Notes under the pieces: model-generated
The model's input: the letters and a program-made list of their open reading frames with translations, nothing else
What the model was told of the DNA's origin: nothing
The model's database searches: none
Made by a program: the position numbers and the translations under genes
In this document: one piece after another, positions 1-64,000 of the stretch
Numbering within the stretch: the stretch's first letter is position 1
How the letters are laid out: the number at the start of each line of letters is the position of its first letter
Assembly (NCBI GenBank): GCA_049609145.1
Contig: JBMYYF010000002.1
Location: 372,839 to 436,838, forward strand
Source: Alphaproteobacteria bacterium
Lineage (GTDB): Bacteria > Pseudomonadota > Alphaproteobacteria > SPJN01
Direction of reading: 5' to 3'
DNA: 64,000 nt

Positions 1-37
1 AAAAATTAAGGAGCAGGAGTGGTTTAAGGCGACCAAT

Positions 38-385
38 TTGCAAGGCGAGCCGGTTGTAATGGCTGATCATACGGCGGAGTTGCAAATGGTTGAAGGAGAG
101 GTTGCCTATATCGGGGCGGACTACGTGATTGAGAAAGTCGAGCCAGGAAAATCCTATTTCGTTTCGGCGGTATCAGATGCTGGTATTGTAATTAGCTCGG
201 CGCTCTTCTTCTCAAACGATTCAGTAGCACTGGTCGATTTGACGCCAATTCCGTTTACAACTTTGATGTTCAATGTGCCCGAGGTTTATACGAACATGCG
301 TGTTCATGTTATGGGGCCGAAGTTAGAGTTTGTGGATGATGAGGTGGATACCGCAATAAGAATTCGCGTTTTGCGAACGCCATAA
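38..385 (+). CDS. hypothetical protein (115 aa), lower-GC segment
   Basis: Intact ORF with TTG/ATG start options. It ends 5 bp from the convergent kinase gene. No recognisable motifs. Confidence 0.35.
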   Translation: MQGEPVVMADHTAELQMVEGEVAYIGADYVIEKVEPGKSYFVSAVSDAGIVISSALFFSNDSVALVDLTPIPFTTLMFNVPEVYTNMRVHVMGPKLEFVDDEVDTAIRIRVLRTP

Positions 386-390
386 TGCGC

Positions 391-2388
391 TCATGCCTGC
401 TTTATCTTTTGAATGATCTTCGCAGCGTTGTTCAATCGGCGCTGCGGATTGCGTTCCAAAAGAGGGTACAGGGCGCGGGCAAGGCCTTCCGGGCAATTGC
501 TCTGGGCTGCATATTCTCTCCGCGAAATAATTTTGCGTTTTGACTTGCCGCGACTATTCTTGATGGTTATCGGGTTTAGTCCACCTAACCATTCAAGGGC
601 AAATACACCGAAAGAAAACCAATCGGCTGCCTCGGTTGTGCGGCGTCCTACAAGTTGTTCAGGCGCCATGTAGTGAAGGCTGCCATATCCGCGGAATGCC
701 GTTTCCTCTTCCGATAATCTGGCAATGCCAAAGTCGATAAGGACCGGATGCATGCCGTCATCCACCAGTATGTTTTCGGGTTTAAGGTCGCGGTGAATAA
801 CGCCAGCACCGTGGAGCGCGGATATAGCATCAACTATCTTGATCAATACGCTGCGTCGTTGTCGTTCTGAATGTTCTTCCAGCATGAGCCGGTCCAGGCC
901 AACGCCGGCAACAAGATCTTGAACGACAAATAGATCGCCGTTTTCCACATCGCCAAAGGCATGGATGCGTACACAGCCCGGGTGCCGGATTCTGCTCGCG
1001 GCTTCGTATTCCGTGGCAAGTGACTTACGCAGGGCATTTCGCGTCGGGTTGTCGTACAGGCGAGAAAGTTCGACGATTTTTACGGCAACTGTACGGTTAT
1101 GGTCAGTATCGTAGGCGCGATAAACGGTGCCAAAGCCACCAGCCCCGATTTTTTTGCCCAGCACATATCCAGAAACACCAGGTTGTCCTTCGTCGAGCAA
1201 GCGACGGGAGGTGTGGATTGCGCTTTCTTCAATTGACAGTGTTTCCATTGTGCTACGAATTTCGTAACAAATCTTGGATAGTCGTTTACGTCGTGCTTCG
1301 GATAAGGCGATTGAATAGAATTTTTCAGCAAGCGCCATGTCGCGTTCGGCATGATAGGCGCGGCCCAAAGCCCGTGCTGTGGCAATCCGATAAAAGGGTG
1401 TCGCGATTTCATCAAAATATGAAAATACCGGTAGCAGTGTGTTGATTGCGTCACTCGACTGTCCCGCATCAAACTGAACCTCTCCGAGAGCGAGATCAAT
1501 ACGCGCACAAAGACCTTCGTTCTGGAGGGTGTTGGCAAGCTCTTTTGCCTGGTTGAGGGTGTGTGTGCTTTCGATGGTTTGCCCGGTGCCAGCCTGATGC
1601 CGGGCTCGTTCAACGAGCGCGAGGCTGTGATAGTCAGAGGTTGGTGCCTTGGATGCGTAAAACCCTATTGCAGGTTCAATATCTTCGAACGCAGAATCAT
1701 ATTGTTTCAGGTTGAGGCGTGACCGCGCGCTATAGGTGGCCAAGCGTGCCCCGATGACAGTGCTGCTAGGAAATGCGGCGCGGAGGCCACCTAGTATATC
1801 AAGCGCGGTGTTGTTGCGCCCTCTATTTTGGTAGCCACGGGCAATATCAAATAGAACAATCTCTTGGCGAAAGGAGTCTTCTTCGGCGCGGGCAACTACC
1901 AAGGCGCGCACAAACAGGGCTAAGGCTTCATCTAAATCCCCACGTTCCATACACAGTCGGCCCAGTTCCCGCATTAAGCGGTATCGGATCGCCGCGCTGG
2001 GCGATGCTGCCTGTTGCAAATCAAGCAAGATGCTGCGGGCTGCTGCCTGCCGCCCGGTGCTTGCAAGGGCCACCGCCCGAACGATTTGAAGGCGCGCCAT
2101 CAGTATATCTTGGCCATTAGGCGCTGCGCTATTTTCCAAAGCAGCAATAGTATCTTCAACTTGGCTAAGGACTGATTGAAGGGGCAGTGAGGTTGCGATT
2201 GCAGTTTCTGCTTCTATCAGTGTTTTGTGGTGTTCAGAGAGGGAGGCTATATCGCCTAGGCGCGCGGTTGGGCTGTCATGCTCGCCGGAAAGCAGCATTC
2301 TTTCGATTTGGTCAAAGGGGTCTGCGCCAATCACAAAACTGATCCGGCGTTGTGTGCCGCCTCTATGGGGCGGGCACGGCGTTGGCAA
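391..2388 (-). CDS. Ser/Thr protein kinase with N-terminal TPR-like helical repeat region (kinase domain C-terminal)
   Basis: C-terminal Hanks kinase motifs are readable: GAGGFGTVY (P-loop), VAVK, HRDLKPENILV, DFG, APE. The N-terminal roughly 400 aa is Ala/Leu-rich helical repeats. The start is ambiguous: Met at 2388 overlaps the upstream gene by 58 nt, and an alternative Met lies at about 2298. Confidence 0.8.
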   Translation of the reverse strand: MPTPCPPHRGGTQRRISFVIGADPFDQIERMLLSGEHDSPTARLGDIASLSEHHKTLIEAETAIATSLPLQSVLSQVEDTIAALENSAAPNGQDILMARLQIVRAVALASTGRQAAARSILLDLQQAASPSAAIRYRLMRELGRLCMERGDLDEALALFVRALVVARAEEDSFRQEIVLFDIARGYQNRGRNNTALDILGGLRAAFPSSTVIGARLATYSARSRLNLKQYDSAFEDIEPAIGFYASKAPTSDYHSLALVERARHQAGTGQTIESTHTLNQAKELANTLQNEGLCARIDLALGEVQFDAGQSSDAINTLLPVFSYFDEIATPFYRIATARALGRAYHAERDMALAEKFYSIALSEARRKRLSKICYEIRSTMETLSIEESAIHTSRRLLDEGQPGVSGYVLGKKIGAGGFGTVYRAYDTDHNRTVAVKIVELSRLYDNPTRNALRKSLATEYEAASRIRHPGCVRIHAFGDVENGDLFVVQDLVAGVGLDRLMLEEHSERQRRSVLIKIVDAISALHGAGVIHRDLKPENILVDDGMHPVLIDFGIARLSEEETAFRGYGSLHYMAPEQLVGRRTTEAADWFSFGVFALEWLGGLNPITIKNSRGKSKRKIISRREYAAQSNCPEGLARALYPLLERNPQRRLNNAAKIIQKIKQA

Positions 2389-3272
2389 ACGGCATCAATT
2401 GTTGCGAAGATGTGGTCCAGCTCTCGTTCAAGATCTGTCGCCAATATGTTTAGGTCGGACACGTTTCCCTGGGCAATGGTGTCACTAAACGGGGTGTGTT
2501 CTGATTGCAGTGCAAGGAACAGGCTGTCTTCGTCAAAGACAACATGAAGCGTCTTGGGGCGTAGCAATTTGTCGAGGCGTGTAAACTCATTCATGACGTT
2601 GGGGGTCATAAGCTTGCGTCCTGCGACTTGGTCAGTGCCATAGAAGTCGTATTTTTTTTCGAACTCAGGGCTCTCTAGGTGAATGCGTGGCCAAGCGGCC
2701 CCTGCAAGGCTTTTCGGATGGAGACCAAAAGTGCCGGATACTGGAGATACGTTATCAATCCGGGCGACTACACCTTTGAAGCTGCGCTGACGATTGTCCT
2801 TGTTTCTGCTGTGTATCACGCTGATTGAATAGGCCTTGCCATCATGTGTGCCTGTTATCGCAACATGTTCCTGTGTGGATGTATAATCAGGTAAAAGCCC
2901 TTTCACCAAAATGGTGGGGTAAAGTGGGGAGAGAGCTTCGTGAAGCGTAAAGTTATCCCGTCGAGCCAGGAGCGGTGGGAGCAGGATTTGCAAGGCTTGG
3001 CTTTTGGGTGCGTGTAGCACCAATGCAGTAATCAGAATAATACCTAGCAGAAGCACGGAAAATAGTACCGCGAAAAATTCGAGCGGGTAATCCCATTTCA
3101 TTACAAGAATAAGAACTATATTGCTTATAACCAGCGCCCCTCCGCCGAAAGTTACAGTATATAGAGTGACCCGTGTCACGCGGGCCCACCAGCGCATCCG
3201 GTTTAGCTGGCCTGTATAAGGTGTGTAATGTTTGTTAACGAACGCATCGCGGTCGGGTTGATCACGGAACAT
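2331..3272 (-). CDS. DUF3137-like membrane protein (two N-terminal TM helices), paralog 2
   Basis: Two hydrophobic helices at the N-terminus, then a soluble domain. Clearly homologous to the adjacent gene (shared motifs GT.HG...S....., FDF.G.DQ..GR...TP). The family assignment comes from resemblance to proteins usually encoded next to lemA. Confidence 0.55.
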   Translation of the reverse strand: MFRDQPDRDAFVNKHYTPYTGQLNRMRWWARVTRVTLYTVTFGGGALVISNIVLILVMKWDYPLEFFAVLFSVLLLGIILITALVLHAPKSQALQILLPPLLARRDNFTLHEALSPLYPTILVKGLLPDYTSTQEHVAITGTHDGKAYSISVIHSRNKDNRQRSFKGVVARIDNVSPVSGTFGLHPKSLAGAAWPRIHLESPEFEKKYDFYGTDQVAGRKLMTPNVMNEFTRLDKLLRPKTLHVVFDEDSLFLALQSEHTPFSDTIAQGNVSDLNILATDLERELDHIFATIDAVCQRRARPIEAAHNAGSVL

Positions 3273-4282
3273 CAGAATGGTCCTGGCTGTTCATTTTGAT
3301 CATGTATCAAAATGTCGACGGCACGAAGTGCTGTATGTATATCACGAGCGACTTGCGCTACCTGTTGGCGTAGTTCGTCGGCAGGCTGTGATAAGATGCC
3401 GCCGTCGATCCAATTTTGCGGCATCTTGTAGGCGATGAAAATGGTGCCATTCTTGAAAATGGCGCTCAAACTATTTGAGGCAAATGCTTGCGAGAATTGA
3501 TACCACTTTTCCATGCGGGCGGGTGTGAAAATTGTTCGGCCCTCCATTTGGTCCGATCCGAGGAAATCGAAGTGATCTTCGAAGTCAGAACTTTCCAGCT
3601 TTATGGTTTCCCATGCTGTGAGGTTTCTAAAGTATCCTTGGTAGCGTCCTGAGGTGCCGCTATTGGGATACAGTGCGTAAGAGCCGGTAAAGGGATATTG
3701 ACTCGGCGTCTTGATAACCAGACCAGAGAATACGGTTTTGGATCTATCCCGACTTTTTTGCGTTAATGTTGTATCCAGCATGGACACGGGGTGCCCATGA
3801 TAAGTGCCACATATAAAGTCTTCGATACGTAGCCCGTTAAAAGACGGCAGTAGCTCTGGGGTTGTCATCTCTTTGAAGACGCTGCGGGGGGGCTTAGGCG
3901 TATACGAAAAATCGCCATAATGGGCGAGAATGCTGGGCACCACCTTCTCTTTCAGCCGCACTAGATATTGTCCATGAATGACTTTGCGATTTCCGAAAGC
4001 GGCCCCGAAAAGGAGAAATGAAAGGCCGAAGCCAATCGTGACATGCTCGCTACCTGACATCATCAATCCGATATTGGCCGCAATAGTGATGGCCGCCACG
4101 AGCATTATGGCAATTTGTGCTATGCGGGCGCGCAGCTCGAGCTTATGTCGTTCGCGAATAAGGGCGGCGCTGATCGGCGTGATTTCCGCATCAAACAAGA
4201 TGGAGAATGCCGGAGAGGCGGTGAAGGAGGTTTCTTCGCCACCAACTGGCGTTCGTTTTAGGCGGGCAGTCGCATCATCCAT
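3272..4282 (-). CDS. DUF3137-like membrane protein (two N-terminal TM helices), paralog 1
   Basis: Same architecture as the downstream paralog. Its stop overlaps the paralog start by 1 nt and it sits 8 nt after the lemA stop. Confidence 0.55.
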   Translation of the reverse strand: MDDATARLKRTPVGGEETSFTASPAFSILFDAEITPISAALIRERHKLELRARIAQIAIMLVAAITIAANIGLMMSGSEHVTIGFGLSFLLFGAAFGNRKVIHGQYLVRLKEKVVPSILAHYGDFSYTPKPPRSVFKEMTTPELLPSFNGLRIEDFICGTYHGHPVSMLDTTLTQKSRDRSKTVFSGLVIKTPSQYPFTGSYALYPNSGTSGRYQGYFRNLTAWETIKLESSDFEDHFDFLGSDQMEGRTIFTPARMEKWYQFSQAFASNSLSAIFKNGTIFIAYKMPQNWIDGGILSQPADELRQQVAQVARDIHTALRAVDILIHDQNEQPGPF

Positions 4283-4290
4283 ATTTTAGT

Positions 4291-4863
4291 TTATCCGCCT
4301 AGATGATCAGCGGCTGGTATGGCGCCTTTGGGGGTTGCATCATCGATTTCGTAGAAGGGCATTTCGCCGATCTTGATCATGCTTGCCACCAAAGAGCTGG
4401 GGAATATCTGGGTCGCATTGTTCAAATCGGTTACAGCTGAGTTGTAGAACCGACGCGCAGCGGCAATATTTGCTTCAACGTCCTGATATGTTTTTTGCGC
4501 TTTTTGCATCACCGTGTCTGACTTTAGATCAGGATAGTTTTCTGCGATAGCTATCAGACGCCCTAACGTGGACTGCACGCCCTCAGCAGCCTTTAGATGA
4601 TCTTGAACGTCAGCGGCACTGCCTGCGTCGTATGATTTTTCAAACGCGGTACGTGCGGCGGTAAGATCTTCCAGCAATGCCCGTTCATGTTCCATAAATT
4701 TTTTGGCAATTGCTAACACGTTGGGGATTAGGTTTGCCCTCTTTTTGATTTGTACATCTATACCGCTTAGTGCCTCTAGGGCGCGGTTGCGACGTTTGAT
4801 AAGCCTCGAATAAAGCACGTATAAAAGGATACCGATTATGGCGATGACATAGATAGCTTCCAT
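4291..4863 (-). CDS. lemA: LemA family protein
   Basis: N-terminal TM helix followed by the characteristic LemA segment ALSGIDVQIKKRANLIPNVLAIAKKFMEHERALLEDL. Length is 190 aa. Confidence 0.85.
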   Translation of the reverse strand: MEAIYVIAIIGILLYVLYSRLIKRRNRALEALSGIDVQIKKRANLIPNVLAIAKKFMEHERALLEDLTAARTAFEKSYDAGSAADVQDHLKAAEGVQSTLGRLIAIAENYPDLKSDTVMQKAQKTYQDVEANIAAARRFYNSAVTDLNNATQIFPSSLVASMIKIGEMPFYEIDDATPKGAIPAADHLGG

Positions 4864-4864
4864 T

Positions 4865-6643
4865 TTATTGTCCTCTCGTCGCGATAGTGGTTTGTGCGAC
4901 TGTTGCTTTTTGGTTCAGCGCAGCGTTTTCGAAGTTTATGAATTCAGGCAGTAGATTGGTCGTGTGCTGCACTCCCGATAACTGCCCCATGTTTGGTATG
5001 ATTTGCAGCTTCGCATTGGGTAGGCTATTTGTTATGGCTTGGGCATTCTCTAAGGTGTTGATGCCATTGCGATCGCCATGACAAACCAAAATTGGCGTAG
5101 TTATTCGCCGCCACTCAAGGCTGGCCTCATGGATTGCCATTGACAATGCTTGGGCGCTGCCGAGGTGATATTCTGAAACGGTGATTTTGGTGCCGAGGAT
5201 TAAGGCTTTTTTCAAGTCTGGCTCCCGTTCGAACAGCGCTTGATCTGCCGGTGAATCCATCAACCAGCGATCAACAAACTTTGTGATGAATGTGTCAGTG
5301 GCGCGCGTGGATAGGACTTTTGCAACAAAGGATAGTGCCCAATCTGATTTAGAAAATTGCCTAAAGAGCCTTGCGCCGATACTATCGCGTTCTTCTTCAG
5401 GCGGAGATACGCGCGGTGAAATGAGGCAAAGCGCAGATAGTGTTGAGGGGCAGGCTATCGCTGCCTCTAGCGCGAAACGGGCACCCACGGCCATCCCAAT
5501 GGCGGGAAATTTTTGGGTGTTAAACCGCCTTTCGAGTACTGTTAGCAGCTCTGCAATGTCTGCCCGGTATTTGCTCCACGAATAATCTGGTTGAAAACTT
5601 GCTTGCCCTCTGCCGGAAAGTTGGGGGCAGATAAAACAAATGTTCATCTCATACAACAATGCGTTCATGCCAGCTGACGCAACATATTCATTCAGGGGGC
5701 TGTTGAAAATAAGAATGGGCTTGCCGATAGCCGGGCCATAAACATGGTAGGCGATCTTGTTGCCATCTTTCAGTTCAACCAAGCTGGGGTTGCGATAAAT
5801 AGCAAGCCCATCAAACGAGGAGGAAGATTGGAGGGTTTTGTCTCTGGTTTCTCGTCCCGGTATTGCAATGCTTAGCATCGTTAAAAGTCGGATGAGATCA
5901 GATTGGCGGTTCACACCAACCTTCGCGAAAACGGATTTAAGGTGATTGCGCGCAGTGTTGTGAGCGATGTTGAGTTGGTCTGCCGCTTCCTTTAGCGCCA
6001 TTCCCTGTTGCAGGTAACGCACTAGTTCGGTTTCAGCATGGGTGAGGCCAAGGCCGATTGTGGTTGAGGGGGTGCCCTTCTGCTCAGCGGTGAGTGGAAG
6101 AAGGAAAATGGATATTTGGTTCTTTTCACCGATCCGGTTGATGACCGCGATTAGGGGTGATGCGTCTTCCGCTGCTGGTAAGCGCACTAGTCGCGGCCCA
6201 CCTCCATCGTCTCTTGCCATCACCAAGGCCGTCATGAATGGGTCACGCAACTCTGTTTCGTGCAGGTCAAAACGTTGCCCTAGGCCCAGCCCCTTACAAT
6301 AGGGGTTGATGAGCGAAAGTGCCTCGCTGCCTGCTGCCATAACTTTTAGATCCATGGATAATAGTAGACGGCAGCGGTCCAAGGGGTGCACTTCGTCCGT
6401 TCGGTCGAGCTGATGGCTAACGCGTTCGGCAATTTTGAGCGCGCGGTCTAGATGGGATTGCAACTCACCATATGTCTCAAGTTCTTCGAGGTTTAGCTCA
6501 AGGCGCTCAAGCTCGGAAAGCATGTCCAATGCCGCGTCGGCGGTATCGGCTTCGCTTGCGTATCGGTAGATAAAGTCCATTAGTGTCATATAGATATCAA
6601 GTGATGCATCTGCTTTTGGTGCTATATCGGACTTCGTCGCCAT
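4865..6643 (-). CDS. LuxR-family HTH transcriptional regulator fused to a C-terminal alpha/beta-hydrolase-fold domain (probably non-catalytic)
   Basis: LuxR-type HTH is readable mid-protein (LTHAETELVRYLQQGMALKEAADQLNIAHNTARNHLKSVFAKVGV). The C-terminal roughly 300 aa has alpha/beta-hydrolase topology, but the nucleophile elbow reads GMAVG (Ala in place of Ser) and the HG position reads NS. A 1-nt gap separates it from lemA. Confidence 0.7.
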   Translation of the reverse strand: MATKSDIAPKADASLDIYMTLMDFIYRYASEADTADAALDMLSELERLELNLEELETYGELQSHLDRALKIAERVSHQLDRTDEVHPLDRCRLLLSMDLKVMAAGSEALSLINPYCKGLGLGQRFDLHETELRDPFMTALVMARDDGGGPRLVRLPAAEDASPLIAVINRIGEKNQISIFLLPLTAEQKGTPSTTIGLGLTHAETELVRYLQQGMALKEAADQLNIAHNTARNHLKSVFAKVGVNRQSDLIRLLTMLSIAIPGRETRDKTLQSSSSFDGLAIYRNPSLVELKDGNKIAYHVYGPAIGKPILIFNSPLNEYVASAGMNALLYEMNICFICPQLSGRGQASFQPDYSWSKYRADIAELLTVLERRFNTQKFPAIGMAVGARFALEAAIACPSTLSALCLISPRVSPPEEERDSIGARLFRQFSKSDWALSFVAKVLSTRATDTFITKFVDRWLMDSPADQALFEREPDLKKALILGTKITVSEYHLGSAQALSMAIHEASLEWRRITTPILVCHGDRNGINTLENAQAITNSLPNAKLQIIPNMGQLSGVQHTTNLLPEFINFENAALNQKATVAQTTIATRGQ

Positions 6644-6791
6644 ACCGCCCTAATCCCCCTTAGTTTTCTTGGAGCACTTAGCAAAATAGATATATATCGG
6701 GAACTTATTCAGATATAGTCCATTTGAGCTATGTTGACTGATTGGCTCCCTCATTAGGCTGTGGATGATCCATTGCCGAAGGAGGCTCCTG

Positions 6792-7874
6792 ATGCGTCTG
6801 CACTTAAAACTACCGCTTGTTTTTGCTGTGTTTTTGGGGCTTTTTTCCCCCGCATTTGCTGCCAATGATCAAGCGCGCGAAGCTTATTACGAAGGCATCA
6901 AAGCGCGTGATGCTAACGACTATCAGCGCTCACATAGCCTGTTATGCGTGGCCGCCAAGGCCGAATACCCAGATGCTGTAATGGAGTGCGGCATGACCTA
7001 TTTGTTAGGTGCGGGTGTCGCCAGAAATGTACAAAATGGTATTTTGCTATTAGCTCGAGCAGCTGAGCTGAAGGTGGGGGCTGCCGCATTTAGACTTTCG
7101 TTGCTTTATTTGAAGGGCGAAGTAGTGCAACGCGATCTTGCTAAGGCGAAGACCTATTTGCTGCAAGGGGCGAATTTAGGTAGCGGTGAAGCGGAATATG
7201 CATTGGCGAATGCTTATATGCGGGGCATGACAGTAGATGGGGTTGTTGTATTTGCAAAGGATGTAGTGCAGGCAGCCATATGGATGGAGAAAGCAGCGAG
7301 CTACTCAATGCAGTCCTCATTCGATTATGGCATTGTCCTTTATCAAGGCATTGGACGCCCATCTGACAAAATGGAGGGGTTGAAATGGATTGAGATGTCT
7401 ATCGGTATGGGCGGCATGAAAGCGGCTGATGTGCTGACCAAAATCTATCGGACCGATGCAGAGGTAAAGGCGCTATATGATGAACAAGGCCTGCAAATGG
7501 TTCAACAACATGAGGCCGGCGAGGGGGGACGTATCTATGATGTCGTGGGCCCGGGGTTCGGTCGTGCGCCGCCTGCGGGAATGGTTATGGTTGACCCTAC
7601 CTTCTATTTCCGACTTGGCTTGCGGGCCGCCTACGGGTTAGGGGTCTCAGGTGGACCAGTTGCTGCCGTTAAATATTGGCAACATGACATCGACTCCAAT
7701 GTTGGCTTCTCGGGGTCAATGTTTTTGCTTGGCATGGCCTATTATACTGGAACGGGTGTTGTTGAGGACAAAGTTAAAGGTATTGCCCTGCTGCAACGCC
7801 TAAATATGGGCTCACATGAAGGGGCAGCTGCTTTCTTGCGGTCCATTAAGGCGCCCCTTAAGCCTCCCAAGTGA
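6792..7874 (+). CDS. secreted Sel1-like repeat protein
   Basis: Signal peptide MRLHLKLPLVFAVFLGLFSPAFA. Repeated Sel1-like motifs (..A..Y..GIGV..D...A..W..KAA..G...A). RBS AAGGAGG lies 7 nt upstream of the ATG at 6792. Confidence 0.75.
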   Translation: MRLHLKLPLVFAVFLGLFSPAFAANDQAREAYYEGIKARDANDYQRSHSLLCVAAKAEYPDAVMECGMTYLLGAGVARNVQNGILLLARAAELKVGAAAFRLSLLYLKGEVVQRDLAKAKTYLLQGANLGSGEAEYALANAYMRGMTVDGVVVFAKDVVQAAIWMEKAASYSMQSSFDYGIVLYQGIGRPSDKMEGLKWIEMSIGMGGMKAADVLTKIYRTDAEVKALYDEQGLQMVQQHEAGEGGRIYDVVGPGFGRAPPAGMVMVDPTFYFRLGLRAAYGLGVSGGPVAAVKYWQHDIDSNVGFSGSMFLLGMAYYTGTGVVEDKVKGIALLQRLNMGSHEGAAAFLRSIKAPLKPPK

Positions 7875-8107
7875 GGCGATGCTGCGGCATCCAGATTATC
7901 ATTTCATCAATATTGCTCGCCTCTGTCGGCAGCTTCTCTGTTTTAGTGTACGCACAAGGAAACCGCTGTCGAAGCTCATAGGGCGTCGAGGCTAAACTTA
8001 CCGTTGTTAGTTTCCAATTCCCTGCTAAGTCATTGATTTCTTGGGTGGTCTATCAAAGGCAGTTTCCATCTAACCTATAGAAATCACTAAGATAAGACCT
8101 AATTCGT

Positions 8108-8150
8108 AATGATGGGGTCAGGTGTTCAAATCACCTAAGCGGCACCACCA
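8108..8150 (+). other. orphan tRNA 3-prime end fragment (T-arm AGGTG-TTCAAAT-CACCT, acceptor 3-prime strand, discriminator, CCA), putative att-site remnant
   Basis: The sequence ggggtcaggtgttcaaatcacctaagcggcacca has a canonical T-stem/loop and a CCA tail. No complementary 5-prime acceptor strand or anticodon arm lies upstream, so this is not a complete tRNA gene. Confidence 0.45.
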
Positions 8151-8175
8151 CCTTATCCTTGACGTTATTCCCCCC

Positions 8176-8616
8176 TTAGGCCGTGAGCGTGTAGCGCAAA
8201 ATCTCAACCACTTGGTCTGGCGTCTTTGCCCATCCAGCCGCTGCACCATCAACTTCTTTCAAAGGGTGTACGATGTTTTCATCGTGTAAGGTGATGTAGG
8301 GCTTGCCCAGTGCAGCACATTGGCCGGCATCGAAGGCGGCGTTCCATTGCTTGTATTTGTCGCCAAAGCGGATCACCGCGATGTCGCATTTTTGGATGAG
8401 CGTCCGAATGCGAAGTGCGTTTATCTTGGCCGATTGGTGATCGCGCCAAAAATCCTCGTCTGGCTTCCCAAGAACGTCACCAGCCGCATCACTGCTTTCA
8501 TGATGCGTGTTGGCTGAGGTGAAGGTGATGTCGAGATCAAGTGCTTTTGCCCCGGCGATAATTTGTGCGCGCCAATCAGTGTGAATTTCTCCAGAAAGGT
8601 AAACCTGCCAAGACAT
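8176..8616 (-). CDS. YtoQ family protein
   Basis: MSWQVYLSGEIHTDWR... is a typical YtoQ N-terminus. Length is 146 aa. Confidence 0.8.
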   Translation of the reverse strand: MSWQVYLSGEIHTDWRAQIIAGAKALDLDITFTSANTHHESSDAAGDVLGKPDEDFWRDHQSAKINALRIRTLIQKCDIAVIRFGDKYKQWNAAFDAGQCAALGKPYITLHDENIVHPLKEVDGAAAGWAKTPDQVVEILRYTLTA

Positions 8617-8707
8617 TGCCTGTGATCCTTTGATTTGTTGATGAGCCTCTAAGAGGAGATGTGGTTACGATTCGGTCGTGATTTGATCCGGCCGTGTTTG
8701 GATTGCT

Positions 8708-9385
8708 TTAATCTTCAAAACCAACGAACACCGTTGCCTCTTCCACGCTTTTGCGCTCCGACACAACGGCGTTGGCAGGGAAACTTTCATCCGGCCACCC
8801 CAGGGCAACAGCTTTCATAATAACCTGATCGTCGGCAATGCCCGCACATTCGCGCACTACGGGAGATTGCATGATGCCTTGAGAATTGATCACGGCCCCA
8901 AGGCCGCGTGACCAAGCTGCATTCACCAGCGCCGTTGTCACCGCGCCGCAATCGAAGGGGGTGTCGTCACTGCCATTCAAGACGCGATCATAGGTGATGA
9001 TGATACAGACCGGCGCATCAAATTGGCGAAAGCCGCGCATCACCCAATCCAGGCGTTTTTCTTTGTCGTCGCGGGCAATATCCATGGCGGAAAATAGTTG
9101 TTTGGCCACACCAATTTGCCGTTCGCGGTGTTGGCCCGCAAAGGGGTCACCGATACGAAACTCGCGCGAATGGGGAATGCCCGCCAAATTTCGTTCTGTG
9201 TTGCCTTGGCGAATACGATCCAGAGGTGCGCCGGTTACGACATAGAAGTTCCATGGTTGGGTGTTCATGGAAGATGGCGCACGCATGGCAAGCGTGATGA
9301 CTTCTTCAATCAGTTTGCGTGGCACGGCTTTGGGCTGATAGCCGCGAATGCTGCGCCGTCCCATAATAACATCATCAAATTCCAT
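8708..9385 (-). CDS. nitroreductase family protein
   Basis: N-terminal RRSIRGY motif, with ...PSSMNTQPW further in, typical of NAD(P)H nitroreductases. Confidence 0.8.
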   Translation of the reverse strand: MEFDDVIMGRRSIRGYQPKAVPRKLIEEVITLAMRAPSSMNTQPWNFYVVTGAPLDRIRQGNTERNLAGIPHSREFRIGDPFAGQHRERQIGVAKQLFSAMDIARDDKEKRLDWVMRGFRQFDAPVCIIITYDRVLNGSDDTPFDCGAVTTALVNAAWSRGLGAVINSQGIMQSPVVRECAGIADDQVIMKAVALGWPDESFPANAVVSERKSVEEATVFVGFED

Positions 9386-9538
9386 ATTATGCCCCGAAAA
9401 CTGTTGTGCCCGTTAGGTAAGGCAAGCGTGGCCAAAAAGAAAGGGTGGCGGGGGTCAATTTGCGCCTATTGCGGCGTGGCACCGCGTATGCGGGTATGAT
9501 GGTGCTTGCTAAGACAGGTGTGGATTGAGGGGGCGAGC

Positions 9539-11071
9539 ATGACAGACGCGCAGAAAAACTTGGATGACAAGACACCCATTTTGGTGGGGGCCGGGCAATA
9601 TGTAGAGCGTCAGGCAACGCCGCATGGGCCAATGTATTTGGCCTCACAAGCGGCGGCGGGAGCGGTTGCCGATTGTGGCGCACCAAATATCGCCGCTCAT
9701 ATCGATACGATCGGTGTGATTCGCCTGTTCTCCGATTCATTGGGACCGTGGACCGGCAAACATGGGCGCAGCAACAATCCACCGCAATCAATTGCCAAGG
9801 CAATCGGGGCGTCCCCGAAAACACGCATCTACAGCCCCGTAGGCGGCAATGAACCACTATCTTTGCTGATCGAATGTGCCAAGGATATTGCTGAAGGCAA
9901 AAAAGAGATGGCACTGATCGCCGGATCGGAGGCTATAAAAAACCAGCGTCAGGCCGATCGTGATGATCAGACATTGTCATGGGATGAAGTATTTGATGAG
10001 CCGTTTGATGATCGGTTGGCCCCGCCTTCTTTGTTGACGGTGCAGGAACGCTATTCCGGTCTGGCAACACCCATTCGCACCTACAGCCTGTTTGATCAGG
10101 CCCGGCGCCATGCGCAGCGGGCAGACCTTGCCTCCTACAGTAATGCCATGGCGGCGTTGATGGCACCTTTGAGTGAAGTTGCCGCCCAAAACCCCTATGC
10201 CCAGTTTCCTGAAAGCTACAGCGCCGATGACATTGCCAAGTCACGGCAGCTCACACACATGTATACCGGGCGTATGGTGGCGCGTGATGCGGTCAATTTG
10301 GGTGCCGCTGTCCTCGTGTGCAGTGTTGGGAAGGCCAAGCAGCTTGCCATCCCTCAAGATCGCTGGGTGTTTTTGCATGGATTGGCCGAAGGCAAGGAAC
10401 TGCGCCCAAGTGAACGGCCAAATCTTGCCACCTCACCCATGGCGGGCAAGGTTGTGGATCGGGCACTCGATCTGGCGGAAAAAGACATCGCAGGCATTGA
10501 TGGGCTTGATATTTATAGCTGTTTTCCCTGTGCGGTAAGTATGTTGACGGATCATCTGGGTATTCCAACCGATGGCAGCCGCGCGCTGACACTGACCGGC
10601 GGGCTGCCTTATCTTGGAGGCCCCGGCAATAATTACAGTATGCACGCTTTGGCAGAGGCTCTTTGGCGCTGCCGCCAGCGACCGGATGATTTTACGCTGG
10701 TCACGTGCAATGGAGGCTTTTTGTCCAAACATGCCACCGGCGTTTTCTCTGCGGTGCCCAGTTTGAGAGACTGGAGCCGCGTTGAGACACGGATTTCGCA
10801 ATCCGGGCTGGATAAAAAGCCGTTGGCGACGCACCCGACCGGTGGGCGCATCATCTCATACGCCGTGGATTACTGGGGCAGCGACACCCCCACAGGCGCG
10901 TGTGTTCTGGCTGAAACTGATACGGGTGAGCGGTTTATCTGCACAACAGCAGAAGGTGACAACGCCACCGCCGCAAGTTTTGCCGATGCCGATGACCTGA
11001 CAGGCAGGCTGATCCTTACGCGCCCGGCCAATGTGGAACAAGAGACGTTCCATTTCGCGTTGTCGCTATAA
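9539..11071 (+). CDS. thiolase-like (SCP-x/thiolase superfamily) protein
   Basis: Thiolase-fold signatures are present (GGLPYLGGPGNNYSMHALAE, CNGGFLSKHATG). RBS GAGGGGG precedes the ATG at 9539. The upstream in-frame extension is rejected. Confidence 0.65.
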   Translation: MTDAQKNLDDKTPILVGAGQYVERQATPHGPMYLASQAAAGAVADCGAPNIAAHIDTIGVIRLFSDSLGPWTGKHGRSNNPPQSIAKAIGASPKTRIYSPVGGNEPLSLLIECAKDIAEGKKEMALIAGSEAIKNQRQADRDDQTLSWDEVFDEPFDDRLAPPSLLTVQERYSGLATPIRTYSLFDQARRHAQRADLASYSNAMAALMAPLSEVAAQNPYAQFPESYSADDIAKSRQLTHMYTGRMVARDAVNLGAAVLVCSVGKAKQLAIPQDRWVFLHGLAEGKELRPSERPNLATSPMAGKVVDRALDLAEKDIAGIDGLDIYSCFPCAVSMLTDHLGIPTDGSRALTLTGGLPYLGGPGNNYSMHALAEALWRCRQRPDDFTLVTCNGGFLSKHATGVFSAVPSLRDWSRVETRISQSGLDKKPLATHPTGGRIISYAVDYWGSDTPTGACVLAETDTGERFICTTAEGDNATAASFADADDLTGRLILTRPANVEQETFHFALSL

Positions 11072-11151
11072 AATCTTCGGCGGGATGCCGATTGAAGGCT
11101 GGTCTTTGCTGCTCTATGTTGCAACCAGAGGAAGTGTTGAGGGGAAATCTA

Positions 11152-13593
11152 ATGCGTAGTTTGAAACTGGCGGTAGCCATTGTGGCTACCCAGCTTGGGT
11201 TGGTTGTGTCTGTGTCTGCGCAAGAGGCGGGGGACGTGCTGGAGGTGGATGTTGCTGAGGAAGGCACAGCCCAGGAAAATTCCGTTGCGCCGCAGAAGAA
11301 CGCGCAGCTTGATGAAATTATCGTAACGGCGCAAAAGCGCGAAAAGCGTTTGCAAGATGTGCCTATGGCTATTTCTGCCTTCGGGCGCGAGGCCATTGAG
11401 GCGAACGAGATTAACAACATTGAAGATTTGACCAAGTTGGTGCCGTCTTTGCGGGTAACGCCGGCAGATGACCCGACCAATACCAGCCTGCGCATTCGCG
11501 GTGTTGGCACAGATGTTTATTCCATCGCGGTTGAACCGAACGTGTCGGTTGTTGTTGATGAGGTGCCCTTGGCGCGTACAGCCATTGCCAGCTTTGAATT
11601 TGCCGATCTGGAGCGGGTGGAGGTGATGCGCGGCCCTCAAGGCACGCTTTTTGGCAAAAATTCGACCGCCGGGTTGATCCACGTTATTTCGCGCGACCCG
11701 TCGCAGGATTTTGAGGCGTTCGCGCGTGCTGTTCATGAACAGCCAAATGATTTGCCCGGCAGTTTGACGAATTTTCAGGCTGGGGCCAGCGGTCCCGTAT
11801 CTGACAGTGTGGGATTGCGTCTTACCGGTTTTTACAAATTTGTCGGGGGGCATTTGGAAAATGTACTCAATGGCGAAAATTTGCCTGATCGGGAATCCTT
11901 TGGTGCACGCGGCAAACTGATGTGGGATGGCCCGGCACTGACCGCCCGGTTGAACACGGAATTCCAGCGTTCCACGGGGCCTTCCACCCCCTTCGTACCG
12001 CGCACCGTAAACCCCGATGTGGCCTCACGCAGCCCGGAAATCACCTATGGTGAGGAAAACACCAAGACCAAAGCATATGACAATGCCGTTTCCGACGTTG
12101 ATAATTTTGGTACATCGTTAAAGCTGGATTGGGATTTGGGGGCGGTCACGCTGACCTCTGTTACCGGCTGGCGTTATTTCCACATCTTGCGTGATTTTAC
12201 CGTGCCCGAAGTGGATGGGGACCGGATTGATCTGCCGCGCAATGGTGGTGATCGTGACATTCAAACCCTGACGCAAGAGGTGCGCATAACGTCGAATGAT
12301 GCCGGGGCGTTTGAATATACCGTAGGCGCGCTGTGGTTCCAAAACCGCTTGCGCAACTTCTTTGAACGACGCATTGCGAATGTGCCGACGACCTATTTGA
12401 TTGTCGCAGGCTCACCGCTGCCATTGCCCTATATCGTGCTGCCAGAAGAACTTGAAGCTGTGCCGGGGGAAAGCTTCGGATCGTATGAGCGCACCCGTGG
12501 GTTGGTGCGCACCCGTAATCTTGGCGTATTTGCGCAATCAACCTGGCACGCAACGGATCGGTTGCATGTGACAGCGGGGGCGCGGTTCATCTATGAAAAG
12601 CAAATCGGGGAGCGTCAATCGCACAGTCATCTGTATAATGAAACAACGGGAATTGAATTTCAGGAAGCGGATTTCAACATCAGCGATGCAACGATTGAAG
12701 ATCAAACTGTGATCGGCACGTTTTCCTTGCAATATGATGTGGCAGAAAACGCGCGCCTTTATGGCACAATCTCAACGGGTTATCGCGGCGGCGCGTTTGA
12801 TTTTGCCAGCTCCAACCCGGAAGAGGCTTTCGCCAATCCGGTAGAGCCAGAAACCTCCTTGTCGTTTGAAATTGGCAGCAAGTCGCGTTTGTTTGACAAT
12901 CGGTTGGAAATCAACGTGGCCTTGTTCCGCACAGTGTTTGAGGATTTTCAGGCGCAGATCACGGATTTGGGGGATGATGATAATCCGTTGGCTATTTCTG
13001 CCCTAGCGTTCCGGCTGGATAATGCGGGCGAACTAGAAACCAAGGGGATCGAGATTGATTTTCAGGCCCGGCCAAGTGCCTCCTTGTTTATGTTCGGCTC
13101 ATTGCTTTTTGCCGATGCGAAGTTCAACGAGTTTGATACACAGTGCTTTGTCGGGCAGGAGCCCGGCGAAAATGGCGGTGTAGATGGTGATGGAAACGGC
13201 ACATGCGACACCCAAAGTGTGGCCGGGGGCCGTATGCCCAATGCCCCGAAATGGAGCGCGTCGCTCAGCGGGCGTTATGAACATCAGCTCAATCGCAATA
13301 ATGGGCTGGCGTATTTGCAAGTCACCGGGCGGTATGTAGGCGAAGTGCAGTTCAGTGCCGAGCAACATCCGGGGGCGGTGCATGATGCTTATCAAATTTG
13401 GGATATGCGTTTGGGGTGGATCGGCCTGGACGACCGGCTGGAAGTGGCAGCCTATGTGAAGAACGTGTTCGATCAGCACTACGCCTCTGCCATTGTGCCG
13501 TTTTCGATCACCAATGATCGGCGTGATCTGGCGCATTTTGTGCCGCGGGATACGGATCGAAACTTTGGCCTTTCTGTCGGGTATCAGTTCTAG
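11152..13593 (+). CDS. TonB-dependent receptor
   Basis: Signal peptide, then a TonB box/plug (DEIIVTAQKREKRLQDVPMAISAF), then a long beta-barrel ending in a C-terminal aromatic residue (...GYQF). Confidence 0.85.
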   Translation: MRSLKLAVAIVATQLGLVVSVSAQEAGDVLEVDVAEEGTAQENSVAPQKNAQLDEIIVTAQKREKRLQDVPMAISAFGREAIEANEINNIEDLTKLVPSLRVTPADDPTNTSLRIRGVGTDVYSIAVEPNVSVVVDEVPLARTAIASFEFADLERVEVMRGPQGTLFGKNSTAGLIHVISRDPSQDFEAFARAVHEQPNDLPGSLTNFQAGASGPVSDSVGLRLTGFYKFVGGHLENVLNGENLPDRESFGARGKLMWDGPALTARLNTEFQRSTGPSTPFVPRTVNPDVASRSPEITYGEENTKTKAYDNAVSDVDNFGTSLKLDWDLGAVTLTSVTGWRYFHILRDFTVPEVDGDRIDLPRNGGDRDIQTLTQEVRITSNDAGAFEYTVGALWFQNRLRNFFERRIANVPTTYLIVAGSPLPLPYIVLPEELEAVPGESFGSYERTRGLVRTRNLGVFAQSTWHATDRLHVTAGARFIYEKQIGERQSHSHLYNETTGIEFQEADFNISDATIEDQTVIGTFSLQYDVAENARLYGTISTGYRGGAFDFASSNPEEAFANPVEPETSLSFEIGSKSRLFDNRLEINVALFRTVFEDFQAQITDLGDDDNPLAISALAFRLDNAGELETKGIEIDFQARPSASLFMFGSLLFADAKFNEFDTQCFVGQEPGENGGVDGDGNGTCDTQSVAGGRMPNAPKWSASLSGRYEHQLNRNNGLAYLQVTGRYVGEVQFSAEQHPGAVHDAYQIWDMRLGWIGLDDRLEVAAYVKNVFDQHYASAIVPFSITNDRRDLAHFVPRDTDRNFGLSVGYQF

Positions 13594-13616
13594 GGTTGAA
13601 ACGCTTTGGGGGCGGA

Positions 13617-14543
13617 ATGATGCGGTGGTTTTTGCGGATCGTTTTTGGTTTGGTGATTGTTGCCTGTGTTGGTTCAGGGGTGGTGGTTTGGCAGTTTAAC
13701 AAGCAAAACTTTGTCGCTGATCCGTCTGCGCCGGAATATCAAAACCGTATTGTTGCGCTTTGGCCGGAAGATGCGGTGCCGGACTATAAGTCCAATGCAT
13801 ATGGGCTTGAAAACTGGCCGTGGTATATTCGCTATTTGCAAAAAGATGATGTGGCGCATAAGCCCTATATGCTGAAATATCTGGTCGAAAGTGATACGCC
13901 GCAGCCAGCCGTTCTGGTGTTTCCCGGCGGTGGTTACCTCATCCGTGCAGAGCGGCACGAAGGCACCAAAATGGCGGAGTGGTTGAATAGCCTTGGGATC
14001 AACGCCTTTGTAGTGAACTATCGGCTTGTGCCTTATATGCACCCCGTGCCGCTGAACGATGTGAAACAGGCCATGCAGATTGTGCGGGACAATGCCGATG
14101 CGTGGGGAATTGATCCAAATCGAATTGGTGTGATGGGCTTTTCTGCCGGGGGGCATCTGGCGGGGCTGGCGTCAAACGCGGTGCCGGATGCATTGCGGCC
14201 TGATTTCGCCATTTTGGGTTACGCCGTGCTGGCACCTGAGCATTTTCCGATGACACATCTGGACGATCACATCGATGTGCCGGTGAAAGAAGTGTCACCC
14301 AATTTATTGGCAACGGCTAAAACGCCACCAACCTTCATTTGGCAAACAAAGGCAGACCCCCTTGTCTCGCATGAAAATGCCACTATCTACCGTGACACAT
14401 TGCAGGCAGCCGGAGTGCCGGTGGAGTTGCAGTTGTTCGAAACGGGCGGACATGGCTTGGGCTTGGCGGAAGACCATGAAGAGGCAGGCGTTTGGCCTGA
14501 TTTGGCGGAGGCGTGGTTGCGTCGCGGTGGTATTATAGAATAA
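13617..14543 (+). CDS. alpha/beta hydrolase (esterase/lipase-like), membrane-anchored or secreted
   Basis: N-terminal hydrophobic segment. Esterase motifs are readable: VLVFPGGGY and the nucleophile elbow GFSAGG. Confidence 0.75.
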   Translation: MMRWFLRIVFGLVIVACVGSGVVVWQFNKQNFVADPSAPEYQNRIVALWPEDAVPDYKSNAYGLENWPWYIRYLQKDDVAHKPYMLKYLVESDTPQPAVLVFPGGGYLIRAERHEGTKMAEWLNSLGINAFVVNYRLVPYMHPVPLNDVKQAMQIVRDNADAWGIDPNRIGVMGFSAGGHLAGLASNAVPDALRPDFAILGYAVLAPEHFPMTHLDDHIDVPVKEVSPNLLATAKTPPTFIWQTKADPLVSHENATIYRDTLQAAGVPVELQLFETGGHGLGLAEDHEEAGVWPDLAEAWLRRGGIIE

Positions 14544-14553
14544 GCAGCGTTGC

Positions 14554-16446
14554 TTATTGGCCGGTTGTTTCCTGCTCTTTCTGTTTTTCTTCTTCTTCGG
14601 CGGCTTCCATATCTGCCTTGATTGCGTCACGCAGCAATTTTTCCAATTTGATAAATAGGGTATGAAAACTGGTGTCTGCCGCGCCGCCTCCTGTTTCGCG
14701 CCAATTGGCGTAAAGAATATCGTCGTGTTCCCGGTCCATGCGGATAAAGTTTTTGCGAATGCGTTCTGCTTTTAGATAGGGTAGGCCTAAACGGAAAAGG
14801 GCATCGCGGCCTAATTCGACAGCCGAGTTGTAGGTCTCGGTAATCACGTAATCTGCCTTTGCTGCGCGCAGTTCATAGCTGTGGATACGATCAAGCGCGC
14901 GGGCCAAAATCTGCACATGGGGATGGGCGTGTTTGAGGTGTTCGACCAACCGCACGGATTTGTCCTTGTCGCCGATGGCGACCACCACCAGCAGGGCATC
15001 GTCCACACCTGCCATGCGCAGCAGGTCGGGCTTGGTGGCATCGCCATAAAAACTCTTTACGCCAATCTGGTGCATCAGTGAAATTTGTGAATGCTTGTCG
15101 TCCAGTACCACGGTTTCAATGCCGTTTGCGGTCAACATCCGGTTGACGATTTGGCCAAACCGCCCAATGCCGGCAATGATGACCGGGCCTTGCTGATCGA
15201 TTTCATCGATAAAAGGCAGATTGTCCAATTTGCTGTAACGCGGGGTGACAACCTTGTCGAACAGGATGAACAAAGCCGGCGTCAGGAACATGGAAAGCGC
15301 CACGACCATAGAAAGCATCTGCGCCAATTCCTGCGGAATAACGCTCTGGCCGACGCCGTAATTCAGCAAAACAAAGCCGAATTCGCCGGCTTGTGCAAGG
15401 CTGAGTGCAAACAACCAACGGTTTTTCGCGCGCACCTTAAAAATAAAAGCCAGGGTGAGCAAAATACCCGCCTTGGAAACCATCAAGGCCAGTGTCAACA
15501 ACAAGATGATGCGCCAGCTTTCCATGAACACATCAAAATCAATACCCGCGCCAACCGTGATAAAGAACAGGCCAAGCAACAGCCCTTTGAACGGATCAAT
15601 ACTGGCTTCCAGTTCATGGCGGAATTCGGAATTGGCCAGAATGACCCCTGCCAGAAAGGCCCCAAGGGCAGGCGACAGGCCGATTAACGCCATTAAGGCT
15701 GAAATGCCGATCACCAGCATAAGGGCGGCAGCGGTAAAAACTTCATGCAGCTTGGCGTCCGCTACAAAGCGAAACAGCGGACGGGTAAGAAAATGCCCGA
15801 TCAGGCCAAGGCCTCCAATGGCGGCGGCCACCACGATCACCCGGCCCCAGGCGGGTAGTTGCGCAACAAGGCTAAGCTCACCCCCATGTGCGTCGGCTTC
15901 AGCCGCGGCTTTGCTGGCTTCCTGCACCAGTTCTGGCAGCGCAAGCAAGGGCATGAGGGCCAAAATGGGAATGACCGCAATGTCCTGAAACAGCAGCACG
16001 GAAAGCGAGGCATTGGCCCCATCGGTTTTGTTGAGGCCCTTTTCGTTCATGGTTTGCAGCACGATAGCGGTGGACGAAAGCGCCAGCAGCGATGCTACAG
16101 CCAAAGCGGTGCTCCAATGTAAGCCAAACTGCATGCCGATGGCGGCAAACAAGCCGGTTGTCAGCGTGACTTGAAGGCCCCCCAGCCCAAACAAGCGCTT
16201 GCGCATGCGCCACAAGGCTTGTGGCGCAAGCTCAAGGCCCACCAGAAACAACATCATCACAACGCCGAATTCAGCAAAATGCTGGATCGTGTTGGTTTCC
16301 TGCCCGACCAATCCGGCCAGAGGCCCAATTATGACCCCGGCAATCAGATAGCCCAGCACGGACCCCATGCCAAGTTTCTTCGCCAAGGGTACCAGTATTA
16401 CGGCGGATGCAAGATAGATGAAGGCTTGAATAAAGTATTCGGTCAT
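14554..16446 (-). CDS. kefC: glutathione-regulated K+ efflux antiporter (CPA2 family, KefB/KefC-type) with C-terminal RCK/TrkA-N domain
   Basis: Roughly 12-13 TM CPA2 core, then a C-terminal NAD-binding RCK fold (IIAGIGRFGQIV). About 630 aa, like KefB/KefC. Confidence 0.8.
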   Translation of the reverse strand: MTEYFIQAFIYLASAVILVPLAKKLGMGSVLGYLIAGVIIGPLAGLVGQETNTIQHFAEFGVVMMLFLVGLELAPQALWRMRKRLFGLGGLQVTLTTGLFAAIGMQFGLHWSTALAVASLLALSSTAIVLQTMNEKGLNKTDGANASLSVLLFQDIAVIPILALMPLLALPELVQEASKAAAEADAHGGELSLVAQLPAWGRVIVVAAAIGGLGLIGHFLTRPLFRFVADAKLHEVFTAAALMLVIGISALMALIGLSPALGAFLAGVILANSEFRHELEASIDPFKGLLLGLFFITVGAGIDFDVFMESWRIILLLTLALMVSKAGILLTLAFIFKVRAKNRWLFALSLAQAGEFGFVLLNYGVGQSVIPQELAQMLSMVVALSMFLTPALFILFDKVVTPRYSKLDNLPFIDEIDQQGPVIIAGIGRFGQIVNRMLTANGIETVVLDDKHSQISLMHQIGVKSFYGDATKPDLLRMAGVDDALLVVVAIGDKDKSVRLVEHLKHAHPHVQILARALDRIHSYELRAAKADYVITETYNSAVELGRDALFRLGLPYLKAERIRKNFIRMDREHDDILYANWRETGGGAADTSFHTLFIKLEKLLRDAIKADMEAAEEEEKQKEQETTGQ

Positions 16447-16571
16447 AAGTCTATTCTGATGGGTAATCACGTCATCTTGCAAGACTGCCCTTTTTCTGCT
16501 TTTGAGGGCATCATTATTCCTATCATTAAGCCCGTCCGGGCAGTGGTGTCCTCACGAGAAGGTAAAAACAT

Positions 16572-18710
16572 ATGCAGTATCAAGAGTTTGGCTCCATCAA
16601 GGTGGCCGCGGAACTGGTCAATTTCGTTGAGAATGAGGTGCTGCCCGCCGTGAATGTGGACGCTGCCGCCTTCTGGAAAGGCACGGCAGATATTTTCGAT
16701 AAGTTCGCCGGTGAAAATGCGGCCCTGCTGGCCAAGCGGGAAGATCTGCAAGCCAAAATCGATGCGTGGCACATGGCGAACCCCGGTTTGATCAATGATG
16801 CCGATGCCTATGAGGCCTTTTTGCGCGAAATCGGCTATTTGGTGCCCGAGCCTGCCCCCTTCAAAGTTTCTACAGACAATGTGGATGAAGAACTGGCCAC
16901 CATGGCCGGGCCGCAGCTCGTTGTGCCCTCACTCAATGCGCGGTTCGTGCTGAACGCCGCCAATGCCCGCTGGGGCAGCCTGTATGATGCACTTTATGGC
17001 ACCGATGCGCTGCCCGGTACCGCCAAGCCCGGCGGCTACGACAAGGACCGCGGTGATCAGGTAATTGCCTGGGCGCGCGGCTTTCTGGACCAGGCTGCGC
17101 CCTTGGCCGATGGCAGCCATGCAGATGTGACGGCTTATGGCGTTGCGGGTGGCGCGTTCACGCCTGCGCTTAAAGACCCCAGCCAATTCGCTGGCTACAC
17201 GGGCGACGCTGCCAACCCAAGCTCTGTATTGTTGAAGCATAATGGTTTGCACATCGAAATCTTGATTGCGCCTGATAGCGAAGTTGGCAAGACAGACAAA
17301 GCAGGCGTATCCGATATCATTCTGGAATCCGCGCTTTCCACCATTGTCGACCTTGAAGATTCCGTCGCCGCCGTGGACGCTGAAGACAAAACCGCTGCTT
17401 ACCGCAACTGGTTTGGTCTGATGCGCGGTGATTTGGAAGAAGTGGTGGAGAAGGGCGATCACACCTTCACCCGGCGCATGAACGGCGACAAGCAAATCAC
17501 CTTGGCCGATGGTTCTACCAAAGCATTGCATGGCCGCGCTATGTTGCTGGTGCGCAATGTGGGGCACTTGATGACCAATAATGCTGTGCTGCTGGCCGAT
17601 GGCTCCGAAGCACCGGAAGGCATTTTGGATGGCATTATCACCAGCCTGATTTCGCTGGCCGATGTGGGGGCAAATGGCCGTCGAGGTAACAGCCGCGCCG
17701 GGTCCATCTATATTGTGAAGCCCAAAATGCATGGGCCGGAAGAATGCGCTTTCACCAATAGCTTGTTTGATGCAGTGGAAGACTTGCTGGGGCTGGCGCG
17801 TCACACGATTAAGGTTGGCGTGATGGATGAGGAACGCCGCACCTCTGCTAATCTGGCCGCCTGCATTGAAGCCGTGAAAGGCCGCGTGGTGTTCATCAAC
17901 ACCGGCTTCCTTGATCGCACCGGCGATGAAATTCACACTTCCATGAAGGCTGGTCCGGTGATCCGTAAAGGTGAAATGAAAACTACCGATTGGATTACCT
18001 CCTATGAGGCGCGCAATGTTGCGATTGGTTTAAACTGCGGTTTGAATGGCCGCGCGCAAATCGGCAAGGGCATGTGGGCGGCACCCGATCGCATGGCCGA
18101 CATGCTGAAAGAAAAAATCGGTCATCCGAAAACCGGTGCGAATACGGCCTGGGTGCCAAGCCCCACAGCGGCCACTTTGCACGCTACGCATTATCATCAG
18201 GTAAGTGTCAGTGATGTGCGCGCTGAAATGGGTGATACCCCGGAAGTGCCCGCGCTTTCCAAGCTTCTATCTGTGCCATTGGCCAAAGATACCAATTGGC
18301 CAGACGCCGACATTGAGGCCGAATTGGACAACAACGTGCAAGGCATTTTGGGTTATGTGGTGCGTTGGATTGATCAAGGCATTGGTTGTTCCAAAGTGCC
18401 GGATATCAACGACATCGGCCTGATGGAAGACCGCGCCACGCTGCGTATCTCCTCCCAACACATTGCCAATTGGCTGGCTCATGGTATTTGCACCAAGGAT
18501 CAGGTCGAGGCCGCCTTTGCGCGTATGGCCGTTAAAGTTGATGGTCAAAATGCCGGGGATGCCATCTATACGCCCATGGCACCGTCTCTCGATGGCCTCG
18601 CCATTGAAGCCGCCAAGGCATTGGTGTTTGAAGGCGAAACCCAGCCCAGCGGCTATACAGAGCCGTTGCTGCATGCCTATCGCCTAAAGTGGAAGGCCGC
18701 CCAAGGCTAA
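16572..18710 (+). CDS. glcB: malate synthase G
   Basis: Length of 712 aa and an N-terminus ([25 protein letters not shown]...) characteristic of the GlcB family. Confidence 0.9.
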
Positions 18711-18734
18711 TCCCCCTCAATTTGCTTGAATTTG

Positions 18735-18776
18735 AAAAGGCGTTGCAATTTTGCGGCGCCTTTTCTGTTTTGCAAA
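18735..18776 (+). terminator. probable Rho-independent terminator after glcB
   Basis: GC-rich stem (aaggcg...cgcctt) followed by ttctgtttt. Confidence 0.4.
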
Positions 18777-18827
18777 TGACATGCGCAGGCAATAGGGTGC
18801 CCCCCAGATTGAAATTGGGGGGATGAC

Positions 18828-19568
18828 ATGACTGAGCTGGTCATACGCGAAGATGTAGACGGGGTGGCGTGGCTGACGCTTAACCGCCCGGAAAAGTTGA
18901 ATTCACTGAATGTGCCAGTGTTTCAACAGTTGGAGACACATATAGACGCTATCGCGACTGATGTTGAAGGCGTTGGGGCTGTGGTTTTGCGCGGTGCGGG
19001 CAAGTGTTTTTCGGCTGGGCATGATCTGGGTGATATCGCCGAGGGGGAAAAATTACCCCGTCCCAATTTTCAGGCACTTATCATTGAAAAGCTGGCAAAC
19101 CTGCCGCAGCCGGTCATCACTGCGGTGCATTCCCATTGTTATACCGGGGCGCTTGAACTGGCGTTGGCGGGCGACATTATTTTGGCGAGCGCCAATGCCA
19201 AATTTGCCGATACCCATGCCAAATGGGCACTGACCCCCGTTTGGGGCATGAGCCAGCGTTTGCCGCGCCGCATCGGCAAGCACAAGGCGATGGAGATGAT
19301 GTTCACGGCGCGCACCTACAAAGCTGATGAGGCAGCGGCCATGGGGTTGGCAAATGCGGTTTACCCGGATGAAAGTTTTGAAGCCGAGGTGAAGGCCTTC
19401 TGCGCCGAAGTGCTGGCCAATAGCTGGTATTCCCTGCGCGCCAACAAGGAGCTGGTGCTGACCAGCGAAGATATGTCGTTAGAGGCAGGTTTGGCGCATG
19501 AAATTTACACGTCCAAAGGGGTGGGGCCGGATATGGCGGACCGTATCGCGGGGTTTGGCAAAAAATGA
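18828..19568 (+). CDS. enoyl-CoA hydratase/isomerase (crotonase) family protein
   Basis: Crotonase-fold signature: NRPEKLNSL...FSAGHDL. Confidence 0.8.
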   Translation: MTELVIREDVDGVAWLTLNRPEKLNSLNVPVFQQLETHIDAIATDVEGVGAVVLRGAGKCFSAGHDLGDIAEGEKLPRPNFQALIIEKLANLPQPVITAVHSHCYTGALELALAGDIILASANAKFADTHAKWALTPVWGMSQRLPRRIGKHKAMEMMFTARTYKADEAAAMGLANAVYPDESFEAEVKAFCAEVLANSWYSLRANKELVLTSEDMSLEAGLAHEIYTSKGVGPDMADRIAGFGKK

Positions 19569-20752
19569 GCAATCTTGATCACTTTACCGATGAAGTCCGT
19601 GGCTTTCTAAGCGAGAAACTCAGGCCAGAGCTTCAGCGCGCGGGCGAGATGTGTGCGGGCATTTATGCCGATCAGCCGGTGGCAGTTGAATGGCACCGCA
19701 TTTTGAACGACCAAGGCTGGGCCGTGCCCTCATGGCCGGTTGAATGGGGCGGCACCAATTGGGATTTGGAACAACACGCCATTTTTCAGCGTGAGCTCAC
19801 CCTTGCCAATGCGCCCAAGGTAACACCCAATTCCACACGCATGGTGGGGCCGGTGGTTATCAAATTCGGGACAGATGAGCAGAAGAACCATTACTTGCCG
19901 CGTATCCGCACCGGCGAAGATTGGTGGACTCAAGGATATTCAGAGCCCGGCGCCGGGTCTGATCTGGCATCCCTGCAATGCAAAGCGGTGCGCGAGGGGG
20001 ATGAGTATGTCATCAATGGTACCAAGATTTGGACTACCCATGCGCAATGGTCGAACAAGATTTTCTGCTTGGTGCGCACCGACAATTCCGGCAAGCCGCA
20101 ACAGGGTATTACTTTCCTGTTATTCGACACGGATGTGCCGGGGCTGGAGATCAGGCCGCTGATTTCTATCTCCGGCGACCATGAGTTCAACCAATTGTTC
20201 TTTGAAGATGTCCGTGTCCCGGTGTCGTCGCTCTTGGGCATGGAAAATGATGGTTGGACGGTCGCCAAATATTTGCTGCAGCACGAGCGCGGTGGCTCTT
20301 ATGCCACGGGGCTAAAGGTAAAGTTGGCGCAACTTAGGGAGTTTGCGAAGGCAGAAGGGGCGGGCGCTGCAACGCCTTTGGCCAATGATGTGGATTTCAT
20401 GCGCGCCCTTGCCGGTGCGCAGATTGAGCTTGATGTACTTTATGCGTTTGAACAAAAGCTCTTTTCCGCTGTTACATCCGGCCAGCCTGTTGGGGCCATG
20501 TCATCGGCCATTAAGGTGCGCGGCACCGAATTGCGCCAGCGCGTAACCGAACTGGTGATGGAAGCGGTTGGTTATTACGGCTTACCCTATCAGCCGGAAG
20601 CTCGGGCGTTTCGTTCCAATGTGGCGCCGGTCGGGTCCGCCTTAGCGGCCACGGCCTTGCCGCAATATCTGAATGATCGCGCCGCCACGATTTACGCCGG
20701 ATCAAACGAGATCCAGCGCAATATTATGTCGAAAGGTATTTTGGGGCTTTAG
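19565..20752 (+). CDS. acyl-CoA dehydrogenase family protein
   Basis: ACAD signature (GYSEPGAGSDLASL...) and length 395 aa. A 4-nt ATGA overlap couples it to the upstream crotonase. Confidence 0.85.
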   Translation: MSNLDHFTDEVRGFLSEKLRPELQRAGEMCAGIYADQPVAVEWHRILNDQGWAVPSWPVEWGGTNWDLEQHAIFQRELTLANAPKVTPNSTRMVGPVVIKFGTDEQKNHYLPRIRTGEDWWTQGYSEPGAGSDLASLQCKAVREGDEYVINGTKIWTTHAQWSNKIFCLVRTDNSGKPQQGITFLLFDTDVPGLEIRPLISISGDHEFNQLFFEDVRVPVSSLLGMENDGWTVAKYLLQHERGGSYATGLKVKLAQLREFAKAEGAGAATPLANDVDFMRALAGAQIELDVLYAFEQKLFSAVTSGQPVGAMSSAIKVRGTELRQRVTELVMEAVGYYGLPYQPEARAFRSNVAPVGSALAATALPQYLNDRAATIYAGSNEIQRNIMSKGILGL

Positions 20753-20796
20753 AGCAGGCCTTGCACCATTTTGCGCGCCCCGGCGGCGGCGATACC

Positions 20797-21570
20797 TTAA
20801 AGCCCGCCCGCCACAAACAGCGTCTCGCCCGTCACCCATGCCGAAGCGGGGGAGGCCATAAACACCACAGCAGCGCCAATGTCTTCCGGCGTGCCGTAGC
20901 GTTGCAGCGGCAGGTTGATATTTTGACGGATCATCTCTGCTTGTTCGTCGCTTTCTATCTTGAGACAATCCTTGAAATTGTCTGTCACCACTGGGCCGGG
21001 TGCCACCGCATTGACACGGATAGTGGGACCAACTTCTGCCGCCATGGAGGCGGTGAAGCTGTTAACCGCCGCTTTTGCTGCCGCATATGGGGCGTTCTTC
21101 GCATGGCCGCCACGTGACGTGGCGGATGACACATTGATGATCGACCCACCGCTTGCGCCCATATGTTTGGCGGCCACCATGCAACCCAGATAAACTGCAT
21201 TGAAATTAAGGTTGATCTGGTCGTTGAAGGTTTGGCTGGTCATGCGAGTTAGATAGCGCGCCGTGCCATCGGGCACGCCACCGGCATTGTTCACCCAAAT
21301 ATCCAAAGTGCCAAAGGCATCAACCGCTGCTTGGCCAATGCGTTCCATATCGTCCGTATTGGTGACATCGGCCTGCACGGCCAAAGCCTTGCCGCCTGCG
21401 GCCTCAATCTCTTTCGCGACGGCATCGATATCTTCCTTGCGGCGGGCTGAAACGACAACTGCCGCGCCTGCTTCTGCCAAACAAAGCGCAATGCCACGCC
21501 CGATGCCGCGGCCTGATCCGGTCACAACCGCTACTTTGCCGTCCAGCTTGAAATGATCTAATACACCCAT
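20797..21570 (-). CDS. SDR family oxidoreductase
   Basis: Rossmann motif TGSGRGIGRGIA and the classic SDR length. Confidence 0.85.
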   Translation of the reverse strand: MGVLDHFKLDGKVAVVTGSGRGIGRGIALCLAEAGAAVVVSARRKEDIDAVAKEIEAAGGKALAVQADVTNTDDMERIGQAAVDAFGTLDIWVNNAGGVPDGTARYLTRMTSQTFNDQINLNFNAVYLGCMVAAKHMGASGGSIINVSSATSRGGHAKNAPYAAAKAAVNSFTASMAAEVGPTIRVNAVAPGPVVTDNFKDCLKIESDEQAEMIRQNINLPLQRYGTPEDIGAAVVFMASPASAWVTGETLFVAGGL

Positions 21571-21673
21571 GGCGCTATCCCCTCATATTATCGTGTTGGC
21601 GGGACTATAGGGGGATGAAACAGGTTTGCCTAGATAAAACAGTCAAGCATGACTTTTTTATTTTGGGCGCTGC

Positions 21674-22339
21674 TCAGGCGTTCTGTGCCAACTCCTGACG
21701 CACCAGTGTCAGAAAACTGTCCAGCACCAAACGGCTCAGGCGCTTGGTTTCGCTGGTGGGGACATGCGGGTTTTGTTGCCACCAGCGCGCGCCACCTTCC
21801 GCCGCACCCAATAAGGTGAACGCCCACGGCTGTACGATTTCAAGCGCGCGGGCTTCATCCATGTCGGCAGGGCGTTGGCCTGCCAGTATGTGGGCGACGG
21901 CGGTGATCACTTGTGTATGGTGTTGATCGACAATCGCCGTGGCGCGGCTCGTGCCGTCCCCGGCCGATAGTAAGGCCCCGTGATCGCGCACGAAATCCAT
22001 CAAGGCTTGTAGGCTTTCCAGTGATTGGTCTGGCCCCTCATGATTGGCAAGGGCAGAGATCAGCTTTTGGGTCAGCGCCGCTGCCACGGCGGACAGGCTG
22101 GCTTCAAACAGGCTGTCTTTGGAGGGGAAGTGACTATAAAGAACCGGCTTGGTAATATTACATGCGGCGGCAATATCGCTCATTCGCGTGGCGTGAATGC
22201 CTTGTGCGCGAAATAGACCCACGGCAACGTCCAAAATTTGCGCCCGCCGCTCATCCCCGGTTAGCCGCGGTTTTGCGCCCTTTGGTCGCCTTTTGGGGGC
22301 GGTGGTCGGCGAAACTTTTTTGGCTGCCTGACTTGACAA
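21674..22339 (-). CDS. TetR/AcrR family transcriptional regulator
   Basis: N-terminal TetR HTH (RAQILDVAVGLFRAQGIHATRMSDIAAACNITKPVLYSHF). Confidence 0.8.
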   Translation of the reverse strand: MSSQAAKKVSPTTAPKRRPKGAKPRLTGDERRAQILDVAVGLFRAQGIHATRMSDIAAACNITKPVLYSHFPSKDSLFEASLSAVAAALTQKLISALANHEGPDQSLESLQALMDFVRDHGALLSAGDGTSRATAIVDQHHTQVITAVAHILAGQRPADMDEARALEIVQPWAFTLLGAAEGGARWWQQNPHVPTSETKRLSRLVLDSFLTLVRQELAQNA

Positions 22340-22406
22340 TTTGTGATCCGTTCCAATATTTACTACCTAAGAGTAATAAATGAATATATAAGAAAAGGCA
22401 AGTCCC

Positions 22407-24176
22407 ATGCCCTTGGTCGACAGACAACTTCCGCAAGGTGCCCGCCCCTTTGATGTGATGGGGGATGGCGTGCGATTGTCTGCCTTCGCTTATGGCGATG
22501 CGGTCAAGCCCACCATCGTGTTGGTACATGGTTATCCTGATAGCTCATGTGTTTGGGATGGTGTGGTGCCTTTGTTGGCCGATCAATATCATGTGGTGAC
22601 CTATGATGTGCGCGGTTGCGGCGCGTCTGATGTGCCGCCCAAGGTGCGTGATTACCGCATGGCCCATCTGATTGCTGATTTGAAAGCAGTGATCGATCAT
22701 GTCAGCCCCGACAAGCCGGTGCATGTGGTGGGGCATGATTGGGGGTCGATCCAATCATGGAACGCCATGATGGATGAAAGCCTGAAAGGGCGTGTTACCT
22801 CCTACACCTCCATGTCGGGTATTTCGTTTGATCATGTGGGGGTGTGGCTGCGCAAACAGTTCAAGACATTGCGTCTTGGGCGTGCCTTTGGTCAGCTTTT
22901 CCGTTCCTGGTATTTTTATATGTTCCATGTGCCCTATCTGGCACCTTGGGCATGGAAGCGGGGCATCGCCAAACGCTGGCCAAAAATGCTGGAACGCAAC
23001 GAAGGCATTAAAGGCCATCGCAATCCTACTCAGTTGAAAGATGGGGTGAATGGCATTCAGCTTTATCGTGCCAATTTCTTCCCCCATGTGGGGCGGCCTA
23101 ATCCCGGCAAGGTGCATGTGCCGGTGCAGTTGATCGAACTGAAGAATGATCCGTTTGTCTCGCCACATTTGTTTTCTGATCACGGTCAACTTGTGGACGA
23201 TTTGTGGAAACGGGAAGTGTTCTCGGCTCACTGGTTGCCGCTCAAAAACCCGACTTTGGTGGCGCGCTTTGTGGACGAATTCGTCACCCATATGGAAGGC
23301 GGGCCGGAAACACTGGCGCTTAAGCGTGCGAAAGTGTTGGCCAAGGCAGACCCTGAGAAGCCATTTGATGGGCGTCAGGTATTTGTAACCGGGGCAGGCT
23401 CCGGCATTGGCCGTTCGGCGGCTTTGAAATTTGCCGGGGAGGGTGCTGATCTTCTGCTGGGCGATATCAATCTTGCAGGTGCCGAAGACACGGCCCAACA
23501 GGTGCGTGATCTTGGGCGCGAGGCACGGGCCTATCAAATCGATGTATCAGACAAAGCGGCAATGGAGGCTTTGGCTGACCAAATTGATCGCGAAGCCGGG
23601 CCGGTTGATATTGTGCTCAATAATGCAGGCATTGGTATGTCGGGCGGGTTTTTGGAAACCTCCGTTGCAGATTGGGAACGCATTGTCGGCATCAATTTCT
23701 GGAGCGTGATTTACGGGGGCAATCTATTTGCCCAACGCATGGTGGATGATATGCGCCCCGGCCATATTGTGAATACGGCATCTGCCGCCGGTTTCACGCC
23801 GCTGCGGATCTATCCGGCCTATGCCACCACCAAGGCGGCAGTGCTGATGCTGTCTGAATGCCAGCACGCAGATTTTCTGGATCAGGGTATTGGCGTTACT
23901 GCCGTTTGTCCTGGCTTTGCCGATACGGGCATCGCCAAGGCCACCGAACACAAAGGCGTATCGTCGGAAGAAGAAGAACGCCGCCGCGATGATGCCGACA
24001 AAATGTATAAGCGGCGCGCGCTTACCCCCGATACGGTGGCAGACGCCATTTTGCGCGCGGTGAAGAAGAACAAGCCGGTTGTGCTGGTGGGGGCAGAAGC
24101 CTATCTGGGCCGCTTTGTGCAACGCATCGTGCCGTGGGCGGGTCGCCGTCTGGCACGCCTCAAACCTTCTGATTGA
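22407..24176 (+). CDS. fusion protein: N-terminal alpha/beta hydrolase + C-terminal SDR oxidoreductase
   Basis: The N-terminal half has IVLVHGYPD and a nucleophile elbow in VVGHDWGS. The C-terminal half has VTGAGSGIGRSAAL and the SDR fold. Confidence 0.75.
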   Translation: MPLVDRQLPQGARPFDVMGDGVRLSAFAYGDAVKPTIVLVHGYPDSSCVWDGVVPLLADQYHVVTYDVRGCGASDVPPKVRDYRMAHLIADLKAVIDHVSPDKPVHVVGHDWGSIQSWNAMMDESLKGRVTSYTSMSGISFDHVGVWLRKQFKTLRLGRAFGQLFRSWYFYMFHVPYLAPWAWKRGIAKRWPKMLERNEGIKGHRNPTQLKDGVNGIQLYRANFFPHVGRPNPGKVHVPVQLIELKNDPFVSPHLFSDHGQLVDDLWKREVFSAHWLPLKNPTLVARFVDEFVTHMEGGPETLALKRAKVLAKADPEKPFDGRQVFVTGAGSGIGRSAALKFAGEGADLLLGDINLAGAEDTAQQVRDLGREARAYQIDVSDKAAMEALADQIDREAGPVDIVLNNAGIGMSGGFLETSVADWERIVGINFWSVIYGGNLFAQRMVDDMRPGHIVNTASAAGFTPLRIYPAYATTKAAVLMLSECQHADFLDQGIGVTAVCPGFADTGIAKATEHKGVSSEEEERRRDDADKMYKRRALTPDTVADAILRAVKKNKPVVLVGAEAYLGRFVQRIVPWAGRRLARLKPSD

Positions 24177-24190
24177 TAAGGAGCTTGAAA

Positions 24191-25090
24191 ATGACCGGAC
24201 AATTTCGTGAGCCGATCGATATTACCCCGCGCAAGGTGTCGTTCGATTGGGAGGGCATGGATACCCATGTTTATCCCGGCGACCCCATTGGCTCCCATTG
24301 CGTAAACTCGCTGCATTTGCTGTTTCCGGCAGGTGAAAATGCGTTCTGCCGTATTTTTCAGGAGGCGCTGCCTTATCTGGAAGATGATCCCAAGCTCAAG
24401 AAAGATGCGCTGGCATTCATTCGGCAAGAGGCCATGCATTCCCGCTCGCACCAAGGGGTGGTCAATCACTACGAGGCGATGGGCGTTGATACCACCCAGT
24501 TCACAACGGCGATTGATAAGTTGATCCGCCGCGGTTCAGGCGACTTGATGTATGGTTTTATCCCGGTCAAGTCAGCGCGTATGAAGCGCTATTGGCTGGC
24601 GCAACGTTTGGCGGCGGTCGCGGTTGTGGAACACTTCACTTGCATTATGGGCATGTGGGCCTTGGGCGACAACAATATGGAAAAAGCGGGCATGGACCCG
24701 CGCATGTTGGATTTGTTGAAGTGGCATTGCGCCGAAGAGGTTGAGCACCGCAATGTAGCCTTTGATATCTACATGCATGTATCCGGCAATAGTCACCTCA
24801 GCCGTTGGCGCAGCATGTTGATGGTGATGCCGGGGGTCTATCGCCTGCTGCGGGCCTGTGGGCTGGAGATGATGTCGAAAGACCCGGCATTGGCCGGTCA
24901 AAAGATCAGCTTTTATCGCGCTTGGGAAAACAGCGCAGCGGAAGGCAAGCTGCCCTCGCTGAAAATGTTGTTCAAATCTACACGGCGCTGGTTTACCCGC
25001 AGCTACGATCCGCAAACAGAGGCGGATACGCAAGTGGCGCTGGATTATTTTGCCGTATCGCCCGCCGTACAGGCGGCTGCCAGTCAATAA
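24191..25090 (+). CDS. predicted metal-dependent hydrolase (PF10118-like)
   Basis: His/Glu-rich motifs (HSRSHQGV, WHCAEEVEHRNVAFD). RBS AAGGAG precedes the ATG at 24191. The family call is from memory, without a search. Confidence 0.5.
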   Translation: MTGQFREPIDITPRKVSFDWEGMDTHVYPGDPIGSHCVNSLHLLFPAGENAFCRIFQEALPYLEDDPKLKKDALAFIRQEAMHSRSHQGVVNHYEAMGVDTTQFTTAIDKLIRRGSGDLMYGFIPVKSARMKRYWLAQRLAAVAVVEHFTCIMGMWALGDNNMEKAGMDPRMLDLLKWHCAEEVEHRNVAFDIYMHVSGNSHLSRWRSMLMVMPGVYRLLRACGLEMMSKDPALAGQKISFYRAWENSAAEGKLPSLKMLFKSTRRWFTRSYDPQTEADTQVALDYFAVSPAVQAAASQ

Positions 25091-25149
25091 GCTGGCGTGA
25101 AAATGAGCCTTGGCCTATCCTTTGCCAAAGGATTAAGGGAGGGGCTATT

Positions 25150-25965
25150 ATGAGCGATATTGATGTGTCAGGCCGCTTGGCAGGCAAGGTGGCGATCGTC
25201 ACCGGAGCAGGGCAAGCGCCGGGTGAAACGATTGGCAATGGCAAGGCAATTGCGCTGCTATTTGCGCGCGCCGGTGCCAAGGTCTGTTGTGTTGACCGCG
25301 CGGCAGATCGTGCCGCTGAAACCGTCTCCCAGATTGAGGGGGAGGGCGGCGAGGCTTTTGCCATTGCCGCTGACATCACCAAGGCCGATGAGGTGGAACA
25401 GATTGTCAGTGCCTGTGTCGAGCATCTCGGACCCGTTGATATTTTGGTTAACAATGTGGGTATTGGCGGTCATGGCGATGCGCCGGCACACAAGCTGACA
25501 GAACATGCCTTCGATCTGATTGTTGATGTGAATTTAAAATCGGCATGGCTCATGATCAAGGCCGTTCTTCCTATCATGCGCGAACGTAAAAGTGGGGCGA
25601 TTGTGAATATTTCGTCACTGGCTGCCATCGCGGGCGCAACGCAACTGGCTTATGAAGTGACAAAGTCTGCCATGAACCGGATGACGCAGGCGGTGGCGCT
25701 TAACGGCGCAAAGCATGGTGTGCGCTGCAACGCGGTGCTGCCGGGTTTGATGGATACGCCCATGGCGATTGAAGGCATAGCAGCGGCGCTTGATGTGCCA
25801 ACAGAGGTGGTGAGAGAGCAGCGCAGCAAAGCTGTGCCAATGGGCCATATGGGCACCGCATGGGACACGGCCCACGCAACCCTGTTTCTCAGCAGCGATG
25901 AATCCCGCTTTGTTTCCGGCGAATTGCTGCGTGTAGATGGCGCGCAGGGCACCCGCATCGGCTAA
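25150..25965 (+). CDS. SDR family oxidoreductase
   Basis: GKVAIVTGAGQAPGETIG motif, and RBS AAGGGAGGGG before the ATG. The long in-frame upstream extension (from 24805) overlaps the preceding gene and is rejected. Confidence 0.85.
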   Translation: MSDIDVSGRLAGKVAIVTGAGQAPGETIGNGKAIALLFARAGAKVCCVDRAADRAAETVSQIEGEGGEAFAIAADITKADEVEQIVSACVEHLGPVDILVNNVGIGGHGDAPAHKLTEHAFDLIVDVNLKSAWLMIKAVLPIMRERKSGAIVNISSLAAIAGATQLAYEVTKSAMNRMTQAVALNGAKHGVRCNAVLPGLMDTPMAIEGIAAALDVPTEVVREQRSKAVPMGHMGTAWDTAHATLFLSSDESRFVSGELLRVDGAQGTRIG

Positions 25966-26052
25966 AGCCGAGCATTCCGGCAAAGATGCGGGTTGCATTG
26001 GCTCATTTTTTCTAATATGACAAATTATCAGTTTGATACGGGGGAAGCGATC

Positions 26053-27873
26053 ATGAGTGAAATGCAGCAATCCGCAACGGCGCAAACACTGTCATTCGAC
26101 AAGGAAGCGTTGAAGAAGAAATATCTGGCAGAACGCGACAAGCGCCTGCGTGATGATGGCAATGATCAATATCTGGAAATCAAGGATCAGCTTGCCCACT
26201 ATCTGGAAGATCCGCACACCCCACGCAAGGAACGCGATCCGCTTACAGATCATGTCACCTTTGCCTTTATCGGCGGTGGCTTTGCCGGTTTGGTGACAGG
26301 CGCGCGCATGAAGGAAGCAGGCATCGATGATGTGCGCATCATCGAAAAGGGCGGTAATTTCGGCGGCACATGGTATTGGAACCGCTATCCCGGCGCGCAA
26401 TGCGATACGGCGTCCATGATCTATATGCCCATGCTGGAAGAAACCGGGCATATGCCGACGGAAAAATATGCCCACCAGCCGGAAATTCTGGAACAGTGTG
26501 AGCGCATAGCCAATCAGTACAATCTATATGACAACGCCCTGTTCCATACCGAGGTGAAAGACCTTGTATGGGATGACGACGCTCAAGTGTGGGTGGTGCA
26601 CACCAACCGTGGTGACAAGTTTACCGCCCAGTTTATTGGCATGGGCACCGGCCCCTTGCATGTGCCCAAGCTGCCGGGGATCAAAGGCATTGAAAGCTTC
26701 AAAGGCCATTCCTTCCACACCAGCCGGTGGGATTATGACTATACAGGCGGCGACAACAAAGGCGCCTTGATGGAAAATTTGCGCGATAAGCGCGTTGCCA
26801 TTATCGGCACGGGGGCCACCTCTGTGCAGTGCGTGCCGCATCTGTCCAAAACCTGTGGCAAGCTTTATGTCGTGCAACGCACCCCATCGTCGGTTGATGT
26901 GCGGGCGAACGAACCGATTGATCCCGATTGGTTCAAGCAGATGGCAAAGCCCGGCTGGCAAAAAGAATGGCTGGAAAATTTCACCGCCAATCAAACCGGT
27001 GCGTGGACCGATGAGGATTTGGTGCAAGATGGTTGGACGGATTTGTCCCGCCGTATCCGCGCCAAAATCATGGAACTGCCGGAAGATAAACGCACGCCGC
27101 AAGATATGATGGCCGCGTTCGAGGATTCAGACTTTGAGAAGATGGAAGAAATTCGCGCCCGGATTGACAGCATCGTAGGCGATGAGGAAACCGCCTATAA
27201 GCTGAAGGCGTGGTACCGCCAGCTGTGCAAGCGCCCCTGCTTCCATGATGCCTATCTGCAATCCTTCAATAATCCCAATACCGTGCTGGTTGATACTGAT
27301 GGCCAAGGGGTTGAGCGGATCACCGAAAAGGGTGTGGTTGTTGCGGGCACAGAATATGAGGTGGATTGCATTATCTATGCCTCCGGCTTTGAAGTCGGCA
27401 CCGAATATACACGCCGCGCGGGCTTCGATATGGCGGGCCGCGATGGCTTGCGTATTTCTGAATATTGGAAAGATGGCATGCGCACCAAGCATGGTATTCA
27501 TGTTCATGGCTTCCCCAATGCCTTCATTGTGCAGCCCACACAGGGCGCGAACTTGATCTCAAACGTGCCGCATAACTTGACCGAATCCGGTCGCACCATT
27601 GCGCTTACTATCAAGCATGCCTTGGAAGCGGGTGCGCAAACGGTAGAAGTGACGAAGGAGGCGGAGGATGCATGGGTTGATCTGCTGCTCACCGGCATGG
27701 GCCGTATGATCGGCAGCGGCGATTGCACGCCCGGCTATTATAATAATGAGGGGAAAGACCCCGGCCCGCAGGCCAAATACCAAGTGGGTTATCCCCACGG
27801 CGCGCTGGCCTTTTTCCACTACATCGAAAAGTGGCGGACCGACGGCAAATTTGAGGGTTTGGCATTCACCTAA
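26053..27873 (+). CDS. Baeyer-Villiger (flavin-containing) monooxygenase
   Basis: FAD site GGGFAG, the BVMO fingerprint FKGHSFHTSRWD (FxGxxxHxxxW[P/D]), and a second Rossmann motif GTGATS. Confidence 0.85.
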   Translation: MSEMQQSATAQTLSFDKEALKKKYLAERDKRLRDDGNDQYLEIKDQLAHYLEDPHTPRKERDPLTDHVTFAFIGGGFAGLVTGARMKEAGIDDVRIIEKGGNFGGTWYWNRYPGAQCDTASMIYMPMLEETGHMPTEKYAHQPEILEQCERIANQYNLYDNALFHTEVKDLVWDDDAQVWVVHTNRGDKFTAQFIGMGTGPLHVPKLPGIKGIESFKGHSFHTSRWDYDYTGGDNKGALMENLRDKRVAIIGTGATSVQCVPHLSKTCGKLYVVQRTPSSVDVRANEPIDPDWFKQMAKPGWQKEWLENFTANQTGAWTDEDLVQDGWTDLSRRIRAKIMELPEDKRTPQDMMAAFEDSDFEKMEEIRARIDSIVGDEETAYKLKAWYRQLCKRPCFHDAYLQSFNNPNTVLVDTDGQGVERITEKGVVVAGTEYEVDCIIYASGFEVGTEYTRRAGFDMAGRDGLRISEYWKDGMRTKHGIHVHGFPNAFIVQPTQGANLISNVPHNLTESGRTIALTIKHALEAGAQTVEVTKEAEDAWVDLLLTGMGRMIGSGDCTPGYYNNEGKDPGPQAKYQVGYPHGALAFFHYIEKWRTDGKFEGLAFT

Positions 27874-27913
27874 AACGCTTATACTCACGACAATCTGAAA
27901 TTTGTGAGTATTT

Positions 27914-31868
<3,955 letters not shown>

Positions 31869-31914
31869 ATGCGTGGTGGGATGTGTATATTCGGGTCATT
31901 CAATGGGGAGTGTC

Positions 31915-32700
31915 ATGGAATTTGTATCTACCAAAATTGAGGATCGCGTGGCGGAAGTCACCTTCTCCCGCGGGGATGACCGCAATGCGCTGTCTGTGCA
32001 GGCGATGGAAGAATTGCGCGACACTGCCCGCGCCTTGGCCGAAAATCCTGATTTGATGGCGGTGATCCTGTCATCCAAGGGCGCATTTTCTGCCGGAGCG
32101 GATTTGAAGGATACGGGCAGTGATGTGATGCGCAATGGCACCATGATGGAGAAACGCCAGCATCTGAAGCTGGGGCCGGATATGTGCGATGCGTGGGAAA
32201 ATATAGAGGCCTATACGATTGTCGCGATGGAGGGCTATTGCATTGGTGGCGGCTCTGCCCTTGCGGCGGCAATTGATTATCGCATCTTGGGCCGCTCCGC
32301 CCATATGCGTTTGCCCGAGGTGCCCTTGGGCATGAATATGAGCTGGCATTCCGTGCCGCGTTTGGTGGCGCAAATCGGGCCTGCTCGGGCCAAGCAATAT
32401 ATCACCTTGGGCGAACGGGTTTATGCCGATCAAGCTTTGTCATGGGGGTTGGTGGAAGAGGTGGTGGATGATGGCACCACGCTGGATGCCGCGCGCGCCT
32501 ATGCACAGCGCATCACCAAGCTGCCGCCTTTGCCGGTGCGTATGACCAAGCAATCTGTCAATGCCGCTGCCATGGCGCTGGCAAATGCCACAACCTTTAT
32601 GGACCGCGATCAATATATGCTGGCGGTCAGCAGTAGCGATTTCAGGGAATCGGTAAAGGCGTTTTTCGAAAAGCGCGATCCCGAATTTTCCGGCGACTAA
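31915..32700 (+). CDS. enoyl-CoA hydratase/isomerase family protein
   Basis: Crotonase fold (FSAGADLKD). RBS GGGGAG precedes the ATG at 31915. Confidence 0.8.
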   Translation: MEFVSTKIEDRVAEVTFSRGDDRNALSVQAMEELRDTARALAENPDLMAVILSSKGAFSAGADLKDTGSDVMRNGTMMEKRQHLKLGPDMCDAWENIEAYTIVAMEGYCIGGGSALAAAIDYRILGRSAHMRLPEVPLGMNMSWHSVPRLVAQIGPARAKQYITLGERVYADQALSWGLVEEVVDDGTTLDAARAYAQRITKLPPLPVRMTKQSVNAAAMALANATTFMDRDQYMLAVSSSDFRESVKAFFEKRDPEFSGD

Positions 32701-32715
32701 ATAGGCGAGTAAAAG

Positions 32716-33846
32716 ATGAGTTTGAAGCGGGTTCATAACATTGCAGATATGCGCGCCAAGGCCAAAGCGCGACTGCCCAAAATGGTGTTCGATTATATTG
32801 ATGGCGGCGCAGATGATGAACTGACGCTTGCCAACAACAACAATGCCTTTCGTCAAATAGGCCTTTTGCAAAATGTGTTGGTAGATGTTTCCCACATTGA
32901 AACACGCACCAAGCTTATGGGGGGTGATGTGGAGCTGCCCTTTGTGATTTGTCCCACCGCCACATCAAGGCTATTCCATCCCCGTCAGGGCGAGCGCGCC
33001 GTTGCCAAAGCGGCGGCTGATGCGGGCATGGCCTACAGCTTTTCCACTCTTGGTTCCGTGCCGTTTGAGGAAATTACCCAGCTTGCGCCCGGTCCCAAAT
33101 GGTTCCAGCTTTATGTGTGGAAAGATCGCCCCTTGGTGCTGGATATGCTGGCCAAGGCAAAGGCGGCGGGCTTTAGTGCCTTGATCTTGACTGTTGATAC
33201 ACCCGTCGCAGGCAATCGCGAACGTGATCCTCACAATGATTTCTCTGTGCCCCCAAAGATTACACCGCGCACCGCTTGGTATGGGGCATGGGCGCCACGC
33301 TTTATTCTGGATGTTGCCACCACCAGCCGCATCGGGCCGGTGAATGTGGATTGCGATACCTCCACCCAAAGCATCATTGATTTGATCAATGATCAATTCG
33401 ACCCCTCGGTCACATGGGATTATGTCGAATGGCTGCGGTCTGAATGGGAAGGCCCCATTGCCATTAAGGGCATTTCCAAGATTGAGGATGCGCGCCGTGC
33501 GGTTGATATCGGCGCAGATTGCATCTGGATATCAAATCATGGGGGGCGTCAGTTAGATACGGCCCCGGCGACAGTTTCCTTGTTGCCAAATATTGCTGAT
33601 GCCGTTGGCAGCCGCGCCGAGATCATATTGGATGGCGGTATCCGCCGTGGCTCCGATATCGTCAAGGCATTGGCCTTGGGCGCAGATGGCGTGGGCATTG
33701 GCCGGGCCTATCTCTATGGGTTGGCCGCCGCGGGGGAAGCAGGCGTTGCAAAATCCATCGCCATATTGGCGGAGGAATTCAAGCGCACCATGGCCTTGGT
33801 TGGCGTGAACGATGTGAAAGACCTGAACCGAGAGGTGATTTATTAG
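32716..33846 (+). CDS. FMN-dependent alpha-hydroxy acid dehydrogenase (L-lactate dehydrogenase/glycolate oxidase family)
   Basis: Family N-terminus (...ADMRAKAKARLPKMVFDYIDGGADDE...) and length 376 aa. Confidence 0.8.
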   Translation: MSLKRVHNIADMRAKAKARLPKMVFDYIDGGADDELTLANNNNAFRQIGLLQNVLVDVSHIETRTKLMGGDVELPFVICPTATSRLFHPRQGERAVAKAAADAGMAYSFSTLGSVPFEEITQLAPGPKWFQLYVWKDRPLVLDMLAKAKAAGFSALILTVDTPVAGNRERDPHNDFSVPPKITPRTAWYGAWAPRFILDVATTSRIGPVNVDCDTSTQSIIDLINDQFDPSVTWDYVEWLRSEWEGPIAIKGISKIEDARRAVDIGADCIWISNHGGRQLDTAPATVSLLPNIADAVGSRAEIILDGGIRRGSDIVKALALGADGVGIGRAYLYGLAAAGEAGVAKSIAILAEEFKRTMALVGVNDVKDLNREVIY

Positions 33847-34176
33847 GTGCCTGGTGCGATCAGCATTTATGTGACCTGCGCCAATGGGGATGAGGCAAAG
33901 TTGATCGCCCGCCACTTGTTGGATAAGCGGCTGGTGGCCTGCGCGAATATTCTTGCCAACGTCACCTCCCTTTACCATTGGCAAGGTGAGATTGCGGAAG
34001 ATGTCGAAGTCGCGCTGATCGCCAAGGCCCGCGCCACAGATTTTGACAACGCCGCAGAGGTGATCCGGGCGCATCATTCTTATGACACACCCGCCATCAT
34101 GGCGTGGCCCATCACGGCAATGGATGAGGCGACTAGAGCTTGGTTATTGGCGGAAACGAAGAAGGGTGAGGCATGA
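33847..34176 (+). CDS. cutA: divalent-cation tolerance protein CutA
   Basis: Length 109 aa with CutA motifs (YVTCANGDEAKLIARHLLDKRLVACANI...YHWQGEI). GTG start abuts the upstream stop. Confidence 0.8.
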   Translation: MPGAISIYVTCANGDEAKLIARHLLDKRLVACANILANVTSLYHWQGEIAEDVEVALIAKARATDFDNAAEVIRAHHSYDTPAIMAWPITAMDEATRAWLLAETKKGEA

Positions 34177-34670
34177 GGGATCTGAAAGCTGATCTATTGG
34201 CGGCCTGTATGCTAATAGGTGAGTTCAGGCTGCGGTCAGGGCAAACGTCTGATCGCTATTTTGACAAATATCAATTTGAGTCAGACCCAAAGTTGTTGGC
34301 CGCTGTTGCGACGGCGATGACACCCTTGGTGCCGCGCGAAGGTGAAATTCTGGCAGGGCTGGAACTTGGTGGTGTGCCTGTTGCCACTGCGCTTGCGCTT
34401 CAAACCGGGTTGCCCGCCGCCTTTGTGCGTAAAGAAGCGAAGGCATATGGCACTTGTCGCTTGGCGGAGGGGGTGGAGATTGCAGGTCGCAATGTCGTCG
34501 TGGTGGAAGATGTGGTGACGACAGGCGGCCAAGTGCTCGAAAGCACGCAGGCGTTGCGTGAGCGCGGCGCAATTGTTGAGACCGCCCTCTGCGTGATGCT
34601 GCGGGATGACGCGGCGATTGAACGCTTCGCAGAGCATGATTTAGCCTTGCGGCCATTGTTTGTTCTTTAG
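34173..34670 (+). CDS. orotate phosphoribosyltransferase-like (type I PRTase)
   Basis: GEFRLRSGQTSDRYFD resembles the OPRTase N-motif. The PRPP-binding motif VVVVEDVVTTGGQ is present. At 165 aa it is shorter than E. coli PyrE. Confidence 0.55.
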   Translation: MRDLKADLLAACMLIGEFRLRSGQTSDRYFDKYQFESDPKLLAAVATAMTPLVPREGEILAGLELGGVPVATALALQTGLPAAFVRKEAKAYGTCRLAEGVEIAGRNVVVVEDVVTTGGQVLESTQALRERGAIVETALCVMLRDDAAIERFAEHDLALRPLFVL

Positions 34671-34802
34671 AAGATAAACGCCGCGTCACCCCGGGCTTGA
34701 CCCGGGGTCCATGTAGCGTTGGATAAAGTCTGAAGTGGATCCCGGCTCGCGATACGGACAGGTCCGCATCTTGGCCGGGATGACGTTTACGGCTTTGGGT
34801 AT

Positions 34803-35918
34803 CTACTCAGCCGCCAGCACTGAATTGGCTTTGTTCAGCACACCACCATTAATCTCAATCAGATATTTGATGCCCTGTTCGGCAATGTCGTCGCCGATCA
34901 TACGGTCGCCTTCGTCGTGCAATTCGCCCATATCCACAAAGGCAGCATATTGGGGTGCGGTGCGTTCGGTAATGATACCGGCCTTGAGCAATGTTTTGAT
35001 CAGCACGCGGAAAATATTGGTGCGATCTTGCATGTCTTCGCGAATGCGTTCATCCGTCATGCCTTCCAGAAAGGCGTTTTGTGCCCATTCCCAATCCATA
35101 TCCACTTGCTCATAAATCCATTTGCGTTGCTCGGGTGAGCCCAGATTGTAAAGCAGGGATTGGAAGCAATGCAGCGCCCAGTCTTCAATCGTGTTGCGAT
35201 CGGCCTCGCTCACATGGGGAATGGTTTTGTCGGCCCAGATTTTCCCAAATTTGTGATGGAACGCCTCATCCGTCATAACCAGTTGCATAAGCTGCACCAG
35301 CAGCGGGTCGCGGCCATAGGTATAGGTGGCGGCGAAAGCACCCATGGCGAGACCCTCTACCAGCATTTGCATACCGACGATCTTTTTATAGACCTCCGGC
35401 GCGGCAATAATTTCTTCCAGCAAGCCTTGGAGGGATGGGCCGCAGGGGCAAGGTTGACCCCACCGGGTTTCGATATAGCGGCTAAAGCCCAGCACATGGC
35501 GGGCTTCTTCCCGCGTTTGGTTGGCGGCATATTCCTGCGCGCCGGGATCAAGCAGAATGTCTACCAGCGAAGCTGAAAGCGATAGCGCGCCTTGTTCCCC
35601 ATGCAGAATAGAAGAAAGCGACCACAACGTGCCCAGATTGGCCAGCTTGATGCGGCGCTTTTCATCCAGCCCGGCCATGTCGGCGATCAAGGCATCCATG
35701 CTTTGTGCGGGATCGACCAGATAGTCGTTTTCCAGATCGAACGGTTGGCTGTAGTCGATATATTTGCTGTCCAGCGGATCCCAAAAATGATCATGAGTGG
35801 CGGAAATTATTTTGTCGAAATGCGGGGTGCGCGCCGCATAGCGGTCCACCTGGATCATGGATTTGAAATCGCCGGGTTTCACGGCATTATAGGCAATATC
35901 GCCCGTAATATCTGACAT
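34803..35918 (-). CDS. ferritin-like diiron-carboxylate protein (AurF/N-oxygenase-like)
   Basis: Two ExxH motifs (REEARHV and DEAFHHKF) in helical segments spaced as in diiron oxygenases. The family-level call is inferred. Confidence 0.45.
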   Translation of the reverse strand: MSDITGDIAYNAVKPGDFKSMIQVDRYAARTPHFDKIISATHDHFWDPLDSKYIDYSQPFDLENDYLVDPAQSMDALIADMAGLDEKRRIKLANLGTLWSLSSILHGEQGALSLSASLVDILLDPGAQEYAANQTREEARHVLGFSRYIETRWGQPCPCGPSLQGLLEEIIAAPEVYKKIVGMQMLVEGLAMGAFAATYTYGRDPLLVQLMQLVMTDEAFHHKFGKIWADKTIPHVSEADRNTIEDWALHCFQSLLYNLGSPEQRKWIYEQVDMDWEWAQNAFLEGMTDERIREDMQDRTNIFRVLIKTLLKAGIITERTAPQYAAFVDMGELHDEGDRMIGDDIAEQGIKYLIEINGGVLNKANSVLAAE

Positions 35919-35989
35919 TGTGGCCTCCTGTTTATCAGCTCTATCGGCTGTTGGGCAAAAGTCTGCGCCTGTTGATGTCGGGAGTCAAT

Positions 35990-36011
35990 AAAGTGACCAC
36001 CCTGTCACTTT
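35990..36011. promoter_or_regulatory. perfect palindrome AAAGTGAC-N6-GTCACTTT in a divergent promoter region
   Basis: Read directly in the 175-bp intergenic region between the diiron gene (minus strand) and the peroxiredoxin-fusion gene (plus strand). Confidence 0.4.
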
Positions 36012-36093
36012 TTCGAGAGGTAAAGGGCAGGGAATGGTGTTGCCGCCTGCTCTTGCGCTACAGTCCCGCCAACTGAAATGCAGGGGCTGGACC

Positions 36094-36921
36094 ATGAATA
36101 GTTTGAAATCAAAATTTGTTTTGCCGTTTTTTACACTGATTGTCGGCGTGGGTATTTATGGGATTATTGGCCTGTTCGGTGAAAATCCTTTGGGGGCGGT
36201 CGGCATGGGGCTGACGGCTTGGGGATCATGGGTGTTCTTCGGCAAAGTGTTCATCACCGGCGCGCCGCGCACATCGTCCAACATGCCATTGGTCTTGGCG
36301 GCGGCGATTGTCGGTGTCGTGCTGGCTGTGGTGGAAGGCACCTTGCTGCAAGTTGATCTGGCGGTGCTGTGCTTCTTCGCCCTGCTGGCATATGATTTTT
36401 GGTATTCCCGCTTTGGCCGCAAGGAAAGTGCCGCGCTCACAATCGGCAATAAGCTGCCTACTTTCGTTATGGAAGATGCAGACGGCAATGAGGTGACGGC
36501 AGACAACTTCAAAGGTGCTCCGGCCATCTTCATGTTTTTTCGCGGCAATTGGTGCCCACTTTGTATGGCGCAAATCAAAGAGGTCGCAGATCGCTATAAT
36601 GAGCTGGAGACCTTGGGCGCCAAAATGGTGCTCGTCGCACCGCAATCTCACAAAAACACGCAAGAGCTGGCCGAACGTTTCAAGGTAAACTTTACCTATC
36701 TATGCGATCCCGAAAACCGCGCCGCCAAGGCGCTGGGCATTGAACATCTCAACGGCACGCCGATGGGGATCGCTGGATATGACGCCGACACGGTTCTGCC
36801 CACGGTCATCGTGGTTGATGCCGATGGCACAATCTTGATGGCGGATCAGACCGATAACTACCGCGTGCGGCCAGAGCCGGATACGTTCCTAAACGTGTTG
36901 AAAGAGGCGGCGGCAGTTTGA
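36094..36921 (+). CDS. membrane-anchored peroxiredoxin/redoxin (AhpC-TSA fold) with N-terminal multi-TM domain
   Basis: About 4 hydrophobic helices at the N-terminus. The C-terminus has a thioredoxin-fold peroxiredoxin motif (FFRGNWCPLCMAQI). Confidence 0.7.
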   Translation: MNSLKSKFVLPFFTLIVGVGIYGIIGLFGENPLGAVGMGLTAWGSWVFFGKVFITGAPRTSSNMPLVLAAAIVGVVLAVVEGTLLQVDLAVLCFFALLAYDFWYSRFGRKESAALTIGNKLPTFVMEDADGNEVTADNFKGAPAIFMFFRGNWCPLCMAQIKEVADRYNELETLGAKMVLVAPQSHKNTQELAERFKVNFTYLCDPENRAAKALGIEHLNGTPMGIAGYDADTVLPTVIVVDADGTILMADQTDNYRVRPEPDTFLNVLKEAAAV

Positions 36922-37361
36922 TGACCCAACTCACCCACGACAGTTTCGTCATTGAACACAGCTACAAAGCTGCGCCCGCCCAAGTCTTCAAGGCGTGGAG
37001 CAATTCAGACGCCATCAGCCAATGGGCGCCGCCCATGGAAGGCATGGTGTTTGAATATACCGCATTTAATTTCACGCCGGGCGGCGCGTTTGAATATCGC
37101 TGCGGGCCGCAAGGCGCGATGGTGATCAAAGGGGGGTATCTCGATATCGTGCAAGACCAACGCATCCTCTTCACCGAAGTGGGGGCGGTGAGCGATGGCG
37201 GCGTCTCCGTCATGATGAATACGGTGGATTTGGTGGCGGAAGGCTCGGGCACCAAGCTGATCATGACGGTGCAAATCGCGGCAAGTGATGCGGCAGGCAC
37301 CAAGCAAGGTGCCAGCTTTGGCTGGGGCAAGGCGCTGACCAATCTGGAAGGCTTCCTTTAA
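36918..37361 (+). CDS. SRPBCC family protein (AHSA1/activator of Hsp90 ATPase-like)
   Basis: Length 147 aa with the pattern (...YKAAPAQVFKAWSNSDAISQW...) typical of the Aha1/SRPBCC domain. Confidence 0.7.
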   Translation: MMTQLTHDSFVIEHSYKAAPAQVFKAWSNSDAISQWAPPMEGMVFEYTAFNFTPGGAFEYRCGPQGAMVIKGGYLDIVQDQRILFTEVGAVSDGGVSVMMNTVDLVAEGSGTKLIMTVQIAASDAAGTKQGASFGWGKALTNLEGFL

Positions 37362-37975
37362 ATCTTCCGGGCGATGATCAAGCGGCTCATGCCGCCTTTG
37401 GGATAGGTTTCAGCCTCTATAATTTCAAAACCTGATTGGGTCACCACATCTTCAAACTGCTGTTGGGAGAAGAAATTCACATGCGGGGCCTTGCCAATTA
37501 GTTGGAGCACGTTGATGGGAATACGCCACAACCATTTGTTTGCAAGGCACGGCGTTTTGGTGATGAGAAGGCCCCCCGGCGCCATTTGTTCGCGCATTTG
37601 GACCAGTGCCGCCATCGGGTCTGGCAACAGGTGGATCAGGTTAAACGCCATCACCACATCAAACGGGCCAGGCAGGGGGGTTTCCCCGGCAACCGCCTGC
37701 GTGAAGGTGATGTTCTCCACCCCATCCGTCTTCGCTTGCTCAAAGCCATAGCTGATCATATTGGCGGAAATGTCGGTCGCGGTAATATGGGCCACGCTGT
37801 CGGCCAGTAGAAGGGCGGTGGCGCCAGAGCCACAGCCCATTTCCAGCACCTTGTCGGTGGGTTTTAAATGCGCACGCACTTGGGCCAGCCACGCCTCATA
37901 GGTCTCAATATCCTTGATAGGGCTTGCCACATATTTGGCGGCGGCCTTGTCCCAGAAACTTGCGCTATCAACCAT
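37358..37975 (-). CDS. class I SAM-dependent methyltransferase
   Basis: SAM-binding motif VLEMGCGSG. Confidence 0.8.
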   Translation of the reverse strand: MVDSASFWDKAAAKYVASPIKDIETYEAWLAQVRAHLKPTDKVLEMGCGSGATALLLADSVAHITATDISANMISYGFEQAKTDGVENITFTQAVAGETPLPGPFDVVMAFNLIHLLPDPMAALVQMREQMAPGGLLITKTPCLANKWLWRIPINVLQLIGKAPHVNFFSQQQFEDVVTQSGFEIIEAETYPKGGMSRLIIARKI

Positions 37976-38048
37976 TTGTTACCTCACCTTGCAGGGGGGC
38001 GTTTGAAGGGTTAAGTCTAGGCACAGAACTTATTGGGGAGCAAACATT

Positions 38049-38948
38049 ATGACCGATCAAGAATATACACCGCCCAAAGTATGGACATGGGATAAGGAAA
38101 GCGGTGGCCGCTTTGCCAATATCAATCGGCCTACGGCAGGCGCGCAGCAGGAAAAAGAGCTGCAAGTGGGCAAGCACCCCATTCAGCTTTATTCGCTGGG
38201 CACGCCCAATGGCGTTAAAGTCACCATCATGCTGGAAGAACTGCTCGCCAAAGGCCATGAAGGCGCAGAATATGATGCGTGGCTGATCAATATTGGCGAT
38301 GGCGATCAATTTGGTTCCGGCTTTGTGGACATTAACCCCAATTCCAAAATCCCGGCTATGATGGATCACAGCACCACCCCGCCGACGCGGATTTTTGAAT
38401 CCGGTGCCATGCTGCTTTATCTGGCCGACAAATTCGGGGAGTTTGTGCCGAAGGATCATGCCGGCCGCACGGAATGCCTGAACTGGCTGTTCTGGTTGCA
38501 AGGCTCTGCACCCTTTTTGGGCGGTGGTTTCGGTCACTTCTATGCTTATGCGCCGATCAAAATCGAATATGCGATCGACCGCTATGCGATGGAGGTGAAG
38601 CGTCATCTTTCCCTACTGGATCAGCAATTGGCCGATAACAAGTTCATCATCGGCGATGACTACACGATTGCCGATATGGCGATTGCGCCGTGGTATGGCT
38701 CCGTGATGGACAACCAAGCCTATGATGCGGCGGAGTTTTTGTCGGTGCATGAATATAAAAATGTGCGCCGCTGGATTGATGAGGTGAACAGTCGGCCCGC
38801 CGTAAAACGTGGGCGCATGGTGAACCGGCCCTACGGTAAACCGGAAAACCAGTTGCTTGAACGCCACGATGCCAGCGATTTTGAAACCAAGACGATGGAC
38901 AAACTCATGGCCCAAGCCGCAGCGGCAGAGGCAGAGAAGGCAAGCTAG
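38049..38948 (+). CDS. yghU: glutathione S-transferase, YghU (Nu-class) family
   Basis: Near-collinear with E. coli YghU (MTDQEYTPPKVWTWDKESGGRFANINRP...HERHDASDFETKT). Confidence 0.9.
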   Translation: MTDQEYTPPKVWTWDKESGGRFANINRPTAGAQQEKELQVGKHPIQLYSLGTPNGVKVTIMLEELLAKGHEGAEYDAWLINIGDGDQFGSGFVDINPNSKIPAMMDHSTTPPTRIFESGAMLLYLADKFGEFVPKDHAGRTECLNWLFWLQGSAPFLGGGFGHFYAYAPIKIEYAIDRYAMEVKRHLSLLDQQLADNKFIIGDDYTIADMAIAPWYGSVMDNQAYDAAEFLSVHEYKNVRRWIDEVNSRPAVKRGRMVNRPYGKPENQLLERHDASDFETKTMDKLMAQAAAAEAEKAS

Positions 38949-39073
38949 AATATCGTCATCCCGACATGGGGGAGGCGCGCAGCGACCAACTAGCTGTGAC
39001 TACAGCTCGGCGCTTATGCGCCGCCCTTCACGGAGACATGAGCGCTAGCGAATTGTCGTGAGTGTGAACCGAG

Positions 39074-39430
39074 TTAGTCTTCTACACCTGCCGCCCGCAA
39101 CGCAGGCTTCAAACGGCCCGTCAGCTTCAGCCACAGCATGTGGTAATCCCCGCGTAATGACCAAAGGGGGTAATCGAAGGTGGCGGGCTTGTTTTTTTCA
39201 ATAAAGAAATGGCTGACCCATGCCGGGCCATAGCCAAATACGGTGGAAAGTAGCACCAGCCACCACGTACCCGTCAGCAACCCGCCAAAAAAGGCAGTGG
39301 TGGCGGCAAAAGTGCCCGCATAATGCAGGCCGCGCACGGCGGGTTTGCTGTGTTCGCTCAAATAATAGGGAAAAAAGTCGTCGTAATTCTCAATCGGGCG
39401 GTTGGTGCCCGGCACGGTGCGATGTTCCAT
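39074..39430 (-). CDS. DUF962 (Mpo1-like) membrane protein
   Basis: Membrane segments and the pattern MEHRTV...FFPYYLSEHSKP...HY are characteristic. The ATG at 39430 has a better context than the upstream Met. Confidence 0.65.
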   Translation of the reverse strand: MEHRTVPGTNRPIENYDDFFPYYLSEHSKPAVRGLHYAGTFAATTAFFGGLLTGTWWLVLLSTVFGYGPAWVSHFFIEKNKPATFDYPLWSLRGDYHMLWLKLTGRLKPALRAAGVED

Positions 39431-39570
39431 ATTTGGTCTCCATTGTTTCGCCCACAATACCACATTGATTTTTTTTGGGCACTCCCCTAGCGTCCGGCCC
39501 TGAAAAAGCTGAAACAAGCAGATGTGGCGCCCCCGCCCCGTAAGCTTGCCCCTGAATAGAGGAAATTTTT

Positions 39571-41346
39571 ATGCCCGTTTATCGCGCTCCCGTCAGAGAT
39601 ATGGAATTCATTCTAAACGAGGTGATTGGCCTTGATCGCTTGGCCAATATTCCAGCCTTCGCCGAAGCGACGCCTGATTTGGTTCATGCCGTGTTGGAAG
39701 AAGGCGGCAAGCTGTGTGAGGAGGTTTTGCAACCTCTCAACTTCAGCGGCGACAAGGAAGGCTGCACCCGCAATGAGGATGCCTCCGTCACGCCGCCGAA
39801 AGGCTTTAAAGAAGCGTATAAGACGTTTTCAGAAAACGGCTGGAACGCGCTTTCCGCCCCGGTAGAATATGGCGGGCAGGGTCTGCCCACCACCATTCGC
39901 TTGGCCTTCAACGAAATGGTATGTGCCGCCAATATGGCGTTTGGCATGTATCCGGGCCTCAGCCACGCGGCTGCCTCCGCCATCGAAGTGCATGGCACTG
40001 ATGAGCAAAAAAATCTCTTCCTGCCCAAGTTGTTTTCGGGTGAATGGTCCGGCACCATGAATTTGACAGAGCCCCATTGCGGTACCGATCTGGGCTTGCT
40101 GCGCACCAAGGCAGAACCGCAAGGCGATGGCACCTATGCTATTACCGGCACCAAGATTTTCATCTCCGCCGGTGAACACGACATGGCTGATAACATCATT
40201 CACTTGGTGTTGGCCCGCTTGCCCGATGCGCCCGAAGGCACCAAGGGCATCTCCCTCTTCATCGTGCCTAAATTCGCGGTAGACGCCGACGGCAATGTGG
40301 GTGAACGCCAAGCCGTTGAATGCGGCGCGCTGGAGGAGAAGATGGGCATTCACGGCAACTCAACCTGCGTGATGAACTATGATGGCGCCAAGGGCGTCAT
40401 GCTGGGGCAGGAGAATAAGGGCCTGAACGCCATGTTCGTTATGATGAACGAGGCGCGGCTGGGTGTGGCTTTGCAAGGCTTGGCGCAGTCAGAGGTTGCT
40501 TATCAAAATGCGGCAGATTATGCGCGTGATCGCCTGCAAGGCCGCGCGCTTACTGGCCCCGCCAATCCCGATGGTGCCGCAGACCCGATCATTGTGCACC
40601 CAGATGTGCGCCGCATGTTGCTGGAACAACGCGCCTTTAATGAAGGCGCGCGCGCCCTTTTGCTGGATGCGACCGTGAAGGCTGACATCATGCACACCCA
40701 CCCGGATGCGGCAGAGCGTGAAAAGGCGGATGACCGTTTGCAGGTGCTCACGCCCGTGCTGAAAGGTTATTTCACCAATCAGGGCTTTGCCAACACGGTA
40801 AACGCCCAGCAAATTTTTGGTGGCCATGGCTATATTCAAGAACAAGGCATGGAGCAATTTGTGCGTGATGCGCGCATTGCCCAAATCTATGAAGGCGCCA
40901 ATGGCATTCAGGCACTGGACCTTGTTGGCCGCAAGCTGCCCCTAAAAGGTGGCGCGCCCTTCATGGAATATATTGGCGAAATGCGCGCCTTTGTGGCTGA
41001 AAACAGCGATGGCGAAATGGCAGAAATTACGGCCCCTTTGGCCGCGGCCATTGATCGGTTGGAAGAAGGCTTTAAGTGGTTCATGGAAAATGCGCTGGCA
41101 AACTTTGATCACGCCGGGGCCGGTTCCGTAGACTTTATGCACCTGTTCGGCCTTACCACCCTTGGGCACCAATGGGCCAAAATGGCGAAAGTTGCCTTGG
41201 ACCATAAGGGCGATGATTTCTACGATAATAAAGTCACCACCGCGCGGTTCTTCATGGCGCGTATGTTGCCTGATACGGCAGCGCAGCTTGCCAAAGTGCA
41301 ATCAGGTGCCGACAGCATCATGGCGATGGCGGCTGATCAGTTCTAG
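39571..41346 (+). CDS. acyl-CoA dehydrogenase, long (about 590 aa) type
   Basis: N-terminal ACAD middle/N domains (TEPHCGTDLGLLRTKAE) plus a C-terminal extension typical of FadE/AcdA-like long ACADs. Confidence 0.85.
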   Translation: MPVYRAPVRDMEFILNEVIGLDRLANIPAFAEATPDLVHAVLEEGGKLCEEVLQPLNFSGDKEGCTRNEDASVTPPKGFKEAYKTFSENGWNALSAPVEYGGQGLPTTIRLAFNEMVCAANMAFGMYPGLSHAAASAIEVHGTDEQKNLFLPKLFSGEWSGTMNLTEPHCGTDLGLLRTKAEPQGDGTYAITGTKIFISAGEHDMADNIIHLVLARLPDAPEGTKGISLFIVPKFAVDADGNVGERQAVECGALEEKMGIHGNSTCVMNYDGAKGVMLGQENKGLNAMFVMMNEARLGVALQGLAQSEVAYQNAADYARDRLQGRALTGPANPDGAADPIIVHPDVRRMLLEQRAFNEGARALLLDATVKADIMHTHPDAAEREKADDRLQVLTPVLKGYFTNQGFANTVNAQQIFGGHGYIQEQGMEQFVRDARIAQIYEGANGIQALDLVGRKLPLKGGAPFMEYIGEMRAFVAENSDGEMAEITAPLAAAIDRLEEGFKWFMENALANFDHAGAGSVDFMHLFGLTTLGHQWAKMAKVALDHKGDDFYDNKVTTARFFMARMLPDTAAQLAKVQSGADSIMAMAADQF

Positions 41347-41422
41347 GTCAGCTCTAAAACCGACTTTGATTTTGGCGTGGCCTCGGGTAAACCGGGGCCA
41401 CAGTCATTTTAGGAGATACCCC

Positions 41423-42580
41423 ATGCAAGATACCCCCGTCACCCAGCCGGCCTGGATGGATGAAGAACTTGAAATCTTTAAGGACGCCGCAGGCAAATTT
41501 TTTGATGCCGAATGCGCCCCCAATGCAGAGCGTTGGGAAGAACAGGGCTTTGTCGATCGCGACATCTGGAACAAAATGGGCGAAATGGGCTTCTTGAACG
41601 CCTCTATCTCGGCTGATTATGGCGGCGCAGGCGGCGACTTTCGGCACGAGGCGGTGCTCTACGAACAGCAAGTAAAAAAGAATGCAGGCGGCATTGGTGT
41701 GTCCGTACATTCCGGCATTTGCGCCCATTACATTCAATCTTACGGCACCGAAGAACAAAAGCAGCGCTGGCTGCCGGATATGGCAACAGGCAAAAAAGTC
41801 TGCGCCATCGCCATGACGGAACCTGGCACCGGGTCTGATCTTCAAAACGTGAAGACCACTGCCGTGATGGACGGGAACGAGCTTGTGGTGAACGGTCAAA
41901 AAACCTTCATCACCAATGGGCAGCAGGCCGACTTGATTATTGTGGTCGCCAAAACCGATCCCACCCAAGGCTCCAAAGGTATTTCTCTGGTCATGGTGGA
42001 CGCGACGGAATGCGAAGGCTTCAAGCGTGGCCGCAATCTCAAAAAAGTGGGGATGAAATCTCAGGACACGTCAGAGCTTTTCTTTGATAATGTGCGCGTA
42101 CCCACCTCTAACCTTATTGGGGAACAAGCGGGCCAAGGTTTCATTCAATTGATGCAACAATTGCCGCAAGAACGCTTGATTATTGGCGTAAACTGCGTGG
42201 CGATTGCAGAACAAGCTTTGGACGAAACCATTCAATATACGCGTGAGCGCAAGGCGTTTGGTCAAAGCGTGATTGATTTCCAAAACACGCGCTTCAAATT
42301 GGCGGAAATGAAAACCCAAATCACCATTGGGAAAACCTTCGTCAACAAATGCGTTGAAGCGTTGATGAAGGGCGAGCTTGATCCCGCCACCGCCTCTATG
42401 GCGAAATATTGGACATCGCAAATGGTGAACGATGTGGTGGATGAATGCGTTCAGCTTCACGGCGGTTATGGCTATATGTGGGAATATCCCATTGGCCGCA
42501 TGTATGCCGATGTGCGTATCCAAAAAATCTTCGGTGGCACAAACGAGATTATGAAAGAACTGATCGGCCGGACTTTGTAA
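41423..42580 (+). CDS. acyl-CoA dehydrogenase
   Basis: Classic roughly 385-aa ACAD (TEPGTGSDLQNVKTTA...). RBS AGGAG precedes the ATG at 41423. Confidence 0.85.
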   Translation: MQDTPVTQPAWMDEELEIFKDAAGKFFDAECAPNAERWEEQGFVDRDIWNKMGEMGFLNASISADYGGAGGDFRHEAVLYEQQVKKNAGGIGVSVHSGICAHYIQSYGTEEQKQRWLPDMATGKKVCAIAMTEPGTGSDLQNVKTTAVMDGNELVVNGQKTFITNGQQADLIIVVAKTDPTQGSKGISLVMVDATECEGFKRGRNLKKVGMKSQDTSELFFDNVRVPTSNLIGEQAGQGFIQLMQQLPQERLIIGVNCVAIAEQALDETIQYTRERKAFGQSVIDFQNTRFKLAEMKTQITIGKTFVNKCVEALMKGELDPATASMAKYWTSQMVNDVVDECVQLHGGYGYMWEYPIGRMYADVRIQKIFGGTNEIMKELIGRTL

Positions 42581-42682
42581 TCTCTCACGGCAGCAGGCTT
42601 GCGCCCGCGCCTACGAGGTGCAGCGCGTGGTCCGGCAACGAAGTTGCACCACAGGAAACCGCGCTGGACTTGAAATTCAGAA

Positions 42683-42726
42683 GGGCAGTCCCAGCATTAT
42701 TTTGCGGGCTGCCCTTTGTTGTTTTG
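42683..42726 (+). terminator. Rho-independent terminator after the ACAD gene
   Basis: GGGCAG-N-CTGCCC stem followed by tttgttgtttt. Confidence 0.55.
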
Positions 42727-42772
42727 CGCATTAAGATTGATACGTTTAAGTGCCGATTCGGTGGAGGATTGC

Positions 42773-43228
42773 ATGCAAATCAAAAGTCCTAATAAGGAAT
42801 GGGTTGCCCAAGAACTGGATAAGCTGTTCCACGAGTGGCTCGAATGGAAGGATGAAGTCGGGCAAATCGTGGACCATCCGTATGATGCCCATCGCGAATC
42901 GCAAGTTTTTGCCGATGGTAGAGAGAACATGCAAAAACACCGGGTGCTGCAGGCTAAAACGATTGAATTCCTTAATCAAAACATCAAGAGACACGGCTTT
43001 ATCTATCGTGATGGGCGCGGCGCTGATCGCACAGACCTTCGGCTGAATATCCGTGTTCAGCACCGAATTGATGATCTCGACGAGATCAAAGCGCGGTTGG
43101 AATATGCGAGTGTAACTGACGGGTTTTGGCGTGAACAAGGAAAGAAGCTGATTGGGAAAATCGTGGCTAATCCTTTCAAAGCCGTTGAAACTGCGGCTAC
43201 AGCACTTAAGAATTCTCGGGTGTTGTAG
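42773..43228 (+). CDS. hypothetical protein (151 aa), lower-GC orphan
   Basis: Clean ORF, by eye about 48% GC against a backbone near 58%. No recognisable motif. Followed by a hairpin cluster. Confidence 0.4.
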   Translation: MQIKSPNKEWVAQELDKLFHEWLEWKDEVGQIVDHPYDAHRESQVFADGRENMQKHRVLQAKTIEFLNQNIKRHGFIYRDGRGADRTDLRLNIRVQHRIDDLDEIKARLEYASVTDGFWREQGKKLIGKIVANPFKAVETAATALKNSRVL

Positions 43229-43388
43229 AGAGTTGGAAAACTGTTTCCATCGCGTAGCGATGGATCGCGCCCGACCCGCCCCACAGGGCGGGTGCGAAAA
43301 CGCACCCACCCTCGGGCCGGACACGATTGTTTTTGGGGTTCTAATTCCTCGAGCCCATGCTAGCCTTTTCTCAAACAAGGAGGGTCCC

Positions 43389-43799
43389 ATGAATAAGCCA
43401 CTTATGCGTTTAGGCTTTGTGCTGTTGTTGTTAAGCCTGCTGGCGGCACTTGTTGCGCCACAGGCGCAAATACCGCGCTTGGCGGTTAGTGCGCACTCCA
43501 TCGGCTTTATGGGCGGCATCATGTTGTTTGCCATTGGCGCTGGCTGGTCGGCCTTCAGCCTTTCAGACCGCCAAAAGAACCTGCTTAAATGGAGCTGGAT
43601 TTGGGCCAATTTTGGTAATTGGGCTGGCGTGTCCATCGCGTCTCAAACGGGCGCGACGGATCTATTACAGATCAATGGCGGTGCGCCCGATGCGCCCATT
43701 TGGGCAACCATCATCGTCTATTTCTTCATGATTACCATCATGGTTGCCGCGCTTACCGGCAGTGTGTTGGGTGTGATGGGGCTGAAAAAAGAAGATTAA
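43389..43799 (+). CDS. small integral membrane protein (136 aa, about 4 TM)
   Basis: Strong RBS AAGGAGGG precedes the ATG. The translation is almost entirely hydrophobic helices. Confidence 0.55.
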   Translation: MNKPLMRLGFVLLLLSLLAALVAPQAQIPRLAVSAHSIGFMGGIMLFAIGAGWSAFSLSDRQKNLLKWSWIWANFGNWAGVSIASQTGATDLLQINGGAPDAPIWATIIVYFFMITIMVAALTGSVLGVMGLKKED

Positions 43800-45022
43800 T
43801 CAGCAACCGCCGCCGCCACCGCATCAAAGAACAGATAGGCTTCCGCGCCCATGGCATCCACCCAGCCTTCGGGCCAGCTTGATGTCATGGCGATCACCAA
43901 TTCATGCTCTGGCATTACTTGAATAAACTGGCCGAACACCCCTTGGGCTGAATAGTCGTTGGCCCGCGTCCACCACTGATATTGGTAGCCGATATAATCA
44001 TCATCCGCGAACAGCTTGCCCGGCATTACATGCGGTTTGCTGGATTGGGTCGCGCGTTTCACCCAGCCTTCCGGCAACAGGCGTTGGCCGTGCCACACGC
44101 CATCCAGCCGGTAGAGTTCGCCCAGCCGTGCATAATCCCGCAAGGCCATGTTCAGGCAACACCCGGCTTGTTCCATGCCGCGGGTGCTGTCCAGCGCCCA
44201 TGTCGCGTCGTGCAATTGGCCAAGCGGTTGCCAGATCTTCTCCGACAGATAGGCAGAAAGTGATTTGCCTGTCACGCGCCGCACCAGCGCCCCCAAAACC
44301 TGCGTTTCAGCCGTGTTGTAGTTAAACACCGTGCCGGGTTCGTGAATGCGATCAAAAATAGCCGCCGCCTCGTTCGCGGGCAAAACATTGCCAATGACGG
44401 ACGTACCCATGAATATACCAATATCTGTTATCAGGTCGCCCGGCCCGTATGTTTCCGTGAATTTAATGCCGGATGACATTTGCAGCGCCTGTTCAATGCT
44501 CACCCCCTCATAGGCGGTGCCTTCAAGTTCCGGTAAATAGCCGGTCAACGGGTCTTCCAATGATTGGATAAGCCCGTCGCCTTCTGCTAACCCCACCAAA
44601 GTTGCGACAACAGATTTCGCCACCGACATAGAGGTGAAGCGGGTGTGGGTATCTGTGCCTTCGGCATAACGCTCATAAATCAACTCACCCTTATGGATGA
44701 TAACCAAGCCGCGTGTTTTGTTGCGGGTGAAGAAATCATCCAGCCCGTATGTTTTGCCACCGGCCTGATAGCTGAGGTGAGAAAGGTCTTGCCTATCCTC
44801 TGGCCATGCACGCACAGGCCCGGCGCGTGAAACAGTGCGGCTCGGGAAGTTTTCCGCAAAGGTGGAAAGCGCATGGGCGTGATCTGCGGGCGTGCCATAG
44901 GTGGCGTCAAAGGCCCCCATGCGGGCTTGCAAAGTATTGAACCAAGGCAGGGTGATAGTCACATAGGCCGCCGCAACCACCATCACGGACAGAACAATCA
45001 GCCATTTCAAAATTTTCAACAT
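43796..45022 (-). CDS. serine hydrolase (beta-lactamase/esterase class C family), membrane-anchored
   Basis: N-terminal TM/signal, S-x-x-K motif (SMSVAK), length 408 aa. Confidence 0.8.
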   Translation of the reverse strand: MLKILKWLIVLSVMVVAAAYVTITLPWFNTLQARMGAFDATYGTPADHAHALSTFAENFPSRTVSRAGPVRAWPEDRQDLSHLSYQAGGKTYGLDDFFTRNKTRGLVIIHKGELIYERYAEGTDTHTRFTSMSVAKSVVATLVGLAEGDGLIQSLEDPLTGYLPELEGTAYEGVSIEQALQMSSGIKFTETYGPGDLITDIGIFMGTSVIGNVLPANEAAAIFDRIHEPGTVFNYNTAETQVLGALVRRVTGKSLSAYLSEKIWQPLGQLHDATWALDSTRGMEQAGCCLNMALRDYARLGELYRLDGVWHGQRLLPEGWVKRATQSSKPHVMPGKLFADDDYIGYQYQWWTRANDYSAQGVFGQFIQVMPEHELVIAMTSSWPEGWVDAMGAEAYLFFDAVAAAVAD

Positions 45023-45025
45023 TGG

Positions 45026-45901
45026 TTAAGCCCCTGCGTTTTCGTCTATCTCTGCCTTGGTAGGTTGCGCTGATTGCGCCCCCAGTTTTGTGCAGGCCAA
45101 GCTGCCTGCAATCGCTGCTCGTTGCAAGGCGCTTTCAAGTTTATGCCCTTGGGCGAGCGCGGCGGCAAAGGCCCCGCTAAAACAATCGCCCGCGCCTGTG
45201 GTATCCACGGGCGTGATGGGCAGGGAAGGCACTGACACGGCTTCCCCCACAGGCGTTACTGCCGCAGCACCCTTTGCGCCCAGTGTTGTGATAACGATAC
45301 AGTCATGCTGTTGGGCCAGTCCGGCTGCATCCCCTTGCGGTGAAAGGGAAAGCAACTCCCCTTCATTCACAATCAGATAATCAAGGGCGGACAGCGCCTC
45401 ATTCGATATAGGCAGCGCAGGCGCAAGGTTAAGGATGATGGTCGTGCCCATCCGGCGCGCGCGTTCGATCAAGGTTTCTGTCTCTATGCGATCCAGTTCC
45501 ATCTGCACCAACAAAATATTATCTGGCCCCAACAAGTCATCGCCCACTTGATCAGCCCTAGCGTGTGAATTGGCACCAAGTGCCACCATGATGGCGTTTT
45601 CCCCACTGGCAGCAACAGAGATCGCTGCCATGCCGGTTGGTGCATCTGTGGTCTTCACCCCGGCAAGGTCCACGCCCGCGGTCCTTAGATTGGCAAGAAC
45701 GGGATCATCTATGCCCAATGCGCCCACGGCCCCAACCATGGTGACATCTGCCCCCGCGCGCCGTGCTGCCAGAGCCTGATTGGCCCCCTTGCCACCGGGG
45801 TGAAGCGACAAGCCCTCTGACAGGATAGTTTCCCCCGGCGCGGGGTTGTGATCTACGCGAAACACATGATCCATGATGATAGAGCCAAAGATGGTGAGCA
45901 T
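45026..45901 (-). CDS. rbsK: ribokinase / PfkB family carbohydrate kinase
   Basis: GGKGANQA and DTTGAGD motifs. Confidence 0.75.
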   Translation of the reverse strand: MLTIFGSIIMDHVFRVDHNPAPGETILSEGLSLHPGGKGANQALAARRAGADVTMVGAVGALGIDDPVLANLRTAGVDLAGVKTTDAPTGMAAISVAASGENAIMVALGANSHARADQVGDDLLGPDNILLVQMELDRIETETLIERARRMGTTIILNLAPALPISNEALSALDYLIVNEGELLSLSPQGDAAGLAQQHDCIVITTLGAKGAAAVTPVGEAVSVPSLPITPVDTTGAGDCFSGAFAAALAQGHKLESALQRAAIAGSLACTKLGAQSAQPTKAEIDENAGA

Positions 45902-45905
45902 GGCA

Positions 45906-46823
45906 CTAGATCCCGTGGCCGGGTTTTATCATCGCCTCATAACCGGGGCGGGCGTCATCGGGAATGGGAATGGCCTTGCGCGCCTTCAAATCAAAGGTCA
46001 CGGCAATCGCCTCAACCGAAGCGATGGGGTTCCCCCTATCGTCAAACATCCAATAGGCATGGGTGAAGGTTTTGCCACCCACATCGGAAAGTCCGCCCAT
46101 CACGAACAGAATATCGCCCGGCTTGGGTTCGCCAAAGCGGCACAGCCAATATTCAAGCGCCGCGCCGCCAATGCCATCTTTCGCGCGCTGCTCGCGGTCC
46201 ACATTCATTTCCGAAAATAAGGTGGGAATACCTTCCAGCAAGCCGCCGAGAAGTTGATAGGGGTCCATCAGCCCGTCGCTGTTAAACTGTTCGCTCTTGG
46301 CTTCAAAGCGCGCCGTTTCCAGCAAATTGCGGCCAATGGCGGTGGCAAGATCGGGCGTTTGGGTGGGCTTGGGACCGGGCAGACCTTTCGGGGCCGCATG
46401 GTCCGGCAATTGGGTCAAATCACTTTGCGCAATGGCTTTGGCTTCCGCGGGCAGGGGCACCGCATTGCTTTGTGCATCTACTAAAACAGTTTCGCTTGTC
46501 ATAGTGGCGCAAACCGCCCCATCCAATGTGCGGCAGATTTCTGTGCAAAGCCTTAAACCCGTATCAGAAATTTCAACCGGCGCGGTGCGCGCAAATAACG
46601 AGGCACCGGAATGGCATTCCTTCAGGAACCGCAAATGATGGTCGCGCGCCTGCGGCTTGATGTTCAGCGCCGTGCGCTGTGTCTGGCCAAGCCCGATATG
46701 GGCCAGATAGGCCCGTTGAGCTTGGCTGGCCTTGTCCAGATAAAAGCGCACATTCATGTGGCCCATATCATCAATATGCCAGCGGTTCACCATGCCGCGA
46801 TAGGTGATGGGCGCATGTTCCAT
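45906..46823 (-). CDS. tandem hot-dog fold acyl-CoA thioesterase family protein, paralog A
   Basis: 4HBT-like motif W.IDDMGHMNVRFY, a second hot-dog repeat, 305 aa. Confidence 0.6.
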   Translation of the reverse strand: MEHAPITYRGMVNRWHIDDMGHMNVRFYLDKASQAQRAYLAHIGLGQTQRTALNIKPQARDHHLRFLKECHSGASLFARTAPVEISDTGLRLCTEICRTLDGAVCATMTSETVLVDAQSNAVPLPAEAKAIAQSDLTQLPDHAAPKGLPGPKPTQTPDLATAIGRNLLETARFEAKSEQFNSDGLMDPYQLLGGLLEGIPTLFSEMNVDREQRAKDGIGGAALEYWLCRFGEPKPGDILFVMGGLSDVGGKTFTHAYWMFDDRGNPIASVEAIAVTFDLKARKAIPIPDDARPGYEAMIKPGHGI

Positions 46824-46833
46824 AAAACAGTTC

Positions 46834-47736
46834 CTAGATTTTCAGCAGGTTTTTCGACAATGCGGCGCGCTGCTCATCGCTGATCGGCAGGGCTTTGCGC
46901 GCCGTTTGATCAAATTGCACCGCAATCGTGTCGGAGGTTGTGTAAACCTCGCCCGTTTCCATATCGCTGATCCATTGCGCGAATTGCAGGGTCTTGTTGC
47001 CAAGTGCGTGCAAGCCCGCTTGGGCTTTTACGGGCGTCCCAAGGCGCGGCGCATTGTGATGACGCATGATAGTTTGCATGACCACACTGCCCGTATTGCC
47101 ATCCAGATGGTTTACGTCGATGCCGACATTTTTCCATTGCAGGGAGGCACTGTCGGAGCCGCGGCCCAAGGCAAAGCGGGCCCGCATCCGGCCGGTCCAA
47201 TCAAGTTCCTGCGCTTGCACGACAGATCGGCCCGCCTCGAACAAGCCAACTTTTTTGGCGTCTGCCGTTGTCGGGGCCACTTTGTCCAGCAGCAAATCCA
47301 TATGCCGGGGCATCAAGGTTGCATCAGGCGTTTCCAAATATTTGGTGGCCTGTTCGCGTATATCATCGCTCAAAGGGCGCGGCGTGAAATCATCCACCCC
47401 GATCAAATGCACAAGTTGCAGATTGGTCGCCGCAACTTCTCCCGTTGAGTCATTTTCCATGACGTGCAGCAGGGTCAGCGCTTTTTCCTCCACCGCGACC
47501 ATCATGGTTTTGATAACCACCGTGTCGGCCCCGCGCACCTCCCGCAAATAGGTGATGCGATCTTCCACCCCGCGTAATTGGCTTTGTTGCGCTTGTGCCA
47601 TGGCAGGCCCGTGGCCCAGATCAATGGCAATGATATCCAGCGATTGGTGAAACCAGTCCATATAGAATTGCACATTGAGATGGTTGTTCTCATCCATCTC
47701 CCACATATTGGCAAAGCCGGTATAGCCGTTCAGCAT
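46834..47736 (-). CDS. tandem hot-dog fold acyl-CoA thioesterase family protein, paralog B
   Basis: Homologous to paralog A (W.MDENNHLNVQFY). The start at 47736 abuts the upstream SDR stop. Confidence 0.6.
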   Translation of the reverse strand: MLNGYTGFANMWEMDENNHLNVQFYMDWFHQSLDIIAIDLGHGPAMAQAQQSQLRGVEDRITYLREVRGADTVVIKTMMVAVEEKALTLLHVMENDSTGEVAATNLQLVHLIGVDDFTPRPLSDDIREQATKYLETPDATLMPRHMDLLLDKVAPTTADAKKVGLFEAGRSVVQAQELDWTGRMRARFALGRGSDSASLQWKNVGIDVNHLDGNTGSVVMQTIMRHHNAPRLGTPVKAQAGLHALGNKTLQFAQWISDMETGEVYTTSDTIAVQFDQTARKALPISDEQRAALSKNLLKI

Positions 47737-47737
47737 A

Positions 47738-48532
47738 TTAGTCTTCTGCCCTTTTGTTATAGGCCGCCATAATGGCGGCATGGCGGGCCTCTATATCCGG
47801 CCCGCGTTTGTTGCCCGCCACAACGCAGTAGCTTTCGCCTGCCGCCAAATCATCCAAGGCCGCTTCGGCGACATAGGTGGGTGAAGCGCCATTGTCGCGC
47901 CAATTGGCCCCGATTTCATGGGGCAGGTCGCGCGCACCGCCATAAGCGCTTGGGCGCGCCTGTTTGCCGTTCCAGATATTGCTGTCCACAAGGCCGGGGC
48001 AAAAGGCCGTTACCTGAAAGCCCTTCGGCCCCAGTTCCGCCATGGCGTTTTCCGCGATCGCCAGCACCATATGCTTGGTGACTTCATAAAAGCCGTTTTC
48101 CGCAGGCGGTGTCAGCGATACCATGGAGGCGGTGATCAACATGGCTTTTTCGGCCCGCGGTTCCATCAAGGGCGTGAAGGCGCGCAACGTGTGCAGCGTG
48201 CCCCACAAATTTACATCCATCAGCCATTTTAGGTCTGCGGCGCGTGCGCTGATGGCCCCGCCAACCGTGCCCACGCCCGCATTGGCGCATAGCACATCGC
48301 AGCCGCCAAAGCGGTCGCGCACCTGATCGGCAAGGGCGTTGACGCTTGCTTCATCGGTCACATCAACGGCGATGCCTGTTGCGCCAATCTCTTGCGCCGC
48401 TGGTTGCAAAACGTCTTCGCGAATGTCCGCCAGCACGACTTCTGCGCCGCGGGCTTTCAAGCCTGCGCCCAGCGCCAGCCCAATGCCGGAGGCACCGCCC
48501 GTTACAACCGCAATCTTGCCTGCATAGTCCAT
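47738..48532 (-). CDS. SDR family oxidoreductase
   Basis: Rossmann motif TGGASGIG. Confidence 0.85.
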   Translation of the reverse strand: MDYAGKIAVVTGGASGIGLALGAGLKARGAEVVLADIREDVLQPAAQEIGATGIAVDVTDEASVNALADQVRDRFGGCDVLCANAGVGTVGGAISARAADLKWLMDVNLWGTLHTLRAFTPLMEPRAEKAMLITASMVSLTPPAENGFYEVTKHMVLAIAENAMAELGPKGFQVTAFCPGLVDSNIWNGKQARPSAYGGARDLPHEIGANWRDNGASPTYVAEAALDDLAAGESYCVVAGNKRGPDIEARHAAIMAAYNKRAED

Positions 48533-48538
48533 TCGAAA

Positions 48539-48850
48539 TTATCCGGGCAGCCCGCGCTCAAATTCCTCGGCGCGGTAGAACTTCACATCCATGCCCAAAA
48601 TTTTGATGCCGCCAATGCCGCCCAAAAAAGCGGCCATATGCGGTTCGTTGAAATGCGCATCAAGCGCGTCTTCACTTACCCATTCTTCCACCACGCGAAA
48701 CGCACCGGCTTGCAGCGGGTCTTCATAAAACCCGTAGGAAAGGCAACCTGCTTCGGCGCGGCTCGCCTCCACCATGGGGCGCATAAGCTCAACCGCTTTG
48801 TCGCGATCTGCGGGATCAATGGTGATGGGTCCGGTAACGATGATGGACAT
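48539..48850 (-). CDS. antibiotic-biosynthesis-monooxygenase (ABM) domain protein
   Basis: A 103-aa ferredoxin-like ABM pattern. RBS GGGGGA precedes the Met at 48850. Confidence 0.65.
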   Translation of the reverse strand: MSIIVTGPITIDPADRDKAVELMRPMVEASRAEAGCLSYGFYEDPLQAGAFRVVEEWVSEDALDAHFNEPHMAAFLGGIGGIKILGMDVKFYRAEEFERGLPG

Positions 48851-49063
48851 GGATGTTTCCCCCAATATGTCGTTTACAAAGCAAGGCCCCACTCGGGTGA
48901 GCAGGGCCTCCTCGCTCATTTGATTCTAGCATACAGCAAATTGGCTTTAAGTAGACAAAAAGCTAATTTGCATCAGCCCGCAAGTGCGGGCCGCCAACAG
49001 TTTGGCGCCCCCCAAGAAAACGAGGGGAGCCGTGGTGCAAAGCACCACTGGCGTGAGCGTAAA

Positions 49064-49918
49064 CTAATTGAGTTCTACCAAGCCGTTGTTCAGCACAACC
49101 TTGCCGGTTTCCTTCACGGACGCGCGCAGGGAAATTTGGTTTCCGTCTTTCCAATATTCCGTCACGATGGTTTGGCCCGGCATAACCGGGCTGGCGAAAC
49201 GCACATTGTATGTTTTGATTTTGGCCGGATCATAATCCACCAAATTGGTCAGCACGCCGCGGCACACCGTGCCATAGGTGCAAAGCCCGTGCAAAATGGG
49301 CTGATCATAGCCGGCCATCTTGGCGAATTCCGGGTCTGAATGCAGCGGGTTGCGATCGCCGGAGAGACGGTAAAGCAGCGCTTGATCGGGCCGCGTATCG
49401 CATTCGAAGGAACCATCTGCTTCACGTTCTGGCATCACATGCGGTTCCGGCGCGCCTTCGGTTGGGCCGCCAAAGCCGCCATCACCGCGGCAAAAGGCTG
49501 TCATTTGCAGGGTGCAGATTTCATCGCCCGTATCTTTTTCCGTCACGGTGGTTTCGGTAATCACCAGTGCGCCTTTGCCTTCGCCCTTGTCATAGGCCCC
49601 GGCAATGCGGCTTTCCATGGTGATGGTGCCTTGTGCGGGCAGCGGTTTTTTGAACGTCAGCCGTTGTTCCCCATGCAGCAGCAGCATGAAGTTAATGCCG
49701 GATGTGGCGAGGAAGCCCTGCGCCGCAAAGGTCAGCACGGTTGCCATGGAAGGCACGGCTTTCAAGCCATTTTCATAGACGAAAGGCAGCTCATCTGTGT
49801 TCATCGGGTCACGGCCAAAGCCCACGCCCAAAGCGTAAAGCATGGTTTCTGTATCGCGATAGGTCACGTCGGTGGGTTCGCCCTTCAGGCTCATAATATG
49901 ATCGTAGTCGATTGCCAT
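49064..49918 (-). CDS. MaoC-like (R)-specific enoyl-CoA hydratase / double hot-dog dehydratase
   Basis: MFE-2 hydratase-like N-terminus (MAIDYDHIMSLKG...) and a C-terminal MaoC hot-dog domain. Confidence 0.75.
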   Translation of the reverse strand: MAIDYDHIMSLKGEPTDVTYRDTETMLYALGVGFGRDPMNTDELPFVYENGLKAVPSMATVLTFAAQGFLATSGINFMLLLHGEQRLTFKKPLPAQGTITMESRIAGAYDKGEGKGALVITETTVTEKDTGDEICTLQMTAFCRGDGGFGGPTEGAPEPHVMPEREADGSFECDTRPDQALLYRLSGDRNPLHSDPEFAKMAGYDQPILHGLCTYGTVCRGVLTNLVDYDPAKIKTYNVRFASPVMPGQTIVTEYWKDGNQISLRASVKETGKVVLNNGLVELN

Positions 49919-50039
49919 GGATTGGCTCCTTAAACTTTTTACCCGTGAGTCAAATTTCTGCGGCGGATTTGACCCCATTTCAGGGGCGATGTGAAGGGGG
50001 AAGTTTGATAAAAGGGAGAAAACCGAGGGGGTAAACGGC

Positions 50040-52181
50040 ATGAAGATTGTGAAATGGCTTGGCGGCACGGTTCTGGCGTTGCTGGTGCTTATCGTGGGCG
50101 TCGGTGCCTATCGCAGCCTCACCGCGCTGCCGTCGCCCCCGCTGATGATCGAGGGCGGCACACTCACCTTCGCCGAAGGGGTGGAAGGCACCTATGAAGC
50201 AGGCGACATCAAGGTCGTGCTGGGCGGAGCGCATGGCATTGAGGTGTTCAACAAGGGCGAAGAGGTCCTCAAAGGCCCGAAAGACGCGCCGTTCATTTGG
50301 GCTGCCAATGGTTCGATTGAGTATGTGGGGGCGGGTGATACTTTCTTGCCTGCCTTCAGCGATTTTCAGCCATGCCAGGCTTTAGAAGTGACAGGGGCAG
50401 AGGCCCGCAAAACGGTCACTTTGGATTTTGTAGTCTCGTGTTCGGAGGAAACAGAAGGCGGGCGCTTGAACATTGTTACGGATAATGCCGGAACACATCT
50501 CTCTCTTGGGTCTAATATACCTATAGGTATGGCTTTTGCGCGTGAGAATAGCGCGCCGATTTTTGGGGGCGGGGAACAATTCTCCGCAGCCAATCTGGAT
50601 GGTCTTTATGTGCCGCTCATCACGGCAGAACAAGGCATTGGGCGCGGCGACCAACCTTTTTCGGCTTTGGTGAACGCGCTGCTGCCGGGCGTCACGGGTG
50701 ATTGGTATTCAAGCTATGCGCCATCAGGTGTTTTCGTAACCGCGCATGACAAAACAGTGGTCGCGCGCGCGGCGGGCTTTGGGGCAATTGATTTGCGTCA
50801 GGGCGATCGTGTGGGTTTTTGGAGTGACGATGTCTTGGCCGTAACAGTCGAGGCGGCCCCGCAGGCCATGCGCCCGCTGCCCGATTGGATCGGGGAAGGG
50901 GCCGTGCTCGGCATTCAGGGCGGCAGTGATGTTGTGCGAGCGAAGGTGAAAGCCGCTCAAGAAGCGGGTGTGCCACTAGCTGGCGTTTGGTTGCAGGATT
51001 GGCAAGGCCAGCGCCGCATCGATAATTCAGAGCGCCTGTGGTGGAACTGGGTGCTGGACCGCGACCGCTATCCCGGCTGGGAGGAACTGGTAGCCGATCT
51101 CAAAGCAGATGGCATTCGCGTCATGACTTATATCAATCCCTATCTGGTCGATGTGGGAAATGAGTTGCCGGGCCGCCGCAATCTCTACCAAGAAGCGAAA
51201 GCTAAAGGCTATCTGGTCACGACAGACGAGGGGGCGGTGCGCTACATTCATTCCGGCACCATCAAGGCCGGGGTAATTGATCTGTTCAATCATAAGGCGG
51301 CGGATTGGTATGCGGGCATCATTAGCGAAAATCTCATCGGCACCGGGGCGTCTGGCTTTATGGCCGACTTTGGAGAGAGCTTCCCGATGGAATGGGGTGT
51401 AAGATTGCACAACCAATACCCCGTCCTGTGGGCGAAGACCGTCCGCAAAGCGATTGATGCGGCCCCAAATGGCGATCAAATCGTTGCCTTCCATCGCTCC
51501 GGTTTCACCGATAGCCCGCGCCACGCCACCGCCTTTTGGGCAGGCGATCAGTTGGTGACATGGGGCAAGCATGATGGCTTCAAATCCGCCATCACCGCCA
51601 TGATGACGGGCAGTATTTCCGGCATGGCCTATAATCACTCGGATATTGGCGGTTACACCACGGTGGTGACGCCCTTTACCGATATTCGCCGAGATAAGGA
51701 GCTGTTCCAACGCTGGACAGAATTTGCGGCCTTTACCCCCATTTTCCGCACCCATGAAGGCAATCAGCCGCGGGAGAACCACCAGTTTGATACAGATGCG
51801 GAAACACTCACCCATTTCGCCAAAATGACCCGGCTGTTTCGCTGCCTGCACCCTTATCGCAAGCGCTTGATGGCAGAACACAGCCAAACCGGCGCGCCGC
51901 TCATGCGTCATCCATGGCTGCATTACCCGGATGACAAGCGTTTCCACCCCATGACCTATCAGCAAATGATGCTGGGGGCGGATATGATGGTCGTGCCCGT
52001 ATCCGATCCGGGCCTCTCAACTGTCAGCGCCTATTTGCCCGATGATGGGTGGGAGCTGTTCTGGTCCGGCAAGGTGTATCAGGCAGGCGATCACCAAGTC
52101 GCCGCGCCCATTGGTCAACCCGCTTTCTTTGTGCGCGCGGGCAGTGCGGTAAAACGCGAACTTGAAGCCTGCCGTCTTTAA
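50040..52181 (+). CDS. glycoside hydrolase family 31, N-terminally membrane-anchored
   Basis: GH31 catalytic-region motifs (GFMADFGE, WAGDQ). N-terminal TM/signal. Length 713 aa. Confidence 0.75.
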   Translation: MKIVKWLGGTVLALLVLIVGVGAYRSLTALPSPPLMIEGGTLTFAEGVEGTYEAGDIKVVLGGAHGIEVFNKGEEVLKGPKDAPFIWAANGSIEYVGAGDTFLPAFSDFQPCQALEVTGAEARKTVTLDFVVSCSEETEGGRLNIVTDNAGTHLSLGSNIPIGMAFARENSAPIFGGGEQFSAANLDGLYVPLITAEQGIGRGDQPFSALVNALLPGVTGDWYSSYAPSGVFVTAHDKTVVARAAGFGAIDLRQGDRVGFWSDDVLAVTVEAAPQAMRPLPDWIGEGAVLGIQGGSDVVRAKVKAAQEAGVPLAGVWLQDWQGQRRIDNSERLWWNWVLDRDRYPGWEELVADLKADGIRVMTYINPYLVDVGNELPGRRNLYQEAKAKGYLVTTDEGAVRYIHSGTIKAGVIDLFNHKAADWYAGIISENLIGTGASGFMADFGESFPMEWGVRLHNQYPVLWAKTVRKAIDAAPNGDQIVAFHRSGFTDSPRHATAFWAGDQLVTWGKHDGFKSAITAMMTGSISGMAYNHSDIGGYTTVVTPFTDIRRDKELFQRWTEFAAFTPIFRTHEGNQPRENHQFDTDAETLTHFAKMTRLFRCLHPYRKRLMAEHSQTGAPLMRHPWLHYPDDKRFHPMTYQQMMLGADMMVVPVSDPGLSTVSAYLPDDGWELFWSGKVYQAGDHQVAAPIGQPAFFVRAGSAVKRELEACRL

Positions 52182-52217
52182 GCTTACGTCACCTCTAACT
52201 TTTGGGGGCACGTGGCG

Positions 52218-53528
52218 ATGAATTTGAAGCACAATCCGTATTACCGTTCGTGGCGCATGATCGGCGGCATGATCCCCATTATGGTGGCCTTCAAAATGGC
52301 AAGCTGGATGGAACGCTTTCGCGACCGGGAAGCTCATTTAGCGGCGGTGGACGCGGTGCATCTCAAAACCGCGCGTACCTTGCGCCGGTTGGCGGAAGAT
52401 CTGGAAGGCATCACCATCAAGTCGGCGCAGGTTGTTGGCGCGCGCGGCGATTTGGTGCCGCAAGCCTATGCAGATGAACTGGGCAAGTTTCACGACGCGG
52501 TAGACCCCCACCCGTTCGAGGTGGTGCGTGTGCAGGTTGAACGCGCCATTGGCGGGCCGGTTGAAACAGCCTTTGCAGAATTCGATCAACAGGCGATTGC
52601 TGCGGCATCGTTGGCGCAGGTCCATCGCGCCACCTTGAAAGATGGCCGCGTTGTCGCTGTCAAAATTCAATATCCAGAGGCCGAGCGCCTGATCAAAACC
52701 GACACCGCAACCATGCGGTTTTTAACGCGCGTCGCGTCCAAGCTTGTGGGCTTTGATGCCACCCCGTTCGCGAAGGATTTTTCGGAGCAACTCCAATTCG
52801 AGCTGGAGTTTGATCGCGAGGCCAAGGCCATGAAGCGCGTGCGGGAGATGTTCGCCGATACCGATCATATCGCCGTGCCCATCGAGGTGCCGGAACTATC
52901 CAACGAACGTGTGCTCACCATGACATGGCTGGAAGGCACGCCGCTTTCCAACCCCGCGCAATTGAAAGCTGAAGGCCATGATCTGCAATTGGCGGCAGAT
53001 CGCATTGGGCAAGCCTATGTGCGCATGATCTTCAAGGAAGAGTTTTTTCACGGAGATCCGCATCCCGGCAATTTGCGTATCACGCCCGATGGCAAATTGG
53101 GCCTGCTTGATTTTGGCCTGTCGCGGGATTTGCCGCCGGGCTTCGGTAAGGCGATGGCGCAATTCATTGCCGCGGCGCTGATGAAGGATTTGGAAACAGG
53201 GCGCGAGGCCGCCAAGCGCGCGGGCATTTTGGGTGATGATGAAGACATCAAAACCGTGATGAAGCTGTTTGCCGAATTTGTCTCCGGCAATGCTGCCGCG
53301 CGCGAAGCCGCCGCCATTCGCGAAGGCAAGGAACCCGATCAGCCGCCCATCATGCCAAACCTTAAAGTGCCGCCGCACATCACTTTGGTGCTGCGTGCCA
53401 TGAGCCTGCTGGACGGTCTCTCAGCTCGCCTTACACCCGGTGAACAACGGGTGCAGGCGGCCTTGATGACAGCGCTGATGCAAGCAGTTCAAGAAGACAA
53501 TCAGGACAAAGCTGCCGTGGGCGTCTAG
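52218..53528 (+). CDS. ABC1/UbiB-family atypical protein kinase
   Basis: ADCK/UbiB signatures (AAASLAQVHRA, VAVKIQYP, HGDPHPGN). Confidence 0.8.
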   Translation: MNLKHNPYYRSWRMIGGMIPIMVAFKMASWMERFRDREAHLAAVDAVHLKTARTLRRLAEDLEGITIKSAQVVGARGDLVPQAYADELGKFHDAVDPHPFEVVRVQVERAIGGPVETAFAEFDQQAIAAASLAQVHRATLKDGRVVAVKIQYPEAERLIKTDTATMRFLTRVASKLVGFDATPFAKDFSEQLQFELEFDREAKAMKRVREMFADTDHIAVPIEVPELSNERVLTMTWLEGTPLSNPAQLKAEGHDLQLAADRIGQAYVRMIFKEEFFHGDPHPGNLRITPDGKLGLLDFGLSRDLPPGFGKAMAQFIAAALMKDLETGREAAKRAGILGDDEDIKTVMKLFAEFVSGNAAAREAAAIREGKEPDQPPIMPNLKVPPHITLVLRAMSLLDGLSARLTPGEQRVQAALMTALMQAVQEDNQDKAAVGV

Positions 53529-54769
53529 CGCGCGGTGGGCATCTTTAACTTTTTGCACTTGTAGGATTCATGCTCACCGCGTGTGGTCACAGGCATGTAG
53601 CCGCTCCGACATTTGAACTTGGGCGAAACACAGCCCCAGCCCTTGAAGCGCGCATTGGCAACCTGCCCGCGTGAGGCTTCAAACTCCGCCCCATTGCCGC
53701 AAGTTGGCCTCATGTTGCGGAGTTCAAGCTTATCGGCATTGCTCGCATCTGCCGGCAGCGTCTTGTGGCAATCAAAAATCACGTGATCATTTTTGATATT
53801 CCGGGTGCGCATGAAACGTTTCATGCCCGGATCGAAATCCGGGTTCGTCTCGGCGGATGTGCTGGTATAGGGTTTCACGTCCCTGTCGCTCGTGCCGCAA
53901 TTCATGGTTTTAACACGACAAGTGTAGGGGGAGCTCTCCCAATTGGCGCGCCGATAGATGAAGCCTGCAACGCAGCTATCGGCATTGGGGTCACTCGCCC
54001 TATTGTCATCATTGGCGCTGCTGCCGAACAAACCGGGCGGCGGTCCGTTTTTCGGGGGCCGTTTGCCGTCTCTGGTGCACAGGCAACGGTCTTTTGCATA
54101 GCAATAAATGCCTTCACCGCTTTTCCGGCACTGCATCGTTGAAGGGCCATTAGCGTCTCTCGGTATATCGCTGTTCGCCTTGGGGTCTTGCTGTGGCTTG
54201 GGGTCATTCTGTGGGTTAGGGTCGCTTTGCGGCTTGGGCTTTTCCGTGCAGGTGTATTCGCTTGGACGGTTCTTGTCGTAGGAAAGATCATACCCTTGAG
54301 AGCATGATTGGCTGCCGCGCACACAGGTAAACGCCAATGCGTTGTCTGATTTGTGTTGCTTGCGGGTTGGATGCAGCTCTGACCCCGGCGCGCAACTTGC
54401 TTTCAAATTGGCCAGCTTTTCTGCCTTGTTGGCATCATTTTCGCCATAAACCTTAAAGCAATCAAAGGCATATTGTTTTTTCGAATTGATCCGCGGCGCT
54501 TTCAGAAACTTCTTTGTTTCCGGCTTCATGCTGGATGTGTTGGATTGGCTGCCGCGATAGGCATCGAACGGGCGAACGCATTGCGAGCCTGTCATGCACT
54601 TGTAGGACTTGCCGTCGCTGCCATCTCTGGGGCTAAACCCACGCGCGCAATCTTGGCGATAGTTCACACGGGCCTCAGCTTCGGTAGACAAGGTGGGAAC
54701 AAATGAAGCCGTAGCCGCGGCCACCACTGCCGCACCTATCAGAAGTGATTTAGCGGATCTAAAAAGCAT
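53525..54769 (-). CDS. secreted cysteine-rich protein of unknown function (414 aa)
   Basis: Signal peptide. About 30 Cys in recurring Y-[KT]-C ... G-S-Q-(S)-C modules. A central Pro/Gln/Asp low-complexity linker. Confidence 0.5.
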   Translation of the reverse strand: MLFRSAKSLLIGAAVVAAATASFVPTLSTEAEARVNYRQDCARGFSPRDGSDGKSYKCMTGSQCVRPFDAYRGSQSNTSSMKPETKKFLKAPRINSKKQYAFDCFKVYGENDANKAEKLANLKASCAPGSELHPTRKQHKSDNALAFTCVRGSQSCSQGYDLSYDKNRPSEYTCTEKPKPQSDPNPQNDPKPQQDPKANSDIPRDANGPSTMQCRKSGEGIYCYAKDRCLCTRDGKRPPKNGPPPGLFGSSANDDNRASDPNADSCVAGFIYRRANWESSPYTCRVKTMNCGTSDRDVKPYTSTSAETNPDFDPGMKRFMRTRNIKNDHVIFDCHKTLPADASNADKLELRNMRPTCGNGAEFEASRGQVANARFKGWGCVSPKFKCRSGYMPVTTRGEHESYKCKKLKMPTAR

Positions 54770-54783
54770 AGTGTTCTCTCCCC

Positions 54784-55158
54784 TTATTCGCAGCCCGAAG
54801 CTGCTTTGGCAGGTGCAGGCTCGGCGCTTGCGCCATCGTCTTGAGCATTCACTTTGGAAACGTGACTGATCATGCGGGTGTCACTGCCCGGCACTGTGTC
54901 GCCTGCTGCACCATCGTCTTGCGCGTTCACTTTGGAAACGTGACTGATCATGCGCGTGTCACTGCCGGGCACTGTGTCGCCCGCGGCGTCATCATCTTGC
55001 GCATTTTTCTTGGATACATGGCTGATCATGCGCTGCGTGTCATCGCAATCCGGGCGGGCGCTCTCATCTGCCATTGCGGCAGTGGCTAGGCAAAGTCCCA
55101 TTGCAGTCACCGTCGCGATTACAACATTCGACGTCTTTTTCATCATCACATCTTTCAT
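54784..55158 (-). CDS. secreted protein built from three tandem 26-aa repeats
   Basis: Signal peptide, then 3 copies of RMISHVSK(K/V)NAQDD(D/G)AAGDTVPGSDT, then a short Ala/Pro tail ending in GCE. Confidence 0.5.
   Translation of the reverse strand: MKDVMMKKTSNVVIATVTAMGLCLATAAMADESARPDCDDTQRMISHVSKKNAQDDDAAGDTVPGSDTRMISHVSKVNAQDDGAAGDTVPGSDTRMISHVSKVNAQDDGASAEPAPAKAASGCE
54844..55040. repeat. three tandem ~78-bp direct repeats (copies 2 and 3 near-identical), in-frame coding
   Basis: Unit: cactttggaaacgtgactgatcatgcg.gtgtcactgcc.ggcactgtgtcgcc.gc.gc..catc.tcttgcgc.tt. Confidence 0.7.
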
Positions 55159-55267
55159 TCAACAGGCCACCCAGCCAGTCATATGACGAAAGCATGGGCC
55201 GAAACGGAGTGTTTGCGCAAGGGTAGGTGCTGCGTGATGTAACGGTGGTCACACTTTTCAGGTGCAA

Positions 55268-55287
55268 AGTGTGATGGCTGTCACACT
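55268..55287. promoter_or_regulatory. CRP/FNR-family type box TGTGA-N6-TCACA, overlapping a longer inverted repeat
   Basis: aagTGTGAtggctgTCACAct lies about 110 bp upstream of the repeat-protein gene start. An adjacent inverted repeat TCACACTTT-N8-AAAGTGTGA shares its right arm. Confidence 0.4.
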
Positions 55288-55385
55288 CTACAATCGCAGA
55301 AAATTGCCATTTTTGGGAAGGTGCCGTGAGGGGCAAGAGGGGGAAATGCCCCTCACGGCTGGGGTGTCGCGTCATGCCTGGGGGA

Positions 55386-55583
55386 TTAGGCAGTCGCGAC
55401 TTCGTTGATGGTCGTTTCGCTCGCGGCGATCACTTGCGGTGCATCCATCGTGGTGCACGTGGTTTCAACGCATTGGGCCACCATCGGGTTGCCGGAGTCT
55501 GCGTAAAACATCTCGCTTGGCGCGCAGATCATGAGGGCAAGGGTTACACTCATGGCCATAAAGGACTTACGATACATTTCCAT
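55386..55583 (-). CDS. small secreted peptide (66 aa) of unknown function
   Basis: RBS GGAGAGAG, signal peptide MEMYRKSFMAMSVTLALMICAPS, and a roughly 40-aa mature part with 3 Cys. Confidence 0.4.
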   Translation of the reverse strand: MEMYRKSFMAMSVTLALMICAPSEMFYADSGNPMVAQCVETTCTTMDAPQVIAASETTINEVATA

Positions 55584-55864
55584 CTTCTCTCTCCACTTAG
55601 CTGGGCAACAGCGCCCTGCCATGAAACAGATATGGGGTGGTATCGGTGACCCTTCAAATACAACCATGTGGGTTTGTGCGCGCTGTCACATTTTCGCCTC
55701 AAGTAAGGCGCTTGTAATAAAAATATAATAAAAACATATGGTTATAGTGTTTTTGTTGTCACAATCTGCCCGTATAGATTGTTACTCCGTCACACTTTGG
55801 TCTTGCGCCTTTAGCGTCTATTGCCATCAAGGCCTAACACCTATTGCCCGGCCACTATTCGCCC

Positions 55865-57166
55865 TTACGCAGGCTGCTTTTCCCGGTCCTTTTTTAGGAC
55901 TTCAACGGGGGTAAAGGTGGCTTCGTGTTTGCCAACCGCATAACCGCCTTCTTGAATTTGCCGGCCCAGCCGCTCCGCCAATCTTGTGCCGCCCGGCGTT
56001 ATTCTGCGCGCCGTTTCTGTGCCCAGCACCGCGCCGCGTAACGCCAGTGGAAACCACCGCCATGACTTTCCCTGTGGCAGACCGAGATCATTATAGAGTT
56101 GGTTGCCCAGCATGTGTGTAATGCCAAGCCGCGCACCGGACAAACCGTTGTCGATCAAGTCGCCGATGGGGCCATCGGGTGCCAGCGGGAAACGCATGTC
56201 GGCCAAGCCTTTGGCCAGTGCCACGGCATCTTCATCCGGCGGGGGCTGGGTGGTGGCAGATAGCCAAATGGCGCGTAAGCCCTCTACCTCACTTTCTGAG
56301 ATGTAACGCGGGTCAACGCCCATCAAGATGCCCGCATAGCGCCATAGATGCATAATGGCCTTGCGTTCTTGTTTGGAAAAGCGCACGCCCAGCAATCCAC
56401 AAGCGTTCAGGAACAAAACAGAAAACGCATTATTGGTGGCCAGCATATGGGCTTGGCTGATCGGCATGCCCAATTCTTCAAAGTCCCATTCGGGATGTAC
56501 CTTCAGGCGCGCGCGCACCATGGCGTGCATCACGCGCACCATCACCGTTGTTTTGGTGCCCGCACCAAAGCGGGTTAACCCATCGGTCGCGGTCGCGTCC
56601 AGCCACCAGCTTGCCGTTTCTGCCAGCCGTTTTTCTGCGCCCGTTTCCAGTGCGCCCGTAAACACCAGTGATTTGTTCATGACGGAGCTGATGGCATAGC
56701 CGCCCATCAAGGCCACATCGCCCAGCACAATCAGGCCAAGCGGTCCGGTGCGATGAATGGCGCGCGTTGCGATTTCCAGCAGGTCGCGGTCCAGCCAGAA
56801 GGGTTCTGTGTCGATCTCTTTGAACAGATTGATCAAGGCGGGGTGAGGGTCATCAATCGCGTCGATCCCTTCATCCAGTGCCTTTTGCAAAATTGCCCGG
56901 CCCTTGGGGAACGACACGTCGCGGAACCATTCCACCACGGCATCGGCTGTGGGGTCTCCCTCTAGTGTCATGCGCGCGAACTCATCATACTGCGCATCTG
57001 TTGGGCTGACTTGGCGGCCGGTCATAAACTGTCCCAGCATGTCGGCGATTTTGGTTGTCGTTGGATTGAACATGCCGTAATCGCGCTTGGCGAAGTGACC
57101 CGGCTTTTTCAGGTCGGCATTTTGAGCGGTCGGATTTTTGAAATTCGGATTGGGGGCGTTCATCAT
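55865..57166 (-). CDS. DUF2236 domain protein (MpaB/latex-clearing-protein-like oxygenase family)
   Basis: An R..H..VR-like helical motif (VMVRVMHAMVRARL) and a length of about 430 aa fit DUF2236. Inferred without a search. Confidence 0.5.
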   Translation of the reverse strand: MMNAPNPNFKNPTAQNADLKKPGHFAKRDYGMFNPTTTKIADMLGQFMTGRQVSPTDAQYDEFARMTLEGDPTADAVVEWFRDVSFPKGRAILQKALDEGIDAIDDPHPALINLFKEIDTEPFWLDRDLLEIATRAIHRTGPLGLIVLGDVALMGGYAISSVMNKSLVFTGALETGAEKRLAETASWWLDATATDGLTRFGAGTKTTVMVRVMHAMVRARLKVHPEWDFEELGMPISQAHMLATNNAFSVLFLNACGLLGVRFSKQERKAIMHLWRYAGILMGVDPRYISESEVEGLRAIWLSATTQPPPDEDAVALAKGLADMRFPLAPDGPIGDLIDNGLSGARLGITHMLGNQLYNDLGLPQGKSWRWFPLALRGAVLGTETARRITPGGTRLAERLGRQIQEGGYAVGKHEATFTPVEVLKKDREKQPA

Positions 57167-57371
57167 TTCACCTGAATTTGCGGCAACTAATATCGAGACG
57201 ATTCGATTTCCAAATCTCGCTGATCAGGAGCCGAGCCGCCACTCGGTTTTGTGCTGATCGGGTCATAATCCCAAAAACCTAACAAAAACCAGACATTTTC
57301 GGGTTAATCCCGGTGAAACTTCGGTTATTGTGCGTTTCAACATCAGTTTTTTGAGCGTGAGCGGGGGGCAT

Positions 57372-58499
57372 ATGCGCAAGGTCAAAATGGGCATGGTTGG
57401 CGGTGGTGATGGGGCCTTTATCGGCGCGGTGCATCGCCATGCGGCTGCGTTGGATGGGATGATTGATCTGGTCTGCGGTTGCTTTGCCTCTACGCCTGAA
57501 AAGTCCCGGAAATCTGGGAAAAATTTGGGCCTTCCGGCCGATCGTGTGTATGGCACCTATGCGGAAATGATGGCGGCAGAGGCGGCGTTGCCCGTGGCAG
57601 ATCGCATGGATTTCGTGGCGATTGTCACGCCCAATCACATGCATTTCCCGGTAGCTAAAGCGGCTCTTGATGCGGGCTTCCATGTGCTTTCCGACAAGCC
57701 CGCAACACTCACCTTGGATGAATCCAAGGCATTGAAATCATTGGTTGATTCCGGTGATTTTCTTTACGGCCTCACGCATAATTATACGGGCTATCCGGCC
57801 ATAAAAGAGGCGCGGGATTTGGTGAAATCCGGGGCTTTGGGGCCGCTGCGCAAGGTGGTGGTCGAGTATTTGCAAGGCTGGCTTGCCGGGCCGGACGACC
57901 CGAATGACAAGCAAGCAGCTTGGCGCACCGACCCTGCGCGCGCCGGTGCGGCGGGGTGCTTTGGGGACATTGGTTCCCATGCCGCGAACCTTGCGGAGTA
58001 TGTGACTGGCGCGCAGATCGAAGAAATTTGCGCCGACCTTTCCACCTTTGTCGAGGGCCGTATGCTGGATGACGACAGCACGGCACTTCTAAAATTGTCC
58101 AATAATATCAAAGGTGTATTGAACGCCAGCCAGATCGCAGTGGGGGAGGAGAACAATCTCACCCTACGTGTTTACGGCGAAAAAGGCGGGCTCGAATGGC
58201 GTCAGCAAGAGCCCAATACACTGACCCTCAAATGGTCTGACAACAGTCAAACCGTGCGCCGCACTGGCAATGATTTTGGCCCGGCTGGCACCGCCGCCAC
58301 CCGCACGCCCGGCGGTCATCCGGAAGGTTATCTGGAAGCCTTCGCCAATATTTACCGGGCCTTTGCTGCCCGGATTTTGGGGGAAGATAGTGACTTGGAT
58401 TTCCCAAGCATTGATGCGGCGGTTCACGGTATGGCGGTAATCGAAGGCATGGTGGCAGCCAGTGCTTCTGACGAAAAATGGTTTAAAATCAAGGACTAA
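57372..58499 (+). CDS. Gfo/Idh/MocA family oxidoreductase
   Basis: N-terminal Rossmann motif KMGMVGGGDGAFIGAVH and a GFO_IDH_MocA C-terminal domain. Confidence 0.85.
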   Translation: MRKVKMGMVGGGDGAFIGAVHRHAAALDGMIDLVCGCFASTPEKSRKSGKNLGLPADRVYGTYAEMMAAEAALPVADRMDFVAIVTPNHMHFPVAKAALDAGFHVLSDKPATLTLDESKALKSLVDSGDFLYGLTHNYTGYPAIKEARDLVKSGALGPLRKVVVEYLQGWLAGPDDPNDKQAAWRTDPARAGAAGCFGDIGSHAANLAEYVTGAQIEEICADLSTFVEGRMLDDDSTALLKLSNNIKGVLNASQIAVGEENNLTLRVYGEKGGLEWRQQEPNTLTLKWSDNSQTVRRTGNDFGPAGTAATRTPGGHPEGYLEAFANIYRAFAARILGEDSDLDFPSIDAAVHGMAVIEGMVAASASDEKWFKIKD

Positions 58500-58502
58500 G
58501 TG

Positions 58503-59561
58503 ATGAAACAGATCAAAGGGCCGGGCATCTTTCTGGCGCAATTTGTGGGCGACAAGGCCCCCTTCAACAGCTTTGAGGCTCTGTGCGAATGGGCCGGTGG
58601 CTTGGGCTATAAGGGCGTTCAGGTGCCGACATGGGAGGCCAGTTGCATCGACTTGGCCAAGGCGGCGGACAGTCAGGATTATTGTGATGAGCTGGCGGGA
58701 GTGGCAGCCGCGCAAGGTCTTGAAATTACAGAGCTTTCAACGCATCTACAGGGTCAACTTGTGGCCGTGAACCCAGCCTATGATGAGCTGTTTGATGGCT
58801 TTGCCGACCCCGCGGTTCAGGGCAATCCGGCTGCGCGCACCGAATGGGCTGTGCAGCAATTGCTTTATGCCGCCAAAGCGTCCCAGCGGCTGGGGCTAAA
58901 AGCCCACGCCACATTCTCCGGCGCTTTGATGTGGCACACCATGTATCCATGGCCGCAGCGCCCCGCCGGATTGGTTGAGGCAGGCTTTGGTGAACTTGCC
59001 AAGCGCTGGACGCCCATCTTGAACGCGTTCGATGAGGCAGGGGTTGATGTTTGCTACGAAATTCACCCCGGCGAAGACCTTCACGATGGGGTGACGTTTG
59101 AGCGATTTTTGGCGGCCACAGGTAATCACCCGCGTGCCAATATTTTGTATGATCCCAGCCACTTTGTGCTGCAACACCTTGATTATCTTGGCTTTATCGA
59201 TGTCTACCATGAACGCATCAAAGCCTTTCACGCTAAGGATGCGGAGTTTGTGCCATCGGCCCGCAGTGGCGTTTACGGCGGCTATCAAGGCTGGGCAGAA
59301 CGGCCCGGACGGTTCCGTTCATTGGGCGATGGGCAGGTGGATTTCTCCGGCATTTTCTCGCGCCTCACGCACTACGATTATGACGGTTGGGCGGTTCTGG
59401 AATGGGAATGTTGCTTCAAGCACCCGGAAGATGGTGCACGTGAAGGCGCACCGTTCATTCAGCGACATATCATCCGCCCCGCCGAAACAGCGTTTGATGA
59501 TTTCGCCAGCGCGGGCCAAGATGAGCAATTGAACAATCGCGTATTGGGGCTGAAGGATTAA
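58503..59561 (+). CDS. sugar phosphate isomerase/epimerase (xylose-isomerase-like TIM barrel)
   Basis: AP-endonuclease-2/XI-like TIM-barrel pattern. Coupled to neighbouring genes with 3-nt gaps. Confidence 0.7.
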   Translation: MKQIKGPGIFLAQFVGDKAPFNSFEALCEWAGGLGYKGVQVPTWEASCIDLAKAADSQDYCDELAGVAAAQGLEITELSTHLQGQLVAVNPAYDELFDGFADPAVQGNPAARTEWAVQQLLYAAKASQRLGLKAHATFSGALMWHTMYPWPQRPAGLVEAGFGELAKRWTPILNAFDEAGVDVCYEIHPGEDLHDGVTFERFLAATGNHPRANILYDPSHFVLQHLDYLGFIDVYHERIKAFHAKDAEFVPSARSGVYGGYQGWAERPGRFRSLGDGQVDFSGIFSRLTHYDYDGWAVLEWECCFKHPEDGAREGAPFIQRHIIRPAETAFDDFASAGQDEQLNNRVLGLKD

Positions 59562-59564
59562 GTT

Positions 59565-60665
59565 ATGAAATTGCTGCTTTGGATTTTTGGGGGGCTAGTT
59601 AGCCTTGGCGTTGTTGGTGCCTTAGTCGTTGCGAACTTCTTTGGCCTGATATTGGTTGATATTGATGATATGCCGCCGGAATTGCCCGCCGATTTTCAGC
59701 GTCCCGCCATTTTGGTGTTCTCCAAAACCAACGGCTTCGTGCATGAGGAGTCCATGCCAACCGCCAGCCGGGTATTGAAGGAAATGGCAGCGGCCAATGG
59801 TTGGAGCCATGTGGAGACCAAGAACGGCGCGGTGATGAATGCGGAACAACTCGCCAAGTTCGATGTCGTCGTTTGGCAAAACACATCAGGTCGTTTGTTG
59901 AGCGATGAGCAACGCGCTGCCTTCAAGAAATGGCTGGAAGAAGGTGGGGCCTATGTGGGTATCCATGCCTCTGGTGGTGATTTTATCTATCGCTGGGATT
60001 GGTATGTTGAACATTTGCTGGGCGCACAATTTGTGGGCCACACGATGAACCCGCAATTTCAGGATGCGATTGTGAACCCACAGGAAAATAATACGGGCAT
60101 TACCGATCACTTGCCTGCCGAATGGTTGCTGACAGAGGAAGAATGGTATGCGTTTGATCGCAATCCCGCAGACACGGGGTCAACCATTTTGGCAACGCTG
60201 AATGAGGGCAGCTACCAGCCCGGCGGCGCTGCGATGGAAGGCGTGCATCCGATCGCTTGGGCGCACAAAATGGGCGAAGGCCGCGTTGTTTACAGCGGGA
60301 TAGGTCATCAGGCCCACACATATGAGGTTGAAGAATATCAAGAGATGTTACGTCGGGCGATTGTATGGGCAGGGCGCTTGGGCGAGGGCCAATATGGCAT
60401 TGCCGAAGAAGGCACGGCGCAAGGCACCGCCAAGGAATTTGTGCGCGAAGTGCAAGAAGGTGCTGCCATTGCCGCCGACAGCATTTTGAACTTCACCAAA
60501 AAAGCCTATGACACCTCAGCCGATTTGGCCGTAGATGCCTATGAGGCAACGTCAGAAGCGGCGGAAGAGGCGTATGACGCGACTGCCGAAGCGGTAGAAG
60601 AAGGTTATGAGGCCGCCAAAGAAGCCGTTAGCGATGAGGAAGAGCCGCAAGCTGCTGGCGAATAA
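59565..60665 (+). CDS. ThuA-domain protein (trehalose-utilisation ThuA-like), N-terminal TM anchor and acidic C-terminal tail
   Basis: ThuA motifs (FDVVVWQNTSG, GGAYVGIHAS). One N-terminal TM helix. The C-terminal roughly 60 aa is an Ala/Glu/Asp-rich tail. Confidence 0.7.
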   Translation: MKLLLWIFGGLVSLGVVGALVVANFFGLILVDIDDMPPELPADFQRPAILVFSKTNGFVHEESMPTASRVLKEMAAANGWSHVETKNGAVMNAEQLAKFDVVVWQNTSGRLLSDEQRAAFKKWLEEGGAYVGIHASGGDFIYRWDWYVEHLLGAQFVGHTMNPQFQDAIVNPQENNTGITDHLPAEWLLTEEEWYAFDRNPADTGSTILATLNEGSYQPGGAAMEGVHPIAWAHKMGEGRVVYSGIGHQAHTYEVEEYQEMLRRAIVWAGRLGEGQYGIAEEGTAQGTAKEFVREVQEGAAIAADSILNFTKKAYDTSADLAVDAYEATSEAAEEAYDATAEAVEEGYEAAKEAVSDEEEPQAAGE

Positions 60666-61488
60666 AGGCAAGGCCGTCAGTGTAAAGCTGTTCTTCGCTG
60701 TCAAAGGCGTTGCGCCATACATTGGCGGCTTGGCTGAGGCCCGGATCAATGGTGCCGAAGGCTTCAATCGTGAGCCAGCCACTATAGTTCGCGGTGCTAA
60801 GCGCCCGAAAGGTATCAGCCCAGGGCACTTGGCCAGTGCCCAGTGTGCCGCGGTGGCTTTCGCTTAAGTGAATGTGGAACAGGTGATCCCCCAGCCCGCC
60901 AATGGCGTGTGCCGGGGCAGGGTCTTCAATATTGGCGTGGTGCGTATCGTAGAGCACTCCGATATTTGCCAGCCCCACATCTTCACACATGCGCTTTGCA
61001 TCTGCCGCCGTGTTGATGAGATGCACCTCAAAGCGGTTAAGAAACTCCAGCCCAAGGCGGATATTTGCTTGGGCCGCGTATTCCCCCGCTGCGCGCAGAT
61101 AATCCCGGCTCCAGCCCCATTCGTCAGAGGAAGGCGGCAAGCCGGTAAAATATTTGTGGGCCTGATAGAGACCACCGATCAACAAATTGCCGCCCAGCAA
61201 GGCGCATTCGTCGATACGGGCCTTCATGTAATCAACAGACTTGCCGCGCACCGCGGGGTTAGGGTCGATTGGATTTACATCCGGCGGCACAAACGTGGAG
61301 GTGGTGAGCGCCATGCCGCTATCGGCAACGCAGCGCTTGAACGCCTTAAGGGTTTCTATTGATTGCCCGGTCACGGGAATTTCTACACCGTCAAACCCGG
61401 CTGCGGCCAAAGCCTCAATCACCGGCAGGTGGGCGGCGTCGATCTCACCCCCCCAAAGTAGTAGGTTCATTCCCAGCTTTACATCCAT
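60628..61488 (-). CDS. sugar phosphate isomerase/epimerase (xylose-isomerase-like TIM barrel)
   Basis: TIM-barrel XI-like pattern (GFDGVEI..., HLSESHRG). Confidence 0.7.
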   Translation of the reverse strand: MDVKLGMNLLLWGGEIDAAHLPVIEALAAAGFDGVEIPVTGQSIETLKAFKRCVADSGMALTTSTFVPPDVNPIDPNPAVRGKSVDYMKARIDECALLGGNLLIGGLYQAHKYFTGLPPSSDEWGWSRDYLRAAGEYAAQANIRLGLEFLNRFEVHLINTAADAKRMCEDVGLANIGVLYDTHHANIEDPAPAHAIGGLGDHLFHIHLSESHRGTLGTGQVPWADTFRALSTANYSGWLTIEAFGTIDPGLSQAANVWRNAFDSEEQLYTDGLAFIRQQLAALPHR

Positions 61489-61547
61489 TGCGCATTCCTC
61501 CATTTGGCGGCATGTTAGCGGCAAATGAATTCCATGTGGGGGATATT

Positions 61548-62864
61548 ATGAGCAATCCTAAAGAGCTGAATGTACGCAGCCTTTTTATCGTCGGCAATTT
61601 GGCGATTTTCATGATCGGGCTCGGCTTTGCCGTACGCGCAAACATTGCCTCTGATTTGCAGGGCGATATTTTCAATGCGTTGGACCTCGCGGCCAGTGCT
61701 TCCATGGTGGGAGAAGTGATCGGGGCCACCTTTATCGGCTTTGCCACAACCTTGCTGATTGGCAGCGCCCTGGTGGATTGGGTTGGCATCAAGGCGATGC
61801 TGCTGCTTTCCGCACTCGGCTATATCGCAGGCAGTGTATGTGTGGTGATGGCATCCGTAATGGAGCCAAGCTGGACATCCTACTGGTTGATCTATGGCGG
61901 TCTATTGCTCACCGGTTTGGGCTGGGGGGCAGTTGAAGCAGCCTCCAACCCTTTGATTGCGGCGCTGTTCCCGGAAGAAAAAACGGCCCGCCTGAACGCG
62001 CTGCACGCTTGGTGGCCGGCGGGCATTGTGGTGGGCGGCCTGATGGGCTTTGCCATGGGGGCCTATGATCTGGCGTGGCAAATCAATCTGGCGATTTTGG
62101 TTGTGCCTGCCATTGTGTTGTTCTTCATGGTTTTGCGCCAAACCTTCCCGGTGACGGAGCGGGTGGCAGCCGGCATTTCCTATGCAGATATGTTCAAGGA
62201 ATTGGGCCGCAGCCCTGCCTTCTTTATCTGGATGGCGTGCATGTTGGTAACGGCGGCTGCTGAACTTGCGCCGGGCCAATGGGTAGACATCACGCTTTCC
62301 AACGTGGTGGGAATGCAAGGCATTTTGTTGCTGGTTTATGTTAGTGCGTTGATGTTTGTGATGCGTTTTTATGCCGGCTTCTTTACCCGGTTCCTGTCGC
62401 CGGTTGGGGTGATGTTCGTTGGTAGTGCGCTGGCAGCCTTGGGCCTTTATACGCTGTCGCTTTCAACCAACCCGGTGATGGCGTTTGGCGCCGCCACCAT
62501 TTGGGGGATCGGCGTGTGCTATATGTGGCCCACCATGTTGGCCATCACGTCAGAGCGTTTTCCCCGCGGTGGCGCGCTGTTCATGGGGATGATGGGTTTT
62601 GCGGGCGGCATGTCCATCCAGTTCGTGCTGCCGCAATTAGGCAGAATTTTCGATGAGGCCAAGGTGGAAGCCGCGGGCAGCGTGGAAGCCTTGCAAGCCA
62701 TGGCAGGTGCTGAACTGGCAGAGGTGATGCGCTATGCCTCTGTTGAAAGCTTCCAATCAGTTGCTTTCCTGCCGCTGCTATTGCTGCCGGTGTTTGGTTT
62801 TATTTGGCTGCGCGATCGTTCCAAGGGCGGCTACCAAGCGCAAAAAATTGGCGCGGCTGAATAG
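61548..62864 (+). CDS. MFS transporter
   Basis: 12 predicted TM segments in a 6+6 arrangement. Confidence 0.8.
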   Translation: MSNPKELNVRSLFIVGNLAIFMIGLGFAVRANIASDLQGDIFNALDLAASASMVGEVIGATFIGFATTLLIGSALVDWVGIKAMLLLSALGYIAGSVCVVMASVMEPSWTSYWLIYGGLLLTGLGWGAVEAASNPLIAALFPEEKTARLNALHAWWPAGIVVGGLMGFAMGAYDLAWQINLAILVVPAIVLFFMVLRQTFPVTERVAAGISYADMFKELGRSPAFFIWMACMLVTAAAELAPGQWVDITLSNVVGMQGILLLVYVSALMFVMRFYAGFFTRFLSPVGVMFVGSALAALGLYTLSLSTNPVMAFGAATIWGIGVCYMWPTMLAITSERFPRGGALFMGMMGFAGGMSIQFVLPQLGRIFDEAKVEAAGSVEALQAMAGAELAEVMRYASVESFQSVAFLPLLLLPVFGFIWLRDRSKGGYQAQKIGAAE

Positions 62865-62873
62865 CCAAAAGAC

Positions 62874-63635
62874 CTAAAGCCTTACGCAATGATGGGCGGC
62901 GGTGACGTAAGGGAATGTCACCGCCGCCTTATCTTTTAAGTCTGGCGTGCGATTGATCAGCGCGTTTACTTGCGCTTTCACGGCGGCTTGATCTGCTTCA
63001 TTCAAGGCGGCGATAAAACTGGTGGAAAGCACGCGGTTCACCACCACCTCTTCTATCGGGCCCGTCTGGCTGTGGGGAAAGCTCGCGGTTTCAAGCGGAG
63101 TGAAGCCCGGGGCGGGAAAGCACTTTTTCCAGTCACCGCTATCATGCCTTGGCGCATCACCCCCATAAGGCCGCATGATCTGTGATAGCGCCTCTACCCA
63201 TTCGCAGCTTTGATCGCGACTGTTCCAAATCAATGCCAGCTTGCCGCCGGGTTTTAGGATCCGGCGCATTTCCGCAACCGCTTTGTCGGTCGCAAACCAG
63301 TGGAACGCTTGGGCGCACACCACAAAATCAACGCTGCTGTCATCCAGAGGTATATCCTCTGCCGTGCAGGCGAGCGTTTCTGTCTGAGGCAGGGCTTTGG
63401 TGAGTTCTCCCAGCATTTCAGGCACCGCGTCTGCGGCGATGATATGCGCGTTGGTAGCGGCAAGGCACTGGGTGAACTTGCCGGTACCGGCCCCCATTTC
63501 CAGCACTATATGGTGGGCGGCAATGCCTAAAGTGTTTTGTACCCAATCAAGCGCCGCTTTTGGGTATGTGGGCCTGCCTGTTTGATAGGTGGCAGCGGCT
63601 TTTGAAAAACCTTGGGTGGCAGCCTTATGCACCAT
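62874..63635 (-). CDS. class I SAM-dependent methyltransferase
   Basis: SAM-binding motif VLEMGAGTGKF. Confidence 0.8.
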   Translation of the reverse strand: MVHKAATQGFSKAAATYQTGRPTYPKAALDWVQNTLGIAAHHIVLEMGAGTGKFTQCLAATNAHIIAADAVPEMLGELTKALPQTETLACTAEDIPLDDSSVDFVVCAQAFHWFATDKAVAEMRRILKPGGKLALIWNSRDQSCEWVEALSQIMRPYGGDAPRHDSGDWKKCFPAPGFTPLETASFPHSQTGPIEEVVVNRVLSTSFIAALNEADQAAVKAQVNALINRTPDLKDKAAVTFPYVTAAHHCVRL

Positions 63636-63645
63636 AGCCTGTTGC

Positions 63646-64000
63646 CTAACGCACCCGTTGGTCCATCAACCAGCGGGCGGCTTCTTCCAGCAGAATTTGG
63701 TAATCGGGCAGGGCATAGGTTTCACCGCTATGGCCCAGCGCTGAAAAATATACGGTGCCCTTGCCTACTTTATGATGCCAGATGATGGGGTGATCATCCC
63801 CCATGGCGAGTTCGCCTGCGCCGGTAAGCGTTTCCAGCAAGGTGCGGTTTTCGGGGGCGTAATCTGCCTCCCGCACTGTGGCGAGCACGGTTACGCGATC
63901 GCGCGGATTATCCGCAAAGCTGTACCATTCTTCCACATGGCGAAATGCCTTGGGCAAATGCGCGGTGGAGGGGTGGGGCGTGTCTTCCACCAGTACCGTC
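63646..64000 (-). CDS. ThuA-domain protein, C-terminal part (gene continues beyond window end)
   Basis: C-terminal ThuA pattern (...GKGTVYFSALGHSGETY...). The ORF is open at the window edge. Confidence 0.6.
   Translation of the reverse strand, partial: TVLVEDTPHPSTAHLPKAFRHVEEWYSFADNPRDRVTVLATVREADYAPENRTLLETLTGAGELAMGDDHPIIWHHKVGKGTVYFSALGHSGETYALPDYQILLEEAARWLMDQRVR

Follow-up and report, generated by a model that had tools for sequence, protein, structure and literature searches.

In the DNA of an uncultured marine alphaproteobacterium, a segment of low GC content ends at the orphan 3' end of a tRNA gene, near the left end of the 64,000-nt stretch that we analysed as a whole (the window). 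Does this fragment mark the edge of a genomic island, and if so, what does the island carry? The definition of genomic islands integrated in tRNA genes (tDNAs) is that of Islander (Hudson, Lau and Williams 2015, PMC4383910; Williams 2002 is cited there), in which the 3' fragment sits downstream of its tDNA, and the cognate full-length tDNA is found on the same replicon, in the same orientation, upstream of the fragment and 2-200 kb away from it. The crossover takes place at one of three tDNA subsites, the anticodon loop, the T-loop or the T/acceptor junction, and the anticodon-loop class ('A') comprises 2083 of the 3919 catalogued islands (PMC4383910). The T-loop is targeted by mycobacteriophage Ms6 at tRNA-Ala (PMC1762012) and by the group I.a integrases of Klebsiella islands (bioRxiv 10.1101/2020.11.02.365908). 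The locus described here, whose features are collected in Table 1, is probably a genomic-island boundary of the ordinary kind, at which foreign-looking DNA joins the conserved chromosome.

Table 1. Features on both sides of the junction, in window coordinates.
Feature	Position	Strand	Evidence
FHA / transmembrane / trypsin-like (Trypsin_2) protease, C-terminal end, cargo	1..385	+	Pfam Trypsin_2 7.6e-15, FHA 6.8e-5
TPR + Ser/Thr protein kinase, 647 aa as called	391..2334	-	Pfam Pkinase 2e-42 + TPR
DUF3137 membrane protein, 313 aa	2331..3272	-	Pfam DUF3137 1e-16
DUF3137 membrane protein, 336 aa	3272..4282	-	Pfam 2.6e-17
LemA family protein, 190 aa	4291..4863	-	Pfam LemA 1.1e-40
LuxR-type HTH + alpha/beta hydrolase fusion, 592 aa	4865..6643	-	Pfam GerE 4e-8, Hydrolase_4 1.7e-8
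Sel1-repeat protein, secreted, 360 aa	6792..7874	+	Pfam Sel1 6.5e-20
Non-coding spacer, island side of junction, 227 nt	7875..8101	.	no ORF
Orphan 3' fragment of tRNA-Thr(CGT)	8102..8147	+	100% identity to intact tRNA-Thr(CGT) genes
Conserved chromosomal spacer, tRNA 3' end to YtoQ stop codon	8148..8175	.	L018 alignment
YtoQ family protein	8176..8616	-	Pfam 1.1e-60; NCBIfam YtoQ_fam above cut-off
Nitroreductase, 225 aa, conserved flank	8708..9385	-	Pfam 5.4e-27

The tRNA-Thr(CGT) remnant

The fragment corresponds to positions 31-76 of tRNA-Thr(CGT), 46 nt that comprise the anticodon loop (anticodon CGT at 8105-8107), the 3' strand of the anticodon stem, the variable loop, the T-arm, the 3' acceptor strand, the discriminator and the terminal CCA. 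It aligns without gaps over 45-47 nt, at 100% identity, with the intact tRNA-Thr(CGT) genes of five other alphaproteobacterial genomes (L004, L010, L012, L013, L014), and the 25 nt of its T-arm/acceptor core have 11 exact matches in 596 Gb of genomes, all of them within intact tRNA-Thr(CGT) genes. The earlier note had seen a tRNA 3' end at 8108-8150; the fragment is real, with its start 6 nt further upstream and its end at 8147. The anatomy given there was right (T-stem AGGTG/CACCT, loop TTCAAAT, acceptor strand AAGCGGC, discriminator A, CCA), and the lack of a 5' half, which it also claimed, is borne out by ARAGORN and Rfam, which call no tRNA in the window, and by the 30 nt upstream of 8102, which do not align to the 5' half of tRNA-Thr. 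The complete cloverleaf of a functional tRNA, with its 5' acceptor strand and D-arm, is therefore not present at 8102-8147.

Identity to the tRNA sets in 1 nt ahead of the anticodon loop, at position 31, and thus at one of the crossover subsites. The fragment is present in a single copy, both in the window and in the metagenome contig L019 described below, and it sits in the intergenic gap 7875-8175, between the Sel1 gene and ytoQ, where it overlaps no conserved protein domain. Two other identities were rejected: a tmRNA 3' end is ruled out by the acceptor strand, which pairs with GCCGCTT, and by the database matches, all of which are tRNA-Thr; the Plastid-ycf2 match (E=1.3) that Rfam gives for 7850-8250 when its threshold is made permissive is a chance match.

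Composition and extent of the left-hand segment

GC content is 0.504 over 1-8101 and 0.552 over 8148-64000, where no 8.1-kb window falls below 0.538. The drop announced by the earlier note thus exists, its size (48-52% against 57-60%) having been overstated. The windowed GC and tetranucleotide comparisons that it proposed set the left side apart: 1-kb windows differ between the two sides (Mann-Whitney p=6e-9), and the left chunks lie at a tetranucleotide distance of 0.205-0.208 from the right-hand mean, the right ones at 0.13-0.17. GC1 and GC2 are likewise somewhat lower on the left, the biggest shift being that of the synonymous third positions (GC3 0.526 against 0.618, p=2e-7). GC, GC3 and tetranucleotides all differ, in short, from the surrounding chromosome, as is expected of a genomic island. 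The GC step is blurred at 8150 by the YtoQ gene, itself at about 50% GC, and the rise begins only from about 8750.

A contig of the Logan metagenome assemblies (L001/L019; 17,741 of 18,163 nt), 100% identical to the window, carries the segment further to the left. The compositional shift thereby persists for at least 9.6 kb beyond the start of the window, so that the low-GC DNA amounts to at least 17.7 kb (about 18 kb), at a GC content of 0.502 that stays uniform at about 0.50. The segment is 99.9-100% identical among the three samples that carry it. The visible 17.7 kb (window and 9.6 kb beyond) contain neither an intact tRNA, of threonine or any other, nor transposase or phage genes, and neither the 16 called genes of this part of the interval nor its remaining ORFs include a tyrosine integrase. 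The contig stops at window position 8131, 30 nt (k-1) into the tRNA repeat, and this end fits a k=31 graph in which the 31-mer starting at 8102 has a second predecessor, such as an intact tRNA-Thr of the same sample; the tRNA of another organism of the metagenome could also be its source, and there are breaks elsewhere too, for example at 8341.

The conserved flank and the relative L018

On the right of the scar, the conserved flank begins with ytoQ, which is convergent with the tRNA remnant. The related species L018 aligns to window positions 11056-8127 at 80% identity and retains everything up to the scar: the nitroreductase, whose position is also the same in L025, the YtoQ gene, whose region is syntenic (about 80% DNA and 98% protein identity), and the 28-nt spacer that follows the CCA directly (CCACCTTATCCTTGACGTT in the window, CTACCTTATCCTTTACGTT in L018). 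The alignment terminates within the tRNA remnant, which in L018 is reduced to 21 nt (tRNA positions 56-76) and starts at C56 in the T-loop; beyond it, the 290 nt that are visible are unrelated DNA of 51% GC. The low-GC segment of the window is therefore absent at the orthologous junction of this one syntenic comparator. The comparison with relatives that the earlier note had called for thus gave, in L018, a right flank that is kept and a left side that differs, with neither an empty site nor a left flank.

Indeed, an intact tRNA-Thr adjoining ytoQ was found in none of the relatives examined. The 11 genomes with an identical tRNA 3' end have no synteny to the window, no integrase adjoins the intact tRNA-Thr(CGT) at any of 10 loci in other families (L004-L010, L012-L014), and YtoQ homologues at 88-96% identity stand in unrelated contexts that contain no tRNA. 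The contig of GCA_025450675.1 ends 84 nt beyond the nitroreductase, and the tRNA-ytoQ junction is absent from two metagenome scans.

A model for the junction, and its alternatives

In the model we propose, 8102-8147 is probably the attR-type right junction of DNA integrated site-specifically at a tRNA-Thr(CGT) gene. In the ancestor, this gene would have stood tail-to-tail with ytoQ. A tyrosine integrase would have recombined the attP of the element with the anticodon loop of the tRNA gene, the element's own copy of the tRNA 3' end thereby rebuilding a working gene at the far (left) end, where an intact tRNA-Thr is predicted, and the original 46 nt being left behind beside ytoQ. All the DNA to the left of the scar, at least 17.7 kb at 50% GC, would then be island, and the attP-derived arm would be the 227-nt spacer next to the scar, for which L018 shows no similar sequence. 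In L018, the same site would have been hit separately by an element crossing over in the T-loop. The tRNA-Thr(CGT)/ytoQ site, used separately in the window and in L018, would therefore be an integration hotspot, and the starts of the two remnants, at the anticodon loop and in the T-loop, coincide with two classic tyrosine-integrase crossover sites. The tRNA fragment is oriented as an island on its left requires. The earlier note had the island lying there and running off the start of the window; once its figures are corrected, composition, the break in the L018 alignment and the points at which the remnants start all favour this reading.

The locus resembles the Islander islands in that the fragment is a 3'-terminal tDNA piece, intergenic and oriented downstream of the island, that it starts at the anticodon-loop subsite, and that the adjoining DNA is anomalous and the far flank conserved. 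It differs from them in that neither a full-length regenerated tDNA nor a tyrosine integrase is seen in the 17.7 kb, a stretch on which the Islander filters cannot be passed. With the T-loop-targeting elements the orthologous site shares a remnant that begins inside the T-loop; this remnant, however, belongs to L018 and not to the window, and no integrase is seen in the 290 nt visible there. With integrase-less or degenerate islands at tRNA hotspots, the window has in common a tDNA scar, an accessory cargo with remnants of genes, and the lack of any mobility gene in the visible part.

The same absence of integrase and tRNA could mean that the scar is old, left by an earlier integration or excision at a tRNA-Thr hotspot, and its cargo since replaced, for example by insertions in tandem, by recombination or by loss of the end that bore the integrase, in which case 1-8101 would be a degenerate variable region and not a discrete mobile island. 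The gene remnants and the inverted, duplicated LemA module of the segment agree with such a history, as does the different length of the L018 remnant at the same site, which serial use of a hotspot would give. We consider it unlikely: the composition is uniform over the whole 17.7 kb, the segment is nearly invariant in its three carrier samples, and the 46 nt, which have kept 100% identity to functional tRNA-Thr genes, argue against great age. That last observation, a remnant free of mutations, also weighs against an ordinary tRNA pseudogene, in which a resident tRNA-Thr(CGT) would have lost its 5' 30 nt by deletion or inversion without any integrase, the low-GC DNA being merely brought alongside. 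In its favour, no integrase is seen in the visible 17.7 kb, arm-type repeats are not significant in the spacer, and a cell whose tRNA-Thr(UGU) reads ACG may be able to do without tRNA-Thr(CGT). The neighbouring DNA is nevertheless foreign in composition, and the remnants of the window and of L018, truncated independently, each start in one of the two loops at which integrases cross over, for which random breakpoints would give about (16/76)^2 = 0.04, a rough estimate; we hold this explanation to be very improbable. It is harder still to believe that the left segment is native and vertically inherited, with a low GC due to its gene content (membrane or secreted proteins, fast-evolving paralogues) and an incidental tRNA-like 46-mer. 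The gap in GC is modest, 5 points, it touches GC1 and GC2 as well, and the conserved ytoQ is just as low; yet the shift is largest at synonymous third positions, a 46/46 match to a tRNA cannot be chance, and the segment is missing from the orthologous junction of L018, which comes close to refuting native origin.

Site-specific integration, the reading that we prefer, places one endpoint of the island to the base, at 8101/8102, and marks tRNA-Thr(CGT)/ytoQ as a hotspot at which two tRNA subsites serve in two related species. Furthermore, it flags about 18 kb of LemA, DUF3137, kinase and protease genes as accessory and probably horizontally acquired, and not as core genome. The practical value is one of annotation and no new principle emerges, islands bounded by tRNA fragments having been catalogued by the thousands. 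Points that speak against this reading include the single comparator, the GC step of 5 points, and the visible 17.7 kb free of integrase and tRNA.

Searches for mobile elements

A prophage was rejected, as phage structural, packaging or lysis genes were not found in the visible 17.7 kb and the att core has no match in IMG/VR. Plasmids gave no match, either by DNA or by the DUF3137 protein. The PHROGs matches are generic (kinase, HTH, esterase, Sel1-like), together with a weak LemA-like match (1.2e-6) to a 'virion structural protein' family. In the spacer 7875-8101, AGTTTCCA, present twice, and GGAAAC repeats were considered as arm-type integrase sites and dismissed, most shuffles reaching equal counts.

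Gene content of the probable island

The cargo is the only part of the locus that could yield something new, and it may matter more than the boundary. The ORF that the earlier note placed at 38..385 is coding, not as a gene of its own but as the last 115 codons of the gene for an FHA/trypsin-like protease of 567 aa (L019 7747-9450, window -1318..385), which starts 1318 nt to the left of the window. The minus-strand operon opens with the LuxR-hydrolase gene and closes with that of the kinase, whose exact 647-aa product is also encoded on the Logan contig and which would be of 665 aa if begun at the upstream TTG, at 2388. The Sel1 protein, the last of the island genes, has a signal-peptide-like N-terminus, and a second Sel1 protein, 29% identical, lies further left. 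A LemA paralogue, 76% identical and inverted, is found about 10 kb to the left; a 101-aa remnant of the LuxR-hydrolase N-terminus adjoins the second LemA. The island holds at least three diverged copies of the LemA and DUF3137 membrane module and two gene remnants (orf82, orf101), and its cargo is nearly without close homologues among 5.8 billion proteins. Diverged paralogues, gene remnants and scarce close homologues are traits common in accessory regions.

Could these genes form a system of their own? The LemA/DUF3137/kinase/FHA-protease/Sel1/LuxR-hydrolase set might be a system, as yet undescribed and spread by horizontal transfer, for envelope signalling or for conflict. Phospho-signalling from kinase to FHA would then control the membrane protease, and the island could be an integrase-less element mobilised in trans; we regard this as a speculation with a small chance of being right. 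A known anti-phage defence system was rejected with PADLOC, the signature proteins having no full-length match: only the catalytic domain of the kinase matches (mad6, PD-T4-6 and MkoA models; 128 bits for NCBIfam MAD6 against a cut-off of 460), and the LemA, DUF3137 and Sel1 proteins have no PADLOC match.

The 313-aa DUF3137 protein has two hydrophobic helices and is 23% identical to its 336-aa neighbour. The latter has 1513 representatives at E<=1e-3, the best non-self match being 40% identical, and no sequence-level match in the PDB. Its AF2 model (pLDDT 89, pTM 0.86) combines a long helical hairpin with an alpha/beta domain, and the only significant PDB fold match of this domain is TtfA, the mycobacterial trehalose monomycolate transport factor A (6t84; Foldseek E=1e-4, TM 0.56 normalised to target). 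On this predicted structure, the likeness is a fold resemblance only: the identity is 10% and the host, unlike that of TtfA, does not produce mycolates, but both proteins are membrane-anchored.

A tRNA-Thr(CGT) remnant at the edge of the lower-GC segment

The lower-GC segment at the left of the window ends at an orphan 3' piece of a tRNA-Thr(CGT) gene, a scar that probably represents the boundary of a genomic island made by an integrase. ARAGORN finds no tRNA gene in the whole window, no Rfam family reaches its gathering score there, and a permissive Rfam scan of 7850-8250 returned a chance match only. A search of 185,579 species genomes with the 25-nt T-arm/acceptor core of the piece, AGGTGTTCAAATCACCTAAGCGGCA, found 11 perfect matches, each of them in an alphaproteobacterial genome and within an intact tRNA-Thr(CGT) gene. 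In BLAST and MAFFT alignments, the piece is 100% identical to the last 45-47 nt of the tRNA-Thr(CGT) genes of five alphaproteobacterial genomes (L004, L010, L012, L013 and L014) and 92-94% identical to six others, and it corresponds to A31 to A76 of the 76-nt gene. The T-arm, acceptor strand, discriminator and CCA that the earlier note had recognized are thus correct and match tRNA-Thr(CGT), but the coordinates it gave, 8108-8150, were displaced and left out the anticodon (see table). The 30 nt preceding the fragment show no alignment to the 5' half of the tRNA, and the fragment occurs only once in the window and the 9.6 kb left of it. The gene adjoining the intact tRNA encodes a DUF2793 protein in two Hyphomicrobiaceae MAGs (L013 and L014) and HemY in L004 and L012, the tRNA neighbourhood not being conserved across families.

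Features at the scar, on its left and right sides, and in compared loci (window coordinates unless a contig is named)
Feature	Position	Strand	Description
tRNA-Thr(CGT) remnant	8102-8147	+	46 nt
Anticodon loop	CGT at 8105-8107		TTCGTAA; part of remnant
3' anticodon stem and variable loop			part of remnant
T-arm			AGGTG/TTCAAAT/CACCT; part of remnant
Acceptor strand, discriminator, 3' end			AAGCGGC, A, CCA; part of remnant
Secreted Sel1 protein			first gene left of the scar
Operon: LuxR-HTH/alpha-beta hydrolase, LemA, DUF3137, DUF3137, TPR-Ser/Thr kinase		-	next leftward
LemA copy	4340-4821 (L019 3311-3792)		
DUF3137 protein, 336 aa	3272-4282	-	structure predicted
FHA/TM/trypsin-like protease			left of the kinase, convergent with the operon
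DUF3137 C-terminus, 82-aa remnant (orf82)			left of the protease
Second Sel1 protein, then DUF3137, then 4-TM protein			left of the 82-aa remnant
DUF3137 and second LemA	LemA about -6394..-5913 (L019 14045-14526)		left of the 4-TM protein; LemA inverted relative to the first
LuxR-hydrolase N-terminus, 101-aa remnant			left of the second LemA
Fifth DUF3137 and 159-aa ORF			leftmost genes seen
ytoQ	8176-8616		
Thiolase-like protein, 510 aa	9539-11071	+	
TonB-dependent receptor (833 aa) and BD-FAE/alpha-beta esterase (315 aa)	11092-14543		between the thiolase-like gene and kefB
ORF, 296 aa	42746-43636	-	
ORF, 414 aa	53525-54769	-	
DUF2793 protein beside intact tRNA-Thr(CGT)	L013 2152-3684; L014 4312-5751		

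Composition of the segment

The GC content is 0.504 in 1-8101 versus 0.552 in 8148-64000, where the lowest 8.1-kb window has at least 0.538, and 1-kb windows to the left and to the right differ clearly (Mann-Whitney p=6e-9). The strongest compositional shift concerns the synonymous sites, with a GC3 of 0.526 in 14 left genes and 0.618 in 39 right genes (p=2e-7), and the left chunks lie at a tetranucleotide distance of 0.205-0.208 from the right-hand mean, versus 0.13-0.17 elsewhere. The drop in GC that had been noticed by eye is therefore real, at about 5 points, but the 57-60% attributed to the remainder was too high. The step is blurred at 8150 because ytoQ, below the local chromosome, also has a GC of about 50%, and the rise begins around 8750.

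Two minus-strand ORFs further right are atypical in codon-position GC. The 296-aa ORF, without Pfam match and with an unusually low GC1 of 0.49, sits in a dip to 0.49 at 42001-43000 amid surroundings of 0.53-0.58; the 414-aa ORF, which belongs to no Pfam family (GC1 0.50, GC2 0.51), is found among lipid and fatty-acid metabolism genes.

The junction in a related species

The closest available relative, a Logan contig of another species (L018, SRR29548387), encodes a YtoQ 98% identical and a thiolase-like protein 78% identical to those of the window. Its alignment to window 11056-8127, at 80% DNA identity, crosses the thiolase-like gene, a nitroreductase gene, ytoQ and a 28-nt spacer and ends within the tRNA remnant, which in L018 consists of CAAATCACCTAAGCGGCACCA, the 21 nt of tRNA positions 56-76. 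The DNA just before this remnant is related neither to the window nor to the tRNA; it codes for the beginning of another secreted protein and has 51% GC, compared with 54% in the remainder of the contig. The two species thus share a conserved flank on the right of the tRNA 3' end and differ in the DNA on its left. The two remnants also differ in length (46 nt in the window, 21 nt in L018): the former begins 1 nt before the anticodon loop and the latter inside the T-loop. Published work places the crossover subsites of integrases in tRNA genes in the anticodon loop, in the T-loop and at the T/acceptor junction. Since the related species bears a scar of the T-loop type, the tRNA-Thr(CGT)/ytoQ site is, as read from these two sequences, an integration hotspot.

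No synteny with the window is seen in any of the 11 genomes that have the same tRNA 3' end, an integrase adjoins the tRNA in 0 of 10 examined intact tRNA-Thr(CGT) loci, and two metagenome scans gave no match to the tRNA-ytoQ junction. YtoQ homologues of 88-96% identity lie in contexts unrelated to that of the window, and in GCA_025450675.1 the contig ends just past the nitroreductase gene.

Across the ytoQ loci compared (the window, L015-L017, L020-L024 and L027-L035), YtoQ is conserved at 88-98% of amino acids, yet its neighbours are wholly different (MarR/FMO, HisG, BcsB-like, abhydrolase/nitroreductase-376); the explanation is either heavy rearrangement of these genomes or movement of ytoQ itself. 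About 3 kb to the right of the scar, the TonB-dependent receptor and esterase genes occupy what seems to be a second variable spot, of smaller size: in another relative (L025) the thiolase-like gene is immediately followed by kefB, and three small ORFs (181, 90 and 128 aa) take their place in L018. The thiolase-like protein has no Pfam match by hmmscan and in NCBIfam comes near the PRK08257-type 'acetyl-CoA acetyltransferase' at 400 bits, under the 683-bit cut-off; precomputed annotation gives its homologues the thiolase-like domains PF18313/PF22691, and most of these homologues come from marine Gammaproteobacteria, with an identity of about 50-55%.

Integration model and its alternatives

In the model we favour, a tyrosine integrase would have inserted an element into the tRNA-Thr(CGT) gene at the anticodon loop, the element's own copy of the 3' part would have restored a complete gene at the opposite end, and the 46 nt of the original gene would have stayed beside ytoQ as the attR-side repeat. 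The expected empty site would read as the tRNA 5' half GAGCACATC joined to ATTCGTAATG...GGCACCA and followed by CCACCTTATCCTTGACG. According to the Islander configuration rule, a 3' fragment requires here an island on the left (PMC4383910), which is why we place it there. A Logan contig from SRR27204695 (L001/L019), found by exact-protein look-up, is 100% identical to window 1-8131 and runs 9,610 nt further left, and two contigs of the MAG GCA_049610165.1 match parts of the region at 99.9-100% identity, one of them spanning the junction. The GC stays near 0.50 throughout the 17.7 kb visible to the left of the scar, and the island would measure at least 17.7 kb. The boundary and the foreign composition proposed in the earlier note are upheld by the L018 junction and by GC, GC3 and tetranucleotides, but the intact tRNA and the integrase it expected upstream do not appear in this stretch: no integrase or transposase occurs among its called genes or leftover ORFs, and it contains neither a tRNA gene nor phage modules. 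Searches of IMG/VR and of plasmids gave no match, and short repeats in the 227-nt spacer on the island side of the scar are not above chance.

Whether a complete island is still present, its left end bearing an integrase and an intact tRNA, is in our estimation an even bet. Each 31-mer occurs once per accession in the k=31 de Bruijn graph behind the Logan contigs, and L001 terminates at 8131, 30 nt (k-1) into the 46-nt repeat. This end is expected if two predecessors lead into the 31-mer that begins at 8102; the sample would then contain another sequence, identical from A31 on and differing at position 30, such as an intact tRNA-Thr(CGT). The break is consistent with such a gene in the sample and is not proof of it: the second sequence may come from another genome, because the tRNA is identical across several families, and breaks also occur elsewhere, the next long contig (L026) beginning at 8341, inside ytoQ. 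The absence of mobility genes from the visible 17.7 kb, together with the gene remnants and the inverted duplication that the segment contains, speak for an old scar whose adjoining DNA was later turned over, an outcome we regard as unlikely. A tRNA pseudogene made by deletion is still less probable; by a rough estimate, two random breakpoints would both fall in the anticodon loop and T-loop in about 4% of cases. That the segment is native DNA with a composition bias is nearly excluded by both the L018 comparison and the GC3 shift, and we give it hardly any weight. The tDNA-bounded genomic island that we favour is a feature of a well-known kind.

Cargo of the putative island

As a lead, only the uncharacterised LemA/DUF3137/kinase/protease cargo deserves a further look. 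The two LemA genes, inverted and about 10 kb apart, share 76% amino acid and 70% DNA identity, with a DUF3137 gene after each and the LuxR-hydrolase gene, or its 101-aa remnant, before it, a pattern that indicates an ancient inverted duplication of a module inside the island. The DUF3137 family, on which there is essentially no literature, is of modest size (1513 representatives at E<=1e-3); no other representative exceeds 40% identity to the window copy, and one paralogue has no relative besides itself at E<=1e-10 in a 5.8-billion-protein index. The AlphaFold2 model of the 336-aa protein, built from a 60-sequence alignment, is confident (pLDDT 89, pTM 0.86) and predicts a long two-helix hairpin followed by an alpha/beta domain. 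The protein has no sequence-level match in the PDB; the sole significant fold match is TtfA (6t84), the mycobacterial TMM-transport factor (E=1e-4, TM 0.56 on target), at an identity of just 10%.

For the kinase, PADLOC and NCBIfam match the catalytic domain alone, far under the family cut-offs. The ORF that the earlier note had placed at 38..385 is indeed coding, but it is really the last 115 codons of the FHA/TM/trypsin-like protease. A Ser/Thr kinase paired with a protease that carries an FHA domain would suggest phospho-dependent signalling at the membrane.

Follow-up and report, generated by a model that had tools for sequence, protein, structure and literature searches.

A LemA-DUF3137 gene cluster of uncultured Alphaproteobacteria with a TPR-Hanks kinase, an FHA-membrane protease and a shared palindromic operator

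In a 64,000-nt stretch of alphaproteobacterial DNA (the window), five minus-strand genes between positions 391 and 6643 encode a LuxR-type regulator with a pseudo-hydrolase domain, a LemA protein, two DUF3137 proteins and a TPR protein with a C-terminal Hanks kinase domain. Do these genes form one functional unit, and what could a Ser/Thr kinase do beside two families of membrane proteins? The open reading frames, their order and their strand are as described in the original prediction, and its family assignments, including LemA and DUF3137, hold in profile searches, all of them scoring above the Pfam gathering thresholds (Table 1).

Table 1. Features of the cluster and its surroundings in the window
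Feature	Position	Strand	Evidence or remark
FHA-TM-trypsin-like serine protease (567 aa), last ~128 codons	1..385	+	Pfam FHA, Trypsin_2
Soluble Ser/Thr kinase, 647 aa	391..2334	-	Pfam Pkinase and TPR_7/TPR_12
DUF3137 paralogue B (kinase-coupled type), 313 aa	2331..3272	-	Pfam DUF3137, 61.5 bits (cut-off 26.1)
DUF3137 paralogue A (LemA-adjacent type), 336 aa	3272..4282	-	Pfam DUF3137, 63.4 bits (cut-off 26.1)
LemA family protein, 190 aa	4291..4863	-	Pfam LemA, 139.4 bits (cut-off 26.2)
Regulator, 592 aa	4865..6643	-	Pfam GerE and Hydrolase_4
16-bp palindromic operator (TAGTCCATTTGAGCTA)	6716..6731	.	72 nt upstream of regulator ATG, 33 nt upstream of divergent Sel1
Secreted Sel1-repeat protein, 369 aa, signal peptide, divergent from regulator	6765..7874	+	Pfam Sel1, 71.3 bits
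tRNA 3'-half-like piece (variable region, T-arm, acceptor 3' strand, CCA)	8108..8147	+	Rfam tRNA model

Gene order and conservation of the cluster

The four junctions of the five-gene run have spacings of +1, +8, -1 and -2 nt, as read from the sequence. The regulator and LemA genes are separated by 1 nt (TAA-a-ATG) and the LemA and DUF3137-A genes by 8 nt (TAA-actaaaat-ATG), the two DUF3137 genes overlap by 1 nt (TGATG), and the TGA stop codon of DUF3137-B is overlapped by the GTG start codon of the kinase gene (GTGA). Depending on the start codon chosen, the kinase reading frame comprises positions 391-2388 or 391-2334 (665 or 647 aa); the GTG at 2334 agrees with the N-termini of the orthologues and with the public gene call. 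This tight coupling fits the single transcript that had been proposed, as does the observation that the only operator-bearing promoter region lies upstream of the regulator gene, with no internal site at up to two mismatches. Consensus scans gave no clear sigma-70 promoter or terminator, a result that reads neither for nor against one transcript. Most likely, the five genes in the window constitute a single translationally coupled operon driven by the regulator promoter, formed after one inversion that moved the DUF3137-B and kinase genes to a position behind DUF3137-A.

The cluster is present in three genomes (window/L006, L003 and L005), all of uncultured Alphaproteobacteria known from metagenomes, with protein identities of 33 to 76%. 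The original prediction had named a lack of synteny in other genomes as grounds for its own rejection, and it survives on this point, since kinase and regulator homologues recur beside lemA and DUF3137 genes in the two other genomes. The colinear order of the five genes did not prove to be the conserved unit; a single inversion separates it from the order in L003 and L005. In L003 and L005, the kinase gene converges on a LuxR-LemA-DUF3137-A unit, which ends in the gene of an FHA-TM-trypsin-like protease. In the window, the protease gene converges on the kinase gene; reading frame 38-385 is the C-terminus of L006:7747-9450, and the protease had been overlooked because its gene runs past the left edge of the window. 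Judged by these comparisons, the conserved unit is a larger gene set that includes the protease, not the colinear five-gene operon. The locus extends at least 10 kb past the window with three more DUF3137 genes, a second LemA gene and the remnant of a second regulator gene.

The cluster had also been placed in lower-G+C DNA adjoining a tRNA fragment, and this was confirmed, the fragment with modest support. The G+C content is 0.504 at window positions 1-8150 versus 0.552 elsewhere in the window, and it lies below that of the flanks at all three loci. A 53-nt search aligned the tRNA-like piece to model positions 36-71 of 71 as a 5'-truncated tRNA followed by CCA (18.5 bits, E 0.038); ARAGORN and Rfam searches of long stretches did not find it, and the window contains no intact tRNA. 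Situated at the margin of the lower-G+C DNA, the piece may be what remains of an att site. Fragments of IS3-type transposases lie near the cluster. An independent Logan contig of the same genome stops at window position 8131, inside the tRNA-like piece.

Domain architecture of the encoded proteins

The regulator consists of a conserved N-terminal region without a Pfam match (residues 1-195), a LuxR/GerE helix-turn-helix (HTH) domain (residues 200-253; 33.2 bits, cut-off 23.5) and an alpha/beta-hydrolase domain (residues ~300-570; Hydrolase_4, 34.5 bits, cut-off 27); it has no autoinducer-binding or receiver domain. The orthologues are 43-49% identical, and the recognition helix AHNTARNHLKS is invariant among them. 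Comparison with the hydrolases 3bwx and 4uhh of the PDB revealed that the nucleophilic Ser is replaced by Ala, Val and Ala in the three orthologues and the His by Gln. The hydrolase domain is thus degenerate, as claimed, and by its residues a catalytically dead pseudo-enzyme.

LemA carries a single N-terminal TM helix (residues 4-22) and shares 74-76% of its residues with its counterparts at the other loci. From hydropathy and the four K/R residues directly after the TM helix, its helical domain is predicted to be cytoplasmic; the topology of LemA is disputed in the literature, and the C-terminal domain of its relative MamQ was modelled as luminal (PMC3905215).

DUF3137 paralogue A comprises a cytoplasmic N-terminal tail, a TM hairpin and a TtfA/CCDC47-like C-terminal domain, and paralogue B a DUF3137 domain and two TM helices. 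The description of this pair as duplicated in tandem was misleading: A and B are only 21% identical, and each is closer to its own counterpart in L003 (33% and 36%, respectively), the identities within a type between genomes being 33-36%. These values mark them as old paralogues rather than products of a recent tandem duplication. The counterpart of B, L003:2175-3140, has a stop codon that overlaps the start of the L003 kinase gene by 4 nt. Type A adjoins LemA, and type B is start/stop-coupled to the kinase in the window and in this one other genome. In the predicted model (pLDDT 89), the DUF3137 domain folds like mycobacterial TtfA and CCDC47; with about 10% of residues identical to TtfA, a shared function cannot be taken for granted.

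In the kinase, a TPR-like region (residues ~1-385) precedes the Hanks domain (Pkinase, 145.9 bits, cut-off 31.7; residues 408-659 of 665), and the Pfam positions bear out the reversed layout noted originally. The G-loop, VAxK, HRDLKPEN, DFG and APE motifs are invariant in the three orthologues (41-50% identity), which predicts an intact and active kinase. Only one full-length homologue was found in a search of 5.8 billion proteins. The full-length protease, 42-44% identical between genomes, has an FHA domain (23.7 bits, cut-off 20.7), a TM helix (residues 133-151) and a Trypsin_2 domain (56.3 bits). The FHA domain retains the GR..SRQH motif, a canonical Asn is not evident, and H202, D268 and S362 are invariant; with triad and GR/SRQH motifs intact, the protease is predicted to be active.

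A palindromic operator shared by the cluster genes

In the three genomes, nearly all transcription units of the cluster are preceded by a 16-bp palindrome (TAGCNCAWWTGNGCTA), 50-73 nt from the start codon. The three loci contain 17 intergenic sites, 13 of which were not used to define the pattern, versus 0.65 expected; none of 2,000 shuffles reached 17, and about 150 kb of control loci contained no site with up to two mismatches. The site at 6716-6731 is the only one of this quality in the 64-kb window, and equivalent palindromes precede the regulator gene in L003, L005 and L006. This excess defines one regulon, which comprises the regulator, one or two LemA proteins, three to five DUF3137 proteins, the TPR-Hanks kinase and the FHA-TM-protease, and in two of the three genomes also secreted Sel1-repeat proteins. 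From its co-occurrence with the sites, the LuxR-type protein presumably binds the palindrome. At four regulator promoters, by our reading, a -10-like hexamer starts 21 nt after the palindrome, which places the operator center near -41.5.

The Sel1 gene in the window, whose product begins with a hydrophobic signal, shares the operator-bearing intergenic region with the regulator gene and probably belongs to the regulon. In L003 and L006, the cluster is flanked by related Sel1 genes, also with operators; no Sel1 gene was found within 10 kb of the L005 cluster.

Proposed function, alternatives and known systems

Hydropathy and the positive-inside rule predict that the FHA, kinase, LemA and DUF3137 domains are cytoplasmic and that the protease domain and the Sel1 proteins are periplasmic. 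We infer, with a probability of roughly 40%, that the kinase, by way of phosphothreonine and an FHA switch, controls the periplasmic protease on LemA/DUF3137 membrane scaffolds. A dimer of the LuxR-type protein would bind the palindromes and activate the whole set, its own operon among them; the pseudo-hydrolase domain and the N-terminal domain of this protein would sense a ligand or a partner. DUF3137-B, whose stop codon overlaps the kinase start in two genomes, would dock the TPR-kinase at the cytoplasmic face of the inner membrane, and LemA would form a second membrane complex with DUF3137-A, both pairings being taken from gene order alone. The kinase would then phosphorylate a threonine on a cluster protein, candidates being the conserved T113-A-P-Q in the protease's juxtamembrane linker and a tail on one of the membrane partners. 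The cytoplasmic FHA domain would read this phosphothreonine, and the periplasmic protease domain would be recruited or switched, with the co-regulated Sel1 proteins as likely clients. If true, the cluster, which ties a Ser/Thr kinase to the LemA and DUF3137 families, would be an envelope-spanning device for inside-out signalling or remodelling.

The original prediction had also considered a conflict system. In such an anti-phage system, the TPR-kinase would sense an invader protein and trigger the protease through phosphorylation, with LemA and DUF3137 as membrane-damaging abortive-infection effectors; we consider this unlikely. A rare and patchy distribution over three genomes, the lower G+C content at all three loci, the adjoining tRNA 3'-half and transposase fragments, and several divergent DUF3137 paralogues would suit it, as would the good scores of the kinase domain against the defence-kinase models mad6 and PD-T4-6, a weak match of the protease to RT-Protease_XI, and the location of one stand-alone LemA-DUF3137 pair (L017) among toxin-antitoxin genes and a large helicase gene. 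However, the PADLOC matches are limited to generic kinase or protease domains; LemA and DUF3137 had none, and the regulator had a single weak one (CARF3, E 1e-4). No known defence genes lie beside any of the three clusters, the flanks in L005 and the window are metabolic or transport genes, and most stand-alone pairs also lie among metabolic genes. The conservation of LemA is unlike that of fast-evolving defence parts, a search of 2.9 million viral contigs found relatives of neither the DUF3137 subfamily nor the protease, and in our reading a multi-promoter regulon with co-regulated secreted Sel1 proteins suits envelope physiology better. The conflict claim thus gained no specific support, and the sensing of membrane perturbation, also put forward in the original prediction, is hypothetical.

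Slightly less probable still is a TtfA-like accessory role for the DUF3137 proteins, which would assist a transporter or biogenesis machine with genes elsewhere, the kinase, FHA-protease and regulator only governing export of lipids or envelope precursors. TtfA (Rv0383c/MSMEG_0736, PDB 6t84), the trehalose-monomycolate transport factor, is a cytoplasmic accessory factor with a membrane anchor and binds the transporter MmpL3; DUF3137 shares this topology of membrane anchor and cytoplasmic domain (PMC6593404). Against this reading stand the low identity to TtfA (about 10%), the lack of a conserved gene for an RND or any other transporter in or beside the clusters, and the constant partner of DUF3137, which is LemA. 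In comparison with TtfA and eukaryotic CCDC47, DUF3137 is anchored by a two-helix hairpin instead of one TM helix, no MmpL3-type partner gene lies nearby, and the DNA is that of an alphaproteobacterium, which has no mycolic acids.

In magnetosomes, the membrane-anchored trypsin-like proteases MamE and MamO and the TPR protein MamA act together with MamQ. A membrane-remodelling or compartment module akin to part of this machinery, in which kinase and FHA domain only tune assembly, is improbable. The cluster, in an alphaproteobacterium, does combine LemA with an S1 protease anchored in the membrane and with a TPR protein, and LemA matches NCBIfam MamQ (E 7e-17); within the LemA family, MamQ alone has been linked to a process in the cell, the formation of magnetosome membranes (PMC4902198). 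Yet with a score of 61.6 bits, far under the equivalog cut-off of 250, LemA is not a MamQ equivalog, and other mam-like genes (MamB/M, I, L, K) are absent from the window and the 18-kb contig. Moreover, the protease combines Trypsin_2 with FHA and is not of the HtrA/PDZ or haem-binding MamE type, and the TPR region is joined to an active kinase. What the protein shares with MamQ and the wider LemA family (PF04011; structure 2ETD) is family membership (139 bits) and one N-terminal TM helix.

That the five genes are functionally unrelated co-directional neighbours, with which the uninformative promoter and terminator scans are compatible, is contradicted by both synteny and operators: six families are found together in all three genomes despite the inversion, the operator is shared across units, and starts and stops overlap.

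The preferred reading, a kinase-FHA switch on a membrane protease, has counterparts in Hanks-FHA modules such as PpkA-Fha1-PppA threonine phosphorylation in type VI secretion and mycobacterial PknB-FhaA/GarA. Shared with these are an active Hanks kinase encoded beside an FHA protein that keeps GR and SxxH, and the principle of a kinase that writes and an FHA domain that reads at the membrane. In contrast to these modules, the cluster kinase is soluble, has N-terminal TPRs and lacks a TM segment, PASTA domains and a periplasmic sensor, in line with a PknB_PASTA_kin score of 132.9 versus the cut-off of 450; a TM helix connects the FHA domain with a trypsin-like protease domain in the periplasm, the partners are LemA and DUF3137, and neither a phosphatase nor a secretion-system gene was found in the cluster. 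Sel1 proteins encoded with a signalling system are also known from ExoR-ExoS-ChvI of the Rhizobiales, ExoR being a periplasmic Sel1-repeat protein controlled by proteolysis in Alphaproteobacteria (PMC4550343). By analogy, the cluster protease may cleave the Sel1 proteins; unlike that system, the cluster has no ExoS/ChvI two-component pair, and its own protease bears an FHA domain. With LuxR class II activators on the lux-box, the regulator shares a GerE-type HTH and a palindrome at a fixed promoter-proximal position, but its HTH is central, between the N-terminal domain and the dead hydrolase.

The recurrent pairing of LemA with DUF3137, part of the original prediction, was found at eight independent loci. 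In the stand-alone pairs (L008, L013/L014, L015, L017), as in the second pair of L006, a type-A DUF3137 gene follows LemA within 0-50 nt. The stand-alone pairs do without the kinase, FHA-protease, regulator, extra DUF3137 paralogues and operator of the clusters in the three genomes, and the signalling genes may therefore modulate a basic activity of LemA-DUF3137 itself.

Gene cluster, its conservation and its origin

The original prediction assigned the genes at window 391-6643 to a LuxR-type regulator with a hydrolase-like domain, LemA, two DUF3137 paralogues and a TPR-kinase, and these assignments were correct, all Pfam matches lying above the curated cut-offs (see table). As read from the sequence, the junctions are TAA-a-ATG between regulator and LemA (gap of 1 nt, +1), TAA-actaaaat-ATG between LemA and DUF3137-A (gap of 8 nt, +8), TGATG between DUF3137-A and DUF3137-B (overlap of 1 nt, -1), and GTGA between DUF3137-B and the kinase (-2), where the GTG start overlaps the TGA stop. 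From this start, which is also that of the public gene call, the kinase is 647 aa long, and its N-terminus lines up with those of the orthologues. Public proteins of the source, labelled 'Alphaproteobacteria bacterium', are MGB0920651.1, MGB0920653.1 and MGB0920654.1; as the source is a metagenome-assembled genome (MAG), immediate experiments are limited. An operator scan placed a single site upstream of the five genes, and consensus scans of the region for sigma-70 promoters and terminators stayed at chance level and were uninformative.

Features of the window and of the loci compared with it (positions without a prefix refer to the window)
Feature	Position	Strand	Description
Regulator	4865-6643	-	ORF; GerE + Hydrolase_4 (Pfam)
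LemA	4291-4863	-	ORF; LemA (Pfam)
DUF3137-A	3272-4282	-	ORF; DUF3137 (Pfam); LemA-adjacent paralogue
DUF3137-B	2331-3272	-	ORF; DUF3137 (Pfam); kinase-coupled paralogue
Kinase	391-2388 (ORF), start GTG at 2334	-	Pkinase, C-terminal, after TPR matches
FHA-protease C-terminus	38-385	+	ORF; full protein 567 aa, converges on kinase
Operator	6716-6731		121-nt regulator–Sel1 intergenic region; sole site with <= 2 mismatches in 64 kb
tRNA 3'-half	8108-8147		5'-truncated tRNA, model positions 36-71, 18.5 bits, E 0.038 (53-nt search); then CCA
521-aa ORF	9506-11071	+	
TonB-dependent receptor gene	11092-13593		
589-aa fusion	22407-24176	+	Abhydrolase_1 (residues 35-281), short-chain dehydrogenase (325-514)
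Second LemA–DUF3137 pair	L006:14002-14965		LemA 189 aa, DUF3137 309 aa; ~6-7 kb left of window position 1
Operator of regulator remnant	L006:15025-15040		perfect
IS3-type OrfA fragments	L020:2-70, L003:13761-13949		HTH_Tnp_1
tRNA-Leu(CAA), intact	L005:3361-3447		5.5 kb upstream of L005 cluster
LemA–DUF3137 pairs	L008:9336-10951, L013:3419-5092, L015:4013-5674, L017:6970-9264		L008 from a metagenome
DUF3137 alone	L016:10001-10951		in the L005 MAG
Tandem DUF3137 pairs	L009:9524-11842, L010:9713-11597, L011:9680-11590, L012:2-1344		large metagenome contigs; long copy, then shorter

The exact LemA and kinase proteins were found on an 18,163-nt Logan contig of the source genome (L001, L006, L020), which is identical to window 1-8131 and extends ~10 kb further left. 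It carries the complete gene for an FHA–TM–trypsin-like protein (FHA-protease) and, left of it and in this order, genes for a secreted Sel1 protein, a DUF3137 protein, a four-TM protein, a second LemA–DUF3137 pair and another DUF3137 protein. The 18 kb thus contain DUF3137 five times and LemA twice. A 101-aa ORF with an operator upstream precedes the second pair and matches the regulator N-terminus only; together they look like a decayed second regulator–LemA–DUF3137 unit. The DUF3137 protein of this pair shows 62% identity to the copy in L003, a cluster in another genome, and only 32% to the window copy.

Full-length homologues were few in a search of 5.8 billion proteins, namely two of the regulator (50% and 44% identity) and one of the TPR-kinase (P0001, 50% identity). 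Their contigs carry the same gene set, and the cluster is therefore real and conserved. The order is regulator → LemA → DUF3137-A → FHA-protease → ← kinase ← DUF3137-B in L003, and DUF3137 → regulator → LemA → DUF3137-A → FHA-protease → ← kinase, then DUF3137 →, in L005, a 3.07-Mb MAG contig. The window order, regulator → LemA → A → B → kinase → ← FHA-protease, would result from one inversion of protease, kinase and DUF3137-B. What is conserved is thus the cluster as a gene set; the putative operon of five genes is an arrangement local to this genome. The remaining window is ordinary metabolic DNA (malate synthase G, Na+/H+ exchanger, acyl-CoA dehydrogenase, GH31 glycosidase). It includes a fusion of a hydrolase and a dehydrogenase domain and, directly upstream of the TonB-dependent receptor gene, a 521-aa ORF with no Pfam match at E <= 1e-5.

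A horizontal origin of the cluster segment, as originally proposed, is plausible. The segment that starts with the Logan contig on the left and reaches window position ~8150 has a G+C content of 0.50, against 0.55 in the remaining window, and a sequence resembling a tRNA 3'-half lies at its edge. ARAGORN, and Rfam on longer stretches, found no tRNA at this position. The 18 kb available contain neither an intact tRNA nor an annotated integrase gene nor a repeat partner; a direct-repeat partner of the tRNA piece was also absent from every fetched locus. The Logan assembly ends within the tRNA piece, at window 8131, and at its other end inside an IS3-type transposase gene. IS3-type OrfA fragments lie at the cluster-side contig ends in two of the three genomes, and the assemblies break at them in both L020 and L003. 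The intact tRNA-Leu near the L005 cluster has a 3' end unlike that of the tRNA piece, so that these two clusters do not share an att site.

The pseudo-hydrolase regulator and a shared operator

The regulator contains a LuxR/GerE-type HTH (PF00196, 33.2 bits vs a cut-off of 23.5), which matched the GerE structure 1fse (E 1.9e-5) in a PDB profile search that yielded nothing beyond the HTH. Its N-terminal domain had no Pfam match even at E 5. An alpha/beta-hydrolase fold was matched as well (Hydrolase_4, 34.5 bits), and comparison with solved hydrolases revealed Ala in place of the nucleophile Ser and Gln in place of the catalytic His. The elbow reads GMAVG, GFVGG and SFAGG in the three regulator orthologues and the His position GQL in all three. 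As both residues are lost throughout, an active hydrolase is ruled out, and the suspected degenerate domain proved to be a pseudo-enzyme. The HTH recognition helix is identical in the three regulators.

When the DNA preceding the three regulator genes and the regulator remnant was compared, a common element emerged, the 16-bp palindrome TAGCNCAWWTGNGCTA. With up to 3 mismatches, 25 sites were found in L003, L005 and L006, 17 of them within 5.5 kb of intergenic DNA (shuffles, 0.65; maximum, 5 in 2000), and 13 of these 17 had played no part in deriving the pattern. Control loci totalling about 150 kb contained no site with <= 2 mismatches, and matches in the rest of the window were at chance level. 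The sites precede the regulator operon, the FHA-protease gene, the kinase or DUF3137-B unit, extra DUF3137 genes, Sel1 genes and a gene for a small secreted protein, almost always 50-73 nt before the start codon. At four regulator promoters a -10-like hexamer begins 21 nt past the palindrome, whose centre would then fall near -41.5, which we read as lux-box geometry. From these sites we conclude that the cluster is one co-regulated set, a regulon; its LuxR-type protein presumably binds the palindrome TAGCCCAATTGGGCTA.

LemA, DUF3137, kinase and protease

LemA (PF04011, 139.4 bits vs 26.2; TM helix at residues 4-22) is 74-76% identical across the clusters, far above the other parts (33-50%). 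Both DUF3137 paralogues belong to PF11335 (63.4 and 61.5 bits vs 26.1). DUF3137-A is 33% identical to the LemA-adjacent copies and DUF3137-B 36% to the kinase-coupled copy in L003, while the identity between the two is 21%. A recent tandem duplication is ruled out by this low identity and by the closer L003 counterpart of each paralogue; these comparisons show two old types.

Of 1.84 billion representatives searched with HMMER, 1513 were DUF3137 relatives, only eight of them at E <= 1e-30, and a word-indexed homologue search with DUF3137-A returned only itself. A scan of GTDB-representative contigs with four DUF3137 sequences returned only the already known MAG, which means that the source genome was not among the representatives searched. 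All eight close matches were traced to their loci. They comprise window DUF3137-A (P0121), the LemA-adjacent copy in L005 (P0129), the DUF3137 paired with the second LemA of the source genome (P0130), one gene without LemA (L016), and four genes that immediately follow LemA in stand-alone pairs (L008, L013/L014, L015 and L017). The recurrent two-gene module of the original prediction is thus supported by the stand-alone pairs. None has a kinase, protease or regulator gene nearby, nor did a metagenome scan find these in any of its five loci; the signalling extension is known from three genomes only. The pairs lie mostly amid metabolic genes.

L008 and L016 share a metabolic neighbourhood (FMO-like monooxygenase, short-chain dehydrogenase, P450, Amidohydro_3) with and without LemA, respectively, indicating that LemA can drop out of the pair. 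The L017 pair, with a 1-nt overlap, is followed by TumE and HVO_A0114-family genes amid toxin–antitoxin genes (PIN, MazE/PemK) and a gene for a DEAD/ResIII helicase of 1052 aa. No other LemA–DUF3137 context resembles a mobile or defence neighbourhood. In L013 and L015 an enoyl-CoA hydratase and an alpha/beta hydrolase gene come next, in swapped order, which may reflect either mere synteny between related organisms or a connection with the regulator's hydrolase-like domain. In L009-L012, more distant DUF3137 genes form tandem pairs with no LemA gene nearby, so pairing among paralogues seems to recur independently of LemA.

An AlphaFold2 model of DUF3137-A, redone with an 88-sequence alignment after a three-sequence alignment had given pLDDT 66, reached pLDDT 89.2 and pTM 0.86; in it an alpha/beta domain comes after a long hairpin of helices. 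TtfA was its sole Foldseek match (E 2.2e-5, probability 1.0), as it was for the shallow first model, so that the predicted fold is TtfA-like. TtfA, which is anchored in the membrane and has a cytoplasmic domain, binds the transporter MmpL3 and is required for its function (PMC6593404). The DUF3137–TtfA/CCDC47 fold match suggests that a membrane-anchored helper domain may be common to Gram-negatives, mycobacteria and eukaryotes. In full-text literature searches no paper joined TtfA with CCDC47, and DUF3137 was mentioned in just two papers, a single time in each.

The kinase is of the Hanks type (Pkinase, 145.9 bits), with G-loop, VAxK, HRDLKPEN, DFG and APE invariant in three orthologues. PknB/Stk1 PASTA kinases have an N-terminal kinase, a TM helix and extracellular PASTA domains, whereas here the kinase domain is C-terminal and no TM helix is present; the PASTA-kinase profile scored 132.9 bits vs an NCBIfam cut-off of 450, over the kinase domain only. 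The FHA-protease carries, on its predicted cytoplasmic end and off the window, a probable FHA domain (PF00498, 23.7 and 26.2 bits vs 20.7) in which G29-R30 and S47-R48-Q49-H50 are invariant and the canonical Asn-Gly motif is not evident. A TM helix (residues 133-151) and a trypsin-like domain follow (Trypsin_2, PF13365, clan PA; 56.3 bits vs 27.6), with the triad H202, D268 and S362 invariant in three orthologues. Its C-terminal 187 aa had no Pfam match even at E 5. By their conserved motifs, both kinase and protease are predicted to be active. Hydropathy and the positive-inside rule place the LemA and DUF3137 domains, kinase, regulator and FHA domain probably in the cytoplasm, and the protease domain probably in the periplasm, together with the Sel1 proteins, which bear signal peptides. 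For LemA this placement is an inference, since its topology is disputed (PMC3905215).

A possible envelope-spanning signalling apparatus

We propose, with a probability of roughly 0.3, that the cluster encodes an undescribed envelope-spanning apparatus. It would comprise a core of LemA and TtfA-like DUF3137, a split receptor kinase formed by DUF3137-B and the TPR-kinase, phosphothreonine signalling to an FHA-tethered periplasmic protease, and the pseudo-hydrolase regulator. LemA and DUF3137-A would form a membrane platform, and the TPR region of the kinase may dock on DUF3137-B; the genes of these two proteins are translationally coupled in two genomes. The kinase would write phosphothreonine, for which T113 in a conserved Thr-Ala-Pro/Ala-Gln motif of the FHA–TM linker is a candidate acceptor; the FHA domain would read it, and this would switch or recruit the protease. 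Candidate clients in the periplasm are the Sel1 proteins, by analogy with the Sel1 protein ExoR, which periplasmic proteolysis controls in Alphaproteobacteria (PMC4550343), and the regulator would autoactivate the whole gene set. For this mechanism, from phosphorylation to autoactivation, we consider the odds to be somewhat short of even.

A defence or conflict system, one of the options in the original prediction, has circumstantial support from the rarity of the cluster, a G+C content below that of the flanks in all three loci, and the IS3 fragments and tRNA piece at its edges. However, nothing specific speaks for it. The PADLOC matches are generic, covering only the kinase domain (residues 22-305 of 659 of mad6, and PD-T4-6) and the protease domain. 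PADLOC-DB v2 gave no match for either LemA or DUF3137, LemA is highly conserved, and neighbouring defence genes are lacking. Scans of viral contigs gave no relatives of DUF3137 or the protease and only two distant genes for LemA. The known PADLOC-DB v2 systems (MADS, PD-T4-6, Mokosh and others) are ruled out, as their system-specific partner proteins were unmatched. DUF3137 might, from its fold, act as a TtfA-like transporter helper, but the cluster has no conserved transporter gene. A magnetosome-like role in membrane remodelling would rest on the similarity of LemA to MamQ, stated to be the sole LemA-family protein tied to a process (PMC4902198), but the score of 61.6 bits is far below the MamQ equivalog cut-off of 250 (NCBIfam NF040966). 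Chance adjacency of the five genes is excluded by the synteny and operator results.

LemA, widespread according to the literature, and DUF3137, to which ~1500 of 1.84 billion cluster representatives belong, have no known biochemical role. Here they are wired to readable parts: a kinase, an FHA reader fused to a protease, and a transcription factor with a defined operator. If the proposed apparatus exists, it would offer the first experimental handle on both families, and DUF3137, TtfA and eukaryotic CCDC47 would represent one ancient class of membrane-protein helper domains. The membrane-crossing tether between FHA domain and periplasmic protease would be an unusual route from cytoplasmic phosphorylation to the control of periplasmic proteolysis. 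Kinase–FHA signalling and LuxR-type regulons are already known in kind; as far as can be told, the LemA/DUF3137 assembly, the fusion of FHA domain, TM helix and protease, the combination of an HTH with an adjoining pseudo-hydrolase and the fold link between DUF3137 and TtfA are new.

Follow-up and report, generated by a model that had tools for sequence, protein, structure and literature searches.

A strain-specific islet encoding three orphan proteins with Sec-type signal peptides, preceded by CRP-type sites, in a hypervariable slot of an alphaproteobacterial genome

In a 64-kb window of the genome of an uncultured, marine-type alphaproteobacterium (the whole stretch of DNA analyzed here), three genes, designated A, B and C, lie between an mpaB-family oxygenase gene and an ABC1/UbiB-like kinase gene (Table 1). 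A first-pass annotation of this DNA had described three consecutive minus-strand genes, each beginning with a signal peptide, and both points held: by eye and by hydropathy, all three products show the features of a Sec-type signal peptide, with positive charge in the n-region, then 15-20 hydrophobic residues and finally an A-x-A-like site, which is less canonical in C. A lipobox was absent from A, B and C on inspection. The genes are arranged in two transcription units, one in which TGTGAC sites and a CRP-type box precede C and a 13-bp hairpin follows it, and another in which two CRP-type boxes 32 bp apart precede B and A. The long gaps previously noted between the genes do measure 227 and 281 bp, and they are the two largest of 19 in the 20-kb neighborhood, but they separate C from B and mpaB from C, respectively. 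The spacer between A and B is 14 bp, and because B lies so close upstream of A, these two genes form an operon. The ribosome-binding site of A, GGGGAGAG, is located within this spacer, 8 nt 5' of the ATG.

Table 1. Features of the islet and their positions in the 64-kb window.
Feature	Position	Strand	Remarks
Strain-specific islet	53506..55901	.	Sole part between the mpaB-family and ABC1/UbiB-like kinase genes without similarity to sister genomes
Gene A	53525..54769	-	414 aa, exported, cationic, Cys-rich; NCBI and Logan gene calls agree
Domain D2 of A	53549..53983	-	Residues 263-407; 8 Cys, spacing 18, 7, 43, 23, 23, 7, 18
Second linker of A, Gly/Pro-rich	53984..54076	-	Directly after the 4-Cys mini-module
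4-Cys mini-module of A	54077..54130	-	CRKSGEGIYCYAKDRCLC
Pro/Gln/Asp-rich linker of A	54131..54241	-	18-bp (6-aa) tandem repeats PQSDPN/PQNDPK/PQQDPK
Domain D1 of A	54242..54658	-	Residues 38-176; 8 Cys, spacing 17, 6, 40, 22, 23, 7, 18
Signal peptide of A	54671..54769	-	Residues 1-33, end between AEA and R; by sequence inspection only
Gene B	54784..55158	-	124 aa, or 120 aa from an alternative start; exported acidic repeat protein
Tandem 78-bp repeat of B	54829..55033	-	2.6 copies (TRF), TRMISHVSK(V/K)NAQDD(G/D)AAGDTVPGSD
CRP-type box, 1 mismatch	55238..55253	.	TGTAACGGTGGTCACA; center 87 bp upstream of the B start codon
Perfect CRP-type palindrome	55270..55285	.	TGTGATGGCTGTCACA; center 119 bp upstream of the B start codon, 32 bp from the neighboring box
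Perfect 13-bp hairpin	55323..55359	-	27 nt past the C stop; terminator-like, without U-tract; between the C unit and the B-A unit
Gene C	55386..55583	-	65 aa, exported acidic peptide; called by NCBI and Logan
CRP-type box, 1 mismatch	55675..55690	.	TGTGCGCGCTGTCACA; center ~100 bp upstream of the C start codon
Degenerate CRP-type box, 2 mismatches	55748..55763	.	TGTTTTTGTTGTCACA; beside an AT-rich tract; 77% similar to the perfect box and its flanks
Isolated TGTGAC half-site	55789..55794	-	AAAGTGTGAC; 31 bp upstream of the next TGTGAC

The mature form of A consists of 381 aa, with a pI of 9.3 and a net charge of +24, and its precursor starts with an R4/K7 n-region and a hydrophobic segment (LLIGAAVVAAATASFVPTL), followed by the AEA-R site (inspection and hydropathy). 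We counted 20 Cys residues in A, distributed 8+4+8, and not the approximately 30 initially given. Modules of a Y-x-C...GSQ-C type had also been proposed; a recurring Cys unit does exist, in the form C-x2-G-[FYSA]-x(n)-[YFW]-x-C with six copies, but GSQ is confined to the N-terminal domain. The Pro/Gln/Asp-rich linker was present as described, and TRF detected 2.5 copies of a period of 18 within it (54179-54223). Domains D1 and D2 (~140 aa each) were 26% identical to each other (BLASTP E=9e-10), with 8/8 Cys residues conserved. Judged from their sequences, D1 and D2 are diverged duplicates that have kept their Cys spacing, and the internal duplication that gave A its two domains is old. The structure prediction that had been recommended for the Cys modules was run but was unusable, with pLDDT values of 38 and 40, and the fold search consequently gave noise only.

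Mature B (94 aa) has a pI of 4.5, a net charge of -9 and one Cys close to each end; its precursor carries a KK n-region, a hydrophobic segment (VVIATVTAMGLCLATA) and a cleavage site between AMA and D (inspection and hydropathy). Of the three 26-aa repeats attributed to this protein, two are full copies and the third is a partial copy of 17 aa. Each repeat contains M-I-S-H and an acidic DDGAAGD loop, with three M-x-x-H motifs in B, and the repeats have no Cys. When the codons of repeats 1 and 2 were compared, 14 were identical, nine differed synonymously and three non-synonymously; purifying selection thus acts on the reading frame of B. The product of C is indeed a short Cys-containing peptide, although it is one residue shorter than the 66 aa first assigned. 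It has three Cys residues, one of them inside the signal peptide, and the mature form (37-42 aa, pI 4.05, net charge -5) contains a CVETTC loop. The N-terminus of C has RK followed by a hydrophobic segment (SFMAMSVTLALMICA), and the less canonical cleavage site lies between FYA and D or between APS and E (inspection and hydropathy). The sequence GGAG is found 7 nt 5' of the ATG of C. The 91-nt stretch that holds the hairpin downstream of C has a folding energy of -31.2 kcal/mol (z = -3.97), and the hairpin is unique in the window.

We also calculated codon log-likelihood scores, which were highest in the annotated frames of the islet genes. The scores of B (0.30) and C (0.34) each exceeded those of all 221 spurious ORFs in the window, and the score of A (0.08) was low for the genome, near the 5th percentile of its real-gene windows. 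NCBI and Logan had each called the genes independently. As had been suspected from the sequence alone, the three products have no recognized match: comparisons with Pfam, NCBIfam, PHROGs, PADLOC and PDB gave no significant hit (best E-value at least 0.007, far under the curated cut-offs), and the best weak matches covered signal peptides or low-complexity regions only. Word-index searches of 5.8 billion clusters matched the islet proteins only to sequences from the same organism, and an exhaustive HMMER search with A against 1.84 billion representatives recovered only A itself. Scans of genome, metagenome and viral contigs yielded no relatives of the islet proteins, and no toxin, adhesin or binding domain of a known type was detected in these proteins. 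A, B and C are real, novel genes, for which a function can only be inferred.

A CRP-type box and GTCACA half-sites had been noticed upstream of the genes, and our analysis showed that their occurrence is strongly non-random. With the box consensus TGTGA-N6-TCACA taken from PMC10187061, all three sites of the 64-kb window with at most one mismatch fell inside the two gaps that precede B and C, 508 bp in total (P ~3e-7). The same 508 bp contained five of the 18 TGTGAC hexamers of the window, all in a single orientation and with spacings of 31-32 bp (P ~8e-7). In the alphaproteobacterium Rhodospirillum centenum, the gene of the CRP-type regulator CgrA, cgrA, belongs to an operon whose promoter is reported to carry a perfect CAP motif (PMC10187061). 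The islet resembles CAP/CRP promoters of this kind (E. coli CAP and CgrA of R. centenum) in its 16-bp TGTGA-N6-TCACA palindromes, one of which is perfect, and in the interval of 32 bp between two of the boxes, which corresponds to about three helical turns. However, it differs from them in that the regulator gene is not nearby: neither tblastn with E. coli CRP nor a Pfam survey detected a CRP-family regulator in the 64-kb window. At position 6, which is important for Clr of S. meliloti, every site of the locus has a C (TGTGAC), but the Clr consensus HGTYHC-N4-GRWACA had no match at these sites. Regulation by low oxygen, which had been raised earlier, was not borne out, in that no FNR-type site (TTGAT-N4-ATCAA) with at most one mismatch was found in the locus, the best candidate having two (55817-55830). 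The promoter regions downstream of the CRP-type boxes contain no good -35 element, and a consensus promoter scan returned one weak site only. A, B and C probably have a common CRP-type regulator.

A blastn comparison of the window with sister genomes (L011, L012 and L013) gave 79-81% identity for the flanks, which reach 55902 on one side and 53505 on the other, with no match between these positions. Both flanks have ~80% nucleotide identity with L011-L014, whereas the inserts are unrelated, and the proteins of the sister islands had no tblastn match in the window. The slot is bounded by two conserved neighbors, the mpaB-family oxygenase and the ABC1/UbiB-like kinase. Given these conserved flanks and the unrelated sister inserts, the islet of ~2.4 kb is a replacement in a hypervariable slot; on these alignments, it is a strain- or species-specific accessory islet. 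Four assemblies contain the islet, and its sequence does not differ among them. The MpaB-family oxygenase next to it is part of the conserved backbone outside the insert and is kept in genomes without B, and nearby backbone genes are those of sugar catabolism (GH31, ThuA, GFO/IDH/MocA and MFS). No outer-membrane export system was found in the 64-kb window by a Pfam survey.

The sister inserts carry three genes with a common N-terminal module (89% identity) and unrelated C-termini; downstream of each module gene come small proteins that bear a signal peptide or a transmembrane segment, and stub repeats are present as well. In polymorphic toxin systems, a conserved N-terminal or trafficking region is joined to a variable C-terminal toxin domain, and an immunity gene lies directly downstream. 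By its architecture alone, the sister-slot array looks like polymorphic toxins with immunity genes; domain and profile searches identified no domain in the sister arrays, and neither their proteins nor A, B and C have a known toxin or immunity domain. The islet shares with such arrays the conserved flanks around a slot whose content is fully exchanged between close relatives, and the close coupling of two exported proteins of opposite charge, A and B. Nevertheless, although the sister arrays show the architecture of this class, A, B and C do not, as they have no module in common with those arrays. Moreover, A carries a Sec signal peptide instead of a trafficking domain, and its putative partner B is repetitive. 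Of the options offered by the first-pass annotation, the toxin/immunity-like arrays in the sister slot tilt the choice toward a toxin- or bacteriocin-like or an interaction cassette.

We infer that the islet encodes a module for interaction or competition outside the cytoplasm that is induced by cyclic nucleotide. A CRP-family regulator with its cyclic nucleotide would bind the boxes and turn on both units together, and A, B and C would be exported by Sec and oxidized in the periplasm, where A would acquire about ten disulfides, B one that joins its two ends, and C a C-x4-C loop. Outside the cytoplasm, the cationic A (+24) may then bind an anionic target in the envelope or matrix of other cells and work as a toxin-like or competition effector, and the acidic B (-9), which would be co-translated with it, and perhaps C (-5), may serve as a neutralizing or immunity-like partner of A. 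The opposite charges of A and B and their 14-bp coupling favor a role in competition. Against such a role, B is of low complexity, built from repeats and encoded upstream of A; immunity proteins are usually globular and encoded downstream. The absence of a known toxin domain from A, B and C, and of an outer-membrane export system and a CRP-family regulator from the 64-kb window, also weighs against the proposal. We presume an analogy between A and cationic disulfide-rich effectors, such as defensin-like proteins with anionic pro-pieces and the Cys-rich effectors of eukaryotic pathogens. A would be like them in its high Cys content, its conserved Cys framework within otherwise fast-diverging sequence, its restriction to a lineage and its pairing of a positive protein with an acidic partner. 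However, A is bacterial, much larger (381 aa in mature form) and two-domain, and it has no sequence or fold match to these effectors, so that the likeness is one of physical chemistry alone.

The islet could also be a non-toxic module for adhesion or matrix formation, in which A would be a tandem-module binder that anchors cells to an anionic polymer or surface through two disulfide-stabilized binding domains on Pro-rich spacers, B would be an acidic matrix or surface partner built from repeats, and cAMP-CRP would induce the set under starvation or surface conditions. Linkers such as the Pro/Gln/Asp-rich and Gly/Pro-rich segments between the duplicated domains of A resemble spacers in many extracellular binding proteins, and the strong positive charge of A, the real CRP-type boxes and the sugar-catabolism genes in the neighboring backbone would all be in keeping with this role. 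However, A shows no similarity to a known adhesin, lectin or carbohydrate-binding family, the sister genomes keep the sugar genes yet do not have the islet, and the slot elsewhere carries toxin-like arrays. We regard adhesion as the most serious alternative, albeit an unlikely one.

Attention to B instead of A leads to two further possibilities. We considered periplasmic metal or cation buffering, in which the three M-x-x-H motifs and the Asp-rich loops of B would bind soft metals, for instance Cu(I) or Ag(I), or else Ca2+, with A and C as thiol/disulfide partners. SilE- and PcoE-like proteins are disordered and exported, contain many HxxM or MxxH motifs and are encoded inside a metal-resistance operon, and B, which is acidic and exported and combines M-I-S-H with DDGAAGD in each repeat, would be loosely comparable to these periplasmic proteins. 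However, three Met/His pairs are few, Pfam and NCBIfam matched B neither to SilE/PcoE nor to any other metal-binding family, no metal-resistance genes (pump, oxidase or metal sensor) are nearby, and the regulation looks CRP-type and not of the MerR/CueR or CusRS type. Metal buffering is therefore improbable. Alternatively, B could be a multi-core precursor that is cut after Sec export into two or three peptides of ~26 aa, either signals or modified products, by enzymes encoded elsewhere. B and C presumably bear some analogy to multi-core and Sec-signal RiPP precursors such as bufferins, given the signal peptide and near-identical repeats of B and the small, exported, Cys-containing nature of C. 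The repeats of B are near-identical as protein while their DNA differences are mostly synonymous, so that selection acts on the repeated peptide itself. However, we found no MNIO/DUF692, radical-SAM, YcaO or lanthipeptide enzyme, protease or exporter, either in the islet or elsewhere in the 64-kb window. With neither a modifying enzyme nor an exporter close by, the locus is not a classical RiPP cluster, in agreement with the earlier view. In addition, the repeats are not bordered by recognizable cleavage sites, their third copy is partial, the repeats contain no Cys, and the MpaB-family oxygenase is also conserved where B is absent; we know of nothing in the repeats that resembles a modifiable core pattern. 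Processing of B into peptides is thus very improbable. We give equally little credence to the notion that the ORFs, or some of them, have no function and are chance ORFs or the decaying remnants of an old insertion, for which the lack of homologues anywhere searched, the low codon score of A and the dependence of C, the most vulnerable of the three, on its codon score, ribosome-binding site and signal-like N-terminus would speak, but which is opposed by the synonymous-biased repeat divergence in B, by the 414 codons of A with an ancient duplication in which all eight Cys are kept, and by the GGAG, the CRP-type box, the following hairpin and a codon score above all 221 spurious ORFs in the case of C.

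We consider it very probable that the locus is an islet in a variable slot, with two units and three orphan Sec-signal products, of which A is duplicated and B is under selection. The complete proposal, in which the islet also functions as a competition effector, is tentative, and we put it at somewhat below an even chance. Under that proposal, the module would functionally replace the toxin/immunity-like array that the sister genomes carry in the same slot.

We found variants from other assemblies in the cluster (90% identity) to which the neighbouring MpaB-family protein belongs, and these gave four contigs of sister genomes (L011–L014) that are syntenic with the window and approximately 80% identical to it at the nucleotide level in the flanks. 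Similarity to these contigs stops at the 3' end of mpaB (55902) and resumes at that of the convergent gene for the ABC1/UbiB-like kinase (53505); between the two positions, the window and the four contigs show no similarity at all. Because such similar flanks enclose nothing alike, the interval that the first-pass annotation had flagged is, as judged from this alignment, almost exactly a strain-specific replacement islet, and the MpaB-family oxygenase gene adjoining gene C is, by the same comparison, conserved backbone outside the islet. The C-terminus of the kinase departs from those of its relatives exactly at the start of the islet (53505–53528), which indicates that the insertion rewrote the last few kinase codons. 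The stop codons of gene A (53525–53527) and of the kinase gene (53526–53528) overlap. As for signatures of mobile elements, there was no tRNA, flanking direct repeat or integrase nearby.

The corresponding slot of the sister genomes contains three genes that have a common N-terminal module of approximately 66 aa (89% identity) and unrelated C-termini, each followed by genes for small proteins that carry either a signal peptide or a transmembrane segment, including paralogous pairs of 149/145 aa and 171/119 aa. The slot also holds 186–213-nt direct repeats and a terminal 3' stub. In architecture only, these arrays resemble polymorphic toxin/immunity arrays; their proteins had no match in Pfam, NCBIfam, PHROGs, PADLOC or PDB. 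The products of the islet (A, B and C) have nothing in common with the sister-slot proteins, and their locus does not itself qualify as a polymorphic toxin system. A promoter-like sequence 3' of mpaB, TTGCTTGACTTTT...TTAGAACAA, is kept in all three relatives and is missing from the window.

Both the ORF list and the sequence contain the three consecutive ORFs that had been described, although C is one residue shorter than the 66 aa claimed. The gaps of 227 and 281 bp, which had been taken as spacers between all three genes, lie instead between C and B and between the upstream mpaB-family gene and C, respectively; A and B are only 14 bp apart, and this spacer carries a ribosome-binding site, GGGGAGAG. 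The two gaps are indeed unusually long: among the 19 gaps between genes within the 20-kb neighbourhood, none of the others is as large.

Coordinates of the islet genes, the CRP-type boxes (TGTGA-N6-TCACA) and the arrays in the sister slots
Feature	Coordinates	Strand	Length	Remarks
Gene A	53525-54769	minus	414 aa	ORF list and sequence
Gene B	54784-55158	minus	124 aa (120 aa from the MMKK start used by NCBI)	ORF list and sequence
Gene C	55386-55583	minus	65 aa	ORF list and sequence
CRP-type box	55238-55253			upstream gap of B; at most 1 mismatch
CRP-type box	55270-55285			upstream gap of B; perfect
CRP-type box	55675-55690			upstream gap of C; at most 1 mismatch
Sister slot array	L011:11440-14666
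Sister slot array	L014:9755-12088
Sister slot array	L012:11300-11529
Sister slot array	L013:11300-11489

A codon log-likelihood score, for which 40 long genes from the window served as the training set, peaked in the annotated frame for all three genes. The scores of B (0.30) and C (0.34), against a host-gene mean of 0.33, exceeded those of all 221 spurious ORFs (maximum 0.25), and that of A (0.08) lay at the low edge for real genes. The four public assemblies with the islet are identical across it, so that there is no population variation for dN/dS. C is the weakest case for a real gene among the three; its status is based on how well its codons score, on a GGAG site placed 7 nt ahead of the ATG, on an N-terminus that resembles a signal peptide, on regulatory sites of its own, on the hairpin that follows it and on its having been called as a gene twice, independently.

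In A, we counted 20 cysteines, not the approximately 30 that had been claimed. Recurring Cys units were found, but the 'GSQ' said to accompany them is confined to the first Cys-rich domain; the Pro/Gln/Asp-rich linker is present and carries 6-aa repeats. Mature A, strongly basic with a pI of 9.3 and a net charge of +24, consists, in order, of a first Cys-rich domain (D1, residues 38–176, 8 Cys), the Pro/Gln/Asp linker, a 4-Cys mini-module, a Gly/Pro linker and a second Cys-rich domain (D2, residues 263–407, 8 Cys). The motif C-x2-G-[FYSA]-x(n)-[YFW]-x-C occurs in six copies across D1 and D2. The two domains align by BLASTP with E=9e-10 and 26% identity, and the Cys spacing is 17, 6, 40, 22, 23, 7, 18 in D1 and 18, 7, 43, 23, 23, 7, 18 in D2. 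On this alignment, D1 and D2 are diverged paralogues from an old internal duplication with a preserved Cys framework, and with such a duplication A can be neither a chance ORF nor a gene of recent de novo origin. AlphaFold2 gave unusable models both for full-length A (pLDDT 38) and for D1 with D2 as its alignment (pLDDT 40), so that a Foldseek search with the D1 model returned only noise (no match below E=1) and no fold was inferred for A.

B had been described as three 26-aa repeats; it has two complete repeats and a 17-aa partial third, or 2.6 copies of a 78-bp unit. Between repeats 1 and 2, 12 of the 26 codons differ and nine of these changes are synonymous, the signature of purifying selection on the B reading frame. 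Mature B is acidic and has a pI of 4.5, a net charge of −9 and one Cys near each end; mature C, likewise acidic with a pI of 4.05, carries a C-x4-C loop. The signal peptides noted on A, B and C were borne out by inspection and are of the Sec type, each having a basic n-region and a 15–20-residue hydrophobic core, with putative cleavage sites at AEA↓R in A, at AMA↓D in B and at a less canonical site in C. Sequence inspection found no lipobox in any of the three proteins; for B and C, the lack of one with a small residue at −1 was the reason to reject a lipoprotein.

Among 5.8 billion protein clusters, word-index searches retrieved nothing but 100%-identical copies, which came without exception from assemblies named 'MAG: Alphaproteobacteria bacterium' or from Logan runs of the same population, and an exhaustive HMMER search with A over 1.84 billion representatives found only A itself. 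The earlier impression that the proteins match no recognised family holds for Pfam, NCBIfam, PHROGs and PADLOC, which gave nothing significant, and A, B and C did not belong to any curated protein family tested. Sequence and profile searches of PDB gave no match, and scans of genomes, metagenomes and viral contigs with A found no relatives. A metagenome scan with the ABC1 kinase returned the same organism or nothing, and a GTDB scan with MpaB returned relatives at no more than 39% identity.

The evidence for the CRP box proved stronger than first stated. TGTGA-N6-TCACA at up to one mismatch occurs three times in the whole 64-kb window, each time inside one of the two upstream gaps, whereas 0.012 sites would be expected by chance in these 508 bp (P ~3e-7). 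The multiple GTCACA half-sites reported upstream correspond to five TGTGAC hexamers in the two gaps, all in one orientation, with spacings of 31, 73 and 32 bp; the window as a whole shows no enrichment of this hexamer (18 found versus 20 expected). The low-oxygen regulation that had been suggested finds no counterpart at the locus, which has no FNR-type site; there are also no Clr-type boxes at the locus, and no CRP-family gene within the 64-kb window. In sequence, the islet sites qualify as CAP/CRP boxes. According to a review (PMC10187061), a perfect CAP-binding motif lies in the promoter of an operon in Rhodospirillum centenum, an alphaproteobacterium; one gene of this operon, cgrA, encodes the CRP-type regulator CgrA.

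A perfect 13-bp hairpin, unique in the window, lies 27 nt past the C stop (the 91-nt stretch holding it folds at −31 kcal/mol, z = −4) and is the predicted divider between a monocistronic C unit and a bicistronic B-A unit. A REP element was rejected on the basis of its single occurrence in the window, and no known RNA was found by Rfam in the long gaps. Between two TGTGAC sites 5' of C there is a very AT-rich tract, aacaaaaacactataaccatatgtttttattatatttttattacaag (55712–55757), which includes an 11-bp tandem repeat (55715–55738) and may act as a UP element or bending site, or may itself be the promoter.

Elsewhere in the window, comparison with L001, a MAG contig of the same population, gave 99.25% identity and 25 differences. 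All but one of these cluster in approximately 550 bp (51291–51842) inside a GH31 alpha-glucosidase gene, a pattern suggestive of a tract of local recombination or of an artefact from mixed strains; the other falls within the gene for the ABC1 kinase, and no further position of the 3.3 kb differs. A minus-strand block at 391–6643 encodes a Ser/Thr protein kinase with TPR repeats, two DUF3137 paralogues, a LemA-family protein and a fusion of a LuxR-type HTH with an alpha/beta-hydrolase, and is adjoined by a plus-strand gene for a Sel1-repeat protein (6765–7874). At 42000–43700, where the GC content falls to 0.49 (~0.55 elsewhere), no convincing gene was identified; a 296-aa ORF (42746–43636, minus) has odd composition and no Pfam match. 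Directly upstream of a TonB-dependent receptor gene, a 510-aa ORF (9539–11071) has no Pfam match at E ≤ 1e-5.

We propose that a CRP-family regulator loaded with cNMP would co-induce the C unit and the B-A unit, and that the exported A, B and C would be oxidised in the periplasm. Cationic A may then act on an anionic extracytoplasmic target of other cells, with acidic B, probably translationally coupled to it, and perhaps also C as its partner or neutraliser. A role of the locus in competition or interaction is favoured, tentatively, by the complementary charges and tight coupling of B and A, by the restriction to one lineage and by the toxin-like arrays that relatives carry in the slot. However, no known toxin domain was found in A, B or C, the window encodes no route for export across the outer membrane, and the upstream position of a repetitive partner is unusual for an immunity protein. 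A non-toxic role in adhesion or the matrix seems unlikely, if still worth considering. More doubtful is the fuller proposal that A founds an unsampled family of ~140-aa 8-Cys extracellular domains (C-x2-G-[FY]...Y-x-C hairpins) and forms, with B and perhaps C, a new effector/neutraliser pair, dependent on Sec and switched by cyclic nucleotides, which took the place of a polymorphic-toxin array at a hot-spot of competition. Buffering of metals or cations by B, to which its three MxxH motifs and Asp-rich loops would be suited, is very improbable; the locus does not group with SilE/PcoE-like proteins. There is hardly any likelihood that repetitive B is a multi-core peptide precursor: the locus is not a classical RiPP cluster, as had been argued, and the adjacent MpaB-family oxygenase, being conserved backbone, is not a candidate tailoring enzyme. 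Just as little likelihood attaches to non-functional ORFs, with C most at risk.

The locus is best classed as a strain-specific accessory islet, made up of protein families not seen before, in a slot that is hypervariable and probably related to competition. Accessory islets with orphan secreted proteins are common. This one is a clean case in which the content of a slot has been wholly exchanged between close relatives, and in one lineage the slot holds three exported proteins without relatives among ~15 billion public proteins. To the specialist, the orphan domain with its 8 Cys and the occurrence of perfect CAP boxes in a MAG of an alphaproteobacterium are noteworthy. The old duplication in A with its 8-Cys framework points to fast-evolving extracellular proteins as a reservoir that is still unsampled, and the boxes offer an experimental handle (cAMP/cGMP induction) on orphan genes of an uncultured alphaproteobacterium. 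If the effector/neutraliser reading is wrong, the islet would still be a well-delimited, but ordinary, example of orphan accessory genes; if it is true, the islet would represent a new Sec-dependent competition module.
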